Made by a program: the position numbers and the translations under genes. Source: Acidobacteriota bacterium (lineage in GTDB: Bacteria > Acidobacteriota > CAIWXX01). Taken from it: a stretch of DNA of 64,000 nt. The DNA lies in the NCBI GenBank assembly GCA_040755995.1, contig JBFMAF010000037.1, positions 64,001 through 128,000 of the forward strand, written 5' to 3'. Below are positions 1 through 64,000 of the stretch, piece after piece. Below the pieces are notes generated by a model. That model was given only the letters and a program-made list of their open reading frames with translations, was not told the origin of the DNA and made no database searches. Each line of letters begins with the position of its first letter. Positions within the stretch are counted from its first letter, which is position 1.

Positions 1-817
1 TAGTAATTTCGTCCGCCCGCTCGAAGGCAGTCGAGCGGTCGAGGTCGACCTGGATGTCGACAAAATGGCGCCCGCCGGCCTCGCGTAGCCGCACTCGCGA
101 CAGGCGCAGCACGCCGGGAACGCCCGACACAGCCCGTCCGATCCCGGCGCTCAGGTCCGGCGAGACGCGGTCCAGCAGGGAATCGACGGTGCGCCTTCCG
201 AGCTCGTAGCTGGCGTAGATGACGATGACGGATACGCCGAGCGCCGCCACCGGGTCCGCGTGCTCGAGGAAGTGGATCGAGAACCGTTGACCGGCCAGAA
301 CGCAGAACAGCCCGAAGAGCACCACGAAGGAGCTCCAGATATCAGTCGTGAAGTGAAGAGCATCGGCTTCGAGGGCCTGGCTCCGATGCTTCCTGGCGAC
401 CCGGTAGAGCGCCTTTGCGCGGCCCCAGTTGACGACGATCGAGACGACGACTGTAAGGAATGCCCAGACGTTGGGATCGATCTCGACGTCGCCGACCAGC
501 AGTCGCCGCGTGGCCTCGTAGACGATCCAGACGCAGGTGAGCAGGAGCAGCAGCGTCTCGGTCAGCGCCGAGAGGCTTTCGACCTTGCCGTGACCGTAGG
601 TGTGATCCATGTCCGGCGGCCGGCTGGCAATGCGAACCGCGAAGTAGGTCATGAGCGCCGCGACAAGGTCGAGGCCGGAATGCGCCGCTTCCGCCAGAAT
701 CCCGAGGCTTCCGGTGAGCACGCCCACCACGGCCTTCATCACAGTCAGGCCGACGGCCGCGACGACCGAGGTGAGGGCGATGGATCGCTTCTCCTGTTCC
801 GGGCTTCGCGCGGTCAT
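1..817 (-). CDS. Cation diffusion facilitator (FieF/CzcD-like) transporter, 3' end outside window
   Basis: Translated manually from ATG at 817: MTARSPEQEKRSIALTSVVAAVGLTVMKAVVGVLTGSLGILAEAAHSGLDLVAA...RPPDMDHTYGHGKVESLSA, the CDF signature; frame open to the window edge, absent from the ORF track. Confidence 0.9.
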   Translation of the reverse strand, partial: MTARSPEQEKRSIALTSVVAAVGLTVMKAVVGVLTGSLGILAEAAHSGLDLVAALMTYFAVRIASRPPDMDHTYGHGKVESLSALTETLLLLLTCVWIVYEATRRLLVGDVEIDPNVWAFLTVVVSIVVNWGRAKALYRVARKHRSQALEADALHFTTDIWSSFVVLFGLFCVLAGQRFSIHFLEHADPVAALGVSVIVIYASYELGRRTVDSLLDRVSPDLSAGIGRAVSGVPGVLRLSRVRLREAGGRHFVDIQVDLDRSTAFERADEIT

Positions 818-856
818 CGCAGGCGCGATTATACTCCACCTTCGCCCCGGGGCGCA

Positions 857-879
857 GGGCGCGGACACCGCGCCCCTAC
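857..879 (-). repeat. GTAG-type REP-like palindrome (GTAGGGGCGCGGTGTCCGCGCCC)
   Basis: GTAG followed by a GC-rich hairpin; related copies at 2095, 5669, 5832, 13614, 18065. Confidence 0.6.
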
Positions 880-886
880 GTGCCTG

Positions 887-908
887 TGTCTGAATGTCTG
901 AATGTCTG
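887..908 (+). repeat. Short tandem repeat (TGTCTGAA) x ~2.75
   Basis: tgtctgaa tgtctgaa tgtctg in the divergent intergenic region. Confidence 0.6.
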
Positions 909-973
909 CGACATCATGCCCCGACTATGCTAAATTATGCTTCCAGTCGGAAACCGAATCGGAGGAGGAAACA

Positions 974-2098
974 ATGGGGATAATGGATCGGATCAAGGGC
1001 CAATTCATTGAGGTTATCGAGTGGGTCGATGACACGCCCGATACGATGGTCTACCGCTTTCCCGTCTACTCGAAAGAGATCAAGATGGGCGCGCAGCTCA
1101 CGGTGCGCGAGACTCAGGCCGTGGTGTTCCTGAACGAGGGACAGGTCGCGGACGTCTTCAGTCCGGGCCGCTACGAGCTTTCCACGCAGAACCTTCCGAT
1201 CCTCACGACGCTCCGGAGCTGGAAATACGGCTTCAACTCGCCGTTCAAGGCCGACGTGTTCTTCCTCAACACGAGGCAGTTCACAGACCTCAAGTGGGGC
1301 ACCCCCAATCCGGTCATGTTGCGCGACAAGGAATTCGGCATGCTGCGGCTTCGAGCCTTCGGCGTCTATTCCATGCGCATCAGCGATCCCCGCAAGTTTT
1401 TCTCCGAGATCTGCGGGACCAAGGGGCTGTTCACGACCGAGGAGATCACGGAGCAGCTCCGGAAGGCGATCGTCTCGTCCTTCACGGATCTGCTCGGTGA
1501 GTGCGCGACGCCTGCGCTCGACCTGGCCGCCAAGTACGACGAGCTCTCGTCACAGGCTCGCGAGAAGCTCGTGCCCGAGTTCGAGACCTACGGCCTCGAC
1601 CTGGTCAAGTTCTACCTCGAGAACATCTCGCTGCCAGAGGAGGTCGAGAAGATTCTCGACAAGCGCACGCAAATGGGCATCGTCGGAGACATGCAGAAGT
1701 TCGCGCAGTTCCAAACGGCCACGGCCATCGAGGAAGCGGCCAAGAATCCGAGCGGTGGAGCTGCGGCTGCGGGCGTGGGGTTGGGAGGCGGTTTTGCCAT
1801 GGCCAACGTGATGGGCCAAGCGTTCCAGCAGACGGCGGCGCCCGCGGCGCAGCCGGCGGGTACGCCGTGCCCCAGCTGCCAGGCGTTGATTCCGGCCGGG
1901 AGCAAGTTCTGCCCGGGCTGCGGCAAGGCCGCCCTGGCGCCCGGCATGGCAGCCTGCGTGAAGTGCGGCGTCGCCATGCCCGCCGGGAGCAAGTTCTGCC
2001 CGAGCTGCGGCGCCGCGCAATCCAACAAGTGCCCCGCGTGCCAGGCGGACATCCCGGCTGGCGCGAAATTCTGCGCGTCCTGCGGCCAGAAGGTGTAG
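974..2098 (+). CDS. SPFH/band-7 domain protein (YdjI-like) with C-terminal double zinc ribbons
   Basis: GGAGGAGG RBS at 961-968; IEVIEW..., QLTVRETQ, KWGTPNP, ENISLPEEV motifs; three CxxC...KFCxxCG repeats. Confidence 0.88.
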   Translation: MGIMDRIKGQFIEVIEWVDDTPDTMVYRFPVYSKEIKMGAQLTVRETQAVVFLNEGQVADVFSPGRYELSTQNLPILTTLRSWKYGFNSPFKADVFFLNTRQFTDLKWGTPNPVMLRDKEFGMLRLRAFGVYSMRISDPRKFFSEICGTKGLFTTEEITEQLRKAIVSSFTDLLGECATPALDLAAKYDELSSQAREKLVPEFETYGLDLVKFYLENISLPEEVEKILDKRTQMGIVGDMQKFAQFQTATAIEEAAKNPSGGAAAAGVGLGGGFAMANVMGQAFQQTAAPAAQPAGTPCPSCQALIPAGSKFCPGCGKAALAPGMAACVKCGVAMPAGSKFCPSCGAAQSNKCPACQADIPAGAKFCASCGQKV

Positions 2099-2119
2099 GG
2101 GCGACCGACCGGTCGCCCC
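2095..2119 (+). repeat. GTAG-type REP-like palindrome overlapping the stop codon of the SPFH gene
   Basis: GTAGGGGCGACCGACCGGTCGCCCC. Confidence 0.65.
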
Positions 2120-2203
2120 GGATGCATACGGAAGGAGCGCCGCGACAACGAACGGACATAGGTCCTTCACCCGACATGTCGACCTCGCGAGGAGATGATC
2201 CCG

Positions 2204-3274
2204 ATGGCAGACAAGGTCCACAAGTTCCCGTGCCGCCAGTGCGGCGCAGACCTCGTGTTCAATCCGCAGGCGCAGATGCTGCGGTGCGAGTACTGCGGCT
2301 CGACGCAGGAGATCCCGCGCTCTGAAGAACAGATCAAGGAGTACGCTTACAACGAGGCGTTGGCTCCGACGATCAAGAAGGGGTGGGGGACTGAGCGCCG
2401 GAGCATCAAGTGCGAGAACTGCGGGGCCACTTCCAGCGACGATCCGAAGGTCACGTCGACCAGATGCGCGTTCTGCGGGTCGCCGCGGGTGGTGGAGGAT
2501 GCGCCGCGGGAGGACGTGATCCAGCCGGAATCGCTTCTCCCGTTCGCGCATGACCGGAGAAGCGCCACGGACCTGTACCGGCGATGGCTGTCGTCACTCT
2601 GGTTCCGGCCATCGAACCTGGCCAAGGAGAGCAGCCTGGCATCTATTGCGGGGGCGTACATCCCGTACTGGACGTTCGATACCTTCACGAATTCGTTCTG
2701 GCAGGCCGAGGCGGGATACTACTACTACACGACGGAGAGCTACACCGAGGGTGGCCAGCGGAAGACGCGGCAGGTGCGGCACGTCCGCTGGGAGCCCGCT
2801 TCGGGTGTGCACGACGAGTTCTTCGACGACGAGCTCGTGTACGCGTCGAAGGGGCTGCCGGAGCGGTACGTGAAGGGGGTGGAGCCGTTCGACACGACGA
2901 AGTTGGTCGTCTACGATCCAAGCTTTCTCTCAGGGTGGAAGGCCGAGCAGTATTCGGTGGAGTTGAAAGAGGGCTGGGACCGCGCACGCCAGTCCATCAC
3001 GCAGAAGATCGAGTACGCCTGCGCGCAGAAGGTGCCCGGCGACACGCACCGCAACCTGCGGGTTCGGACGGCGTACAGCGCCATCACGTACAAACACGTC
3101 CTGCTGCCCCTGTGGATCGCGGCCTTTCAGTACGGAGCGAAGACCTACCGCGTCGTTGTCAACGGTCAGACAGGGAAGGCATCCGGCGAGGCGCCATACT
3201 CCTGGGTGAAGATACTGGCACTCGTCGCAGCGCTGATCCTGGTCTTCATCCTGTTAGCGAAGTTCACCGGTTAG
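2204..3274 (+). CDS. Zinc-ribbon membrane-anchored protein (YdjG-like)
   Basis: FPCRQCGA, CEYCG, CENCGA, CAFCG; YIPYWTF, LLPLW, VNGQTG motifs; C-terminal TM. Confidence 0.8.
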   Translation: MADKVHKFPCRQCGADLVFNPQAQMLRCEYCGSTQEIPRSEEQIKEYAYNEALAPTIKKGWGTERRSIKCENCGATSSDDPKVTSTRCAFCGSPRVVEDAPREDVIQPESLLPFAHDRRSATDLYRRWLSSLWFRPSNLAKESSLASIAGAYIPYWTFDTFTNSFWQAEAGYYYYTTESYTEGGQRKTRQVRHVRWEPASGVHDEFFDDELVYASKGLPERYVKGVEPFDTTKLVVYDPSFLSGWKAEQYSVELKEGWDRARQSITQKIEYACAQKVPGDTHRNLRVRTAYSAITYKHVLLPLWIAAFQYGAKTYRVVVNGQTGKASGEAPYSWVKILALVAALILVFILLAKFTG

Positions 3275-3360
3275 GTGGTTGGCACGACTGCTGAGACTAT
3301 CGATCTACGTGCGCGCGAGCGAGCTTCCGGCGAGCGAGGAGGCACTTTCACGCCCGTCGC

Positions 3361-3717
3361 TCAGCGGCTTCCAGTGGCAAGCTTGAGTGTGCGGTAGGTG
3401 AGGGTGGCGATTGCCAGGCCGCAGGCGAATGCTGCGGGCAGATGCACGTGGAGCGGCATGTGCAGGAGGCGCTGCACGACGGAGCCCCCTGCGCCGAAGG
3501 CCGTCAGGAATGTCGCGATGACAACCGATGACCAGGGGCTCAGGACCGCGGCCTCTCCTGATGTCGAGAGCGATCCGTGCTCGTCGGGTGTGCCGGCAGC
3601 ATCGGGACTCACGCTGTCGGATCGTCTCCGCATGACATTCGGGAGCACTCCCACAAACAGCGCCCAGAACACGCCGGCCGAGAAACAGATCACGTAGAAC
3701 GAGGTCAACGGTAGCAT
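3361..3717 (-). CDS. Small membrane protein resembling the TM part of NfeD/YuaF family
   Basis: FYVICFSAGVFWAL...SPWSSVVIATFLTAFGAGG pattern, three hydrophobic segments, no C-terminal OB-fold. Confidence 0.55.
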   Translation of the reverse strand: MLPLTSFYVICFSAGVFWALFVGVLPNVMRRRSDSVSPDAAGTPDEHGSLSTSGEAAVLSPWSSVVIATFLTAFGAGGSVVQRLLHMPLHVHLPAAFACGLAIATLTYRTLKLATGSR

Positions 3718-3737
3718 GCCCTCCTATCCGCTCCCAT

Positions 3738-3791
3738 GTCGCTCCAAGTATATCAGGGTTTCGCCGGAACCCTCTCGTACGCCTCCCCGTA
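3738..3791. promoter_or_regulatory. Back-to-back putative ECF-sigma promoters
   Basis: Plus: GGAACC(3766-3771)-N16-CGTA(3788-3791); minus: CGAAAC(3763-3758)-N16-CGAC(3741-3738). Confidence 0.4.
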
Positions 3792-3929
3792 CCCAATGCC
3801 GGCGATCCTGCGGCGGTTGATTCGATCTGTCCCGCCCCATCGAGCTAACAGCACGACACAAGTCGCGCTGTATAGCGAACTCGGAGGCGGGAATTACGTA
3901 TTAGACACGGTGAGAAAGGAGTTCTGCTC

Positions 3930-5663
3930 ATGGCACGCACTGGCCTGAAGATAGCGGGCGTCATCGTAATCCTGGCCGGCCTCATGCTGGTCGCGACGGC
4001 GGGGGCGCTTTACTGGCTCTTCACGAAAGCACCGGCCATCGAGGACAAGTCAGTCCTGGTGGTGAAGCTTTGCGGGGAGGTCCCGGAGTGTGGGACCGAC
4101 ATGCTTCGAGGCGGCCCGTTCGGCAAGGCGCCGGTCTCCATGTGGGACATCCGGGATGTCTTGCAGAAGGCCGCCGCCGACAGCCGTATAGCCGCGGTCT
4201 GGATCTGGATCGACTATCCGGTCATAGGTTGGGCGAAGGCCGAGGAGATCTCGGAGTACCTCGACGAGTTCAGAAAGAGCAAGAAGCCCGCCGTCGCCTA
4301 CTTGAACGCGGCAGACGAGCGCAGCTACATGATCGCCCTTTCCTGCGATTCCATCTTCGCTCCGGCCGAGGCCTTCGTCGAGATGAACGGGCTCGCCACA
4401 CAGGTGACCCATCTACCCGGCTTGCTCGAGAAACTCGGCATCAAGGTCCAGTTCGAGCGGTTCGGCAAGTACAAGTCCGTTTCCGGCGAGAAGTACGGCC
4501 GCAAGGAGCTCACCGAACCCGTCCGCGAGATGATCAACTCGCTGCTGGACGGCGAGTTCGACGTGCTGCTCTCGCGTATCTGCGATCGCCGTCGCATGCA
4601 GCGAGACCGTCTCATCGAGTTCCTCGACCAGGGCAATTTTTGGGCGAGGTACTCCATCGCCGCAGGGCTGGTCGACGCCGACAAGGACGAAATCGCGGTC
4701 GAAGACTATCTCAAGCAGAAATTGGGCGTCGAAGAGAAGCTGAATATCGTGCAGGCCGAGTCGTACCGCGAGGTGCCGCGCGAAGATGTCGGACTGGGAG
4801 GCGGCGCTAACCGGATCGCAGTCGTCTACTCGGCCGGAATGGTCATGCAAGGGGGCGGCGGCTTCAACCCCGTATTCTGGGAAACCGAACAGGGCAGCGA
4901 TCCCGTCGTGAAGGCGTTGCAGAAATGCGTCGATGACGAGAGCACCAAGGCCATCGTGTTCAGAGTGGACAGCCCCGGCGGAGGCGGCTTCGGCCCGGAG
5001 ATCATCTGCAACAAGATCGTCGAGGTCCAGAAGAAGAAACCTGTCGTCGCCAGCATGTCCGACTACGCCGCCTCAGGCGGCTACTGGATCTCGATGCCGG
5101 CTCGCAAGATCGTGGCCCAACCTTCTACGATCACAGGCTCGATCGGCGTCTGGGGCATCTTCCCGGATTTCACAGGCTTCAACGAGAAGCTCGGCCTCAC
5201 CATCGACGTGCTCAAGCGCGGCAGCCGCGCAGACATGCTGCTCGCCAACCGGCCGCTGGACGAGGGCGAACGCGAGCTGTTCAGAAAGGGCATCCTGGAC
5301 ATGTACAACAGCTTCGTCGACGGCGCCGCACGATTCCGAAAGATGCCGCGAGAAAAGATGGAAGAGATCGCCCAGGGCCGCTCCTGGCTCGGCCGCCAGG
5401 CCAAGGACAACGGCCTCGTCGATGCCCTCGGCGGCCTCGATGTCGCCATCGATGTGGCCAAGAAAGAGGCCGGAATAGAAGGCCCCGTGGACCTGTGGCT
5501 TCCCGGCGCGAAGAGCTGGTACGAGAACCTGGCCGAGAAGTTCAGCCTCGCCGGCCGCGAAACCAGCCTCGCTGCAATCGGCGAGGAGGTACAGGAGCTC
5601 GAACGCAGAATCAACGCCGTACGCATCTACGCAGCCGATCCTCAGAGAATAGAGATCAGATAG
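3930..5663 (+). CDS. sppA: Signal peptide peptidase SppA (protease IV, 67K type)
   Basis: N-terminal TM; two S49 domains, GKYKS, RVDSPGG, KPVVASMSDYAASGGYWI, TITGSIGV, AQGRSWLG. Confidence 0.93.
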   Translation: MARTGLKIAGVIVILAGLMLVATAGALYWLFTKAPAIEDKSVLVVKLCGEVPECGTDMLRGGPFGKAPVSMWDIRDVLQKAAADSRIAAVWIWIDYPVIGWAKAEEISEYLDEFRKSKKPAVAYLNAADERSYMIALSCDSIFAPAEAFVEMNGLATQVTHLPGLLEKLGIKVQFERFGKYKSVSGEKYGRKELTEPVREMINSLLDGEFDVLLSRICDRRRMQRDRLIEFLDQGNFWARYSIAAGLVDADKDEIAVEDYLKQKLGVEEKLNIVQAESYREVPREDVGLGGGANRIAVVYSAGMVMQGGGGFNPVFWETEQGSDPVVKALQKCVDDESTKAIVFRVDSPGGGGFGPEIICNKIVEVQKKKPVVASMSDYAASGGYWISMPARKIVAQPSTITGSIGVWGIFPDFTGFNEKLGLTIDVLKRGSRADMLLANRPLDEGERELFRKGILDMYNSFVDGAARFRKMPREKMEEIAQGRSWLGRQAKDNGLVDALGGLDVAIDVAKKEAGIEGPVDLWLPGAKSWYENLAEKFSLAGRETSLAAIGEEVQELERRINAVRIYAADPQRIEIR

Positions 5664-5668
5664 GCGCG

Positions 5669-5853
5669 GTAGGGGCGAGCGGCGCTCGCTCGTGCTCCCG
5701 TCGCACGGTGCGCCGCCAACCGACGAGCGCTGCACGCGCCCTTGTCTCCGGTCCCGCGTGAGCTGCAACCCGAGCGAGGGCGTGGTGCAGGCCCTGACGG
5801 CCGCGCATGCGCGATGGGACCGGCACCGCGAGGCGAGCGCGGCCAGCCCCTAC
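5669..5853. repeat. Inverted pair of REP-like palindromes (REPIN-like) between convergent sppA and WD40 genes
   Basis: GTAGGGGCGAGCGGCGCTCGCTC at 5669-5691 (+) and GTAGGGGCTGGCCGCGCTCGCC at 5853-5832 (-). Confidence 0.55.
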
Positions 5854-6818
5854 GGCAGCACCCGATCCATCGTCCAGATCTCGACCGTGCCGTCCGTCCC
5901 GCTTGCGATCAGATCCTCGCTATCATAGCTGAAGGTCAGATGCAGCAGGCCTGAGCCCGGTCCCTGAAGCGTCTTCAGAAGACTGAACGTTCCTGCACGC
6001 CAGATCTTGATCTCGCCGCCGATCGAGGATGTGGCGAGGTACTTGCCGTCGGGCGAGAATGCGCACGAGGTCATGAGCTTCTGATGAGCGGGAACGGTCC
6101 GAAGGACGGCGCCGGAGCTGACCGAGCGGACGCGCAGCGTGCCGCTGTACCCCCCGTATGCGATCTGTGCGCCGTCGACGCTGAGCGCAACTGCCGTGCA
6201 GGGGTAGCCTTCGTCTTTGAAGCTCTTGAGGAATTTCTTAGTGCCGAGATCGTAGACGTACACGGTCTCGTCATCGGATGCGCTCGCGAGATATCGCGAA
6301 TCCCCGCTGATGGCGAGGGCGCGGACCTGGCCGGCGGCCTCCTTGAGGTCCTTGAGGTAATAGTCTTTCAGCCTCCAGAGCTTGACGATGTCATCCTTGG
6401 CTGCGGCGAGCACCGCGCCGTCTGACGAGATCGCCAGGGCGCTCACGCTCCCAACCCCGGTCGGCAGCGTTTTCTCGAGCCCGAATCCGGCCGACTTGCC
6501 GACCTTGCGGACATTGACCTTTCCATCGGAGCCCGTCTCGAAGAAGCGCTCCATGTCCGGCGAGAACTCGTCAGCGGTCTTCTTCGTCCCGGGCGCGGAA
6601 ATCGTCTTGTACAGTGACCAGTCTTCTGCTTTCCAGACTTTCACCGTCCCGTCCTCGCCGCAGCTGGCCAGGAACAGCCCGTCCGGGCTCTCCGCCGCCC
6701 ACGTGGCGGCCTTCGACTGTGCCGCGATCGTGATATCCGGCAGCAGCGACACATCGACTTGTGCCAGTGAAACAGCGGGAACAGCGACGAAGACGACGCT
6801 CAACCAGAGCCCCTTCAT
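5850..6818 (-). CDS. Secreted WD40-repeat protein
   Basis: Signal peptide (VSLA-Q); repeated SPDG..LAS...DGTVKVW motifs. Confidence 0.88.
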   Translation of the reverse strand: MKGLWLSVVFVAVPAVSLAQVDVSLLPDITIAAQSKAATWAAESPDGLFLASCGEDGTVKVWKAEDWSLYKTISAPGTKKTADEFSPDMERFFETGSDGKVNVRKVGKSAGFGLEKTLPTGVGSVSALAISSDGAVLAAAKDDIVKLWRLKDYYLKDLKEAAGQVRALAISGDSRYLASASDDETVYVYDLGTKKFLKSFKDEGYPCTAVALSVDGAQIAYGGYSGTLRVRSVSSGAVLRTVPAHQKLMTSCAFSPDGKYLATSSIGGEIKIWRAGTFSLLKTLQGPGSGLLHLTFSYDSEDLIASGTDGTVEIWTMDRVLP

Positions 6819-6892
6819 ATCTCTTCACCCTCCAAGCGCACACCATCCTAGCCGATCGTTCGGCCGTGTCAAGTCGTGCCAGCATGTTGGGA

Positions 6893-7025
6893 AGTTGTCG
6901 GTTGTCAGTTGTTGGTTGCCAGTTCCGCAAGCGGTGGGTTCGGAGTCCCAACCGGAACGCATGGCGCCACCGCGCGTCCCCGCTGACAGACAGCTGCCAA
7001 CAACTGTCAACTGACAACTATCAGC
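6893..7025. repeat. Inverted arms built of degenerate heptamers (GTTGTCA / TGACAAC)
   Basis: gttgtcggttgtcagttgttggttgccagtt ... ctgccaacaactgtcaactgacaact. Confidence 0.65.
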
Positions 7026-7048
7026 CGTTCTGCTACAATTTCGGGCGC

Positions 7049-8065
7049 ATGATCGTCGTCGGACTGACCGGGCGGAACGGAGCGGGCAAGGGCGAGATCG
7101 CCGCGTTTCTCGCGCGCAAGGGGTTTCAGCTTTACTCGCTCTCGGACGTGGTGCGCGAGGAGGTGGCGGCTGCGGGGCTGCCCGAGACTCGCGAGAATCT
7201 CATTGCGATGGGGAGGGAGCTGCGCGAGAAACATGGTGCGCAGGTGCTGGCTGAGCGGGTCTGCAAGCGGCTCCAACCGGACAAGAACTACTGTGTCGAC
7301 TCGATCAGGAATCCGGCGGAGGCCGAGTTTCTGCGCCGAGCCTGCGACTTCCTGCTGCTGTTCGTGGACGCTCCGGTGGACGTTCGCTTCGCCCGCTTGA
7401 GGAAGCGAGGACGCGAGGGGGACCCGGAGTCGTTCAAGCGATTCCTGGCTCTGGAGAAACAGGAGCTCGAAAGCGACACGGCGGCCGGCCAGCAGCTGAT
7501 GAAGTGCGAGGAGACGGCCGACTTCAAGATCACGAACGATTCGGGTCTCGATGATCTGCACAGGCGCGTTGCCGACATAGTGCTTCCGTTTCTGCGCAGC
7601 CAGAGCCGGCCGAGCTGGGACGCCTACTTCATGGATATCGCCCGCATGGTCGCGATGCGGAGCAACTGTCTGAAGCGCAAAGTGGCTGCCGTGATCGCGA
7701 AAGACCGGCGGATCATCTCCACCGGTTACAACGGCACGCCTCGCGGGATCCGGAACTGCAACGAAGGTGGATGCCCGCGCTGCAACCAGTTCGCCGACAG
7801 CGGATCGGGGCTCGAAGAGTGTTACTGCTCGCACGGCGAAGAGAACGCCATCGTGCAGGCCGCCTACCACGGCGTTTGCATTGCCGGGGGAACGCTATAC
7901 AGCACTCACGCCCCGTGCCTCCTCTGCACCAAGATGATAATCAACAGCGGCATCGTCGAGGTCGTGTACAGCGATGAATACCCGCTCAATGCCGCCGCCT
8001 TCCAGCTCCTTCGTGAGGCCGGCATACAGCTGCGCAAGTTCGAACGCGACAGCCAGACCCGGTGA
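7049..8065 (+). CDS. P-loop nucleotide-kinase-like domain fused to dCMP deaminase
   Basis: Walker A GLTGRNGAGKG, VDSIRNP; RPSWDAYFM, STGYNGTP, HGEENAI (HxE), PCLLC (PCxxC). Confidence 0.9.
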   Translation: MIVVGLTGRNGAGKGEIAAFLARKGFQLYSLSDVVREEVAAAGLPETRENLIAMGRELREKHGAQVLAERVCKRLQPDKNYCVDSIRNPAEAEFLRRACDFLLLFVDAPVDVRFARLRKRGREGDPESFKRFLALEKQELESDTAAGQQLMKCEETADFKITNDSGLDDLHRRVADIVLPFLRSQSRPSWDAYFMDIARMVAMRSNCLKRKVAAVIAKDRRIISTGYNGTPRGIRNCNEGGCPRCNQFADSGSGLEECYCSHGEENAIVQAAYHGVCIAGGTLYSTHAPCLLCTKMIINSGIVEVVYSDEYPLNAAAFQLLREAGIQLRKFERDSQTR

Positions 8066-8162
8066 CCCGGCCGGAGCCGGGAGCCAGGGCGGGCCCACGC
8101 TGCTGCCAATGATGCAGGACTGCGGCCACTTCCTCCGACACCCGCGCCAGAAAGGCCCTCTG

Positions 8163-10175
8163 ATGAGACGGGACCTACTGTTGCTCCTCACGATGCTATC
8201 TTCGTCGATCCCCGCTCTCGCCTCCGACGCATTCACGCCCGCGGACCTGCTGAAGCTGAAACGTATCGGGGATTTCGCCGTTTCTCCCGACGGCAGGCAG
8301 ATCGTGGTCGAAGTCGCCCTCGCGGACCTCCTCAAGAACACGCGCGTGCAGCACCTGTACGCGATCAGCGCGTCGGGCGGCGATCCCCGGCAGCTCACCA
8401 ACGGCCCGACTTCGGAAGAAGCGCCGTGCTGGGGCCCCGACGGGAAACGGATATCCTTCTCATCGACGCGGGACGGCACGTCCCAGATCTGGCAGATCGA
8501 TGCGTCCGGAGGCGAGGCCCATAGGCTCACGTCCATCTCGACGGGCGCTTCCCAGCCGCTGTTCTCGCCTGACGGCAAGTGGATCGCGTTCCTGTCGGAA
8601 GTCTACCCCGATCTGAAGACCGACGCGGAGCAGAAGGCGAGGATCGAGGCCGAGGAGAAGGACCCGCTGAGGCCGCGCCAGATCGATCATCTGATGTACA
8701 GGCACGGGAGCTCGTGGAGCAACGGGCGAAGGCGCCACATAATGATCATGCCCGCCGCGGGCGGCGATGTCCGCGACTTGACGCCCGGCGACGTGGATTC
8801 TCCTTCACGCGCGCTCCGAGGCCGGCAGTTCGCCTTCTCACCCGACTCCCGCGAGATCTGCTTCGCCCGCAACGACGCCGCCGACACGGCCGCCTCCACC
8901 AACGACGACCTCTACACCGTCGACCTCGCGTCCGGCACAAGCAATCGCATAACCAGCAATCCCGCCAGCGACTCGACACCCGCCTACTCGCCCGACGGGC
9001 GCAGCATCGCATACGTGGCGCAGCGCCGCCCGGGGAATGAAGCAGATCGCTTCGAGCTGATGCTTTACGACAGACGTAGTAAGATTTCGACTCCCGCCGT
9101 CCCGGGATTCGACCGGTGGATAAGAGAGTTCCAGATCGCACCCGACGGCAAGACCGTCTACTTCGCCACCGAAGACGCGGGCCGCCGGCCCCTGTTCGCA
9201 GCTCCTATCGGCGGAAAGCCCAAGAAACTCGTCGACGGCGGCTCCATCACCGCCGTGGCGGTCAGAGCGGGCGAGGTCTTCTTCCGGATAGAGAGCCTGT
9301 GTGAGCCACCCGAGATCTGTGCGTATTCCACCGGGCGTAAGGCAGTCCGGAGAGTCACTAACATGAACACCGGGGTGGTGCAGGCCTTTCGGCTCAGTCC
9401 GGGTGAGTCGGTCACATATCCCGGCTCCGGCGGAACGGGCATCCAGGCCTGGGTCGTCAAGCCGGCCTCCTTCACTCCCGACAAGAGATACCCGATGGTG
9501 GTTCTCATCCATGGCGGACCCGAGGGGGCCTGGTCCGATGCATTCAACTGGCGCTGGAATGCCCAGATTTTCGCCAACGCGGGCCTCGTAGTCATGATGC
9601 CGAACCCTCGCGGGAGCACCGGATTCGGGCAATCCCTCGTCGACGAGATCAACCGGGACTGGGGCGGCAAGGCGTACGTGGATATCATGGCTGGGGTGGA
9701 GTTCATGGCGAAGCGGTCGTACGTGGACCCCGAACGGATCGCGGCGGCCGGAGGCTCCTTCGGCGGCTACATGGTCAACTGGATCGCGGGCAGGACCGAT
9801 CGCTTCAAGGCGCTCGTCAGCCACGCCGGCATCTACAGCGTGCCGTCGTTCTACGGCACCACCGACGAGCTCTGGTTTCCCGAGTGGGAGTTCGGCGGCG
9901 CGCCGTGGGAGAAGCCGGACGAGTACGAATCGTGGTCGCCCCACAACGGCGCGATCAACATCCGGACGCCCATGTTGCTGACGCATGGCGAAAAGGACTA
10001 CCGTGTGTCGATCACCGAGGCCCAGCAACTTTTCGCTGCTCTGCAGCGGCGCGGGGTACCCAGCCGGCTCCTTTGGTTCCCCGATGAGGGGCACGCGATC
10101 GAGAAACCGAAAAACCAACTGCTCTGGCTTGACACCATAATTTCGTGGCTGCGGAAGTATCTGGTAGAATCGTAA
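8163..10175 (+). CDS. Secreted S9 family peptidase (dipeptidyl aminopeptidase/acylaminoacyl peptidase) with PD40 repeats
   Basis: Signal peptide; SPDG repeats; IHGGP, NPRGSTGFG, GGSFGG, HGEKDYRV, PDEGH. Confidence 0.93.
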   Translation: MRRDLLLLLTMLSSSIPALASDAFTPADLLKLKRIGDFAVSPDGRQIVVEVALADLLKNTRVQHLYAISASGGDPRQLTNGPTSEEAPCWGPDGKRISFSSTRDGTSQIWQIDASGGEAHRLTSISTGASQPLFSPDGKWIAFLSEVYPDLKTDAEQKARIEAEEKDPLRPRQIDHLMYRHGSSWSNGRRRHIMIMPAAGGDVRDLTPGDVDSPSRALRGRQFAFSPDSREICFARNDAADTAASTNDDLYTVDLASGTSNRITSNPASDSTPAYSPDGRSIAYVAQRRPGNEADRFELMLYDRRSKISTPAVPGFDRWIREFQIAPDGKTVYFATEDAGRRPLFAAPIGGKPKKLVDGGSITAVAVRAGEVFFRIESLCEPPEICAYSTGRKAVRRVTNMNTGVVQAFRLSPGESVTYPGSGGTGIQAWVVKPASFTPDKRYPMVVLIHGGPEGAWSDAFNWRWNAQIFANAGLVVMMPNPRGSTGFGQSLVDEINRDWGGKAYVDIMAGVEFMAKRSYVDPERIAAAGGSFGGYMVNWIAGRTDRFKALVSHAGIYSVPSFYGTTDELWFPEWEFGGAPWEKPDEYESWSPHNGAINIRTPMLLTHGEKDYRVSITEAQQLFAALQRRGVPSRLLWFPDEGHAIEKPKNQLLWLDTIISWLRKYLVES

Positions 10176-10232
10176 GAGGGAGAAGGCGAGAGGGCAAAGG
10201 GTCAAGGTAGGATCAGCGCTGAGAAACGATGT

Positions 10233-10265
10233 CCGTGAACCGTGAACCGTGAACCGGGAACCGAG
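10233..10265 (+). repeat. Heptamer tandem repeat (CCGTGAA)x3 plus degenerate copies
   Basis: ccgtgaaccgtgaaccgtgaaccgggaaccgag; a purine-rich 7-mer run also lies at about 10172-10207. Confidence 0.7.
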
Positions 10266-10280
10266 TTCTTTGGAGGAGCC

Positions 10281-10835
10281 GTGAAGGAGATACTCAAGGA
10301 CCTGGACATACTGACACAAGACCGGCTGGATGACGCTACCAGGGCTAAGCTCCTGGATCAGACCACCGAGAAGGTGGGCAACTTCATCGCCAAGACCTAT
10401 TCGGTGAAAGACCACGAAGTGGCAATCATGCTGGTCAGCCCCAAGCAGCGCGCGCTGAAGTTCGAGTTCCCGAAGGCGCACCGGGGCAGCGGCGTCATCC
10501 CCGTGCGAGGCCGCGTCAGCGGCAAGGACTCGATCGCACTGCGTGCTATCAACACGAAGAGGGCCGAGCTCCTCAACTCGGTGAAGAACGTCAAGCACCT
10601 CGCGCTCTTCGAACAGGTCAAACACGCCGACAAGGCTCCCGTGCCCATCCAGAAGATGATGTGCGCGCCGGTCGTCACAGGCGACCTGGTGGTAGGAGTC
10701 ATCCAGGTGTCGCGCAAAGGTGAATCCGAAGCTGCGGCGGGTCCGGACTTCTCCGATGACGACCTGAGACAACTCCAGGAGATCGCAACCGAGTTCGCCC
10801 CATACTTGGGTAAGCTGATCCCGACCAGCTACTGA
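10281..10835 (+). CDS. Stand-alone GAF domain protein
   Basis: GGAG RBS before GTG; MMCAPVVTGDLVVGVIQV...DFSDDDLRQL GAF tail. Confidence 0.75.
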   Translation: MKEILKDLDILTQDRLDDATRAKLLDQTTEKVGNFIAKTYSVKDHEVAIMLVSPKQRALKFEFPKAHRGSGVIPVRGRVSGKDSIALRAINTKRAELLNSVKNVKHLALFEQVKHADKAPVPIQKMMCAPVVTGDLVVGVIQVSRKGESEAAAGPDFSDDDLRQLQEIATEFAPYLGKLIPTSY

Positions 10836-10891
10836 CCGGGCGGCGCATGCTCCATCTCGCCCCGAGCACACAGGCCGGCGCGCGCTGCTGA

Positions 10892-13613
<2,722 letters not shown>

Positions 13614-13623
<10 letters not shown>

Positions 13624-13637
13624 CCGGTCGCCCCTAC
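13614..13637 (-). repeat. GTAG-type REP-like palindrome spanning both stops of convergent genes
   Basis: GTAGGGGCGACCGGCTACGCCCCC on minus strand. Confidence 0.55.
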
Positions 13638-14806
13638 AATTCCCGCAGCGCCGATGCGACGACGAGACGTGTCGCGCGGATGGCGGGCGGCAGGCCGCCG
13701 AGTACGCCCATGATGAGGGCGAAGATCAGGCCGTTGGTGAGCAGCTGCGGCGTCACGCGGAACGCGAAGGCCACGTGTGAAAACGTCTGCCAGTTGAGCG
13801 TGGAGACGGTCAGGCCGTTCAGCGTCAGCGCGGCCAGACAGCCTACCAGGCCGCCGGCCAGCGAAATCACCACGGACTCAGTCAGAAACGACATGATTAT
13901 GCTTCCGCCGCGGAACCCGATTGCGCGCAGCGTGGCGATCTCGCGCGCGCGAGCGGAGACGGCGGAGTACATGGTGTTCAGTGCGCCGAAGACGGCGCCG
14001 ATCCCCATGATGGCGGCCACCAGGAAGCCCAGCACGCGTATCATAGCTGACATTGCCTGGGACTGCTTTGCGTAGTAGTCCACCTCGCGGTCGACCTGAA
14101 CGGTCAGGCGCGGGTCGGATGTGAGCGAGTCATCGAGCCGCTGCAGCGATTCCGGCGAATCCAGGTGTGCGGTGAGGGACTGGTAGATCCCCTGGGGTCG
14201 CTTGTAGGCCTGCAGGAGGACCTCGGCATCGCACCAAATCTCCGAGTCAAACGCGCTCCCGCCTGCGTCGAAGACCCCGACGATCTCCCAGTCGGTGCCG
14301 CCGAGGTGAAGATGCCCTCCTACGTCGGTGAATTTCACCGTGCGCAGAGCGTTTTTCCCCACGACCATTTCCGCGACACCCGGCCGGAAGAATCGGCCCT
14401 GTACCATCTTGACGGTGTCGCGCACGTCCATCGCCAGCCCGGAAACGCCGCGTATTTGTACGTTTGCATCCGTACCCGTGTCACGCCTGGGCAAGCTGGC
14501 GACGACCACGACCTCGGCCGATACCAGCGGCCGCCCGTCCGCGCTCTTTGCCACCCCGGGGGCCGTGGAGATGATGTCCACGTCGGCGCGTTGAACTACG
14601 CTCTCCATCTCAGAGGTCGCGCCGGCGCGCCGGATGATGGCGTTGCCCGGTGAGCCGGAAGCGACGAGAGTCGCCTGGAATCCCTTGGCCAAGGCGAGCA
14701 TCGCGACGAACACGCCCACGGCGCCGGCGATACCCAGCACAGCGACTATCGAAGTCCTCCAGCGCACCCTCACACTTCGCAGGTTGTAGATGATCGGGAT
14801 GGCCAC
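13634..14806 (-). CDS. ABC exporter permease (MacB/FtsX-like)
   Basis: NTMYSAVSARAREIATLRAIGF FtsX motif, four TMs. Confidence 0.9.
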   Translation of the reverse strand: MAIPIIYNLRSVRVRWRTSIVAVLGIAGAVGVFVAMLALAKGFQATLVASGSPGNAIIRRAGATSEMESVVQRADVDIISTAPGVAKSADGRPLVSAEVVVVASLPRRDTGTDANVQIRGVSGLAMDVRDTVKMVQGRFFRPGVAEMVVGKNALRTVKFTDVGGHLHLGGTDWEIVGVFDAGGSAFDSEIWCDAEVLLQAYKRPQGIYQSLTAHLDSPESLQRLDDSLTSDPRLTVQVDREVDYYAKQSQAMSAMIRVLGFLVAAIMGIGAVFGALNTMYSAVSARAREIATLRAIGFRGGSIIMSFLTESVVISLAGGLVGCLAALTLNGLTVSTLNWQTFSHVAFAFRVTPQLLTNGLIFALIMGVLGGLPPAIRATRLVVASALREL

Positions 14807-14807
14807 G

Positions 14808-15947
14808 CTAGACTCTCCTCAGGGCATCAACGATCTTCAGGCGCATCGCGCCTACCGCCGGAACAAGCCCGGAAGCCAGCCCAACCGCCGTTGCGAGGAT
14901 CAGGCCCCACACTATCTTCGCCGGCGGAAAGTAGAAAACGGGGAGGAACCCGTGCGTTGGATCGCCGCCGAGAGTGAACAGCTTGGCCAGGCCGATTCCG
15001 ATGATGCCGCCTATCCCCGCGATCGTCATGGACTCGCCCAGCACCAGCACCAGGACGGCGCGGTCGGAGAACCCCACCGTCTTGAGCACTCCGATCTCAC
15101 CAATGCGCTCGCGCACCGCCATGGCCATGGTGTTCCCCGTGACGAGCAGCAGAGTGAACAGCACAACCGCGCCGATCGACAGGATGAGCAGCTCTATGTT
15201 GCCCATCTGCTTCACGAATCCCGTCATGAAGACCTTCTCAGGCTCCGTAACGGTCTCGTAGGGCGAGTTGGCGAATCGCGTGTCGATAGCCCGGCAGATC
15301 TTCCCTGAGTCATCCGGGTTCTTCACCTTGACCATGTACCATCCGACTGTGCCTTGACCGAACTGCCGGCGCTCGTCGAGATAGTCGTATCGGAACATGA
15401 ACTGCGTCGTGTCGTCCTCCGGCCGCTTCCCGTCGTAGATCGCCCGCAGATTGAACTCCCACACGCCGGGCCAGATCGTGCCCTTGATCGGGATGCGGTC
15501 GCCGACCTTCCAGCCGAAGCGCTCAACGAGCTTCCGGCCAGCCAGGCACGACTCTCTGTCGCGCATGAACTCGGCCAGCTGCACCTTCGAGATGACGAAC
15601 TCGGGGTACATCCTCAGGTACGGCTCAGGCTCTATTGCGAACTGCACGAAGAAGTTTCGTTCGTCCTGGTAGACGCCGCCGAACCAGGTCGCGTGGGCGA
15701 CCTCCGCCACCCCATCGATCTGCAACATGCGTTCCTTGTAGGAAATCGGGAGCGGCATGATGAGCGACGTCCTGTTGCGCACAACCAAACGGTCGGCGCC
15801 CGCCATCTCGACACCCTGATAGAAAGCGCCGTGAATGGTCACGAGGAGGCCGTACAGAAACAGAGCGACGGCGATGGAGAGAACAGTCAATAGAGTGCGG
15901 GTCTTCTTTCTCAGAAGGTTCTTGACGACGAGTGGCAGGTACTTCAT
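14808..15947 (-). CDS. ABC exporter permease (MacB/FtsX-like)
   Basis: NLLRKKTRTLLT; NTMAMAVRERIGEIGVLKTVGF. Confidence 0.9.
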   Translation of the reverse strand: MKYLPLVVKNLLRKKTRTLLTVLSIAVALFLYGLLVTIHGAFYQGVEMAGADRLVVRNRTSLIMPLPISYKERMLQIDGVAEVAHATWFGGVYQDERNFFVQFAIEPEPYLRMYPEFVISKVQLAEFMRDRESCLAGRKLVERFGWKVGDRIPIKGTIWPGVWEFNLRAIYDGKRPEDDTTQFMFRYDYLDERRQFGQGTVGWYMVKVKNPDDSGKICRAIDTRFANSPYETVTEPEKVFMTGFVKQMGNIELLILSIGAVVLFTLLLVTGNTMAMAVRERIGEIGVLKTVGFSDRAVLVLVLGESMTIAGIGGIIGIGLAKLFTLGGDPTHGFLPVFYFPPAKIVWGLILATAVGLASGLVPAVGAMRLKIVDALRRV

Positions 15948-15956
15948 GGCGGCCGG

Positions 15957-16676
15957 CTAGGCCCCCTTCCGGCGTCCTTCAACGAGAACGCCCTTGTCCA
16001 GATGAAGCACCACGTGGGCCCTCTCCGCGGCGCGCGGATCATGGGTCACCATGAGAATCGTCTTGCCGTGTTCGTGGACGAGGCGGCTGAGCAGCTCCAG
16101 CACCTCGTCCGCGCTCCTGCGGTCCAGATCGCCGGTGGGCTCGTCGCACAACAAGAACGTCGGATCAGCGACGATCGCGCGAGCGATCGCGACGCGCTGC
16201 TCCTGCCCGCCCGACAACTGCCGCGGGTAATGATTCATCCGATCAGCCAACCCGACCACCGACAGCGCCGTCTCCACGTGGCGCCGCCGCTCGGCCTTGG
16301 ACAACTTGGTCAGCAGCACGGGCAGCTCGACGTTCTGAAACGCCGTCAGCACCGGGATCAGATTGTACATCTGGAAAACGAATCCCACGTGGCGCCCGCG
16401 CCATGCGGCGAGCTTGCGTCCAGAGAGGCGGTTTATCTCCTCGCCCGCGACGCGGATCGCGCCGTCTGTCGGCACGTCCAATCCGCCGATGAGGTTGAGC
16501 AGAGTCGTCTTGCCCGAGCCGCTCGGACCCATGAACGCGACGAACTCCCCCTTCTCGACGTCCAGATTCAGCCCCTGCAGAACGTGGATCGTCTCGCCGC
16601 CGCGCTGGTACGCCTTGTCCAGATCCCGGGCGCTGATGAGCGCGGTCCCGTCGTGATTCCCATCTACTCTGACCAT
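15957..16676 (-). CDS. ABC transporter ATP-binding protein (LolD/MacB type)
   Basis: [30 protein letters not shown]. Confidence 0.95.
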
Positions 16677-16700
16677 GCCGTTACCCTCTCGTCCAGCGGC

Positions 16701-17936
16701 TCATTTCCTGATGATCGCCCGCTGGCCGTCTTTCAACTCTTCCGGCCCCTTGATGACGACCGCGTCGCCCGCGCCGATGCCCGCCACCACTTCGATGTCC
16801 GATCCCATCGCGAGCCCCGTGGCAACGGCCCGCCGCTCGAGCTTCTCGTCCCTGACGACGAACACGATCTTCTGCCCCGCCTCATCCCTAAGCGCCTCCT
16901 TCGGGACCAGCACTCGTTGAGCACCCGTCGAGGTGGCTTCCTCGGCCGTTCGAAGGAAGGCCACCTTGATTCCCATGTCGGGCAGGATGCGCGGATCGAG
17001 CTTGTCGAACGAAATGCGCACTTTCACCGTGGCCTTCTGTCTGTCGGCCGTGGGGATGGTCGTGCGCACCTTGGCCGGTATCCGCCAGTCAGGATATGCG
17101 TCGAGGGTCGCCTCGACCGGCTGGCCCGGCTGCACTCTGGCAATGTACGACTCGTTCACGTCGACCTCGATCTCGAGCGATTCCATGTCGACGATGGTGG
17201 AGATGCCTGTGCGAGTGAACCCGCCGCCGGCGGAGACCGGCGAGACGATCTCGCCGGGCTGGGCATCCTTCGAGACTGCGATCCCGTCGAACGGCGCGCG
17301 CACGGTACAGTTGTCGAGGTTGCGCTGTGCGACTTCGATCCGGCGCTCGGCGGCCTCCACGGTTTTGCGCGCAAGCGCGAGCCGGGCCTTTGCCACATCC
17401 AGGTTGGTGAGGGCGCGATCCAGATCCTCTTGCGTCGAGAAGCCCTTGTCCTTGAGCTCCCTTGTTCTCCACACGGTCCGCTCGGCTTCGGCGGCGTTCG
17501 CCTCGGCTTCGGCGACCGATCGCACGGCGACCTCGCGCTCGGCCACGGCAACATCCAGGCCTGCCTTGTATTCCGAGTCGTCGAGGCGCGCCAGCACCTG
17601 GCCGGCCTGGACGCGCATGCCCTCCTCGACCAGTATCTCCTTCACCTGGCCGGTGATCTTCGCCGCTACGGTCGCCTTCCGCCGCGGCGTCACGTAGCCG
17701 CTCGCATTCAGCACCGCGTCCGCTGCACCACCGGACAGACTCCTGGCGAGAGCGACCTCGACCTCCACCTTCTGGCCTCCACGCAAGATGACGACGGCCA
17801 GGACGAGGAGCACGACGACCGTTCCGATGGCTGCGACGATCCAGATCGCCCTGCTGCTTCGGGTCGGCTCACGCGCGTCCCGGTCGATTCTAAGCCCCGA
17901 TATGTCAGCCCCCGGCAGAGTCTTGTCTTGTTCCAT
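16701..17936 (-). CDS. Efflux periplasmic adaptor (MFP/HlyD-MacA family)
   Basis: N-terminal TM, LNASGYV, hairpin, VRAPFDG, EVDVNES. Confidence 0.92.
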   Translation of the reverse strand: MEQDKTLPGADISGLRIDRDAREPTRSSRAIWIVAAIGTVVVLLVLAVVILRGGQKVEVEVALARSLSGGAADAVLNASGYVTPRRKATVAAKITGQVKEILVEEGMRVQAGQVLARLDDSEYKAGLDVAVAEREVAVRSVAEAEANAAEAERTVWRTRELKDKGFSTQEDLDRALTNLDVAKARLALARKTVEAAERRIEVAQRNLDNCTVRAPFDGIAVSKDAQPGEIVSPVSAGGGFTRTGISTIVDMESLEIEVDVNESYIARVQPGQPVEATLDAYPDWRIPAKVRTTIPTADRQKATVKVRISFDKLDPRILPDMGIKVAFLRTAEEATSTGAQRVLVPKEALRDEAGQKIVFVVRDEKLERRAVATGLAMGSDIEVVAGIGAGDAVVIKGPEELKDGQRAIIRK

Positions 17937-17947
17937 GATAGGGCGCG

Positions 17948-17976
17948 ATTATATGGCCCGGTCGACGGGCGGTCAA
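17948..17976 (-). promoter_or_regulatory. Sigma70-type promoter of the ABC exporter operon
   Basis: TTGACC-N17-TATAAT, 11 nt upstream of ATG. Confidence 0.7.
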
Positions 17977-18064
17977 CAGAACGTTTCCTCCCCTGAGCGC
18001 GCGGCATCGCCCTTACTTCGGTGGACGGACCCCATCTGGGGCCCCGCCCAGGCCAGTACGGGCA

Positions 18065-18087
18065 GAGGCCTCTGCCGAGGCCCCTAC
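18065..18087 (-). repeat. GTAG-type REP-like palindrome downstream of cyclophilin
   Basis: GTAGGGGCCTCGGCAGAGGCCTC on minus strand. Confidence 0.5.
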
Positions 18088-18104
18088 CCGCCGATACGAG
18101 AATT

Positions 18105-18788
18105 CTACTTGCTGGGTTCGCCGGGGGCGATGACGGCGGTCTTGATGTAGTCGAGTTTCGGGAAGCTCTTCTCCAAGTAAGCGTTGCCTTCGGCCTGCGC
18201 GCGTCCCTGGTCGGGCCCGTTGCCGCGTGGGGCTCCTTCGCCGTAGCCGGAGTAGAAGGAATCGACCACATCCATGCCTTCGACGACCTTGCCGAAGGGC
18301 GCGAATCCCTGCGAATCGAGGCCGGCGTTGCGATCGGAGTAGTTGATGAACAGCTGGGCCGTGCGAGTGTTGGGACCCGCCGTCGCGAAAGTGATGTAGC
18401 CTCGCTTGTTCGATTGTTTCACGGGGTCGTCCTTGATTCGCGACTCGCGCCAGACCGTGTTGAGCCCGGGATCGCCGTTGATTCCGAACTGAGCCATGAA
18501 GCCGGCGATCACGCGGAAGAAGCGGCAGCCGTCGTAGTAGCCGTTCTTGACCAGGTTGTAGAAGCGGTCGGCGCCGACCGGCGCCCAGGCCCGTGTGACC
18601 TCGACGACCACCGTCCCCTTGGTCGTGTCGAACTTCGCACGGAAGACCTCCGGGGCCTTCTCATTCAGCTGAGCCGGATTCATGAGTTTCTCCTTGTTAG
18701 GCGTGGCGTAGATGGGGGCGACGGCGAGCGCCAACGCGACGACGCCCGCGATCGCCCACTCGTCGTTTCTGAGTCTCCCAGTCATCAT
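18105..18788 (-). CDS. Exported cyclophilin-type peptidyl-prolyl isomerase
   Basis: GGAGGAG RBS; signal peptide; FFRVIAGFMAQFG, QLFIN, FAPFGKVVEGMDVV. Confidence 0.93.
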   Translation of the reverse strand: MMTGRLRNDEWAIAGVVALALAVAPIYATPNKEKLMNPAQLNEKAPEVFRAKFDTTKGTVVVEVTRAWAPVGADRFYNLVKNGYYDGCRFFRVIAGFMAQFGINGDPGLNTVWRESRIKDDPVKQSNKRGYITFATAGPNTRTAQLFINYSDRNAGLDSQGFAPFGKVVEGMDVVDSFYSGYGEGAPRGNGPDQGRAQAEGNAYLEKSFPKLDYIKTAVIAPGEPSK

Positions 18789-18865
18789 TGTGTTCTCCTC
18801 CGAAACGAGGGGAATATATATTCCGGCAGGGCCTTTCGCAAGCGCATGCGATGCAAGGCGTCTCA

Positions 18866-20617
18866 TCACCGACGCAGCCATCTCACCCAGACGAATAGCG
18901 CTGTGATGCTCCCGAGGCTCAGAACACACAGCCAGCGGAATAGGGGAGCCTCGAAACGCAGCACAACGCGGTGGTCCCCGGGCTGCACCCATGTCGCAAT
19001 GAGGCCGTCCTTGTCGAAGACGGATACCCCGTCTTCCCGCACCCAACCGCGATGACAGTTCTGGTTGAGGAGCAGCATTGCGGGCACGGTCGTATCAGGC
19101 AGCTCCACGGTCACTCGCTGCGGGGACCAATCGATGATCCGGGCCGACCTGCCTTCGGGCTCGAGCCACGCCTCCCCACAGCGCGAACAACGAGAACGCG
19201 CGCCGCCCTCTACAGGCACCGGCTCGTAACATTTCAGTGCTCCACGACCCCGCAGGACGTCATCAGTCATCAGGGAATAGCCGCGCAGCATGAGCAGCAG
19301 GAAATGGTCGATGTCGGAGCGCTGAGCGAAATGATCGTCCCGCTCCGAGGTGAAGCGAAGGACGAATACCGACTCGACTGCCCGCGGCGTAACCAAGAAG
19401 AGATTGACGAGCAGCGCAAGCGTGACCCAGGGACGTCTGCCAAGCGCGCCGAGTGACAACGAGGTGGCAATCGAGAACATGAACAGGGCGGGCAGAATGC
19501 CCCGTCCACTGGCGCGCATGGAGCTGAGCACCGGTAGCTTGTGGCCAAGCGCCCACGGTGACCACGGGGCGAAGTCGCCGAGAACCCAACCTACCGATAC
19601 GAGACCCGCCAGGAGCCACCCTAGTACCGCGAGATCCCTACGCTTCACGGCGTGGAACACTGGCAAGCACAGAAGGGCGAGGAAAAGTGGGCCCACGTAG
19701 GCCGCATATTCGTGCCATCCCCAGCATTGACCCGCGAAATGCACGGGTCTGTGGAAGTCGAGGTCCGTCGAGAGCAACATCAGCACCAGCCCCTTCACCG
19801 AGACAATCTCCGGTACGATCGGGCGACGCACGCTGCGAAGCAGATGAAGAGCACTGGGGACAAGCAGGTATGCCGCCATGCAAAGGGTGGTCACTCCTGT
19901 CGCGAGCAGGGAGAGGAGCGGGCGGATGCTCTTTCCGCGAAGCGCTCGGGCCCCACACACGGCTGCAGCGAATAGTGCTCCGTGCACGAGAGGATAGAGG
20001 CCCCCTTCCGCGCAAGTCAACGCGAGCCACAACCCCCCCTCGAGCGCGCCACGAGCGAGGTCGTGTTCTCCCTTGCGCAAGGCCAGCAACCACCACGGCC
20101 ACAGGACGTACGGCATCACGCTGAAATGACCTACCGACACGTGCGCCAGTACAGCGCCGTTGCCCACCGTGGCCACTGCCGCATAGCGTGCGGCCCAGGG
20201 GCCTGCGCCAAGCGACCGTGAGTAACGACGTGTACCCTCGAATCCGAGCACCAGGAATCCCCACATAGCGACACGGCATCCGATGTTCGGTCCGAACAAG
20301 AGCACGAGCAGGAACGATGGCGAGTAGACGCGACTCTGGAAATTCTCAAAGAGCGGTGCTCCGCCGCAGTGAAAAGGGGTCCAGAGCGGAAGCTGCGCGT
20401 ACTCGACAACGCTCTTGTAGGCCGCCGTGGCATGGGACACGAAGTAGTCCCAATCCCAGAGGCCCAGACGATCGAGATCGGTGAACAGGCGGAAGCCGAA
20501 GAGCAGGGCGAAACCCACGGCCCAGAGCCATTCCAACGCCTCGCCCCGCCACCAGGCCTCCCGCTGGTGGGGTTGCGCGGGGAGGCCAGGCGACGAAGGC
20601 GCGCACTGGTCAGCCAT
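18866..20617 (-). CDS. Polytopic membrane protein, YfhO/GT-C glycosyltransferase-like
   Basis: DWDYF, LPLWTPFHCGGAP, EYAAYVG, about 11 TMs, YfhO-like C-terminus; start uncertain. Confidence 0.65.
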   Translation of the reverse strand: MADQCAPSSPGLPAQPHQREAWWRGEALEWLWAVGFALLFGFRLFTDLDRLGLWDWDYFVSHATAAYKSVVEYAQLPLWTPFHCGGAPLFENFQSRVYSPSFLLVLLFGPNIGCRVAMWGFLVLGFEGTRRYSRSLGAGPWAARYAAVATVGNGAVLAHVSVGHFSVMPYVLWPWWLLALRKGEHDLARGALEGGLWLALTCAEGGLYPLVHGALFAAAVCGARALRGKSIRPLLSLLATGVTTLCMAAYLLVPSALHLLRSVRRPIVPEIVSVKGLVLMLLSTDLDFHRPVHFAGQCWGWHEYAAYVGPLFLALLCLPVFHAVKRRDLAVLGWLLAGLVSVGWVLGDFAPWSPWALGHKLPVLSSMRASGRGILPALFMFSIATSLSLGALGRRPWVTLALLVNLFLVTPRAVESVFVLRFTSERDDHFAQRSDIDHFLLLMLRGYSLMTDDVLRGRGALKCYEPVPVEGGARSRCSRCGEAWLEPEGRSARIIDWSPQRVTVELPDTTVPAMLLLNQNCHRGWVREDGVSVFDKDGLIATWVQPGDHRVVLRFEAPLFRWLCVLSLGSITALFVWVRWLRR

Positions 20618-20958
20618 CGGTCTGATCCATTCGCCGAAGGGCAGCGAATGTACACGTGTCGCGCGGCAAGGAATGGGCAGTGTCGCGCGTGAACTGGGTC
20701 GACCCGACCGGGAACGCGCCCAGGAGCTTGAATCCGTGTGATCGAGCGCGCACGGGTTCGTTCTCCTCCACGAGCGGCGTCTTCCTCTGAACGCCTGGGG
20801 AAGGAAACGATGCGTTCGGCACCAGGACGAGGCCAATATGATTCGCCCTGCGCTCGTCTTCGGAAAAGAGCACATCGAGGAAATACGAAGGTCCGCCGTC
20901 TGGGATCGAGAACATCCTCGGAATGTACGACGGGACGATCCTTGCGTCAAGTTTCTCG

Positions 20959-21150
20959 TCAATCCTCGCGCTGAGCGGGCAGATCCCACCGCGCAATCCG
21001 CTTCGGATTGATTCCGTGCCTCTCGCCGAACCCCGACAACGACATCCCACTTCGCTGCCAGGCCTCCACTACGATCCGCGCGTCAGCCTCCCCCCAGTAC
21101 AGATTGCGTGCAACCCGCCGGACCAGCTCCGTTGCATGATCTCCGTGCAT
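20959..21150 (-). pseudogene. Truncated IS66 TnpA (OrfA)-like remnant
   Basis: W...IVVEAWQRSGMSLSGFGERHGINPKRIARW HTH pattern; no tnpB/tnpC follows. Confidence 0.5.
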
Positions 21151-21372
21151 CCCCTGCCTCCCTGAGTGCCCATCCGTGGGCATCTCCAGGATGCGACATC
21201 ACCCAGCCGATTCCAACATGGGAGGACCGTAGGCTTACCCACCGACATATGGGGGGCACTGGAGCCAAGTGCATACTCCACTATCGAGAATAGCAGCGGC
21301 TGCTGGGATCAAGCCGATACCGCATTTCTGTCGTTCACCGCCACCGGCCGCCCGGTCTGCTATAATCGCTGC

Positions 21373-21753
21373 ATGCTGAAGCACGCTATCTGCCTTCTGA
21401 CGCTCGCCCTCCTCTGTGGTTGCACCTCCGGCCCGAAGAAAGAGACCTACGCCGAAGGCGTGATTCGCCGCAACGCAAAGGTCAGGAACACCGGATCCGA
21501 CCTGAATCTGCGCAACATCGCGAAGGCGCTCGAAGACTACCACGCCGACAACGGCAACTACCCCGTCTGCGGTGACTACACGCAGTTGGAGCCCATGCTT
21601 TCGCCCGAACACATCCGCATCCTTCCGGCGAGGGATGCGTGGGGGTACCGGTATCGCTACTCCTCCGACGGCACGACCTACCGCCTGGCATCGGTCGGGT
21701 ATGATGGGCGCGAAGGCACGGCCGACGACATCGTCATCAGCAGTGGTGAATAG
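21373..21753 (+). CDS. Lipoprotein with GspG (T2SS pseudopilin G) C-terminal domain
   Basis: Lipobox LLCG-C; IAKALEDYHADNGNYP, DAWGYRYRY, SVGYDGREGTADDI. Confidence 0.75.
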   Translation: MLKHAICLLTLALLCGCTSGPKKETYAEGVIRRNAKVRNTGSDLNLRNIAKALEDYHADNGNYPVCGDYTQLEPMLSPEHIRILPARDAWGYRYRYSSDGTTYRLASVGYDGREGTADDIVISSGE

Positions 21754-21784
21754 GCGCGCTTCGCGAGATTCGAGATCGAGCCTG

Positions 21785-23053
21785 CTAGCGCAGGGCACCT
21801 GATGCCTGGCGCCTGATCAAGTCCTCGAAGAGTGCAATGGCATCCCGGGCCACGACTTCCCAGGAGAATTTCTCCAGAATCAGCCTCGTGGAGGCTTCGG
21901 CCATGCCCCTTCGCAGGTCCCGATTCAGCATTAGCGTTTCGATCTTGCGATGGATGCTATCCACCGACCCCGGCTCCGTCAGGAACCCATTCACACCCTC
22001 GACGATCTTGTCGGGGACCCCGCCAACAGCCGATGCGACCAGTGCACACTTGTGGGCCATGGCTTCCAGCGTAGCAATCGAGCTGCCTTCGTAGAGCGAC
22101 GGCAGACAGAACACGTCGGCGAGCTCATAGAGGTTGTGCAGTACGCTGTCGCCCACCGTTCCCAGGAAAACGACGCGCCCGTCCAGGCCGAGCTGGCGGC
22201 ACTGTGCGTGGAGGCGCGATGCATGCGATCCGTCTCCGACCAGAAACCACTTCCAGCTCGGCGGGACTGAGCGTGAGGCGGCTTCCGAGGAGCTCCCAGG
22301 GAGACGCGAGAGGGCCTCAAGCAGCACGTGGATGCCCTTGTTCTCCTCGAGTCTGGACACGGTGACGCCGATGCAGTCAGTCTCATGGAGCTCGAACTGC
22401 GACACCAGCGCCTCCTGCTCCGACTTCATTACAAATCGCCCGATCTCGTCGAGGTCGACGCCATTCCTGAGCACCCAGATGCGGTCCGTCTTCAGGTAGG
22501 CTCGCACCTCCGGCACCATGCAATCGTCCGTGGCGACGACACAGTTGGCGAGCCTGGCGGTGCGGCGGGCATAGAAGCGCAAGGGAGCGTATGCGAGCCA
22601 CTTGGGGCGGTTGAGCGTCTTGAACTCCTCCATCCCCTGCGGGTTGTGCACGAGCGGAGGCTTCAGGCGGCCGAGCCTCCTGCGGATGCCGTAGCCCAGC
22701 CCGGTGATGCCCTGAGAGTACACGATGTCCACCCTCCCGGCCTTCACCTCCCGCGCGACCAACCGTCCCATGCGCCCAGCCAGCCTGGGGTAGTTCAGCG
22801 CACGGTCCAGGATCACTGTCCCGCGCATCCGGCCGAGCGGCAGAAGACGGGCCTTCACGAACTGCACCGGGACGTCCACCTCCCTGTAAAACGGGAACGT
22901 GGCCTCTCGCCATCCCGACCGGGGCGGTGTGGTGTACAGGCTGAGCCCCACGCCAAGCCGCTTCAAGTGCTTCAGCAGATGGTAGATGTGCCGCTCACTC
23001 CCCCCGAACCCGTGATAGGGAAAGCAGACGCGGGTGAGGACCGCAACCCTCAT
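21785..23053 (-). CDS. Glycosyltransferase family 4
   Basis: GGAGG RBS; GGSERH, NGVD, SRLEENKG, PSLYEGSSIATLEAMA. Confidence 0.92.
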   Translation of the reverse strand: MRVAVLTRVCFPYHGFGGSERHIYHLLKHLKRLGVGLSLYTTPPRSGWREATFPFYREVDVPVQFVKARLLPLGRMRGTVILDRALNYPRLAGRMGRLVAREVKAGRVDIVYSQGITGLGYGIRRRLGRLKPPLVHNPQGMEEFKTLNRPKWLAYAPLRFYARRTARLANCVVATDDCMVPEVRAYLKTDRIWVLRNGVDLDEIGRFVMKSEQEALVSQFELHETDCIGVTVSRLEENKGIHVLLEALSRLPGSSSEAASRSVPPSWKWFLVGDGSHASRLHAQCRQLGLDGRVVFLGTVGDSVLHNLYELADVFCLPSLYEGSSIATLEAMAHKCALVASAVGGVPDKIVEGVNGFLTEPGSVDSIHRKIETLMLNRDLRRGMAEASTRLILEKFSWEVVARDAIALFEDLIRRQASGALR

Positions 23054-23127
23054 TCCCCTCCTCCGGAACTCTCTTCCTGCATCGAACGCAAAACTGTAAC
23101 ACCCACACACGCGGACGTCAAAGAGGT

Positions 23128-23238
23128 GACGTGGGGACGTGGGGACATGGAGACGCGGGGACGGGGAGAGGGGGGAGACGCGGAGATCCGGAGACACGGA
23201 GACACGGAGACGCGGGGATGTCGAGAGCCGAGACGGGG
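23128..23238 (+). repeat. Degenerate octamer tandem array (GACRCGGR-like, about 14 units)
   Basis: gacgtggg gacgtggg gacatgga gacgcggg ... gacacgga gacacgga gacgcggg in the divergent intergenic region. Confidence 0.8.
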
Positions 23239-23267
23239 CAGGCAAGCACTGATCGCGGGGTGAGGGC

Positions 23268-23296
23268 TTGAATCGCGCCGCCGCGCCGGATATAGT
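23268..23296 (+). promoter_or_regulatory. Sigma70-type promoter
   Basis: TTGAAT-N17-TATAGT, 8 nt before ATG 23305. Confidence 0.6.
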
Positions 23297-23304
23297 TCGG
23301 CACT

Positions 23305-24456
23305 ATGTGGACGGCATGCGCCAACAAGGCGCGCCACGGAAGGCAGTTTTGCACGGAAAATTGTCCGGCGCTGGTGCCCGACGGAGTGTTTTCGCATGTC
23401 CGTGTCGAGGCGTCGAACGATGTCCCTCCGGCCGACGAGCGGACCATCGACGTGGCGATCCTGGACATGTACCACGGCTGGCCCAACCTCGGGCATGACT
23501 CGCTGGTACACCTGGTTCGCGAAGCAAGCTGCGACTTGATGCCTCAGTTGAGGCGCGCCGGCCTTCTGGTTCGCGCAGTCTCCTACGAGGTGCGCAGGCG
23601 GTGCATGCTGCCGGAGCCCCCTGGAGGGCGGTTCGCCCTGTATCTCGGTACAGGCGGGCCCGGCCACCCAGACCCGCGACTGAACGATGGAGTATCCGCG
23701 GGAACTCAGGGCGTCCGCGAGAATCCGGCATGGGAAGCGCAGCTGTTTGCGCTCTTCGACGCTATTCGTTCGGACAAGAATGCTGCGCTACTGGCGGTCT
23801 GCCACACCTTCGAAGTCATGTGCCGGTGGTGCGGAATCGCCCGGCCCGTGCTGCGGGGGCCGAGCAAGGGCGGAAAGAGCAGCGGCGTGAAAGAAAACGT
23901 GCTCACGCCCGAGGCGCTCGACCATCCCTGGTTCGCACGACTGGCCGCCGACTCCTCCCTCGGGCGGCGCATCCGCATCTATGACAGCCGCTACTTCGAC
24001 ATGATTCCGGAAACGCACTCGGGGCGAAACGGCGTCGTTCGCATCGCGCATGAGGGGCTTCGACGGAACGCCCTGCCGGAGGCCGCGCTTACCATGATCG
24101 AGATAGCGCGCGACCCCGGTGGGCTCATCCCCCGAGTTTTCGCGGTGAACCACCACCCGGAGATCGTCGATCGCGCCCGCGAGCGCATGATCCTGGAGCA
24201 GAAGTACGCCGAGGGGGACGTGGCCGACGATTGGTATGACGAGCGAAAGCGTATGCTCACCCAGACGTATCCCGGAGAGAACAGCGAGCGCCTGCTGCAC
24301 CTGACCTCGATCTACACGCTGGTCGCGCCTCTGCGGTTCTATCTCTACCGGCAGATTCGCCAGAGATCCGAGGCCCTGGGGTTCCAGCTGGAGGTTCACG
24401 AAAAAGAGGTCGAGACCTTCGGCCGGCGGCCAACCGTCCCTCGGGTTTCCGGATGA
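23305..24456 (+). CDS. Class I glutamine amidotransferase-like protein
   Basis: VAILDMY, GTGGPG oxyanion strand, AVCH nucleophile elbow, NHHPE. Confidence 0.7.
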   Translation: MWTACANKARHGRQFCTENCPALVPDGVFSHVRVEASNDVPPADERTIDVAILDMYHGWPNLGHDSLVHLVREASCDLMPQLRRAGLLVRAVSYEVRRRCMLPEPPGGRFALYLGTGGPGHPDPRLNDGVSAGTQGVRENPAWEAQLFALFDAIRSDKNAALLAVCHTFEVMCRWCGIARPVLRGPSKGGKSSGVKENVLTPEALDHPWFARLAADSSLGRRIRIYDSRYFDMIPETHSGRNGVVRIAHEGLRRNALPEAALTMIEIARDPGGLIPRVFAVNHHPEIVDRARERMILEQKYAEGDVADDWYDERKRMLTQTYPGENSERLLHLTSIYTLVAPLRFYLYRQIRQRSEALGFQLEVHEKEVETFGRRPTVPRVSG

Positions 24457-25556
24457 CGCTGCCCTCGAGCACCAGGATCGGCTGGTTCTGCAGCTACACG
24501 CCCATCGAGATCATTCTCGCCGCGGGCCTGCGGCCCGCGCGAGTCTCAGGGCATTCGCAATCCATCCGCAAGGCGGACGGATACATGCACCGCAACCTGT
24601 GTCCGTATGTCCGGTCGTGCCTGGACGAGGCCCTCGACGGCCATCTGGATGATTTCGCCGGGGTCGTCTTCGTCAACTCCTGCGACGCCATGCGGCGTCT
24701 CTACGACGCATGGAGAAAGTACGTGGGGACGAAGTTCACCTTCTTGATCGATCTACCTCGCGAGCAGCGTGCCGAAGACTATGCCTACGTACGACGCGAG
24801 CTCAACCGGTTCAGGGCCGCGCTCGAAACCGCGTTCTCGATCGAGATTTCTGACGATTCGATAGCACGGGCCATCGATGAGCTGGAAGCTTCGCGTGATC
24901 TTCATCGACGTCTCCTTGATCTCAGGAAGACTCGCCCGCCCCGCCTCGGCGGCACTGAAGCAGCCGGCTTGAGCTCGCTGTTCTGCCATGGCGACTTCGT
25001 TGCGTGGAACGACGCGGCTCGGCGGCTGCTCGCCGGACGCACCCGGGCGGACTCCGCCGAGACCTCGGCCCCGGCCGGGCAAGATCCCGCGCACGCGCCC
25101 TCGCAGCAGGATCAGCGCAGGCCGCGCGTTGTGCTCGCCGGCAGCCCGATCCACGGCGGGGACACGTTTCGCCTCATCGAAGACTGCGGGCTCGATCTGG
25201 TCTATGACGACGTCTGTTCGGGAAGCCGCCTCTTCGATGTGCGTGTGGAGAAGAAATCGGACGTACTGCTGGACCTGGCCGGCGCCTACCTGAACAAGCC
25301 GCCGTGCGCGCGAATGCTGATGGTGGAGGAGCGGACGCGCAGGCTCGCGGATCTCGTCCGCGAGTTCAGCGCGGACGGCGTGATATATCACTCGCTCAAG
25401 TTCTGCGATACGAACCTCTACGACGCCCCCGTAGTGAAGCAGCATCTCGCTGAGGGGGGTATCCGCGCGCTGTTCATCGAGAGCGATGGGACGCCGGGAA
25501 GCTTTGGGCAGCTGCGCACGCGGATCGAGGCATTCGGAGAGATGATCGCCACCTGA
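24453..25556 (+). CDS. 2-hydroxyacyl-CoA dehydratase subunit (HgdB/FldC-like)
   Basis: CSYTPIEI, NLCPYVRS, NSCDAMRR, KFCD, QLRTRIEAF. Confidence 0.88.
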   Translation: MTLPSSTRIGWFCSYTPIEIILAAGLRPARVSGHSQSIRKADGYMHRNLCPYVRSCLDEALDGHLDDFAGVVFVNSCDAMRRLYDAWRKYVGTKFTFLIDLPREQRAEDYAYVRRELNRFRAALETAFSIEISDDSIARAIDELEASRDLHRRLLDLRKTRPPRLGGTEAAGLSSLFCHGDFVAWNDAARRLLAGRTRADSAETSAPAGQDPAHAPSQQDQRRPRVVLAGSPIHGGDTFRLIEDCGLDLVYDDVCSGSRLFDVRVEKKSDVLLDLAGAYLNKPPCARMLMVEERTRRLADLVREFSADGVIYHSLKFCDTNLYDAPVVKQHLAEGGIRALFIESDGTPGSFGQLRTRIEAFGEMIAT

Positions 25557-25571
25557 GGAGCCCCAACGACG

Positions 25572-26780
25572 ATGATGCAGGCGTACCTCGAGGACCTGGA
25601 GCGCGCTCTGAAGCAGAAGCTCGAAGAGAAGCCCACGGCGCGCCGCCGATTCGTGTACGAGATCGGCAGGCTCGGCACGAGGCTCTTCGACGGCCGCTGG
25701 TCGGTGGCCTGGACCACGGTGTTCGTGCCGTTTGAAATCCTCCACAGCATGGGTGTTGCCGGCAATTTCATCGAATTCGTTGGAGCCATGCTGGCCGGGA
25801 CGGGCGCGGGCTCACCGTTCCTCGAACGCGCCGAAGCGGCCGGCTACTCGACCGACAGCTGCTCGTATCATCGTGCGATTCTCGGGGCCGCGATGGAGCG
25901 TCTCATCCCGGACCCGCGCGTGCTTATCGGTGCCAGCTTCCCCTGCGACGGCGGGATCAAGGCGCTGAAGCGGATCGGGGAGCTTCATCACAAGGACGTC
26001 TTCCTCCTGCACATTCCTTTCGAGAGCACGCCCGAGGCGGTCGATTACCTCGCTGATCAATACAGGCGGATGGCCGAGCACATCACGGCGGCCACGGGCA
26101 AGACCCTGGACCTGGATATCTTGCGCGAGACCATTCGGCGCAGCAACCAGGCCCGCGAATACCTTGTGGAAGCTCTCGATTTCTGCAAGCGAGTGCCCTG
26201 CCCCGCCGACGCCCACGACCTGAAGAACTTCATCGTCTTCGTTCTGCTGCTCGGAACGCCGGAGGGGGTGGAGGTTGCCAGGATGTACCGGGACCAGTTC
26301 AAAGACCTGGCGGAACGTGGAGGCGGCGGTATGGCCGGCGAGAGGCACCGGCTGCTGTGGATTCAGAACCGGATCCAATTCAAGAACGACCTCATCCGCA
26401 TGCTCGAAGAGGAGTTCGGCGCCAACATCGTCATCGATGAGCTGAATCACGTCTACTGGGAGCCCATGGACGAGGCGGATCCGCTGCGGGGCCTGGCCAG
26501 ACGCATGATCACTCATCCGCTTCTCGGCCCAATCGACAGGCGGCTCGAGACGCTCAGCATGCTCGCCCGCGAATACCATGTCGACGGAGCGATCAACCCG
26601 GCGCACTGGGGGTGCAGGCAGAGCGGCGGCGCACGGCATATGTTCAAGGAAGCGCTGCAGAAGGTCGGTGTGCCGCTTCTACACCTCGACGTCGACTGTG
26701 TCGACGAGCGTAACTACTCGGAAGGACAGGTGCGCACGAGGCTCGAAGCGTTCATGGAGATGCTCGGAGACGGCAAGTGA
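25572..26780 (+). CDS. 2-hydroxyacyl-CoA dehydratase subunit (HgdA/FldB-like)
   Basis: DSCSYHR, PCDG, HWGCRQ, QVRTRLEAF. Confidence 0.88.
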   Translation: MMQAYLEDLERALKQKLEEKPTARRRFVYEIGRLGTRLFDGRWSVAWTTVFVPFEILHSMGVAGNFIEFVGAMLAGTGAGSPFLERAEAAGYSTDSCSYHRAILGAAMERLIPDPRVLIGASFPCDGGIKALKRIGELHHKDVFLLHIPFESTPEAVDYLADQYRRMAEHITAATGKTLDLDILRETIRRSNQAREYLVEALDFCKRVPCPADAHDLKNFIVFVLLLGTPEGVEVARMYRDQFKDLAERGGGGMAGERHRLLWIQNRIQFKNDLIRMLEEEFGANIVIDELNHVYWEPMDEADPLRGLARRMITHPLLGPIDRRLETLSMLAREYHVDGAINPAHWGCRQSGGARHMFKEALQKVGVPLLHLDVDCVDERNYSEGQVRTRLEAFMEMLGDGK

Positions 26781-27565
26781 GCTTCTACGCCGGCGTCGAC
26801 ATCGGCTCGCTCAGCACCGACACCGTCATCATCGACGACTCCGCGACAGTATTGGCCTGGGACGTTTCGCCCACCGGTGCCAACAGCAAGGCCGCCGCGG
26901 AGAGATCCTTCGCGCAGACCCTGGATCGCGCGCGCCTGTCCTCAGGCGACCTGGCCTACGTGGTGGCGACAGGCTACGGTCGCGTCAGCGTCCCGTTCTC
27001 GAACAAGACCGTCACCGAGATCACATGCCACGGTCGCGGCGCCTACGAGCTGTTTCCACGGACGAGAACGATCATCGACATCGGAGGCCAGGACAGCAAG
27101 GTGATCCGTATCGATGACGCCGGCAAGGTTGTGGACTTCGCCATGAACGACAAGTGCGCGGCAGGCACGGGCCGGTTCATCGAAGTGATGGCGAAGGCGC
27201 TCGAGGTTCCGCTCGACGACATGGGCCCCCTCTCGTTCAAGGCGGCGCAGCAGATCTCGATCAGCAGCATGTGCACGGTGTTCGCCGAGTCCGAGGTGAT
27301 CTCGCTGGTGGCCCAGGCCACCCCCAAGGAAGACATCATCAACGGGATCCACAACTCGATCTGCAACCGAATCTTCTCGATGCTCGAACGAGTCGGCGTC
27401 GAGCCGGAGATCACGATGACCGGCGGCGTCGCGAAGAACACGGCGGTAGTCGACAAGATCCGCCGGAGAGCCCGGGCCGAGATCAACGTGCCGCCCGAGC
27501 CGCAGATCGCCGGCGCGCTGGGCGCCGCCCTCGTCGCCCGCGACCTCGCGCTCAAGCGCGCGTGA
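26777..27565 (+). CDS. Acyl-CoA dehydratase activase (HgdC/BadF ATPase)
   Basis: GVDIGS, ATGYGR, EITCH, DIGGQDSK, MNDKCAAGTG, CTVFAESE. Confidence 0.95.
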   Translation: MSFYAGVDIGSLSTDTVIIDDSATVLAWDVSPTGANSKAAAERSFAQTLDRARLSSGDLAYVVATGYGRVSVPFSNKTVTEITCHGRGAYELFPRTRTIIDIGGQDSKVIRIDDAGKVVDFAMNDKCAAGTGRFIEVMAKALEVPLDDMGPLSFKAAQQISISSMCTVFAESEVISLVAQATPKEDIINGIHNSICNRIFSMLERVGVEPEITMTGGVAKNTAVVDKIRRRARAEINVPPEPQIAGALGAALVARDLALKRA

Positions 27566-27865
27566 CGGGCCGATGCGGTGCGCGCGCAGTATCGCGTAGC
27601 GGGCCACCGCGCTCGCCCTCCTGACCAACAAGGACTTGGTCGACGGCGGTCACCATCAGCGCTGTCCTGCATTGGGCCGGCTGCGTTCTCGTCCTCGCCG
27701 GAGTCGGGGCTCGCAAGTCCGCCGCGAACGCCTGACACTCGAACTGAATCGGCCGGCTCGGCGGCGCACGCGGGCGCAGCGAAAATAAACCAAGCCCGGC
27801 GCTTCGGGCTCTCATTAGTCGAGCGGCACCTGGTCCACGGAGACGCAGGTGCCAGGAGGCGTCCA

Positions 27866-29083
27866 ATGAAAGTGTCAAACAAGAGGCTCCTCAACGTCGC
27901 CTTCGGCACTACCATTCTCGCAGGTGCATTGGCAGTCTTTGCAGTCGCAGCCCGGGGAGCGCCGGCGAAGATTGCTCTCCCGGCGAGTTATCCGGATGTC
28001 GGCCTTGTGGTCTTGGGCCGCGCCGTCGGTGACAACGCGTGGTCCGCCGACGGAGAGTGGATCGGATTCCCGATGCGCGGCCCCCTCGACTGGCGTATGC
28101 ACGTCTGGAAGATCCACCCTGACGGAACCGGGGCGGTCAGCCTGACGCGGAAGCCCGGCGCGGCGCCGAGGAGCGCAGGCGGGGTCGCCTTTCGACCTTC
28201 GGGTGACTTCATAGTCTTTGTCCGGGAGAACGACGACGTCAGAGGAACCGTCGCGCGTGCTCTCGCCGAACCGGGCATCGGGCTGAACTGCAATCTCTGG
28301 GCGATGACGCCCGACGGCGGGAAGTCATGGCAGCTTACGAACCTGCCGACCAGCTACGTGGCGCCTCGCGGGTTCATCCATCCCCAGTTCTCGCATGACG
28401 GGAAGAAGCTCTGCTGGGCCGAAGCCTTGGGCAAGTTCTCCAATCAGGACGAGACGATGGCCTGGGGCGCGTGGGCGGTCGGCGTTGCAGACTTCGCCGT
28501 TGAGAATGGCACTCCGAAACTCACGCGGATCCGGCGCTTCGCCCCCGGCGAGCAGCCCTGCTTCTACGAGACGCATGACTGGTCGCCGGACGACGCGAAG
28601 ATCCTATTCACCGGCAACCTTCAGGAAGCGCAGCCCGCCAACGGGCTGGACCTTTACCAGTTCGACGTAACCACGCAGAAGCTCACTCGGCTGACGGCTA
28701 CGCGCGACGATTGGGACGAGCATGCCCACTTCTCGCCGGATGGAATGAGGATCGCCTGGATGAGCGGCTCCGGTCTGAACGTCAAGTTCCCAACCGCCAG
28801 ATGGCCGTACTGGGTGAAGTACGTGAAGACCGAGCTCTGGATAATGAACAGCGACGGCAGCGGACAGCACGCCATCACATCGTTCAACGAGCCGTGGACT
28901 GCTGACTACAGGTGGCTGCGGCGCGTCGTCGGCAGCACTGACCGCGCCGTCGTGTCGGACAGCTCGTGGAGTCCGGACGGGAAGAAGCTCGCCTTCACGC
29001 TCGCGTACGAGGCGGCGATCCCCGGCGGCATCAACTCCATACTCGTTATCATGGACCTGTCGAAGCGGAACATCACCTACTAG
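27866..29083 (+). CDS. Secreted TolB-like/PD40 beta-propeller protein
   Basis: Signal-like N-terminus; WSADG, FSHDG, WSPDD, FSPDG, WSPDG repeats. Confidence 0.8.
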   Translation: MKVSNKRLLNVAFGTTILAGALAVFAVAARGAPAKIALPASYPDVGLVVLGRAVGDNAWSADGEWIGFPMRGPLDWRMHVWKIHPDGTGAVSLTRKPGAAPRSAGGVAFRPSGDFIVFVRENDDVRGTVARALAEPGIGLNCNLWAMTPDGGKSWQLTNLPTSYVAPRGFIHPQFSHDGKKLCWAEALGKFSNQDETMAWGAWAVGVADFAVENGTPKLTRIRRFAPGEQPCFYETHDWSPDDAKILFTGNLQEAQPANGLDLYQFDVTTQKLTRLTATRDDWDEHAHFSPDGMRIAWMSGSGLNVKFPTARWPYWVKYVKTELWIMNSDGSGQHAITSFNEPWTADYRWLRRVVGSTDRAVVSDSSWSPDGKKLAFTLAYEAAIPGGINSILVIMDLSKRNITY

Positions 29084-29224
29084 AGTCCGCCAGCCGACGA
29101 CCTCAGCTCCGACACGATGTTCGAGGATCGCGGCTGTAGTCCGTATTCCGCTCCAGATCCAATCTTCGACCCGGATCAAATGCGACGACGCGGAAGGGCC
29201 CTGTGCCCGCGCAGCCCTCCGCCA

Positions 29225-29885
29225 GGCTACCGCCAACTCGCCCGCTCGAAAGCCGGCGGCGATGGAGGATGCGCTGAGCGAGGTTCGAAACTCGACCTCG
29301 TCGAGCCTGGCCTGCGGGCCTCTCCAGTACGCCGGGCTCTTGCGCATAAGGACATGGTCGGCGGAACGGGAAGCGATCTCGAAGGGTCCCGTACCTCGCG
29401 GCGCGGGAGGCTCGCCAACTTCGGCCTCAGCTTTCTCAGAGAGGGCCGCAGTCGGCCCGGCTGTGCAGATACCCGTCAACGAATCCGTGAGCAGAGCTGG
29501 GTAGATAAGGAGAGGTTCGACCAGCCGGACTTCAAGCTTGCCGTCGGAATGAACGATGCATCCTGCGAGCTCACGGGCTTACCCGGCAGCCGATGAGCGA
29601 GCGCAAAGTCCTGCCGCTCAGGATCGGCATCACGAGGAACAGCGCACCTTCGTGCTGGCCGAGGTCGTGAATCGCGACGATTGCCGGATGATCCATCTGC
29701 GCGACGATCTGGGCTTCCCGGCGGAATCGCTCCTCGGCCACCGGCGTCAGCAGCGCCGGGGCGAGCAGCTTCACGGCGACTTCGCTTCGCAAGACGGGAT
29801 CCCAGGCCCGGTAGACGACGCCCATGCCGCCGCGGCCGAGCTCATCCTGAATCTCGTACCTGGCACCCAGCCGCGCGCCGATCAT
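29225..29885 (-). pseudogene. Deleted remnant: Ser/Thr kinase N-lobe joined to a family-5 solute-binding fragment
   Basis: RYEIQDELGRGGMGVVY...VAVK...ERFRREA...HPAIV stops at 29571; another frame gives GTGPFEI...YWRG...LDEVEF. Confidence 0.7.
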
Positions 29886-30155
29886 CGCTGAGATCCTTGG
29901 AGGGGGCGTGCAGATCCATCATGCAGCAGTCGGCCTGCGGCGGCGGGCGACAGGATTCCTTCGATCATTCTCATTTTAGGTCCCCGCTCAAGCGTGGCCT
30001 CAGGGCCATCTGCTCTTGGGCGCCGGTTGAGTCCGAAACCCGTGGCGGAACGCCAGGCCGGGATACCGCCTGAGTCAAATATACGCCGCCTCGCCACAGG
30101 TTTCACCTGCGTGCGTGGCCCGACGGCGTGAGGCCGCGCCTCGGTGGAGGCGCGA

Positions 30156-31343
30156 TCATGCGATCCACGCGGCTGCGGGACTGCTAAGGAATTCCTCCAG
30201 CGGGATACCTTGCCCACCGACGAGCAACTTGCGCCGGGGCGCAAACCGCCTGGCGAATGCATCCATTCCTGGGAGCGATCCCGGTGTCCGTCCGCTTTTC
30301 ACCTCAATGGCCACGGTCGTCCGGCCTCGGCTCAAGACGAAGTCCACTTCATGGTTCCCCTCGCGCCAGTAGGTCACCTCGATGTTCGTGCCGAGGGTGG
30401 TGTTCAGCAGATGAGCCCCGACGGTCGACTCAACCAGGCGTCCCCAGTGATCCCGGTCTGCCTGAGCCTCGGCCGGTGTCCGCGCGTCTTGCGCGGTCGT
30501 CAAGGCGTTGTTCATCACCTGGAATTTTGGGCTCGAGCCACGCTGTCGCACCACACTGCCCGCGAACTTCTCGATGCCGGCGAGCATGCCTGCGCCTTTC
30601 AGGAGCTCCAAGTAATGAGCAAGGGTCACTGTGTTTCCGGCATCCGTGAGCTGTCCCAGCATCTTCTGGTACGACAGGACCTGTCCAGAGTAACGGCACC
30701 CCAAATGGAACAGACGACGAAGGAGTGCAGGCTTATCCACTCGAGTCAGCAGCAGGATGTCGCGTGAGATGGTCGTCTCAATCAGAGAGTCGACGATGTA
30801 ACTACGCCACCTTTCGGGTGTAGTGATGAGTTCCGCGGAACCGGGATAGGCACCGAAGAACACGTACTCTTCAAGACTCAAGCCGAACGCTTCCCGCATC
30901 TCGCCGAACGACCAGTGTGGGATGACGATGATTTCGAAGCGGCCGGCCAGGCTCTCCACCAAACCCCGTTTGACCAGCAGAGGGGCCGAGCCCAGCAGCA
31001 CCACCTTGAGTGGCACGCGAGCCTGCGTGTCCGCGTCCCAGAGTCGCTTCACCACATCCGACCAGCCGGGAACCTTGTGGATTTCGTCGAGAATCAGCAG
31101 GCCGCCAGAGCCGCTGTTGCGCGCTCTCAGCCGAGCGATGTCCCATTGCTGCTCGATCCAGGCCCGATCCCTTAGTGTCGGCTCATCGGCGGACGAGTAG
31201 TGGGCTGGCAGAACGGATGCGTCCATGACCTGCCTGGCCAGCGTGGTCTTGCCGGTCTGTCGCGGCCCGGCCAGCACCTGAAGAAAGCGACGCCGCTCGC
31301 CAAGCCGCTTCGAAAGCTCATCGAAGTACACTCGACGAATCAT
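30156..31343 (-). CDS. AAA_14 ATPase with DUF4143 domain
   Basis: GPRQTGKT, LDEIH, LLGSA, ESLAGR, GAYP, YWRE...EVDFV...IEVKSG. Confidence 0.9.
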   Translation of the reverse strand: MIRRVYFDELSKRLGERRRFLQVLAGPRQTGKTTLARQVMDASVLPAHYSSADEPTLRDRAWIEQQWDIARLRARNSGSGGLLILDEIHKVPGWSDVVKRLWDADTQARVPLKVVLLGSAPLLVKRGLVESLAGRFEIIVIPHWSFGEMREAFGLSLEEYVFFGAYPGSAELITTPERWRSYIVDSLIETTISRDILLLTRVDKPALLRRLFHLGCRYSGQVLSYQKMLGQLTDAGNTVTLAHYLELLKGAGMLAGIEKFAGSVVRQRGSSPKFQVMNNALTTAQDARTPAEAQADRDHWGRLVESTVGAHLLNTTLGTNIEVTYWREGNHEVDFVLSRGRTTVAIEVKSGRTPGSLPGMDAFARRFAPRRKLLVGGQGIPLEEFLSSPAAAWIA

Positions 31344-31348
31344 ACTAA

Positions 31349-31396
31349 TTACTCAGTGTTCTGAGTAAATTTACTCTGGATCAAAGGCGAAGTCAA
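31349..31396 (-). promoter_or_regulatory. Promoter with overlapping operator-like palindromes
   Basis: TTGACT-N17-TAAATT; TTACTCAG-tgtt-CTGAGTAA and GAGTAAATTTACTC palindromes. Confidence 0.65.
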
Positions 31397-31502
31397 GAGC
31401 CGGGGCGGCATGGCGGCATAGGGGACGAGATCGGGTCCGAGAGGTCGAAGTCGCCGAGCCTCTGTAGCCCGCCGATGCGTCGCGCCCTCTTTCGCGACGA
31501 GC

Positions 31503-32201
31503 TCAGCCGAGCCTGATCATGCGTCGCTGGATCGCCTCGGCCACCGCATGGGTTCGATCGCGCACGGACATCTTGCTGAGGACGCTGACGACATGCGTCT
31601 TGACGGTGCCCTCGCTGATCGAAAGGATCTCGCCGATCTCCCTGTTGGTGAATCCCTCGGAAATGAGCTGCAGCACCTCCAGCTCGCGCGCACTCAACTC
31701 CGTCGCGCGTTCGCCGGGCCGCGACAGTACCTTCTCCGGCGCCTCGCTGAGGCCGACGTGGGCGGCCCGGATCGCGGCGACAACCTTGTCTCTGCTCGCG
31801 TCCTTGAGGAGATAGCCGACGGCGCCGAGGTCCAGGGCCCTCCGGATGTCCTCCTCCCCATCGTACACTGTAAGGACGATGATGCGCGCTCGCGGGTGCT
31901 CGCGTCGAATGGCTTCCACCGCCGTCCAGCCGTCCATCTCCGGCATGCTGAGATCCATCAGCACGACGTCGGGCAGGTGGGCCCGAAACATCCGTATCGC
32001 CTCCTCGCCCGTGCCCGCTTGCGCGACCACCTCCATGTCGCTCTGCTCCTCGATGGTGGCAACAATGCCCGCCCTCACGATCGGGTGATCGTCCACGACG
32101 AGCAGACGGATGCGCGCAGTTGTTTCACCAGCCGGGGGCGCCGCGGCGCGGCTCCGACCCTCCTCACCGCCGACCCGTTCATCCTCATGATCTCGGTACA
32201 T
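31503..32201 (-). CDS. NarL/LuxR family response regulator (orphan)
   Basis: VVDDHPIVR, DVVLMDL, GYLLK, LSARELEVL...TVKTHV; start uncertain. Confidence 0.92.
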   Translation of the reverse strand: MYRDHEDERVGGEEGRSRAAAPPAGETTARIRLLVVDDHPIVRAGIVATIEEQSDMEVVAQAGTGEEAIRMFRAHLPDVVLMDLSMPEMDGWTAVEAIRREHPRARIIVLTVYDGEEDIRRALDLGAVGYLLKDASRDKVVAAIRAAHVGLSEAPEKVLSRPGERATELSARELEVLQLISEGFTNREIGEILSISEGTVKTHVVSVLSKMSVRDRTHAVAEAIQRRMIRLG

Positions 32202-32414
32202 CGCCCTCACCTCCCGCACCCGCGGCTGCAAACCACACGCGGACTTTCGCGCCATACGGGCCTCGTTCCGCCTGCGTCGAGCCGTCCCAATCTCAATATG
32301 GGCTGCGGAGGTGCGCTGCGCCTCTATCGAACGATAGAGGCGGGTGCGGGCCTCGTCACACCGCGCGTTCAGAAACCAACGGATTGCGGGCCGCGGCCGC
32401 TAATCAGCCGGTGC

Positions 32415-33026
32415 TCAACCTCGGGCCCGCCTCACCGCTATCCTGACTATGGTCTTCAGCCTTTCCGGCGCCGTCCGGCGTGGATCGCTCAGGTAGACTT
32501 CGTGACCCGGGCCGGCGCAGTCGTATCCCCTCTCTGCTGCAGCAGAGACGAGGGCATTGTACGTTTCCCCGAGCTTCTCGTAGGGACCCACATGCAAGAC
32601 CTGGAGCGCCATGCCTTCCTTCCACGAGACACGCCTTACGTCCTTCGTGTCCGTACCTTTCCGTTCAGCCAGAGACTTGCGCGCTGGGGCGAGGTGCGCG
32701 CGCGTGACCTCGTCTGGAATGCGGATCATGAGACGCCATCGCCATTCCGTCATCGGCTTTGTCTTGGGGTCATCGGGCCAAAGGCACTCAAGCGAAGGTA
32801 TTGAGAAATCGATCAGCCCCTCGCGCTTCAACATGAATTTCGCCGTGTAGACGAGCGAGAAGAGCTTCATGATCGCATCCTGGAAACCCTTGCCGCCGGG
32901 CTCGCCGGCCCCGTCCACGGCCAGGTAGGTGCCCTTGCCCGCAGCGACTTCCTGAATCGCGGGCTTAGCGCGGTAAAGTTCCTCGTGCAACTTCCTCAAA
33001 TCGATCGTGCGGACCCTCTTGGCCAT
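32415..33026 (-). CDS. GyrI-like small-molecule-binding domain protein
   Basis: YLAVDGAGEP, LECLW, WRLMIRIP, HVGPY, HEVYLSDPRR. Confidence 0.85.
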   Translation of the reverse strand: MAKRVRTIDLRKLHEELYRAKPAIQEVAAGKGTYLAVDGAGEPGGKGFQDAIMKLFSLVYTAKFMLKREGLIDFSIPSLECLWPDDPKTKPMTEWRWRLMIRIPDEVTRAHLAPARKSLAERKGTDTKDVRRVSWKEGMALQVLHVGPYEKLGETYNALVSAAAERGYDCAGPGHEVYLSDPRRTAPERLKTIVRIAVRRARG

Positions 33027-33437
33027 GTGATCCCCCCGTGAAGATCATGTTGTATCGCTCGCGATTGCGAAAGCTGACCAGCTGCCTTGAGCCGTTGGCC
33101 TGGACATTCCCTGTTCGACTGAGATCCCAGGTCCATGACGCGTTCTTCTGTCTGGGATTGTCGAGACAAGGCACTCTCGAAGTGGAATTACTGCCCTGTG
33201 CTCATTCATCATCAGGTGCGGCCAGTTTGTATCACGGGAGGGTATGAAAGCAAACAGCCAAATTCGGGGCCGAGGCTCCCGCCCCCGCCGGCCGAAGTTG
33301 CCACACAGATCCCCGCTGGTATAATCACGGCAGTGCTGAAAGCGATTGGAGCGGCGGCCTGCGGGCGTGGTCAGAGAATGAAGATCCGCTCTCGCCGTTG
33401 ATGCGCGGTTGGATGAAGAGGTTCGCGGCGCTTGGCT

Positions 33438-34433
33438 ATGCAGTGGCGGCGGCTGATAGTGCTCGGTGAGATACTCGCAGTCGCGGTTGTGGTCGGGGGC
33501 ATAGGACTCGCCACGAAGTCGGTGACCGAGGCGATGCGCGAGCGCCGCACGCCGCCGGGATGGTCCATCATCCGTCCCCCGCGGGACGTCTGCACCCTCG
33601 CGGTGGACGGCAACCAGATCTGGGCAGGCGGCAAGGATGGCATCACCTTGATCGACCGCCGGACTCGGCGTGTGTTGACCGCGCCGCGTGATGCTGCGTC
33701 GCTCAGATACGTCATGGCCCTGCTCCGCACGCGCGACGATTTGATGTGGATCGCTCACGCCGCAGGCATCACACGCGCCCGAAGCGATTCATGGATCCAG
33801 CACGACACGGCCGGCGGTGCGCCGCTGCGTGGCTGCCGCTGCCTTCTCGAGGACGCCGCCGGCACACTGTGGTCCGGGACCGAAGACGGCCTGTTCCGGT
33901 TCGACGGCGCGGGCTGGCAGAGCGTTCGCGTGCCCCCGTTGGCCGACGGCCTCAGCATCGACACGATGCTCGAGGATCGCGACCGCACTCTCTGGATAGG
34001 CTCCGCGTCCCCCGTAAACGGCGGGCTTTTTAGATTCGCCACCGGCACCTGGCACGCATTCCCGGATCGCGCCCAGCTTCCACACCCGGCGGTGAATGCA
34101 ATTGCTCAAGATCTCGACGGCACCATCTGGATCGGAACGGGCTACCTCAATCAAGGCGCGGCCGCATGGTACGACGGCTGCGTCTGGCGGGCGCTGCGAG
34201 CTGCCGATGGGCTCGCAGGCCAGAAGGTCCGCTCCATCTACATCGACCCACAACGGCGTATCCTCTTCGGATTCGAGTATGATGGAATGACCGTGTGCGA
34301 GAATGGTGCGTTCCGACACTACGATGCCGGCGACGGGCTGGCCGGCAAGGAGGTGCGCGCCGTTGTACAAGATCAGGACGGTGTCTACTGGCTCGCCACC
34401 AACAACGGCATCAACCGGATCGAGAAACTCTGA
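33438..34433 (+). CDS. Membrane-anchored beta-propeller (two-component-regulator propeller repeats, no kinase)
   Basis: N-terminal TM; EDAAGTLWSGT, EDRDRTLWIG, QDLDGTIWIGT, DGLAG, QDQDGVYWLATNNG. Confidence 0.85.
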   Translation: MQWRRLIVLGEILAVAVVVGGIGLATKSVTEAMRERRTPPGWSIIRPPRDVCTLAVDGNQIWAGGKDGITLIDRRTRRVLTAPRDAASLRYVMALLRTRDDLMWIAHAAGITRARSDSWIQHDTAGGAPLRGCRCLLEDAAGTLWSGTEDGLFRFDGAGWQSVRVPPLADGLSIDTMLEDRDRTLWIGSASPVNGGLFRFATGTWHAFPDRAQLPHPAVNAIAQDLDGTIWIGTGYLNQGAAAWYDGCVWRALRAADGLAGQKVRSIYIDPQRRILFGFEYDGMTVCENGAFRHYDAGDGLAGKEVRAVVQDQDGVYWLATNNGINRIEKL

Positions 34434-34442
34434 GGCGGTGGA

Positions 34443-36071
34443 ATGACATTCGACGAAGCGCAGCGGCAGCTCGATCTGCTGTTGGCCAGGCTCAAGTCGC
34501 GCAAGCTCGCGCCCCAGCAGTTCGCCCAGGAAGTCGCGCGCCTTCGCGTCGCAGACCAATCGGGAAGATGGTGGCAGCCCGACCCGTCGGGCCGAGGCTG
34601 GCTCTGCTGGAACGGCACCTCATGGCAACCGGCGGCGCCACCCGCGATGCCGGCCCGCGAGGTACCGCGGCCCGATGCGCCGGCGCAGGCGCGCGGGCCT
34701 TCCTCAGCCGCGCAGGAGCCACGCGCCGCGGCGCCGCGAGGCGGCGTGCCTCGACTTGCCATCAGAGGCGAGCCTCTGATGGAGCCGCGCGCCTTTCTCG
34801 ACATGGCCCGGCGGGTCCCGATCAACAAGCGCCCGCAGTCCTGGTGGGACATGCTCTCGATACTCGGAGGTGCGGCCAGCGGATACGTCTGGTTCGTCTA
34901 CGCCAGCATCCGCGGGACGCCATATCCGACATTCATGGCCGAGTTCCTTTCTCAGCATCCCTGGATGGACTTCCTGCCGGCGCTCGTGCTGCTCCTCATC
35001 CCGGTGATTCTCGTGCTGGCCCGCCAGCAGGTGGTCCGCGCGATCTCGCCTCTATGGTCGCGCATGCACCAGGTGCCGCTGTTCGCGAAGTTGGCGATCG
35101 CGGGTGTGGTCTTCATCGTCGTATGGGTAACGACCAACAGGAGCAACCCGCTCTTCAGCCGGCGCGAAGGGCTGGACTACTTCACGCCGATGCTCATGAC
35201 TGCCATTCCGGCCGTGTTGGTGTGGTTCCGCAAGGAGATCGACACGCTGCTCGCGCCGCTTCAGGAGTTCCGCCGAAAAATTCCCAAGGTGGTGCTCGTC
35301 GGAGTCGGGCTTGCGCTGCCCTTTCTCACGGCGTTCTTTCTGTACTACGTTGTTGGGTTCAGCCAGTACCCATTGCTGTGGGCAAATACCGTGATCGCCA
35401 CACTGGGCTCCTACGTGCTCGTCCGCAATCCCATCCTCGCGACATCGGGCGCGGGCCGCCGCCTCCACCCGGGCGCCGCCGTCATCTTCTTCCTCCTTTG
35501 CGTCGCCCCGGCGCTCTCTGCCGACGACTTCCTGCGGGACCCGTTCAACTTCCAGGACGGCCTCAGGACCGACGGCATAGCCCCGATTCTGGCCGGTGTC
35601 TCGACCGCCGTCGTGACGATTCTCGTCAACGGGGTGGAAGTGGCACAGGTGATTCTTCAGACCCCGGGGCCTGTGCCGGAGGGCGAGGAGGCCGTGCACA
35701 AGCGCTTCTCCGTCGTTGTCAACACCATGGACAAGGATGGCGCCAGATCCACGACGGTGAAGGACGAGACCGGAGGTGTCTACGTCTACGCGCATTGCGA
35801 AGAGGCGGGCAAGGGGCGCTTCCCCGCCGGCGATCCGACGATTCAATACGCGCTGCTCGATGCGACCGACTGGGTGACGCTCACCGACATGGGCACGCAG
35901 CATGGCGAACGCTGCGCACACGTGGCTCTCGCGGACCCTGCGCCTCAGAGCGGCGAGCCGCCCACGAGCTGCTCAGTCAGGGTGTCGGCTGGAGTCGGCG
36001 GCGGGCTGATCGCCACGACCATCCAGCTCGCCGTGCAGGCGAAGCCCGATCTGCAGCTCGAGTTCTTCTGA
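34443..36071 (+). CDS. Uncharacterised multi-TM protein with Trp-rich N-terminal and beta-rich C-terminal domains
   Basis: Long ORF 9 nt after the upstream stop; GRWWQ...WLCWNGTSW domain, about 7-8 hydrophobic segments. Confidence 0.8.
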   Translation: MTFDEAQRQLDLLLARLKSRKLAPQQFAQEVARLRVADQSGRWWQPDPSGRGWLCWNGTSWQPAAPPAMPAREVPRPDAPAQARGPSSAAQEPRAAAPRGGVPRLAIRGEPLMEPRAFLDMARRVPINKRPQSWWDMLSILGGAASGYVWFVYASIRGTPYPTFMAEFLSQHPWMDFLPALVLLLIPVILVLARQQVVRAISPLWSRMHQVPLFAKLAIAGVVFIVVWVTTNRSNPLFSRREGLDYFTPMLMTAIPAVLVWFRKEIDTLLAPLQEFRRKIPKVVLVGVGLALPFLTAFFLYYVVGFSQYPLLWANTVIATLGSYVLVRNPILATSGAGRRLHPGAAVIFFLLCVAPALSADDFLRDPFNFQDGLRTDGIAPILAGVSTAVVTILVNGVEVAQVILQTPGPVPEGEEAVHKRFSVVVNTMDKDGARSTTVKDETGGVYVYAHCEEAGKGRFPAGDPTIQYALLDATDWVTLTDMGTQHGERCAHVALADPAPQSGEPPTSCSVRVSAGVGGGLIATTIQLAVQAKPDLQLEFF

Positions 36072-36078
36072 GGCATCG

Positions 36079-39000
36079 ATGGCGAGGAAGAAACGCGGAG
36101 GGCGCTCTTCGAGAAGACCGAGGCCCCCCAAGCCGACGGACCAGGATCAGATCAAGTGGGGCAAGTACACGCTCGTGTACGACCCCGCCGCTGCCGACAC
36201 GGATCCCGTCGAGATCAAGGTGCGGCCCGTGCCGCGCGAGAAAGACGGAAAGGCGCCGGCGCCGAAGATCCTCAAGCTGGCGAAGAAGACGCTGGTCGAG
36301 GATTCGAGGACCCCGGGGGCATTCCCCGTCTTCTCCAAGAACCTCCTGCGCGTGGCCAAGGCCGAGATCAAGGCGGACGAGGCCGGTGACTATGCGTCCA
36401 TCTGGATCGAGCTGAACCGCGCATTCGCGGACCTCGCCAACTTTCTCGGGAAGCAGGGGGAAAAGCCTTTCGAGATTCGCGTGACGCTCTTCGTAGACAT
36501 GACCAGCCTGGTGGGTCCTGCGGCCGGCATGCAGCTGCCGGAAGGCTCGGTGTCGCTGCCCATACCGGGCAACACCACCGTGCGGATCAGGCTTCTCGAG
36601 CCCTGGAAGATCAGCTTCAAGAAACTCAAGTGGGCCGAGCAGGCCGAAGTAGATCTCAACAAACTCCCGGACGTCGACCGTGAGTCTCTGCAGGACCTCA
36701 ACGAGAACGGCGGCGACCTCGACGTAGGGCTCACCGGCATTTTCCGTCCCGATGATCAGACGACCATCGAGACCGAGGGATGCGTGAAGGATGCCGATGT
36801 CAAGCTGCTGCGCCATGGGCAGAAGGATATCCCCGGCGTCTACGACAACGACATGGAGGCGTACGTGTTCAGCATCCCCGCCCCGCCGGGCGGAGACGGT
36901 GGCGGGTGGGCCGACGCAGAGGTCGAGGTGCGGATGGCACCGGAAATCGAGCAGCGGCTCAAGAGGCTCTATGAGAACGCAAAGAAGGTCGACGGCCTGC
37001 TGCAGGGCTCGGTGACGAACGACGCATCCGCTTTCATCGAGAAATGCCTAAACCACCTCGCTGAGAACACCGAGGACTATCTAGTCGACAACGAGTCCAA
37101 GTTCACCAACGCCACCCACGGCGTGACGTACTTCGTCGAGTTCACGTACTTGACGGCAAAGGGTTTCGACACCGCGCTCAGGCTCCATCGCCAGGCCTAC
37201 GACCGGTTCATGGAGAACCTGATCAACGGCATCATGGAAATCCTGTTCTATTTCGGTGACAAGGCCTTCGAGAAGATCGTCTCGCGCCTGCTGAAGACGG
37301 GCAAGGAGGTGGTGGAGCAGGAGATCAAGGCGGAGGCGAAGAGCCTGGCCGAGGTGGCCACGGAGTCGGCCGAACGGACGATCATGTCGAAGAAGCAGGC
37401 GGCCGAGGCCGCGGGCAACCAGTTGACGGCGCAGTGCCGCGAGCTGGCGTCCGAGTCCGACCAGCTCCTGAAGAAGGTCGGCGATACAGTCGAGCTTCTG
37501 GAGGGCCAGCAGAAAGCGATTGCCGAGAAGAAGGCGGCGCAGGAGGCGCTCGGTAGCGAGGTCAAGAGCCTCGAAGAGGCGGCCCAGGGACTCGAGAAGC
37601 AGGCGGGCGATCTGGCCGGCGAGGCGGAGAAGGTGACCAAAGAGATCACCGAAACCGAGGGCCTGAAGGAAGGAGCGCAGCAGGAGAGCGAGAGGCTGGT
37701 GAAGGAGGTCGGGGAGCTGGAAGGCGAGCTGGCCGAGGCCACCGGGAAGCTCGATGCGGCCGATGGCGAGCTGAAGAAGGTGGCAGCAGAGCTCGAAGGG
37801 GCCAACAAAGCGCTCGCGGAGAAACAGGCGGCCAAGCAGACCGCCGATAGCAACGCAACCAAGGCCAGCACCGAGCTGGCAAGCCTCCGCAGCCAGCAGC
37901 GCGACCTCCAGGGCCAGCTGCTCGATCTTGAACGCCAGGAAACACGACTTACTACACTTGTAGAATCCGGGCAGGCCACCAGCGAGGAGATGAAGCAGCT
38001 CGCGGCCATCCAGAAGCAGCGAGACCTGATCGAGGGCCAGTTCGAACAGATGGAGAGCACGATCGAGCGCCAGATCGAGCATCTCGCCGACTGCAAGGCC
38101 GAGCAGAAGAGCCTCCAGGGCGCAATCGACAAGCTCGACGGGCAAGCAGCCGGCCTGAACGCGGACAAGGGGAAGCTGGATCGGCAGGTCTCAGACCTGC
38201 AGGGCGATGTTGCGCGGCGTAAGGATTCCATCGCACAGCAGAAATCGTTGCAGGCGAAGGCCGTCGAGAAGCAGGGAGAGCTCGAGAGGGAGATCGGGAG
38301 GCTGCAGGAGGAGCTCCGGAAGGGAAACGAGAACCTCAAGAACGTCCGCGAGGAGCTGGAGAAGACCGGCGGCACGCTGAAAGACAAGAACAAGACCCTG
38401 GGAGACCTCAAGGACGAGATCCCGAAGCTCCAGCAGCAGGCCGATAACCTGGCGACACAGTTCGAAGGGCAGATGGACGGCTTCATCGATAAGAATCACA
38501 AGCTGCTGGAGACCCTGCCCAAGGCCACCGACAAGCAGGCCGAACAGGAGGCGCTGCAGGCGCAGCTGGAGGTCCTGCAGAAGGTGAGACAGAACGCGCG
38601 GACGATGTCGCAGGAGCAGTTCGACGCGGCCCTCGACGAGGCCATTCGAAACGCCCCCAACCAGGACGAGATGACGCGCAAGGTTCTCGAGACTCTGCGC
38701 GACAAGGCGAATCTCCAGTCCCTCGACAACTGGGAGGAAAGCCTGAAGTACCTCAAGGAGAGCGCGCCCGGCGAAGCCACCGAGCTGACTGACCGCTCCC
38801 TCCAGGCCGTCCAGCGCGCAAAGGAGAAGATCAAGACCGGCCTCGACGACGTCGAGGCGACCCGGAAGTGGCTCACCAAGGAATCCTCCGACGCCGTCAA
38901 GGGGAAGCTGGGCGACCTGACCAAGCAGATGGCCGAGACGATCAAGTACGAAATCGAGGAACGTGCAAAGCAGATACGAAAGGCGTTCGAGGATTTCGCG

Positions 39001-40071
39001 AAGTCGGACTACAGGGCCGTGCCGGCCAAGTACTACGACGATACGGCATGGGGATCCATCTGCGCGTACATCGACTCCGGCCTCGAGAAGCTCAGCGACT
39101 TCTGGAACTGGCTGGTCTCGGGATACAAGGATGCGCGCACACTGCCGTACATAGGCACTGCGCTGAAAGGAGCCGAGACGCTCTTCCTCTACGGCATTAC
39201 GGCCTTCGTCGTGCTCCTCGACATCCTCCTCGCCATGATCTGCAAGGTGTGCGAGGGCATACTGTACGTCGCGAACAGCCCCTCGTTTGCCTATTCACGC
39301 ATCAAAGCCGAGTACAGGAACATGGACGCTTCTGCGTCCGCTCCGATGCCCGCTACGCTCGATGCCGCCTTCTTCAGGTTCTCCAAAGACGCCGTGAAGA
39401 AGGTCGCCGACAAGGTACATCCCAAACAGATCGCGAACCAATCCGGAGGCAAGGCGGCCATCACCGCAGGGATCAAGCAGGAGTTCGCCGGTGCCTACCA
39501 GGAGTACTATGAGCCGCAATGGGAGCGAGCGAAGGCCTACATGCTCGGTCTCTGCGGAGCCCAGGGGGCACTGGACCCCCGCTGGCTTACTGCCGAGGAC
39601 GAGGTCACGAGCTCCAACCGGGCGGCCACGCGCTTGCTGCAGGGCATTCTGGATCCACTGACCCGATACTCTGGATCGTTCGATGCGAGCAAGGACGGAG
39701 CCTTGGTTGCGAGCCTCAGCGCGATGTACAAGAGCGGCGAGTGGACGCCGCAAGACTACGACAGCATGCTCGAGCTCGCAGGCTGGGCCCTGGGATGGGG
39801 CATCAGGCTGGGATCATTCGTGCTGGCCGCAATCCCCGGCGGCGCCGCTCTCATCCCGGGCGCGATGAGCGCAGCGGATTGGAACGACAGGATCTCCGCC
39901 GCGCTCCGAGTCGGCGTCGTCTCGTTCTGGACCATGCCCGAAATCCTCGGCGCACAGTTTGATATCATGTGGACCTACTCGCTCGCCTACCAGGCCGTGT
40001 TCGGCGGCGAGGACGTGGAAGATGCGCTCAAGGAAACACCGGAACCGGCGGGCACCTTCGGTGGGCCATGA
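36079..40071 (+). CDS. Uncharacterised 1330-aa long coiled-coil protein with C-terminal hydrophobic helices
   Basis: Open frame with host-like GC-rich codon use; heptad-rich E/K/Q/A/L region at about 37300-39000. Confidence 0.85.
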   Translation: MARKKRGGRSSRRPRPPKPTDQDQIKWGKYTLVYDPAAADTDPVEIKVRPVPREKDGKAPAPKILKLAKKTLVEDSRTPGAFPVFSKNLLRVAKAEIKADEAGDYASIWIELNRAFADLANFLGKQGEKPFEIRVTLFVDMTSLVGPAAGMQLPEGSVSLPIPGNTTVRIRLLEPWKISFKKLKWAEQAEVDLNKLPDVDRESLQDLNENGGDLDVGLTGIFRPDDQTTIETEGCVKDADVKLLRHGQKDIPGVYDNDMEAYVFSIPAPPGGDGGGWADAEVEVRMAPEIEQRLKRLYENAKKVDGLLQGSVTNDASAFIEKCLNHLAENTEDYLVDNESKFTNATHGVTYFVEFTYLTAKGFDTALRLHRQAYDRFMENLINGIMEILFYFGDKAFEKIVSRLLKTGKEVVEQEIKAEAKSLAEVATESAERTIMSKKQAAEAAGNQLTAQCRELASESDQLLKKVGDTVELLEGQQKAIAEKKAAQEALGSEVKSLEEAAQGLEKQAGDLAGEAEKVTKEITETEGLKEGAQQESERLVKEVGELEGELAEATGKLDAADGELKKVAAELEGANKALAEKQAAKQTADSNATKASTELASLRSQQRDLQGQLLDLERQETRLTTLVESGQATSEEMKQLAAIQKQRDLIEGQFEQMESTIERQIEHLADCKAEQKSLQGAIDKLDGQAAGLNADKGKLDRQVSDLQGDVARRKDSIAQQKSLQAKAVEKQGELEREIGRLQEELRKGNENLKNVREELEKTGGTLKDKNKTLGDLKDEIPKLQQQADNLATQFEGQMDGFIDKNHKLLETLPKATDKQAEQEALQAQLEVLQKVRQNARTMSQEQFDAALDEAIRNAPNQDEMTRKVLETLRDKANLQSLDNWEESLKYLKESAPGEATELTDRSLQAVQRAKEKIKTGLDDVEATRKWLTKESSDAVKGKLGDLTKQMAETIKYEIEERAKQIRKAFEDFAKSDYRAVPAKYYDDTAWGSICAYIDSGLEKLSDFWNWLVSGYKDARTLPYIGTALKGAETLFLYGITAFVVLLDILLAMICKVCEGILYVANSPSFAYSRIKAEYRNMDASASAPMPATLDAAFFRFSKDAVKKVADKVHPKQIANQSGGKAAITAGIKQEFAGAYQEYYEPQWERAKAYMLGLCGAQGALDPRWLTAEDEVTSSNRAATRLLQGILDPLTRYSGSFDASKDGALVASLSAMYKSGEWTPQDYDSMLELAGWALGWGIRLGSFVLAAIPGGAALIPGAMSAADWNDRISAALRVGVVSFWTMPEILGAQFDIMWTYSLAYQAVFGGEDVEDALKETPEPAGTFGGP

Positions 40072-41069
40072 CTGAGTGGAACCCTGAAGCCGCAATCCGT
40101 GACATCCTCGGGGACCTGGGCCGCCTGGACGGCGAGCGCGGGAGCGCCGATGCCGAGATCCGGCGATGGATACAGGTTGGGCGACAGGTCGCTGGCGCGG
40201 CACGCCGCGTCCATGCTCAGGTGGCGCGGGAGCCAGATCGCCGCGCCGGCTGGGAGAAGCAGGCGCAGCTGGGCCGATCGACCCCCGAGAGGCCGGTCGC
40301 GGACGCGCGCGTGTCACAAGCCAAGTGGTTAGTGCGCGTCGAGACCGGCAGCCTTGCGGCCAGACAATTCGAGATCCAGGGCGAATTGCGCATCGGCCGC
40401 GCGCCCGAGAATGAGATCGTCATCGAGGACAACCTTGCTTCCCGCCGGCACGCGTCGATTCGCGCCGTCGCAGGCGCGTGCGAGCTGACGGATCTCGGGA
40501 GCAGCAACGGGACGGTTGTCGGTGAGAACCGGATCCGCGGGACCGTTAGAATCGATGACGGGGGCTCCTTCTCGATCGGTCGAGTCGTCTTCACGGTGGT
40601 CCGCCTGTTCCCGGCGGCGAAGGTGACAGCGAGTCCGGAGCGCCCCGAGCCGGCTCCAGGGCCGTCGCCTGAGCCCGAGGTGACTGCCAAGCCGAGCCAG
40701 GAGAGAGAGTGGTACTACGTCGCCCGCGGAGAGCAGCAAGGGCCGCTGCCGGAGTCGAGCATTCGCGAGCTGCTGAGAGAGAACCGGCTCCCGCCGGATA
40801 CGCTCGTCTGGGCGGAGGGCTGCGAGGGGTGGATGCCGGCTTCGAGCGCCGGGCTCGCAGCGGCGGCCGTGCCCGGGCAGCCCGTCGAGGCGCGCGCGTG
40901 CGCGAAGTGCGGGCGGGCTATGCGAGCTTCCGAGGCCTTCTGCCCCGGCTGCGGCGCGCCTGTGAGGCCTGCTGCCTCGATCGGCGCTCGCGCCTGCGCG
41001 AAGTGCGGCGCCCCACTCGGACCGAGCGCGAAGTTCTGCGCGCGCTGCGGCCAGCGTCACGCCGGATGA
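40068..41069 (+). CDS. FHA + GYF_2 (DUF4339) + double zinc ribbon protein
   Basis: ATGA overlap; IGRAPENEI...ASRRHA...DLGSSNGT; WYYVARGEQQGP...TLVWAEG..GW; two CxxC/FCxxCG. Confidence 0.88.
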   Translation: MTEWNPEAAIRDILGDLGRLDGERGSADAEIRRWIQVGRQVAGAARRVHAQVAREPDRRAGWEKQAQLGRSTPERPVADARVSQAKWLVRVETGSLAARQFEIQGELRIGRAPENEIVIEDNLASRRHASIRAVAGACELTDLGSSNGTVVGENRIRGTVRIDDGGSFSIGRVVFTVVRLFPAAKVTASPERPEPAPGPSPEPEVTAKPSQEREWYYVARGEQQGPLPESSIRELLRENRLPPDTLVWAEGCEGWMPASSAGLAAAAVPGQPVEARACAKCGRAMRASEAFCPGCGAPVRPAASIGARACAKCGAPLGPSAKFCARCGQRHAG

Positions 41070-41566
41070 TCTACGCCGGCAGCCGCACTTCACGCGAGGG
41101 CTCTGTACGGGTCCAGTCATGGCGTGTGATCGACATCATCTTGGCCAATGGGTAGGGCAGTACCTGCTCCGCCCACCGTGTTCAGTGTTGGGACGCGGGA
41201 GACCAGGGCCCTGTCCAGCTTGACCCGCAGCACGTGAGAAACACACTCCGATTACGACATTGCGACATTGCGGTAGGTTTCTTGACATCAGCTTTCGAGT
41301 TGGACTATGTTCCCCAATATACGAATTCGGCTTCGCTATGCGGCGCGTTTACATCTTGCCTCCAGGAGAGCTCCGAGATCTATCAAGGGGCGAGATGGGG
41401 CAGGCTAGATTGCATCGCATCCTGATATCATCCAGGTCCCGAATCGGGCCGAAACCTCGATTCCCTGTGACCTTTCCTGGCATGGGCAGAGGGAGCTGGC
41501 GACTGAGCCAGTTCGACGATGATTTGGCCTATTTCGGCCAATTCGGCCGTGTGAGGAGGTTCCGTC

Positions 41567-42751
41567 ATGTTCCAGACACCAATGGTGATCAGCGGCATTC
41601 TGTTTGCTCTTCTCATGTTGGGTTCCGATCAATCGATTGACTCCAAATATGTCAAGGGCAAAGGCAATCCCGGGAGAATCCCGAAATGGAGCAATAGCTC
41701 AACAATAGGCAATTCAGCTATTGTCGAGGGGAAGGGATTCATAGGCATCGGCGTCACCACCCCTGGAGAAAAGCTGCATTTGGGGGACGGGAATCTGCTT
41801 ATTGAAGGTGGGGGAGAAACGGCGATCAAGGTCAAGCGGGACGAAGTCTTCGATGGAGGCCCCTCGGGAAACAGTACGTTTCCGATATTCCAGCTGGGAA
41901 GGATCATAAAGGCGGGCGACGGTGATCCTGAACTCAGGTTCATGTACTCCGATGACAATACGCCGGAACGAACCGTTTTCGAGATTGATCGAAAGGGTAT
42001 AGTCGCCTCGGTGAAGACCGATAGAGGATGTCATTTTGAGGGGTTTCTATCGACTACGGATCCCGAACCGGTGTTTCGGCTCAACTCATATCCGAAGATG
42101 CGACTCGAGATGGGAGGCGGTGGATCGATCTCAGTCGATGTCGCACTCCAGAGGGAAGACCCAGCCACCCTGGTGTTCATCACGGGCCAGACGGAAAGGG
42201 TGAGGATCGACTCGAGTGGCCAGGTTGGCGTTGGGACGAACAATCCAGCGTTTGTTCTGGATGTCGCTGGTGCAGCGCATGCATCGAGTTTCGTTACATC
42301 ATCGGATGCGAGACTCAAAGACAATGTGATCCGTCTTGACCAGGTACTCGACAAGTTGGAGGGGGTACGCGGGGTCTCATTTGATTGGAATGAGCGATAT
42401 GAATCTCTGGGCCGCTCAACCGGGCACAGGGAGATCGGCGTGATAGCACAGGAGCTCGAAATCGCCTTTCCCGAGCTCGTCTCGCAATGGAGCGATCAGG
42501 ACTACCTGGCGGTTGACTATGGAAGACTGACGGCTGTGCTCATCGAGGCAGTCAAGGAGCTGAGGGCCGAGAAAAACGCTCAAATCAAGCAGCTAAAGGA
42601 TCTCGTCACACTCCAGCAGCAACAGATCGCGGCATTAGAGGAGCAGAGTATCTCTCTCGTAGATCGCCTTGCTGCAATTCAATCGATCGCGCAGGCGGAT
42701 GCCAGGGGCGAGAATCGTCCGGATCTGGTTCATCCCGACAGGGTACGATGA
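41567..42751 (+). CDS. Exported fibre-like protein with C-terminal peptidase S74 intramolecular chaperone
   Basis: GAGGAGG RBS; signal-like N-terminus; IGIGVTTP and VGVGTNNP repeats; SSDARLKDNV, GVIAQE, VDYGRLTAVLIEAVKEL, coiled coil. Confidence 0.82.
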   Translation: MFQTPMVISGILFALLMLGSDQSIDSKYVKGKGNPGRIPKWSNSSTIGNSAIVEGKGFIGIGVTTPGEKLHLGDGNLLIEGGGETAIKVKRDEVFDGGPSGNSTFPIFQLGRIIKAGDGDPELRFMYSDDNTPERTVFEIDRKGIVASVKTDRGCHFEGFLSTTDPEPVFRLNSYPKMRLEMGGGGSISVDVALQREDPATLVFITGQTERVRIDSSGQVGVGTNNPAFVLDVAGAAHASSFVTSSDARLKDNVIRLDQVLDKLEGVRGVSFDWNERYESLGRSTGHREIGVIAQELEIAFPELVSQWSDQDYLAVDYGRLTAVLIEAVKELRAEKNAQIKQLKDLVTLQQQQIAALEEQSISLVDRLAAIQSIAQADARGENRPDLVHPDRVR

Positions 42752-42867
42752 GGCCAGCCTCGTGGTGGGCCATGCCCCAGCGCACATGATCGAGAACCTG
42801 CGCCGCGGTTTGGTGGGCAAGCCGGCGAACAGTAGACTCTTCATGTTGATTCTGGAGGATCTGAACC

Positions 42868-45789
42868 ATCCCAACCCACACGCGCACTTTCCGCGTCTTC
42901 GCTAGCTCGACGTTTGCGGACCTGAAGGCGGAGCGCGATGAGCTGGCTCAACGCGTGTTCCCGCGGATTAGGGAACTGTGCCAGCAGTACGGTGCGCGGT
43001 TTCAGGCCGTGGACCTGCGCTGGGGGGTGAGCAGCGAGGCCGGCCTCGACCAGCGCACGATGCAGATCTGCCTGGAGGAGCTGCGGCGATCGCAGCAGAT
43101 CTCGCCTCGGCCCAACTTCGTCGTGCTCCTCGGCGACCGGTATGGGTGGCGGCCGCTACCGTATGCGATCCCGGGCGATGAATTCGCAGAGGTCGAGCGG
43201 CGCTGTCCGACGCGGTACCTCGCCCTGCTCCGGGAGTGGTACCCGCTCGACGAGAACGCCGTCGTCACGAAAGCCGACGGCCGGGTCTTTGCCGAGAACG
43301 TCCTGCGGGAGCGGACGGGGGAGTACAAGGACGACGCATCGTGGGGCGATGTCGAGCGGGAGCTGACGGCAGCGCTCAGGGAGGCCACGGCGGGCATGGA
43401 GCTGTCACCTGAGTCCCGGCTGAAGTACGGGGCCTCGGCGACGTAGCAAGAAATCGCACACGGGGCGCTCGCGATCCCGGAAGCCCGTGAACACGTCTTC
43501 TGCTACTTCCGGCGTATCGCGAACTTCGATGCGCTTCGGGCCGACGCGGTCACCAGCGAAAGCGCGCGCGTATACGGAGACTTCGACAGCACCGGCGCGC
43601 TCGACGAAGGCGCGCATGCGTGCGGTCTAGACCTCAAGAGGCGGCTCATCGGAGTGCTTGCGAACAACGTCCGCGAGTACGAGGCGCGCTGGGAGGATCA
43701 CCACCTCACTTCCCATCACGCCGGCCGATTGTGCGCGGAGGTCCAAGCCGATCTCGAACGTGTGATTCTGTCTGAGATCGCACGGCTCGCCGCGGCCACG
43801 GGGGTGGAGCAGGAACAGGACGCGCACGAGGCATTCGGCCGCGAGCGGGCGGCGACGTTCGTGGGCCGCGAAGAGGTGCTGCGGACGATCGGTGACTACC
43901 TCGCGGGCTCCAGCAGGCACCCACTTGTCCTGTACGGTCCGTCCGGCTCTGGGAAGACCGCGGTCATGGCCCGCGCGCGGCACGGAATACAGCAGAGGCA
44001 GGCACGCCGGTTCTCATTCAGCGCTTCGTCGGCACGACGCCGCAGTCGTCGGATGGAAGGTCGCTGCTCCACAGCCTGTGCGAGGAGGTTGCGGAAGTGT
44101 TCAACCTCGCGGAAGAGCGAGAGCGGCGCCTCGACGAAACGCGCCAGCTCGATGGCGAGGACCGTCGCAAACACGAGGACGCGGTCAACGCCGAGTTCGC
44201 CATCCCCGTGGAAGCCTATCGCCTGGGGGAGACGCTGATCCGATTCCTCGCGAAAGCCCCGCCGGAGGCACGGCCGCATGTCTTCATCGACGCCCTCGAC
44301 CAGCTACCCGAAGACGATCCGGCGCGGCGCTTGGCCTGGCTGCCCAGCGAACTGCCCCCGAACCTGCGGCTCGTCCTGTCGGTCCTCTCGAACGAGCCGC
44401 CGCAAACGATCGCCCGCCGCCTTCCGACGGCAGCCTGTGTCCGCCTCGGGCCGATGCCGTCAGCAGAAGGTGGTGCACTCCTCGACCGCTGGCTGGCGAG
44501 CGCAAGGCGCACCCTCCAACCGCAACAACGCCACGAGGTCCTGGTGCCGTTTCAAGCGAACGGCCTCCCGCTCTACCTCAGGGTCGCCTTCGAAGAAGCC
44601 CGCCGGTGGCGATCGTTCACACCCAGCGACCAGACCGTGCTCGGCAACGATGTCCAAGGCGTCATCCACGACCTGCTGGCACGCCTGGAGGCAGACCACG
44701 GCCGAATACTCCTCGATCGCACACTCTCCCTTCTGGCCGCCTCGCGCGACGGCCTCTCGGAGGACGAGATCCTGGACCTGCTGTCGCGCGACGCCGACAT
44801 TATCGCCGAATTCAAGGTTCGCTCGCCCAAGTCTCCGGATCTCGGTGCACAACCGAGGCTGCCCACCATCGTGTGGTCGCGGCTTCACCACGACCTTGAG
44901 CCATACCTCTCGGAGCGCGCTGCTGAAGGCGCCACCGTCCTGTCCTTCTACCACCGCCAGCTCTCTGCCGCGGCTAGCAAACGTTACCTGACGCCGGACG
45001 AGAGACGCCTCACGCGCCACGGCGATCTCGCGTCCTACTTCGCCCGCCAGCCGCTGGCCTCGCGGCGCGCCGGGGACGTCGCCTACAACCGTCGCAAGTG
45101 CTGGGAGCAGCCGCGTCAGGAGTTGAAAGCCGAGTGCTGGGAGGCGCTCGAAGCCACTCTCACCGACATCGAGTTCGTGGAGGCGAAGTCGCGTGCCGGG
45201 ATGGTATACGACCTGCTGCGCGACTACGCCGAGGCCGAGCGGGCCTGGCCGGGGCGGGAGAACGCAACGCGCGAGGAACAGGATTGGTGCCTGCGAATGA
45301 GCGCGTACGGCCAGGCTCTGATGGAGTATAGCCGAGCAAACACAGCGCAATCCCTGGCGCGCACGCCGCGGGCCGCGCCATCGCCCCTTCCGGTGCCACC
45401 GCTATCTGTCGCCCGCGCTACCGAGCCGCAGCGTGGCGACGTGGGCCGTGCCTGGACGCCCTTCGGACGCGTCGATGCCTGGAGCCACTTTGCTGCAAAC
45501 CACACAGGACGACTCGCCTCCGGATTCGAGCCGGTCTTCCAGATCGCGTACAACAGTGCGGTTCCCGGTCCCCGGCACGATCCCCGACGCCATCGCGGCC
45601 ATCCGCCGTAACGCAGGCCTCAGCCCGCAGGACAACCCATTCCCCGTCGGCGCCCCCGCCCGCCTCCCCGCCGAGGCATGGGACGACGCGCACCTGCTCA
45701 GCATATGCCCCCACTGCCACGAGCCGCTCAAGTTCAACCCGTTCGTGGTCGACAACAGGACGAGGCAGTGGTGGCAGTTCTGGCGATGA
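42868..45789 (+). pseudogene. DUF4062-NACHT (TEP1/NWD-like STAND) pseudogene
   Basis: TFRVFASSTFADLKAERDEL..DLRWGV; Walker [30 protein letters not shown] at the expected start, in-frame TAG 43444-43446, frameshift near 44000, break near 45570. Confidence 0.85.
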
Positions 45790-46128
45790 ACCGCAGCCAT
45801 CACCCGAAAAGACCAGCTCAGCCCCAAGAAGACTCGCCGCGGCTCAAGACTTCCCGCCGAAGCCTGGGACGACCGGCACCTCCTCAGTGAATGCCCTCTC
45901 CGCCACGAGCCGATCAGGTTCGTCTGGGCGGAAGGCTGGGAAGAGTGGATACCGGCGTCGAGTGCGGGGCTCGTAGAGTCGGCTCAGCCCGCACAGCCCG
46001 CCGAGGCGCGCGCCTGCTCCAAGTGCGGGCGTGCTCTTCGTTCTCCCGATGCCGTTTGCCCCGGGTGTTCGCGAGCGTGTCCAATACGGCGGCTCTGGGC
46101 AGCGGATGGGCGGCGAAGTGAGTCGTAG
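45790..46128 (+). pseudogene. Chimeric remnant: second NACHT C-terminus copy fused to a copy of the GYF-Zn-ribbon tail
   Basis: RLPAEAWDDRHLLSECPLRHEPIRF joined to VWAEGWEEWIPASSAG...EARACSKCGR...CPGC. Confidence 0.75.
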
Positions 46129-46293
46129 GCTCCCCCGACAGCCCTGCCCAATTCGCCACCGCGCGCGATGTGGCGCGCCACCCTGCATGGTTCATCGGTC
46201 TGTGGCTTCGCCTCGGTAACTGCTCCAGGGAATGATCATGCCACGGTTGCATTCACAATGGTATACTATCGCATCGACGAGGGGGGCTCCGCG

Positions 46294-48696
46294 ATGGCCG
46301 ACCAGAGGATTCTCGTGCCCGGTGCCGACGTACAGAGCTTGATCGACGCGCTCCCAAGCTACGCGATGCTGCTCGACGAGAACCACCGGATCCTTGCTGC
46401 CAACTCGGCGGTCGCCACTGCTTTCAGCGTCAAGCCGGAGGACCTCGTCGGGAAATACTGCCCAAGCGCGATCCACGGCCTCGATCACCCCTTCCCAGGG
46501 TGCCCGATGGAGGAGGCGGTGGAGACAAACGGGCCGGTCTCCCGCGAACTATTCGACGAGGCCTCCGGGCGGTGGGTACTCTCGCAGATCTTTCCAACAG
46601 CCCTCAAGAGCGAGGGAGGCGGCACGATCTACCTTCACTTGGTTCAAGACATCACAGAAAGGAAGAGGACGGAGGCCGAGCTGGAGAAGAAATCAGACAT
46701 CCAGTCAGTGGTGAACACTATGCTCCGGAGCTCACTCGAGGACGTCTCGCTGGACTCGATGCTCCACCTCACCCTGGACCTCTTGACCTCCCTGCCGTGG
46801 CTCACGTTCGAATCGCGCGGCGCGATCTTCATCGCTGACGAACAGGAGCGCGCCCTTCTCATGCGAGTGCACAAGGGACTTTCGGAGGAGATCGTCAAGG
46901 CGTGCAGAAGAATTCCGTATGGAAGATGCATGTGCGGCCGGGCGGCCGAGAGTGGCGAGATCGAATTCGTTGACAAACTCGACGAGATGCACGAAATCAC
47001 GTACGAGGGCATTACGCCCCACGGCCACTATTGCGTCCCGATAAGAGCTGGAGACCGGGTGCTGGGCGTGATAAACCTCTACCTCAGAGAAGGTCACCGG
47101 CGTGAACCGTGGGAGGCGGAGTTCCTGGCTGCCGTCGCCAACGCACTTGCGGGCATCATCCAACACACCAGGTCAGAGGAGACTCGGGCCAGGCTCACGG
47201 CGATCATCGAGGCCACGTCCGACCTTGTCGGCATCGCAGGTACTGACCAGCGGGTGCTCTTTGTCAACGGTCCGGGACGGAGGATGATGGGGATTCCCGA
47301 GGACGAGGACATCACGGGGATCGAGATCCGCGAGTTCCATCCGGGGTGGGCGTACCAGACGGTCGCCTCGAAAGGCATCCCCGCGGCCGTCAGGGACGGC
47401 GTCTGGAGCGGCGAGACCGCGCTCCAAACGCGAGACGGCAGGGAGATCCCGGTGTCGCAGGTGATCACAGCGCACAAGAAGCCCGACGGCTCGATCGACT
47501 ACATGTCGACAATCCTGCGCGACGTGACGGAGAACAGGAGGCTCCAGGCGCAGTTTGTCCACGCGCAGAAGATGGATGCGGTGGGGCGCCTTGCGGGCGG
47601 CGTGGCGCACGACTTCAACAACCTCCTCTCGGTCATAATCAGCTACAGCAGCTCCATCCTGGAGGAGCTTCCCGTGGGCAGCGAGCTGCGGGCCGATGCG
47701 GAGGAGATCAGGAAGGCCGGCCTGCGCGCCGCAGCTCTCACCCGCCAGCTCCTCGCGTTCAGCCGCAAGCAGACGGTGGAACCCCGGGACGTGAATGTAC
47801 AGGATGCGATCGGGGAGCTCTCGAAGATGCTCGTGAGGCTCGTGGGCGAGCACATCGATCTGAAGATATCAGCCGGTGGGGCCCCTCGCGTCATCCGAAT
47901 CGACCCGGTGCAGCTGGAGCAGGTGCTCGTGAACCTCGCAATCAACGCAAGGGATGCCATGCCGCACGGGGGCGCTCTGACCATCGCCGTTCGAACCGTC
48001 CTGGTCGACCGGGAGCAGGCCTCCCTTCCAGCAGGCATCGAGTGCGGCGAGTACGTACAGATCGGAGTAGAGGACACCGGGGTCGGTATGTCCCAAGAGA
48101 TCATGCAGAAGATATTCGAGCCGTTCTTCACCACCAAGCTCGACGGCAAGGGGACCGGCCTCGGGCTCTCGATGGTTTACGGCGCCGTGAAGCAGAACGG
48201 GGGACACATAAGCGTGTCCAGCGAGCCGGGCCGCGGCACCACCTTCACAGTCTGGTTCAAGCGGGTCGAGCCGAAGGCTGCCGCTGCGAGCGACGCAGCA
48301 GCCGAGATACCGCGCGGGAAAGGTGAGACCATCTTGCTGGTGGAGGATGACGAGAGCGCCAGGCGGGCGACAGCGAGAATGCTCACCGCCGGCGGGTACC
48401 GTATTATCGAAGCCAGGAATGGCGTCGAGGCGTTGACCTCGTTCAAGGCCAACCAAGGGAGCGTGAGTATGGTCATCTCCGACGTCGTGATGCCGAGTAT
48501 GGGCGGCGGCGAGCTGGAAGCGAGGCTAAGGGAGATGGACCCCGCCACGAAGATACTGTTTGTGAGCGGCTACCTGGACGACATGGTGAGGGCACAAGGA
48601 GTGATCGGCGCGGGCGCGGCGGTGCTCGGCAAGCCGTTCGAGCGGGGACTCTTGCTGAGGAGCGTCCGCATGCTGCTGGATCGCAATGTGGGCTAG
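46294..48696 (+). CDS. Hybrid sensor histidine kinase (PAS-GAF-PAS-HisKA-HATPase-REC)
   Basis: [55 protein letters not shown] receiver. Confidence 0.95.
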
Positions 48697-49016
48697 GGGG
48701 GTGAACGCTCGCCTCGGCAGTCGGCTTGAGGCGCATGTCTCCTGTGAAGAGTTATGAAACCGGAGTGCTGGTGGTCTGGCAGGGATATCACAACAACAAG
48801 TTCACCACCAAGGGAGTCTTGCGACAGATCAACGGCGGCCTGTGAGCAGGAGAACCGTCTCGCCGGTGCTTGATTTCGTTGTTCCAACATTCTCCCAGTG
48901 AGGGCGCATCGACCCCGTAGAGGTTTCTCCAGATCCCAGCCCAACTCCCGCGTTGGATTCCCCCATGATGGAGCGTGGCTTACACCTCGACGGCGCCCGC
49001 TTGTATAATCGGTGCC

Positions 49017-50099
49017 GTGTTGCCGTCGACCGCCGCCGTCGCCCAGGGAGTCAGGCGCGTATTGCGACTGACTGCGGGGCCCGCACGCCAGAAGACCCGT
49101 TGGCTGGCACCGACCATGTTCTTGACACTCGTAGTCGCGTGCGGGCGATCGACAGTGGAACGCCAGGTCGTCGTCGTCTACACCTCGGTGGATCAGGTGC
49201 AGTCCGAGCCGATTCTGAGGGAGTTCGAGCGCCGCAGCGGCGTTCGCGTACTGCCCGTCTACGACGTCGAGGCCGTGAAAACCACCGGCCTCGTGACTCG
49301 CATCATCGAAGAGAGCGGCAGGCCGACAGCCGACGTGTTCTGGAACGGCGAGTTCGCGCAGACGCTGGTGCTCCAGGATCGCGGGCTCTTGCAGCAGTGC
49401 CCCTGGCTGTCACGATCCACACTGCCACCCGACAGAATCGATCCGCACGGCTGCTGGGCGGCCATCGGCGGCCGCGCGCGCGTGTTCCTGGTCAACACGA
49501 ACCGGCTTCGTCCCGACGAATACCCGCGCGCCATCTCGGACCTGCTCGATCCCCGCTGGCCCGCCGACCAGGTAGGCATGGCCAACCCGCTTTTCGGCAC
49601 CACCGCAACGCACGCTGCCGCGCTTTACGCGACGATGGGTCAGGAGAACGCACGGGGGTTCTTCGCGAAGATCAAGCAGAGAGGTGTGCGAATCCTCGAC
49701 GGCAACTCCGTCGTGCGCGATCTTGTGGCGCGCGGGCAGCTGCTCTTCGGGCTCACCGATTCCGACGACGCGTGGTCGGCACTGCGGAGGGGCGCGCCGG
49801 TCGCAGCGGTCGCGCCGGATGGTTCCACTACAGGAACCCTGCTCATTCCGTCCACCGTCGCAATAGTCGCGGGTGCGCAGCACCTCGAGGAGGCGCGCCT
49901 GCTGTTGGAGTACCTCACGTCGCTCGATTCTGAGAGAGCGCTCGGAGAACTGGGATTCTGCCAGATCCCCCCGCGCCAACCAGCCGATGTCGCGGTGTTC
50001 CCCGCAGGCGCTCCGCGCCTCCTGGATGTGGGCTGGGGTGAAATCCGCCGGCAGATGCCACGGGCCGCCGTCGAGCTCCGCCAGATCTTCGTGAGATAG
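49017..50099 (+). CDS. ABC transporter substrate-binding protein (Fe3+/AfuA-FutA-like)
   Basis: GTG 7 nt after TATAAT; VVAC lipobox; VYTSVDQ, ADVFW, ANPLFGT; start uncertain. Confidence 0.85.
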   Translation: MLPSTAAVAQGVRRVLRLTAGPARQKTRWLAPTMFLTLVVACGRSTVERQVVVVYTSVDQVQSEPILREFERRSGVRVLPVYDVEAVKTTGLVTRIIEESGRPTADVFWNGEFAQTLVLQDRGLLQQCPWLSRSTLPPDRIDPHGCWAAIGGRARVFLVNTNRLRPDEYPRAISDLLDPRWPADQVGMANPLFGTTATHAAALYATMGQENARGFFAKIKQRGVRILDGNSVVRDLVARGQLLFGLTDSDDAWSALRRGAPVAAVAPDGSTTGTLLIPSTVAIVAGAQHLEEARLLLEYLTSLDSERALGELGFCQIPPRQPADVAVFPAGAPRLLDVGWGEIRRQMPRAAVELRQIFVR

Positions 50100-50107
50100 G
50101 ACCCGCT

Positions 50108-51685
50108 GTGAGCCAGGCATCCACTCGCGTCTCGGATCACATCACCGATGCGTGCTCAGGGGTGTGCCGGCGTGCCGCCGAGGTTGCTGCTCTGGCCGTG
50201 CTGCTCGGCCCGGTGTGCGCCCTGGCCATCGGGCTCCTCGACTCGCCCGGAGCGGGTCCAGCGGTTTTCTCCTTCGGAGCCCGACGGCTCGGGCTTCTCG
50301 GCAAGTCTGCTCTGGTGGCAGCCGGGGTGTCTCTCGGCAGCGTCGCCATCGCAGTGATCGCGGCCACCAGGCTCGCGCGCGTGCGCGGGACAGCTGCCGC
50401 CGTTCTGAAGTCATTGCTCCTGGTTCTCGCGGCTGTCCCTCCGGACATTCACGCATTCGCCTGGTCCACAGCGATGCTCGCGGTCACGGACCGCCTGGCT
50501 GCCATCGGGGTCTCGGCGATGCTGCTTCAGGGGTGGCCGGCGGTTTTCGCGGTCGAGTGCATGGCGATGTTGCCGCTCACCGTGGTGGTGGCGTGGGTAG
50601 GCATGGATGTGGTCGAACCGGCGCTCGTGGAGGCTGCGCGCCCATACGCTCCGGACCAGACGGTGTTCGCCCGCGTCGCACTTCCTCTGGCTGCTCCCAT
50701 TCTGGGGTTGGCAGCCGCCGTGGTCTTCCTGCTGAGTCTGATGGACTACTGCGTGCCATCCCTCTTCTCGGTCAACGGGTACGCGATCGAAGTGTTTGCA
50801 CAGTACAGTGCCGACGGAAGTCCAGCGGCAGCTGCTTGTGTGGCACTGCCTCTTGTCGCACTCGCCGCAGGGATGATGGTCGCCTGCGTGGCCCTTTGGC
50901 GAGGGGTCGCGTCTTCTTCGCCGCAGGGCGGTCATCGAGTACTTGCGCACATGGTTTGGCCGCGGTGGTGGCGCGCGCTGCAGGTTGCATGCTTGACGAT
51001 CGTCTCGCTCCAGGCGTCTGCACCGATTCTCGTCTTGACACTGCACGCCGGGGGTTTTTCTACAATGGCGAACACGTTGATCGCCGCGTTGCCCGAGATC
51101 CGGTACACGGCCGTGAATGCCGTCGTCGCCGCTGCGATGTCGATTCCGCTTGGCGCAGCTGCAGGAGCACGCCTGGCCGCCGGCGGCCGCTGGAGCAGGT
51201 TCTGGTGGATTGCGGTCTGCATCCCCCTGGCACTGCCCGCCTCTCTCTCGGGCATCGGGGTCATTTCGCTCTCGCGACAGCTGCCTGCATGGGCTGCGAT
51301 ACTGGCGCCGCCCGTCGTCCTTGTGTCGCGCTTCATGCCGCTCGCCGCGCTCCTTGTGTACGGACGACTCCGCCGATTGGACTCGGGATTGATGGACGCC
51401 GCACGAGTGCATCAGGAGAATGGCATACAGACATTCTGGCTGGTCTGGCGGCCGATCCTGTCGCCCGCGCTCCGCGTGTCGGCGGGCATCGTCATCGCCT
51501 TCTCCCTGTGCGAGCTCGGCGCCTCGATTCTCGTGGCCCCGCCGGGCAGGCCGCCGCTCGCAGTGAGGCTCTACAACCTTCTCCACTACGGCGCGTCCGA
51601 CCAGGTGGCGGCACTCTGCCTGGCGCTCATGGGGGCGGCGTTCATCGTCGGCACCTCTGTCACCGTCGCACTTCGACGGCGCTAG
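50108..51685 (+). CDS. ABC transporter permease (FbpB-like, duplicated halves)
   Basis: Two EAA-like loops (LVEAAR, LMDAAR), about 12 TMs. Confidence 0.85.
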   Translation: MSQASTRVSDHITDACSGVCRRAAEVAALAVLLGPVCALAIGLLDSPGAGPAVFSFGARRLGLLGKSALVAAGVSLGSVAIAVIAATRLARVRGTAAAVLKSLLLVLAAVPPDIHAFAWSTAMLAVTDRLAAIGVSAMLLQGWPAVFAVECMAMLPLTVVVAWVGMDVVEPALVEAARPYAPDQTVFARVALPLAAPILGLAAAVVFLLSLMDYCVPSLFSVNGYAIEVFAQYSADGSPAAAACVALPLVALAAGMMVACVALWRGVASSSPQGGHRVLAHMVWPRWWRALQVACLTIVSLQASAPILVLTLHAGGFSTMANTLIAALPEIRYTAVNAVVAAAMSIPLGAAAGARLAAGGRWSRFWWIAVCIPLALPASLSGIGVISLSRQLPAWAAILAPPVVLVSRFMPLAALLVYGRLRRLDSGLMDAARVHQENGIQTFWLVWRPILSPALRVSAGIVIAFSLCELGASILVAPPGRPPLAVRLYNLLHYGASDQVAALCLALMGAAFIVGTSVTVALRRR

Positions 51686-51691
51686 CACCTC

Positions 51692-52342
51692 ATGCTCGAG
51701 ATCAAAGGAATAGCGAAGGCATTCGGGACGCTTCGGGTTCTGGCTGGGGTCTCGATGCGAGTAGAGCAGGGCGAGCGGGTGGCGCTGCGAGGGGCCACCG
51801 GCAGCGGCAAGACGACGTTTCTCCGTCTGATCGCGGGGCTGGAGGAGCCTGATGCCGGCGAGATCTGGGCGGGCGGCGCGCGCCTGAGCGCCCCCGGGAA
51901 GCTCGTGCCTCCACATCGAAGAGGCGTGGCGATGGTGTTTCAATCGCCCTGCCTGTGGCCCCACATGACCGTTGCCGAGAACGTAGGCTTCGCGATTACG
52001 GATACGAATCGCGCCTCACGCCGCGACGTGCTCAGACGCGTACTGGAGACATGGGGCGTCGGCGAATTGGCCGGTCGCTACCCCGACCAGCTATCGACCG
52101 GTCAGGCCCGCAAGGTGGCCGTGGCCCGCGCGATGGCCAAACGGCCGCGGATTCTGCTGATGGACGAAGCGCTCGTCAATCTGGACGTGCAAACTCAGGA
52201 AGAGCTGCTCCCGCTGATCGACACCGCCGCCAGCGAGATCGGTTGCAGCATGATGTACGTGACTCACGCTCCGGCCGAGGCAGACCGGCTGGGCTGCAGG
52301 TCGCTTTGGCTCCGCAACGGAAGACTGGACGCGTGCCCGTAG
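51692..52342 (+). CDS. ABC transporter ATP-binding protein
   Basis: GATGSGKT, VFQ..LWPHM, LSTGQ, LMDE. Confidence 0.9.
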   Translation: MLEIKGIAKAFGTLRVLAGVSMRVEQGERVALRGATGSGKTTFLRLIAGLEEPDAGEIWAGGARLSAPGKLVPPHRRGVAMVFQSPCLWPHMTVAENVGFAITDTNRASRRDVLRRVLETWGVGELAGRYPDQLSTGQARKVAVARAMAKRPRILLMDEALVNLDVQTQEELLPLIDTAASEIGCSMMYVTHAPAEADRLGCRSLWLRNGRLDACP

Positions 52343-52441
52343 TCTATCGAACACAACCGAATACGGACGCCGGTACCGCCATGATTCCCCTTCTCACTCG
52401 CCGGAGAACCAAGATGGCCTGTCCCCTCGTATAATCATCGT

Positions 52442-54658
52442 ATGGGAATGAATGCTGCCCGCTCTTACAATCGCTTGCGACCGCTCTGCGGCTCCGTCTT
52501 GCTTCTCCTCTGTGCGTCTCCTGCCCACGCCCTGGATGGGCGCGTGATCTTGGCTGACACCGGCCGGCCCGTTGCGGGCGCGGAGGTGTCGATCCTTGGG
52601 AGAACGGCGACGGCGCGCACCGACGCTGCGGGGCGATTCGTGCTGAGGCCCGACCCGGTACCTCCGTTCGAGATTCTCGTCGTACTCCCTGGCGAGCGCT
52701 ACTTGCGTCCGATACTGGTGGAGCGCATCCCGGAGGATGGCCCGCTGGATGTGGCGGTGGTTCCGGTGATCATGGAGTCCGTGACAGTGACGGGGGCTGC
52801 GCCCGACGTCGAATCGGCGCCGGCCGCCGGCACCACCTTGGTTTCGCACAACGATATCGAGACTCGCCAACCGGCCAACCTCACCCAGGCGCTGGAGAAC
52901 GTCCCCGGTGTCTCTCAAGTTTCGGAGGGGCAGGCGGCAGTGCCGGCCATCCGAGGGCTTGCCCGCGGCCGCACGCTGATACTCATCGACGGCGCTCGAG
53001 TCACGAGCGAGCGTCGAGTGGGTCCCAGCGCAACATACATGGATCCATTCGCGCTCGAAGGCATCGAGGTGGCCCGCGGGCCGGGCTCGGTGGCATACGG
53101 GTCGGACGCGTTCGGCGGTGTGATCGATGCTCGCACGAGGCGCCCGGCCCCTGGCGCGCCGCTGGCGATTCGGTTCGTCGGCAGCCTCGGGGCGGGGGTT
53201 CCCCAGCAGCGTGCCGGGGTGGAGGTCAGCAGAGGGCTGGGAGAGGGTGGTGTCTTGTTCCAGGGCCATTTTCGAAACCTGGACGACTACCGCAGCCCGG
53301 GGGGCACGGTGTTCAACTCGGCATCACGCGATGGAGGGTGGCTGGCGCGCTGGGAGCAGGCGGCCGGGCCCGGGCTGCTGTCGGTCGGATGGCAGAGCGA
53401 CCTGGGGCGCGACATCGAGCGGCCACGGAACAACTCGCGCACGACCCGGTTTTATTATCCCACCGAGGACTCGCACCGCTTCACCGCCTCCTACGACTCC
53501 GGCCCGGTCTGGGGGCTCAATCGCTTGACGCTCAGCTCGTTTGTCGGAAGCTATCACGTCGTCACCGATCAGGACAGGTTCACCACCGCGGCGAAACCAA
53601 GGCGGATCGAGCGCGCCGACGTCGATGCGAACGACTTCCACGTGCGCACCGCGGGAGAGAAGCTTGTGGGCAAGGCTCGCATCCAGTTCGGCGCCGACGT
53701 CAACGGCCGGTTCGATCTGGAGGCCGAGGACGTTTACGTCGACTTCGATGCCGACGGGCACGAGAGTGAACGAGAGGTGATCCAGACGATCGAGAACGCC
53801 GTCAGAACGGACGCTGGTCTCTTCGTGATGGCCGAGGGCGCGATCCATCCGCGTGTGAGTCTGGCGGGCGGTGCACGCGTAGACCGAGTGACCACCAGGA
53901 ACGACGGTGGCTACTTCGGCGATCGATCCACCGCCAACTCCGCTCTCTCCGGCTATGCGGCCGCGACCTTCGACAGCAGCAAAGGCGTCAACCTAACGCT
54001 GCAGATCGCACGTGGATTTCGCGACCCAGTCCTCTCAGATCGCTATTTCCGCGGCGTGACGGGGCGTGGATTCATCACGGGGAATCCGGATCTGGAACCC
54101 GAGACCAGCCTTCAATTCGACACTGCGCTCCGCTACACGGCCGGCCGCTGGCGAGTTGCCGGATTCTACTACGAGTACCGGATAGACGACCTGATCGAGA
54201 GATACCAGACGGACCCCGACTTCTTCTTCTTTCGCAATCGAGGCCGGGCTCGGCTTCGCGGAGTGGAGTTGGAAGGGCAGGGCGAGCTCGGTCACCGGCT
54301 GAGCCTGCAGGTGAGCGGCCAGATCCAGCGAGGCCGCGTTCTGGACGACGACACGCCCATGGATGACATCGCGCCGGGTACTCTCTCGATCCAGCTTCGA
54401 CGCGAAATCGGAAGTCGCGGCTTCGCGCAGGTTCGGACCGCCTTCTACGCGAAACGCGATGACCCGGGTCCGACCGAGGTGGCTACACCGGGCTACTGGT
54501 TGCTCGACGCCGCCGGCGGCTGGAAGCTTGCCGACCAAGCCGAACTGCGCATCCTGCTTCGCAACCTGCTTGACCGCGAGTACCCGGTGAGTCCCGACGC
54601 ACGCGCCGTCCCTGCACCCGGCATCTCGGGCCTCCTGACCTTCGTCCTCAAGCTGTAG
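52442..54658 (+). CDS. TonB-dependent receptor
   Basis: Signal peptide; plug motifs IRGL, LIDG, IEVARGPGSVAYGSDAFGGVI; GNPDLEPET, RNLLDR. Confidence 0.92.
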   Translation: MGMNAARSYNRLRPLCGSVLLLLCASPAHALDGRVILADTGRPVAGAEVSILGRTATARTDAAGRFVLRPDPVPPFEILVVLPGERYLRPILVERIPEDGPLDVAVVPVIMESVTVTGAAPDVESAPAAGTTLVSHNDIETRQPANLTQALENVPGVSQVSEGQAAVPAIRGLARGRTLILIDGARVTSERRVGPSATYMDPFALEGIEVARGPGSVAYGSDAFGGVIDARTRRPAPGAPLAIRFVGSLGAGVPQQRAGVEVSRGLGEGGVLFQGHFRNLDDYRSPGGTVFNSASRDGGWLARWEQAAGPGLLSVGWQSDLGRDIERPRNNSRTTRFYYPTEDSHRFTASYDSGPVWGLNRLTLSSFVGSYHVVTDQDRFTTAAKPRRIERADVDANDFHVRTAGEKLVGKARIQFGADVNGRFDLEAEDVYVDFDADGHESEREVIQTIENAVRTDAGLFVMAEGAIHPRVSLAGGARVDRVTTRNDGGYFGDRSTANSALSGYAAATFDSSKGVNLTLQIARGFRDPVLSDRYFRGVTGRGFITGNPDLEPETSLQFDTALRYTAGRWRVAGFYYEYRIDDLIERYQTDPDFFFFRNRGRARLRGVELEGQGELGHRLSLQVSGQIQRGRVLDDDTPMDDIAPGTLSIQLRREIGSRGFAQVRTAFYAKRDDPGPTEVATPGYWLLDAAGGWKLADQAELRILLRNLLDREYPVSPDARAVPAPGISGLLTFVLKL

Positions 54659-54866
54659 CACGGGTCCACGCGCACGGTCCAGTGGTCGCCCGATGCCGCG
54701 GGCCGCATGGACTGGGCGGTGCTCCAGCCGGGCGCGCGACTTATTCCAAAACCACGAACGCAAAGGCGATGCCGCGGCGGTTCAGGGCAGGTATCTGAGA
54801 TTCGGGGTGTACATGGTACGGAGGACGCACTCCGAATTTCAGGCAGGCATTTGGACTCGGTGGCGC

Positions 54867-54895
54867 TTGACTGCATTCGACAAACCGGTTATACA
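54867..54895 (+). promoter_or_regulatory. Sigma70-type promoter of the ars operon
   Basis: TTGACT-N17-TATACA followed by GGAGGAGG RBS. Confidence 0.55.
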
Positions 54896-54918
54896 GATAT
54901 GTTTGTGGAGGAGGCAAC

Positions 54919-55326
54919 TTGAAGGAGGCGGCTCGGTTCTTCAAAGTCCTGGCCGATGAAGCGCGGCTGCAGATGCTCTGGCTCCTGTTCAACCAGAAGG
55001 ATCTCTGCGTCTGCGACATCATGGCGGCGCTCGGGATCACGCAATCCAAGGCGTCCAGGCACCTGAGCACTCTGCGGCACGCAGGCCTGGTGATCGATCG
55101 GAAGGATGGGCTTTGGTCGCACTACGCGCTGCGTCCAGCCGCTGACGATCTCGCGAAAGCACATCTCAGGCTCCTCCGTGCGGGTCTGGCGCACCGCGCA
55201 GGCGCGGAGGCGCTCCTGAGCAGGCTCCATGAATGGCTCGAAACGAAGAGACGCGACACTGTCTGCCTGCCGGCGAAGAAGCGGCTGGCCGCGGGGCGGA
55301 CGGGACGTCGTGGAGGTACACGATGA
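54919..55326 (+). CDS. arsR: ArsR/SmtB family repressor
   Basis: [22 protein letters not shown]; first gene of the acr3 operon. Confidence 0.9.
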
Positions 55327-56411
55327 GAAACGAGTCCATTGCAATCACCGGCGCTCACTCCGAAGGGGTGGCAGGGCGTCTGTCCTTCCTCGATCGCTTT
55401 CTGACAGTCTGGATCTTCCTGGCAATGGCGGCGGGTGTAGGTGCCGGATACCTCTATCCCGGCATTGTGCCGCTGCTAAACAAGTTCAGCGTCGGCACGA
55501 CCTCGGTGCCAATCGCCATCGGCCTCATTCTGATGATGTACCCGCCGCTGGCGAAGGTCCGCTACGAGGAGATGGGTCCGGTCTTCCGCAACATCAAGGT
55601 ACTCGGGCTGTCGCTGGTGCAGAATTGGGTGGTCGGCCCGCTGCTGATGTTCGGCCTGGCTGTGCTCTTCCTGCACGACAAGCCCGAGTACATGGTCGGC
55701 CTCATCATGATCGGTCTGGCTCGCTGCATCGCCATGGTCATCGTCTGGAACGATCTGGCCAGGGGCGACACCGAGTACTGCGCGGGGCTCGTGGCGTTCA
55801 ACTCGATCTTCCAGGTTCTGTTCTACTCGGTCTACGCCTACATCTTCATCACCGTGGTGCCCACCTGGTTCGGTCTCAAGGGTGTGGCGGTCAATATCAC
55901 GATCGGTGAGATTGCGAAGAGTGTCTTCATATACCTCGGCATCCCCTTCCTCACGGGCATAATCACCCGCTTCACGCTCATCACGCTGAAGGACAAGCGC
56001 TGGTACCATGAGCGGTTCATTCCGAAGATCAGCCCGATCACGCTCATTGCGCTGCTCTTCACCATCGTGGTGATGTTTTCGCTCAAGGGTGAGACCATCG
56101 TCGAGCTCCCGCTCGACGTAGCCCGAATCGCCGTGCCGCTCCTCATCTACTTCGTGGTGATGTTCTTCATCTCGTTCTTCATGTCGAAGAAGGCCGGTGC
56201 GACCTACGGGCAGTCCGCGACGCTGTCGTTCACGGCGGCCTCTAACAATTTCGAGCTGGCCATCGCTGTGGCCGTTGCGACCTTCGGAATCCACCACGGC
56301 GGTGCCTTCGCCGCGGTCATCGGGCCGCTGGTCGAGGTGCCGGCGCTCATCGGCCTGGTCAATGTCTCGCTGTGGCTCGGGCGCCGGTACTACGGGCTGA
56401 AGGCGGCGTGA
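55323..56411 (+). CDS. acr3: Arsenite efflux transporter Acr3
   Basis: [44 protein letters not shown]. Confidence 0.96.
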
Positions 56412-57127
56412 ACGTGACGTTTCCAGGCGCCATTCGGATCGAGGTGCTCGTGTTCGAGGGGTGCCCCCATGCCGAGGAAGCCATCGGCCTGGCCAGCGCG
56501 GTCGCAGAGGGACTCGGCCCGGGGATCGCAGTCGAGCGGGTGGAGGTGGACACGCCGGAGAAGGCCGCGGCTGTGGGGTTCCTTGGCTCTCCGTCAATCC
56601 GGGTGAACGGTCTGGATGTCGAGGGCAGGACGGCGGACAGGGGGGAGCTCTGCTGCCGCACATATGAGGGCGGCTCCGGGGTTCCGCCCGCCTGGATGGT
56701 CGAGGCCGCGGTGCTGAGGGCACTGCGGCCCCGTGGGGTTCTCTTCCTCTGCGTTGCCAATTCCGCGCGGAGCCAGATGGCCGAGGCGATCGCGCGCTCG
56801 ATCGCCCCACCCGGCACGAAAGTGTGGTCAGCCGGCTCGCGGCCTACGAGCGTCCGGCCCGAGGCGATCACGGTACTGCAAGAGATCAGCATCGACATGT
56901 CGGGACACCGGTCGAAGGCGGTATCCGAGATCCCCGCAGGCCAGGTGGACACGGTGATCACGCTGTGCGGCGAGGAGGAGTGCCCGGTGTTTCTCGGCAA
57001 TGCGCGGCGCCTGCATTGGGGCATTCATGACCCAGCCGCCGCAACCGGCTCCGAGACCGACCGCCTGAATGCCTTCAGGCAGGTTCGTGATGAGCTGCGG
57101 CGCCGCATCGAAGCATTCCTCCAGTAG
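56408..57127 (+). CDS. arsC: Thioredoxin-like (DF-family-like) domain fused to LMWP-type arsenate reductase
   Basis: [40 protein letters not shown]...[10 protein letters not shown]. Confidence 0.85.
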
Positions 57128-57363
57128 CGATCGTCCGGAGGAGTGATCCGGTGACGGAGATCGCGAACTGCACTCAAGAATCAGACAGCGCGCAAGACCG
57201 TTCGTATTCACATCTGGTGGCATCCCTGGCGTCGTTCATCTGACGCAACGCAGCGGCAGCGGTCGGTGGCTTGATCCGCCGGGCTCAGGCCCCAAGCTTT
57301 CGGCACACCTCGACGGCCGTGTCGATGGCCGTCCCCACTGCCAGCGGTTGAAGACGCCGCAGG

Positions 57364-57885
57364 CTACGCGCCCGCCTGGCGCAGCAGCTCGGTGATCCTC
57401 ACCAGGTGGTGGTCATCGTGCTCGGCGGCGAACACCATCAAGTCCAGGACTCGCATCGGCCGATTCAGACGCGGATGATGGGCCGATCGGGCAGCGCCCT
57501 GCTCGTCCAGAGCTTCGAGGCGCCCGACGAGCCCTCTTCTCGCTTGCCGGAACGTCTCCAGAAGAGCATCGGGCTCTGCTTCATTGTACTTGCTCTCCTC
57601 GGTGGCCCGGTTGGTCATGTCAGCGGGTCGCAACGCTTCCAGGCCGGCGTCGTAGTCGTCCAGGCGAAGCAGCCAGAGGCTTTCGGCCTGGACGAGATGG
57701 CCGATGTTCTCCAGGATTGACCAGGACTCACCCGATCGTTTCCGCAGAACGTCGTCGGGCAGGCCGCGGATCCGATCGGCGACGCGAGCGGGCGTGCCCC
57801 GGAGCCGTTCGAGCACGTTCGGGAACATCGAGATCGGCAGGTCCAAGGAAAAGCGACGCTCGAGCCATGCGGCTCTCTGCACCAT
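57364..57885 (-). CDS. DinB family protein
   Basis: WSILENIGHL, HHPRL, AEHDDHHL. Confidence 0.85.
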   Translation of the reverse strand: MVQRAAWLERRFSLDLPISMFPNVLERLRGTPARVADRIRGLPDDVLRKRSGESWSILENIGHLVQAESLWLLRLDDYDAGLEALRPADMTNRATEESKYNEAEPDALLETFRQARRGLVGRLEALDEQGAARSAHHPRLNRPMRVLDLMVFAAEHDDHHLVRITELLRQAGA

Positions 57886-57944
57886 GTGGGACTCCTTTCT
57901 GGGACAATCGTCTCCCGCCTCATACTATGCCAACCCGAGGGAGT

Positions 57945-58766
57945 CTACACCAACCAACCAGCGTAGAGATCCGGGCGCCTGTCTCGCAAGAACAGAGTGC
58001 GCGCATGCGAGCCACGCACCAGGCTCAGATCGAGGTCGCTGAGGAGGATCTCTTCGGTGCCCTCGGCGGCTCGTGCTATCACCGAGCCCGTCGGATCGCA
58101 GACGAATGACTGCCCTGCGAACGTGAGCTTGGGCTCGGGGCCCACGCGGTTGCACAAGGCGGTGAAGTAGCCGTTCTGGAAGGCCGCCACACGCATCTCG
58201 GCTTCGAACAGGCCCTCCGGCCACTCGCCGGCGGCTCCCGCCTGCGGAATCACCACGATCTCCGCTCCGCGCAACGCAAGCGCGCGCGTGTATTCGGGGT
58301 AGTGCCGATCGTAGCAGATGGCCACGCCGATCCTGCCGAAGGCAGTCTCGTAGACCGGCGTCCCCCTGTCACCGGGCGTGTAGTAGCTCTGTTCGTGGAA
58401 GCATGGGTAGTCCGTGATGTGGATCATGCGCGTGACACCGAGGAGCTTCCCGCCGGCATCGATCACAGGAGACGAGTCGTACGCTCGATCTCCGGCGCGC
58501 TCGTAGAGATTCAGCACGAACACGATGCCGAGATCGCGCGCGTGTGTCGAGAAGAGCTCTGTTGTGGGACCCGGAACGGTCTCCGCAAGTGACAGGTGAT
58601 CGCCGCTGGAGCACTGCTGCGGATGGAACGGGTCGAATGCGAGCTCGGCGAAGCACACGATCTGCGCTCCGCCTCGCGCCGCCTCGTGGGCGGCGATGAT
58701 TCCCTTCTCGATGTTGGCCCGCCGGTCCGTGGTGGCTGTCTGCTGGACGAGCGCTATTCTCGGCAT
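57945..58766 (-). CDS. Carbon-nitrogen hydrolase (N-carbamoylputrescine amidase-like)
   Basis: FAEL, YYTPGD, GVAICYD..YPE, NRVG. Confidence 0.88.
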   Translation of the reverse strand: MPRIALVQQTATTDRRANIEKGIIAAHEAARGGAQIVCFAELAFDPFHPQQCSSGDHLSLAETVPGPTTELFSTHARDLGIVFVLNLYERAGDRAYDSSPVIDAGGKLLGVTRMIHITDYPCFHEQSYYTPGDRGTPVYETAFGRIGVAICYDRHYPEYTRALALRGAEIVVIPQAGAAGEWPEGLFEAEMRVAAFQNGYFTALCNRVGPEPKLTFAGQSFVCDPTGSVIARAAEGTEEILLSDLDLSLVRGSHARTLFLRDRRPDLYAGWLV

Positions 58767-59080
58767 GGCTCCCAGTCCTTCATAAAGTGTCACATATGGC
58801 AGGCAGATCATATTCGCTGATGGGTAATTCGTCTATCTCGACGTGCGCCACGCCGGCTGACCCTCGGAGGCTGCATTCCGTTGCACGTGGTCCGCAGGTG
58901 GCCGTAGGAAAGGTCGCGGTATCTTTGCCGGGATTACGACGACGATTGTCTATGCCAGTGCTTGCCGCGCCACCGCGGTGAGACAGCCCTGCTTGACCTC
59001 AAGAGACACGCGGGGACGCGGTGGCGAGAGCTTGGCAATCATGAGTGGACCTGCTACACTCGCCCAAGGAGGTCGCGAGG

Positions 59081-59260
59081 ATGGAAAGAAGTCCACCTTC
59101 GGATCTGGCTCCGGACGAAACCGCGTCAATTGTGACGGCCATCGAAGGTGCGTCTACAGAAATAGCCCGCCTCCTTGAACAGATGACAAGGGACCAGGCG
59201 GAGATTGAGCGGCTCAAAGACGAGACGCGTGCGATACTGGAGGACTTGAAGGCGGCCTGA
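59081..59260 (+). CDS. Small coiled-coil hypothetical protein
   Basis: AAGGAGG RBS; heptad pattern DQAEIERLKDETRAILEDL. Confidence 0.5.
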   Translation: MERSPPSDLAPDETASIVTAIEGASTEIARLLEQMTRDQAEIERLKDETRAILEDLKAA

Positions 59261-59263
59261 GGC

Positions 59264-59531
59264 ATGCTGAAGCAGCTCTTCGAACTGGTCAGGCAACTGT
59301 TGGTGTTCGCCCGCGAGACGGAGCGGAAGAAGGCGGAGATCAAGGAGTTGCATCGGGAGTTGAGGGAATCGCGGGGTCGTGCAGCGTCTTGCCTACGAGA
59401 TTCACAGGGTCAAAGAGGACAATGCGCATGAGCGGGACAAGATTGCACTCCGCTTGGAAAACGCGCTGTTGAAGCTCGAGCGCCGATTACCCGTGCCGGG
59501 GTCATCGCAAGAAGAAAACGATCTCAGCTGA
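59264..59531 (+). pseudogene. Small coiled-coil gene with apparent frameshift
   Basis: MLKQLFELVRQLL...ELHRELR continues in another frame as VQRLAYEIHRVKED...LENALLKLERRLP. Confidence 0.45.
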
Positions 59532-59581
59532 CGGCGCCTTGCGGCCCGAGCGGCTCGTGCGCGGCGCCGGGGGAGGGAACG

Positions 59582-60064
59582 ATGCGTTTCCGGGATCACT
59601 CCGTCAGTCAAGTCCGGGTAGGGCTTCACAGCATCGGAGTCGCCGGGCTGGGCGATGCGTTGCGGCGCGCCGCGCAGTCCGGTCTGCAGGACCGCGAGGC
59701 GATCATCGACCTGATCATGGAGGATCTTGCGGCGCGGAACTACACTCCGGAGAACCTCGCCGAGGACTATCGGACAGCAGTGTGGCGGGAGTACCTGCGC
59801 AGCAAGGGAGAGGATTTCAGCGAGTACTACTCGGCCGTGCCGGTGACAATCCGCGGCGAGCCGGGCGAGGACCGCGATCGATTCGTTAGCCTCGTAGAGG
59901 CGGTGTTGGCTCGGTTCGAGCTGCGACCGGTCTTCAGCTTTGCGCCAGCCGGCCCGGATGGGCCGAACCCGCAGCTGGCTATCGGCGAGGAAACCATCGC
60001 GCGGGGGCTGCACACCCGGCTGAGCCTCGAGACTGCCGTTCGCAATTCGCTCTCGGGCTGGTGA
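59582..60064 (+). CDS. Hypothetical protein, possible degenerate thioredoxin-like C-terminus
   Basis: GGGAGGG RBS; coherent 160-aa ORF. Confidence 0.6.
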   Translation: MRFRDHSVSQVRVGLHSIGVAGLGDALRRAAQSGLQDREAIIDLIMEDLAARNYTPENLAEDYRTAVWREYLRSKGEDFSEYYSAVPVTIRGEPGEDRDRFVSLVEAVLARFELRPVFSFAPAGPDGPNPQLAIGEETIARGLHTRLSLETAVRNSLSGW

Positions 60065-60194
60065 CCCGGCTGAAAATGATCACGGGGCGCGTGACGCCTC
60101 GAAATCGACGGGAGCCCGGGAACGGCCCACCAGCAGCCGGGAGGTCGCGGAGCCGTTCGTAGAAGCGAGTTCGAACGGCCCTCAGGCTTCCCGG

Positions 60195-60530
60195 TCAGGT
60201 TGAGTCAGTTCCTTCGCCTACGAAGCCGCACGCAGTCAGAAGCGCCTTGCGGACGTCATGCCATCTCGATTCCGGCAGACTGCATATGGCCGGCCCAATC
60301 CGGTCGCGTTGGGCCAGCGACACGTGGTCAAGGTTCAGAGCGCATATGACGGGCAGGCCGTCATCCGACGAGAGGACCACCTCTGTTGTCAGGCCACGAA
60401 TCGTACGCGTTATGGGCGCAACGATGATTTCGTTCAACTGGTCGATTACATCGTTTCGTGTGAGGACCAAGACCGGGCGGCGCTTGTCCGGCGGCCGAAA
60501 TGTGTACCATCTGATTTCGCCGCGCTTCAA
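60195..60530 (-). CDS. PemK/MazF family endoribonuclease toxin
   Basis: LKRGEIRW, DKRRPVLVL, VAPIT; TTG start overlaps the upstream stop. Confidence 0.9.
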   Translation of the reverse strand: MKRGEIRWYTFRPPDKRRPVLVLTRNDVIDQLNEIIVAPITRTIRGLTTEVVLSSDDGLPVICALNLDHVSLAQRDRIGPAICSLPESRWHDVRKALLTACGFVGEGTDST

Positions 60531-60736
60531 TCGATCTCCTCCCAACCTCCGGCATCCCAGGAAAGCGGTTCTTCATCGCTTGAGAACTCCTCGATCGAGG
60601 GGGGAAACGCACGGTATGCAGCAGATTCGTCTGCTCCCCCTTTCACGCTGATCAACCGAAGCAGTCGAAGGCGCTGCTCGTGCGTCAGGCAGGCAATCAG
60701 TGGGAGAATGTCATCGGCCGTGAGTGACCTCGCCAT
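60527..60736 (-). CDS. Putative antitoxin
   Basis: 69 aa, acidic tail (EEFSSDEEPLSWDAGGWEEID), translationally coupled upstream of the toxin. Confidence 0.65.
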   Translation of the reverse strand: MARSLTADDILPLIACLTHEQRLRLLRLISVKGGADESAAYRAFPPSIEEFSSDEEPLSWDAGGWEEID

Positions 60737-61048
60737 ATGCATATTTTATCAGAAACTTCAGGCGACTAAACAGCACGTCATGAGTCCACAGCCGATTCAA
60801 CACGTCGACGGAATGCATGACGCGTCCTATTCGCCGGGATGACCTCAGGCATCGCATCGGCCATTCGGCACGCCCGCGGCTGCGACTCCGAACATGACGG
60901 GTCCGGTGCCTATCGATGAGCTTCGGAGGATCCTGCGGACCCAGCTGCAATAGACACGGCGCGGTTGAGATGGAAACCGCCTCCCGCGAACAGTTCCTGT
61001 ACGCGGCGGATGCGAACCGCGGGGCGAGGTGATCCTACAGGCGGCGAA

Positions 61049-61390
61049 TCAGAATGGCGAATCGGGTAGACTCAGGCCGGCGGACTTCCCTTGCTCGAAC
61101 GCATCGAACCGCAGCAGCCAGAGGCCGATGCCCGCCACACCCTGCATGTAGCCTGTCTGAGCGATTGCGTTGCCCGGCTCCGTGCGGTTCTCCGGCTGCA
61201 CCCACACGAATGCCTTGCCGTGGCGCGTCGCGTGCTGGACCAGGTGGTCGCTCATCCTCCGCGCGAAGACGAAATACTCCTCTTTCCCGGTGACCTTGTA
61301 GAGTGCGAGAAAGAACTCCCCGAGGCCCGCCGAGCCGCAGCGCCGGCTGACGTTCCAGAATCCGGGCTGCGGGGTCTCTGGGATCTGCCA
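61049..61390 (-). pseudogene. LanC-like (lanthionine synthetase C) C-terminal remnant
   Basis: PGFWNVSRRCGSAGLGEFFLALYKVTG...TGYMQGVAGIG; no N-terminus. Confidence 0.65.
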
Positions 61391-61632
61391 CCCGTCTGCT
61401 GCGTCCCCTTCTGACTGTATGCGATGGCAGGTGTGTAGGCAACGGTCTTCCCCATCTTGCGCGATTCACTTGGCCGGTGTTCGGATTATCTTCGCCACCA
61501 GGTTCGCCGTCGGGTCCGGGCAGCGGACATACTCTGTCGTCAGCCCGGCCGGATCGACTACTTTCTCGTACGGCGTGCCCTCGTACATCCATGGCAGCGA
61601 TACGCCCCACTCCAACAGACGCACGAAATCGT

Positions 61633-61950
61633 TCATGCTTGAGCGCAGCCAAGCGGTTCACCCCAGGTGTTTCTGATGCAGGTCTGGCAGGCGAGATTGC
61701 AGCGCGTCGTGGGTTCGATGTAGACACGGGCGAGGGCATGTATGTTGGGGAGGATCTCGAAGCGCCCTCCCCCGTCCACGATGTGGACGGAAGCCCCAGG
61801 GGCAAGGCCCAGTTTGCCGGCGATTGTCTCGGGCAGAACCAGATGCCCGTTCTCGTCCACGCGTATCTCTACGGGCCGTCTCGCTGCTTGGCTCTCGGGC
61901 GCTATGCGAGACACGCCCGCAGCGCTTTCGCCTTTCTCAGAATAGGGCAT
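61633..61950 (-). pseudogene. Truncated radical SAM gene with AbrB-like N-terminus
   Basis: RVDENGHLVLP..GLAPG; VYIEPTTRCNLACQTC (CxxxCxxC) then a premature end. Confidence 0.7.
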
Positions 61951-62069
61951 CTATTCGACTCACGCTCGAACGCAGCTCCCGCTGACCGCACCCACCCCGA
62001 AGTCACCCTTGATGCACGTGTCGAGCAAGGGGCGGAGCCGATGTCAGACGGCCTGATCCGCTCCGCTAC

Positions 62070-62315
62070 TCACTGCCCCTTCAGCGAAGTGAACAGCTTC
62101 TTCAACTCCTCGACCGTTGGGACTCTGCCTGACACAACGATCTTGCCGTCGACAAGAATGGCGGGGGTCATCAGGACACCCATCGCGGTGAATTCGTTCA
62201 CGTCATGGACGTGGCTGATGTCGGCGGCGAGGTCGAGCTCCGCGCAGGCGTTGAAGACGTTCTTCTCGGTCGTCTGGCAACGCATGCAGCCTGGGCCGGC
62301 AACCTGGATCTTCAT
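62070..62315 (-). CDS. Small thioredoxin-like redox-active disulfide protein
   Basis: GPGCMRC, GVLMTPAILVDG, GRVP. Confidence 0.9.
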   Translation of the reverse strand: MKIQVAGPGCMRCQTTEKNVFNACAELDLAADISHVHDVNEFTAMGVLMTPAILVDGKIVVSGRVPTVEELKKLFTSLKGQ

Positions 62316-62683
62316 GCTGTCCTCCTCTCCTCTGTCCTCCGAGGCAACGTGGCGTGCTGGAGTGATCGCGCTTCCTCGACGCGCACCGATGCAGTCCTCC
62401 GCACAATCTCATGCGTGAGGCCCAGTATTCTGGCAATCTCCCTGTGCACAACTTCCGGGTATATCTTGGTGCCCTCTCTTCGGACGCGCAGCAACCCGCT
62501 GCGAACCAGGACCGAGAGATGGCGGGACACGTTGACCGGATGTTCGTCGAGCCTCGACGCAAGCTCGCACTGGCAGCATCCGGACTCGAGCAGCGATCTC
62601 AGAATCCGGATTCGCAGAGGGTGCGCAAAGGCGAGCAGAATCTCGGCCTCGATGCTTTCCGGACGAGTCGGGCGCGCGCTCAC
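62312..62683 (-). CDS. ArsR/SmtB family regulator
   Basis: AFAHPLRIRIL, CCQCEL, VSRHLSVL; GTG overlaps the upstream stop. Confidence 0.85.
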   Translation of the reverse strand: MSARPTRPESIEAEILLAFAHPLRIRILRSLLESGCCQCELASRLDEHPVNVSRHLSVLVRSGLLRVRREGTKIYPEVVHREIARILGLTHEIVRRTASVRVEEARSLQHATLPRRTEERRTA

Positions 62684-62925
62684 GTCAGGACCCGCTCTCT
62701 GACCAGCTTCACGATGTCGGAGCTCGATAGCAGCCGGCCCTGAGACACCAGGGAGCCGTCCACCACCAGGCCGGGCGAAGACCACATGCCAACCTGGGTC
62801 ATTCGCCCGATCTCCTCCACCTTGACCACATCCACATCCGCCGGGAGCTCCTTCTTGGCCTCCAGCGCCGACTCGTACAGCTTCTTGCATTTTGGGCACC
62901 CGGGCCCAAGCACTTCAACTTTCAT
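62680..62925 (-). CDS. Small thioredoxin-like redox-active disulfide protein
   Basis: GPGCPKC, SPGLVVDG. Confidence 0.9.
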   Translation of the reverse strand: MKVEVLGPGCPKCKKLYESALEAKKELPADVDVVKVEEIGRMTQVGMWSSPGLVVDGSLVSQGRLLSSSDIVKLVRERVLT

Positions 62926-62958
62926 CGCGCGTTCCTCTCCCTTTCCCGGGACACCTCG

Positions 62959-64000
62959 CTAGAACAGCCAACCGAACAGCCATCCGCTGAGAGCAGCCAT
63001 GACGATCACCAGTGCGAAGTAGGTGAATGACTTCTTCGTGCCCATCACATTGCGTATCACGATCATGCTCGGAAGCGACAGGGCCGGTCCCGCCAACAGG
63101 AGCGCCAGCGCCGGCCCCTTGCCCATCCCCGCACCGAGAAGCCCCTGCAGGATTGGGACTTCCGTGAGCGTAGCGAAGTACATGAAAGCACCGGCGACGG
63201 AGGCGAACAGGTTCGCCCCCAGGCTGTTCCCGCCAAGGAGCGATTGCACCCACTGCATCGGGATGACCCCCGCACCGCTCTGAGGCCTGCCCAACAGGAA
63301 GCCGGCCACCAGAACACCTCCGATCAACAGCGGAAAGATCTGCTTCGTGAACGTCCAGGTCTCCCACAGCCAGCTCCGTCGCTCGATCGCGTCGAACCAT
63401 CGGAGTGCGGCGAACACCAAGACGATCAGAGACAACCCCGCCAGATACCAGTGTACCTCGTGGACCGCATTGAAGAACCCCACGGGGCGCGCCGGCTTTC
63501 CCCACGTGGCGAAGACCAACACGGCTATCATGGAGACGAAGTAGACCAGGTCCTGCCATGGTGCTCGCCGTCCGTCCGTGCTCGGCTCGGCCGGGAAGCC
63601 CGTGCGTTCCAATTCATCTTTCTCGCGCCCGAAGATCAATCCCATGAGCAGACCGATCACGCAGGCGAACGCGACAGCACCCACGACCCGTGCCAATCCC
63701 AGCTCCAGCCCCAGCACCCGTGCGGTCAGAATCATGGCGAGGATGTTGATGGCCGGGCCGGAGTAGAGGAATGCCGAGGCGGGCCCGATGCCGGCTCCTC
63801 GCTTCCATATCCCCGCAAACAGTGGCAGGACAGTGCACGAGCAAACGGCCAGGATGGAGCCCGACACGCTTGCGACTCCGTAGGAAACCGGCTTCGGAGC
63901 GTCAGGCCCCAGGTATCTCATCACGGCGCCGCGATTGGTGAATGTGGTTATGGCCCCGGCAATGAAAAACGCCGGCACCAGACAGAACAATACGTGCTCC
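62959..64000 (-). CDS. ArsP/DUF318 family permease, 5' end outside window
   Basis: EHVLFCLVPAFFIAG, AVCSCTVLPLF, FLYSGPAIN, YFATLTEVP, GPALSLP. Confidence 0.88.
   Translation of the reverse strand, partial: EHVLFCLVPAFFIAGAITTFTNRGAVMRYLGPDAPKPVSYGVASVSGSILAVCSCTVLPLFAGIWKRGAGIGPASAFLYSGPAINILAMILTARVLGLELGLARVVGAVAFACVIGLLMGLIFGREKDELERTGFPAEPSTDGRRAPWQDLVYFVSMIAVLVFATWGKPARPVGFFNAVHEVHWYLAGLSLIVLVFAALRWFDAIERRSWLWETWTFTKQIFPLLIGGVLVAGFLLGRPQSGAGVIPMQWVQSLLGGNSLGANLFASVAGAFMYFATLTEVPILQGLLGAGMGKGPALALLLAGPALSLPSMIVIRNVMGTKKSFTYFALVIVMAALSGWLFGWLF

What the first reader, a model, noticed from the sequence alone, without database searches (positions are those of the whole stretch)
33438..41069. 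Uncharacterised four-gene membrane/coiled-coil/FHA operon: best candidate for a novel system
Seen: four intact co-oriented genes with gaps of 9 nt, 7 nt and an ATGA overlap, behind an extended -10 (TGgTATAAT near 33320). They encode a TM-anchored propeller sensor with no kinase, a multi-TM protein, a 1330-aa coiled-coil protein and an FHA-GYF-Zn-ribbon adaptor. Known: FHA binds phosphothreonine and accompanies T6SS/T7SS-type machines; GYF domains bind proline-rich peptides, and both the TM protein and the FHA protein have Pro-rich linkers. Inference: an envelope-spanning, phospho-regulated apparatus for sensing plus export, antagonism or membrane remodelling, matching no secretion system I recognise. 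It is intact while neighbouring accessory genes are decayed.
Basis: partly seen in the sequence, partly recalled or inferred. Interest (0 to 1): 0.8.

Follow-up and report, generated by a model that had tools for sequence, protein, structure and literature searches.

The report
Membrane carrier with swappable toxin-like cargo
These four genes belong to a rare gene cassette of no known protein family, in which a constant membrane protein with a built-in cut site carries interchangeable toxin-like cargo and a matching partner, possibly a new way for microbes to deploy weapons.

Summary
The four genes, their spacing and the promoter are real. The 542-aa protein has no library family but 227 relative clusters. 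It is a constant multi-TM carrier with an internal signal-peptidase-like site (AxA|DD), a hydrophobic helix and an invasin-type Ig domain. The 1330-aa protein fills a swappable cargo slot. In 21 related loci that slot holds at least five different cargo types; two loci with 81% identical carriers have 28% identical tips. Other family members end in RHS or PAAR. The N-terminal domain of the FHA/GYF/zinc-ribbon gene changes with the cargo. A second, unrelated carrier uses the same cut-site design and the same RHS cargo. Best reading: a polymorphic toxin-like system with an undescribed carrier, working like PrsW-type systems but without PrsW. Not SMC, T6SS or T7SS; FHA is optional. Open: toxicity is untested, no toxic catalytic domain passes a Pfam cut-off, and the side of the membrane the cargo faces is unresolved.

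The parts
33298..33325 (+). sigma-70-like promoter with extended -10
   Evidence: 11 of 12 matches plus TG; 0.1 expected by chance. Function not tested.
33438..34433 (+). Gene 1 (P0001): N-anchored Reg_prop beta-propeller without kinase; accessory of the ABC importer's binding protein (inferred)
   Evidence: Pfam, TM 6-24; ortholog in 14 of 21 loci; fused to the solute-binding protein in G001
34443..36071 (+). Gene 2 (P0002): constant membrane carrier, 542 aa
   Evidence: no Pfam, NCBIfam or PADLOC match; 34 relatives, 227 clusters; AlphaFold pLDDT 81.6
34443..34652 (+). Carrier N-terminal helix pair plus small Trp-rich beta domain; duplicated or replaced by a zinc ribbon in relatives
34836..35426 (+). 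Carrier TM bundle, six helices (two absent in some relatives); also occurs as a stand-alone protein
   Evidence: 33 of 170 family members end right after it
35463..35522 (+). Internal signal-peptide-like helix ending in A-x-A; predicted signal peptidase I cut after Ala360
   Evidence: A360, D361, D362 conserved in at least 85% of 108 aligned members; residue -3 is A or V in 96 of 108; preceding loop net positive in 97 of 106. Cleavage inferred.
35523..35636 (+). New N-terminus: DD..DP.N..D[GC]LRT loop and moderately hydrophobic helix H8
   Evidence: columns 363 and 373, both Cys in many members, are the top covarying pair, fitting a disulfide outside the cytoplasm
35697..36050 (+). Bacterial Ig-like (invasin-type) domain
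   Evidence: 1cwv Z 8.8, rmsd 3.1, 95 aligned; many Ig domains tie, so fold class only
36045..36068 (+). Dangling terminal beta-strand; candidate docking strand for the next protein
   Evidence: motif in 28 of 33 members ending here; fused relatives run on into the next domain at this point; low pLDDT alone. Binding inferred.
36079..40071 (+). Gene 3 (P0003): swappable cargo; beta-rich N-terminal part, two coiled arms, helical C-terminal domain with hydrophobic segments; no signal peptide
   Evidence: 2 full relatives; L012 36% over 532 aa; L007 remote, E 1.7e-9, above 200 shuffles; hydropathy
37396..38628 (+). Two coiled-coil arms of about 200 residues around a conserved short apex; probable long hairpin
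   Evidence: heptad signal above 1000 of 1000 shuffles in each arm; apex conserved; hairpin geometry inferred
38956..40068 (+). Candidate membrane-active tip (hydrophobic stretches 1029-1062 and 1241-1259)
   Evidence: model unusable, pLDDT 41.8; activity is inference
40068..41069 (+). Gene 4 (P0004): cargo-specific N-terminal domain, then FHA (40389-40580), GYF_2 (40710-40847) and double zinc ribbon (40899-41051)
   Evidence: N-terminal 85 aa have one relative; partner classes track cargo classes
45920..46067 (+). Degenerate copy of the GYF/zinc-ribbon end of gene 4; suggests insertions between the operon and the ABC genes
   Evidence: 80% over 148 nt to 40804-40951
48975..50099 (+). ABC importer solute-binding protein linked to the system
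   Evidence: 52% to the L008 neighbour, the only such match in G000; 11 of 21 loci; below all NCBIfam cut-offs
50108..51685 (+). ABC importer permease
51692..52342 (+). ABC importer ATPase
   Evidence: Walker A visible in the sequence; its counterpart sits in the related loci

Best explanation
A polymorphic toxin-like system with an undescribed carrier. SHOWN: a constant membrane protein is followed, fused or as separate genes, by interchangeable cargo and a cargo-matched partner, beside a propeller and an ABC importer. INFERRED: (1) P0002 inserts in the inner membrane and signal peptidase I cuts after Ala360, leaving the six-TM carrier and a mature chain that starts DD-loop, helix H8, Ig domain. 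(2) P0003 joins that chain through the dangling terminal strand, rebuilding what is one polypeptide elsewhere. (3) The cargo ends up outside and acts on neighbouring cells; H8 is the membrane-entry element and P0003's hydrophobic helical tip, on a coiled hairpin of some 30 nm, damages membranes. (4) P0004's N-terminal domain binds its own cargo as immunity protein or chaperone, with FHA/GYF/zinc-ribbon tails docking it on the Pro-rich carrier. (5) Propeller plus ABC importer form the receptor or entry unit. Weakest step: how signal-less P0003 crosses the membrane; the carrier bundle as a dedicated conduit is the candidate.
For: Cargo is uncoupled from carrier: L011 and L018 are 81% identical in carrier but 32% in stalk, 28% in tip, 21% in partner domain; over 8 loci tip~carrier rho 0.10 (p 0.33), partner~tip 0.53 (p 0.005). 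L006 (Cys-His-Asp class) and L012 (P0003 class) are sisters at 100/100. 32 long members fall into 17 C-terminal clusters. PAAR in 2 and DUF6531+RHS in 1 of 54 scanned. An invariant Cys-His-Asp set in 9 of 9 aligned tips. An independent bait, the propeller, found 3 of 400 genomes, all with ABC genes and a different carrier bearing the same AxA|DD site; one carries RHS 36% identical over 1078 aa to the RHS member of the first family. Out-of-sample check: L034 has L001-type cargo and its partner matches only the L001 partner (E 0.003). For an outside cargo: stretch after H8 net neutral or acidic in 99 of 106, H8 too polar for an anchor in some members; two members start with an ordinary signal peptide; the RHS genome G150 (97% complete) has no VgrG-type match. 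Patchy spread: 1 of 401, 1 of 133, 2 of 251 genomes. CDI toxins use inner-membrane proteins MetI, GltK and RbsC for entry (PMC7690452, passages; that these are ABC permeases is recalled).
Against: No toxic catalytic domain passes a curated cut-off: 51 of 54 proteins had neither PAAR nor RHS; phospholipase C-like E 0.053, lipase-like E 0.044, adenylate-cyclase-like E 0.98; the Cys-His-Asp class matched nothing in Pfam or PDB sequences. In 14 of 21 loci the cargo is a separate gene, by eye without a signal peptide (one L008 gene excepted), which fits a cytoplasmic location better. In P0002 itself H8 is more hydrophobic than TM1, TM4 and TM6. The partner tracks the stalk (rho 0.61) as well as the tip and also the carrier (0.38), and adjacency alone would co-transfer it. 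In G150 the partner's N-terminus is an RHS repeat, and in L016/L019 it resembles the carrier's own N-terminus: adaptor-like, not immunity-like. No arrays of orphan tips were seen, only a 100-nt fragment. The ABC importer also occurs without the system.
Confidence: 0.5

Rival explanations
1. Inward-facing receptor-effector system. H8 stays in the membrane, held by the carrier bundle; only the DD loop, propeller and binding protein face out. Cargo and partner assemble in the cytoplasm, and an outside cue sensed through propeller and ABC importer releases the effector in the producer (suicide defence or signalling).
For: Signal-less split cargo in 14 of 21 loci; cytoplasmic-type partner domains; H8 median dG 1.4 in the Ig-bearing group, no worse than other carrier helices; five of the ten best carrier-to-mature-chain couplings involve H8 with TM1 or TM5, with others to TM4; ZnR-GYF proteins are proposed switches beside receptor-like TM proteins (PMC11135422 Discussion).
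Against: No positive charge after H8 (99 of 106); very polar H8 in some members; invasin-type Ig with a Cys pair in 35 of 55; RHS cargo and a Pro/Thr-rich stalk; the couplings disagree in register; no PADLOC match for genes 1, 2, 4 and only weak coiled-coil matches for gene 3.
Confidence: 0.27
2. Non-toxic variable surface appendage: an adhesin, decoy or kin-recognition stalk built from Ig domains joined by strand complementation, with the importer taking up what it captures.
For: Invasin/S-layer-type Ig fold; terminal strand motif; G001 cargo is a long Pro/Thr repeat next to glycosyltransferase-like genes (enzyme label recalled); a propeller fused to a binding protein points to uptake.
Against: RHS, PAAR and a conserved Cys-His-Asp set in cargo; a cargo-matched cytoplasmic partner is not needed for an adhesin.
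Confidence: 0.14
3. Cargo for a contractile injection system encoded elsewhere, with TM helices as in prePAAR/Eag-type T6SS effectors.
For: PAAR and RHS members; VgrG-type genes in G000, G401, G403, G404.
Against: No TssC match in G000 (99.84% complete), G402, G403, G405; no VgrG-type match in 6 of 10 carrier genomes, including the RHS genome G150; a signal-peptidase site implies insertion in the producer's membrane.
Confidence: 0.05
4. Chance cluster or SMC-type housekeeping coiled coil.
For: Weak SMC/Rad50 profile matches to the coiled region.
Against: Scores of at most 48 bits against cut-offs of 300 to 1087; no Walker A or LSGG; gene order recurs across three named phyla.
Confidence: 0.02

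Closest known systems
PrsW-type polymorphic toxins (Zhang et al. 2012, PMC3482391; abstract and passages seen)
   Same: N-terminal multi-TM module, variable C-terminal cargo on a short linker or RHS, proteolytic release at the membrane, proposed TM conduit.
   Different: No PrsW match; release predicted by the host's signal peptidase at an internal AxA|DD site; cargo often on separate genes; linked propeller, ABC importer and FHA/GYF/zinc-ribbon partner.
Sec-exported RHS toxins of the WapA type, and CDI toxins (WapA recalled; CDI entry factors from PMC7690452, passages)
   Same: Long stalk, variable tip, adjacent matched gene, possible use of an importer permease for entry.
   Different: The signal peptide is internal, behind a polytopic domain; no two-partner transporter; the importer is encoded with the cassette.
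prePAAR/Eag TMD-bearing T6SS effectors (PMC7773334; search listing only)
   Same: Hydrophobic helix ahead of PAAR or RHS cargo that may insert into target membranes.
   Different: No T6SS sheath in most carrier genomes tested; the TM module looks membrane-resident, not a soluble chaperone client.
GltJ/GltG ZnR-GYF and FHA platform of Myxococcus gliding (PMC11135422; abstract, Discussion, supplement legends)
   Same: GYF, zinc-ribbon and FHA adaptors with Pro-rich and coiled-coil neighbours.
   Different: Matches are far below cut-off (34 of 450, 23 of 650 bits); no motor or TonB_C domain; the coiled coil is swappable.
Colicin Ia-like pore formers (architecture recalled)
   Same: Two long helices around an apex and a C-terminal helical domain with hydrophobic segments.
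   Different: No sequence match; fold of the P0003 tip not resolved.

Membership tests
Polymorphic toxin systems (general) | Constant N-terminal trafficking part with variable C-terminal domains exchanged by recombination | tested here: met
   same RHS on two unrelated carriers
Polymorphic toxin systems (general) | C-terminal domains are recognisable toxins | tested here: inconclusive
   RHS 1 and PAAR 2 of 54 pass cut-offs; enzyme-like tips only by motif or weak score; P0003 tip unmatched
Polymorphic toxin systems (general) | Adjacent cognate immunity gene | tested here: inconclusive
   Partner domain changes with cargo class but looks adaptor-like in some loci
Polymorphic toxin systems (general) | Orphan tip cassettes | tested here: inconclusive
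   One 100-nt, 87% copy of part of gene 3 on contig C20; two carrier copies in G402; no arrays seen
Polymorphic toxin systems (general) | Growth inhibition of target cells | not testable with these tools
   needs bench assay
PrsW-type export | PrsW intramembrane peptidase domain | tested here: not met
   No Pfam match for P0002 at E 0.1 or for its TM part at E 10; no conserved His or paired Glu in the bundle (PrsW motifs recalled)
PrsW-type export | Multi-TM N-terminus with variable cargo, short linker or RHS | tested here: met
Type VI secretion system | Sheath TssC in the genome and core genes in the cluster | tested here: not met
   No PF05943 match in G000; TagH match 35.5 of 120 bits, FHA only
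Type VII / ESX | WXG100/LXG substrate and FtsK-type ATPase in the cluster | tested here: not met
   No such Pfam match in the four genes; rest of the genome not searched for FtsK
SMC/Rad50 | Split ABC ATPase head with Walker A and signature motif | tested here: not met
Known anti-phage systems (PADLOC 2.0) | Full-length match to a system protein | tested here: not met
   none for genes 1, 2, 4; weak coiled-coil matches for gene 3; library dates from 2023
Signal peptidase I substrate | Basic n-region, hydrophobic h-region, small residues at -3 and -1 | tested here: met
   sequence rule only, cleavage not shown

The most novel reading that the evidence does not exclude
A new class of delivery or sensing machine: a small polytopic carrier releases its cargo with the host's signal peptidase, docks the freed hydrophobic helix, assembles signal-less cargo proteins by strand complementation, and works with a dedicated propeller-ABC importer unit as receptor. 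At least two unrelated carrier families share the design and exchange cargo across bacterial phyla and, by database names, methanogenic archaea.
Probability: 0.3. Interest if true: 0.88.

Novelty: new variant of a known kind. Interest (0 to 1): 0.74.

Why it matters
It would add a trafficking mode to polymorphic toxin biology, in uncultured lineages where conflict systems are barely known, and supply many unannotated effector and partner domains (17 C-terminal clusters among 32 long members). It also poses a sharp, testable membrane-biology question: a conserved internal signal-peptidase site behind a polytopic domain, followed by cargo that is often encoded without any signal peptide. Either answer, outward delivery or inward-facing effector, would be an unusual mechanism.

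Tried and rejected
SMC, T6SS, T7SS, PrsW, gliding-complex and PADLOC membership: see Membership tests. AlphaFold of the P0003 C-terminal 391 aa with 4 sequences gave pLDDT 41.8, so no fold search was run on it. Foldseek of the P0002 model found nothing at E 0.001 in PDB or viral libraries; the wide search covered only residues 419-536, so the TM bundle's fold is barely tested. ESM Atlas: no usable feature hit for P0002; hits under 0.9 for the P0003 tip, leads only. Covariation did not settle the side of H8 (108 sequences, inconsistent registers). Homology between partner domains of different cargo classes was not detected. A conserved frameshift joining genes 2 and 3 was considered and dropped: the frame relation differs between loci (coordinates). 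No carrier match in plasmids or viral contigs. No sequencing run was listed, so no RNA holder was listed. Earlier scan findings: none returned. Literature searches returned no description of this system. Kaur et al. 2020 (PMC7159879, passages) describe NTPase-centred systems, not this one. Not seen: Additional File 1 of PMC3482391 and the drawings of Fig. S4 of PMC11135422 (legend only), either of which could list members; subscription papers are not searched.
Full report
OBSERVATION. The four ORFs, the 9-nt and 7-nt gaps, the ATGA overlap and the promoter-like site are as described. Pfam confirms Reg_prop in gene 1 and FHA, GYF_2 and double zinc ribbon in gene 4. Gene 2 matches nothing in Pfam, NCBIfam or PADLOC, and gene 3 only coiled-coil profiles far below cut-off. 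Gene 3 has no Walker A or LSGG motif; heptad periodicity is confined to residues 440-625 and 640-850.

THE CARRIER. P0002 has 34 relatives among 8000 scored candidates, some named from Holophaga and Methanoregulaceae by their sources. A profile of residues 243-405 finds 227 clusters at 50% identity, of which the best 150 were listed. The model (pLDDT 81.6) shows a helix pair and small beta domain, six TM helices, a poorly ordered signal-like helix, helix H8 and a C-terminal beta-sandwich of invasin-type Ig fold (Z 8.8, rmsd 3.1, 95 aligned; many ties). Of 170 family proteins examined, 108 carry D[CGA][LM]R[TS]. In these, residue -1 of the predicted site is Ala in 103 and Gly in 5, and -3 is Ala or Val in 96 (the finder required a small -1 residue, but the alignment shows A360, D361, D362 at 85% or more without that condition). 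33 of 170 end just before the signal-like helix and two begin with it (these could be cut gene calls). So the protein looks like a membrane module fused to an ordinary preprotein. Cleavage is inferred from the -3/-1 rule (established knowledge).

NEIGHBOURHOODS. 20 loci came from two collection scans and one more from G595. They are not all independent: L005/L009 are near-identical, L014/L017 share a flank, L002/L003 come from one genome. Named hosts are Holophagaceae, Thermoanaerobaculia, Myxococcales, Polyangiaceae and Verrucomicrobiaceae. A propeller ortholog is in 14 of 21 and the ABC binding protein in 11 of 21; five loci lacking both are cut by contig ends, while L013 and L014 lack both despite 10 kb upstream. 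A gene-4-like partner is in 17 of 21, the four misses being truncated; 5 of 17 have FHA. The same ABC importer lies in the window at 48975-52342, behind a degenerate copy of the end of gene 4, so later insertions probably split the cluster (inference).

THE CARGO SLOT. What follows the carrier differs: 11 loci have Ig-like stalks (fold by analogy) ending in a domain with invariant Cys, His and Asp (9 aligned); 2 are P0003-like (L012, L007); 3 have another helical hydrophobic type (L001, L020, L034); 2 a Pro-rich and coiled type; 1 a phospholipase C-like gene with its own signal-like start (E 0.053); 2 are too short to class. Cargo is fused to the carrier in 6 loci and separate in 14, split at different points; 28 of 33 carriers that stop after the first Ig end in a strand-like motif at the point where fused forms run on. 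Among 54 wider members scanned, 2 end in PAAR and 1 carries DUF6531 and RHS; a lipase-like and an adenylate-cyclase-like type rest on motifs and weak scores only. Cargo does not follow the carrier's tree: L011 and L018 share 81% in carrier and 28% in tip, while L011 and L006 share 45% and 60%.

THE PARTNER. Its N-terminal domain falls into classes matching the cargo classes, with no detectable homology between classes. L034, fetched after the classes were set, fitted. Across 8 loci it correlates with tip (0.53), stalk (0.61) and less with carrier (0.38). Neighbouring genes travel together and kin are not independent, so this does not show binding. In G150 the partner begins with an RHS repeat, which suggests an adaptor or chaperone as much as an immunity protein.

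AN INDEPENDENT ROUTE. Searching 400 genomes of the phylum with the propeller at E 1e-40 gave 3. All 3 have ABC genes and, adjacent or 3.7 kb away, a multi-TM protein whose TM part is unrelated to P0002 by profile but bears AxA|DDGG after a signal-like helix. In G001 propeller and binding protein are one ORF. In G150 the cargo is RHS, 36% identical over 1078 aa to that of P0097 of the first family. The binding protein alone is commoner: 14 of 200 genomes at E 1e-40, two of them unpublished (G048, G151; 12 without them), and three of the five further regions read had no other part of the system.

DISTRIBUTION. The P0002-type carrier was found in 1 of 401 genomes of the window's phylum (the window's own), 1 of 133 of G401's family and 2 of 251 of G402's class: sporadic, as for mobile conflict genes. 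G000 has no TssC match but two VgrG-type genes; G001, G091, G150, G595, G402 and G405 have no VgrG-type match (some are of unknown completeness).

TOPOLOGY, UNRESOLVED. For cargo outside: the loop before the signal helix is basic in 97 of 106, the stretch after H8 is neutral or acidic in 99 of 106, H8 ranges from -0.5 to +8.3 on my approximation of the Hessa scale (values recalled), and the first Ig has a Cys pair in 35 of 55. For cargo inside: separate cargo genes mostly lack signal peptides (P0003 and two relatives by hydropathy; the others by eye), the partner is cytoplasmic in type, and H8 of P0002 (1.2) is more hydrophobic than three carrier helices. Covariation supports a disulfide in the DD loop but gives no consistent placing of H8.

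MECHANISM. I put 0.50 on export and antagonism, 0.27 on an inward-facing effector triggered from outside, 0.14 on a non-toxic appendage, 0.05 on injection cargo. The cassette architecture is shown; cleavage, docking, toxicity, partner binding and the importer's role are inferred.

COMPARISON AND NOVELTY. It works most like the PrsW-type systems of Zhang et al. 2012 (PMC3482391, abstract and passages) but fails the PrsW test, and the carrier is not among the export modes named in the passages I saw. ZnR-GYF adaptors are known from GltJ (PMC11135422), importer-assisted entry from CDI (PMC7690452). Eight literature searches found no description; unseen supplements could hold members. Verdict: real, larger than reported, a new variant of polymorphic conflict systems with a 30% chance of a new kind of machine. 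Interest 0.74.

Noticed in passing
window 42955-45611: DUF4062/NACHT/NWD1-like gene broken over several reading frames; a short zinc-ribbon-like tail is repeated at about 45664-45735 and 45850-45921, where it joins the remnant of gene 4.
   Followed up: partly
window 41567-42751: Intact gene with a Peptidase_S74 chaperone domain and coiled tail, in a stretch of lower GC (56% at 41001-43000), inside the inserted region.
   Followed up: no
G000 contig C20:36861-36960: 100-nt piece 87% identical to window 39721-39820 (3' part of gene 3), in no open gene; trace of a second copy or a recombination scar.
   Followed up: partly
window 41070-41175: About 106 nt just after gene 4 recur at 86-88% identity on contigs C23 and C50; possibly a small repeat or mobile-element end.
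   Followed up: no
window 29571-29885: 104-aa fragment of a Ser/Thr kinase-like gene (motif recalled), 3.5 kb upstream of the FHA-bearing operon.
   Followed up: no
L045:3533-6876 (G001): Two glycosyltransferase-like genes, one with methyltransferase-like parts, lie between the Pro/Thr-rich cargo gene and the propeller-binding-protein fusion (labels recalled).
   Followed up: no
L016:8380-9615 and L019:3862-5184: Extra zinc-ribbon, TM, WD40-like propeller gene follows the partner in the two Pro-rich/coiled-type loci; other zinc-ribbon TM genes flank L006, L008, L010, L018.
   Followed up: no
G000 C28:202329-202547 and C36:159247-159465: Two VgrG-type genes in a genome with no TssC match; possible eCIS or orphan spikes.
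   Followed up: no
L014 and L015: Gene order differs: the partner lies between carrier and cargo.
   Followed up: partly
window 46168-48696: Intact PAS/GAF hybrid histidine kinase gene (domains recalled) between the gene-4 remnant and the ABC importer; not seen in related loci.
   Followed up: no
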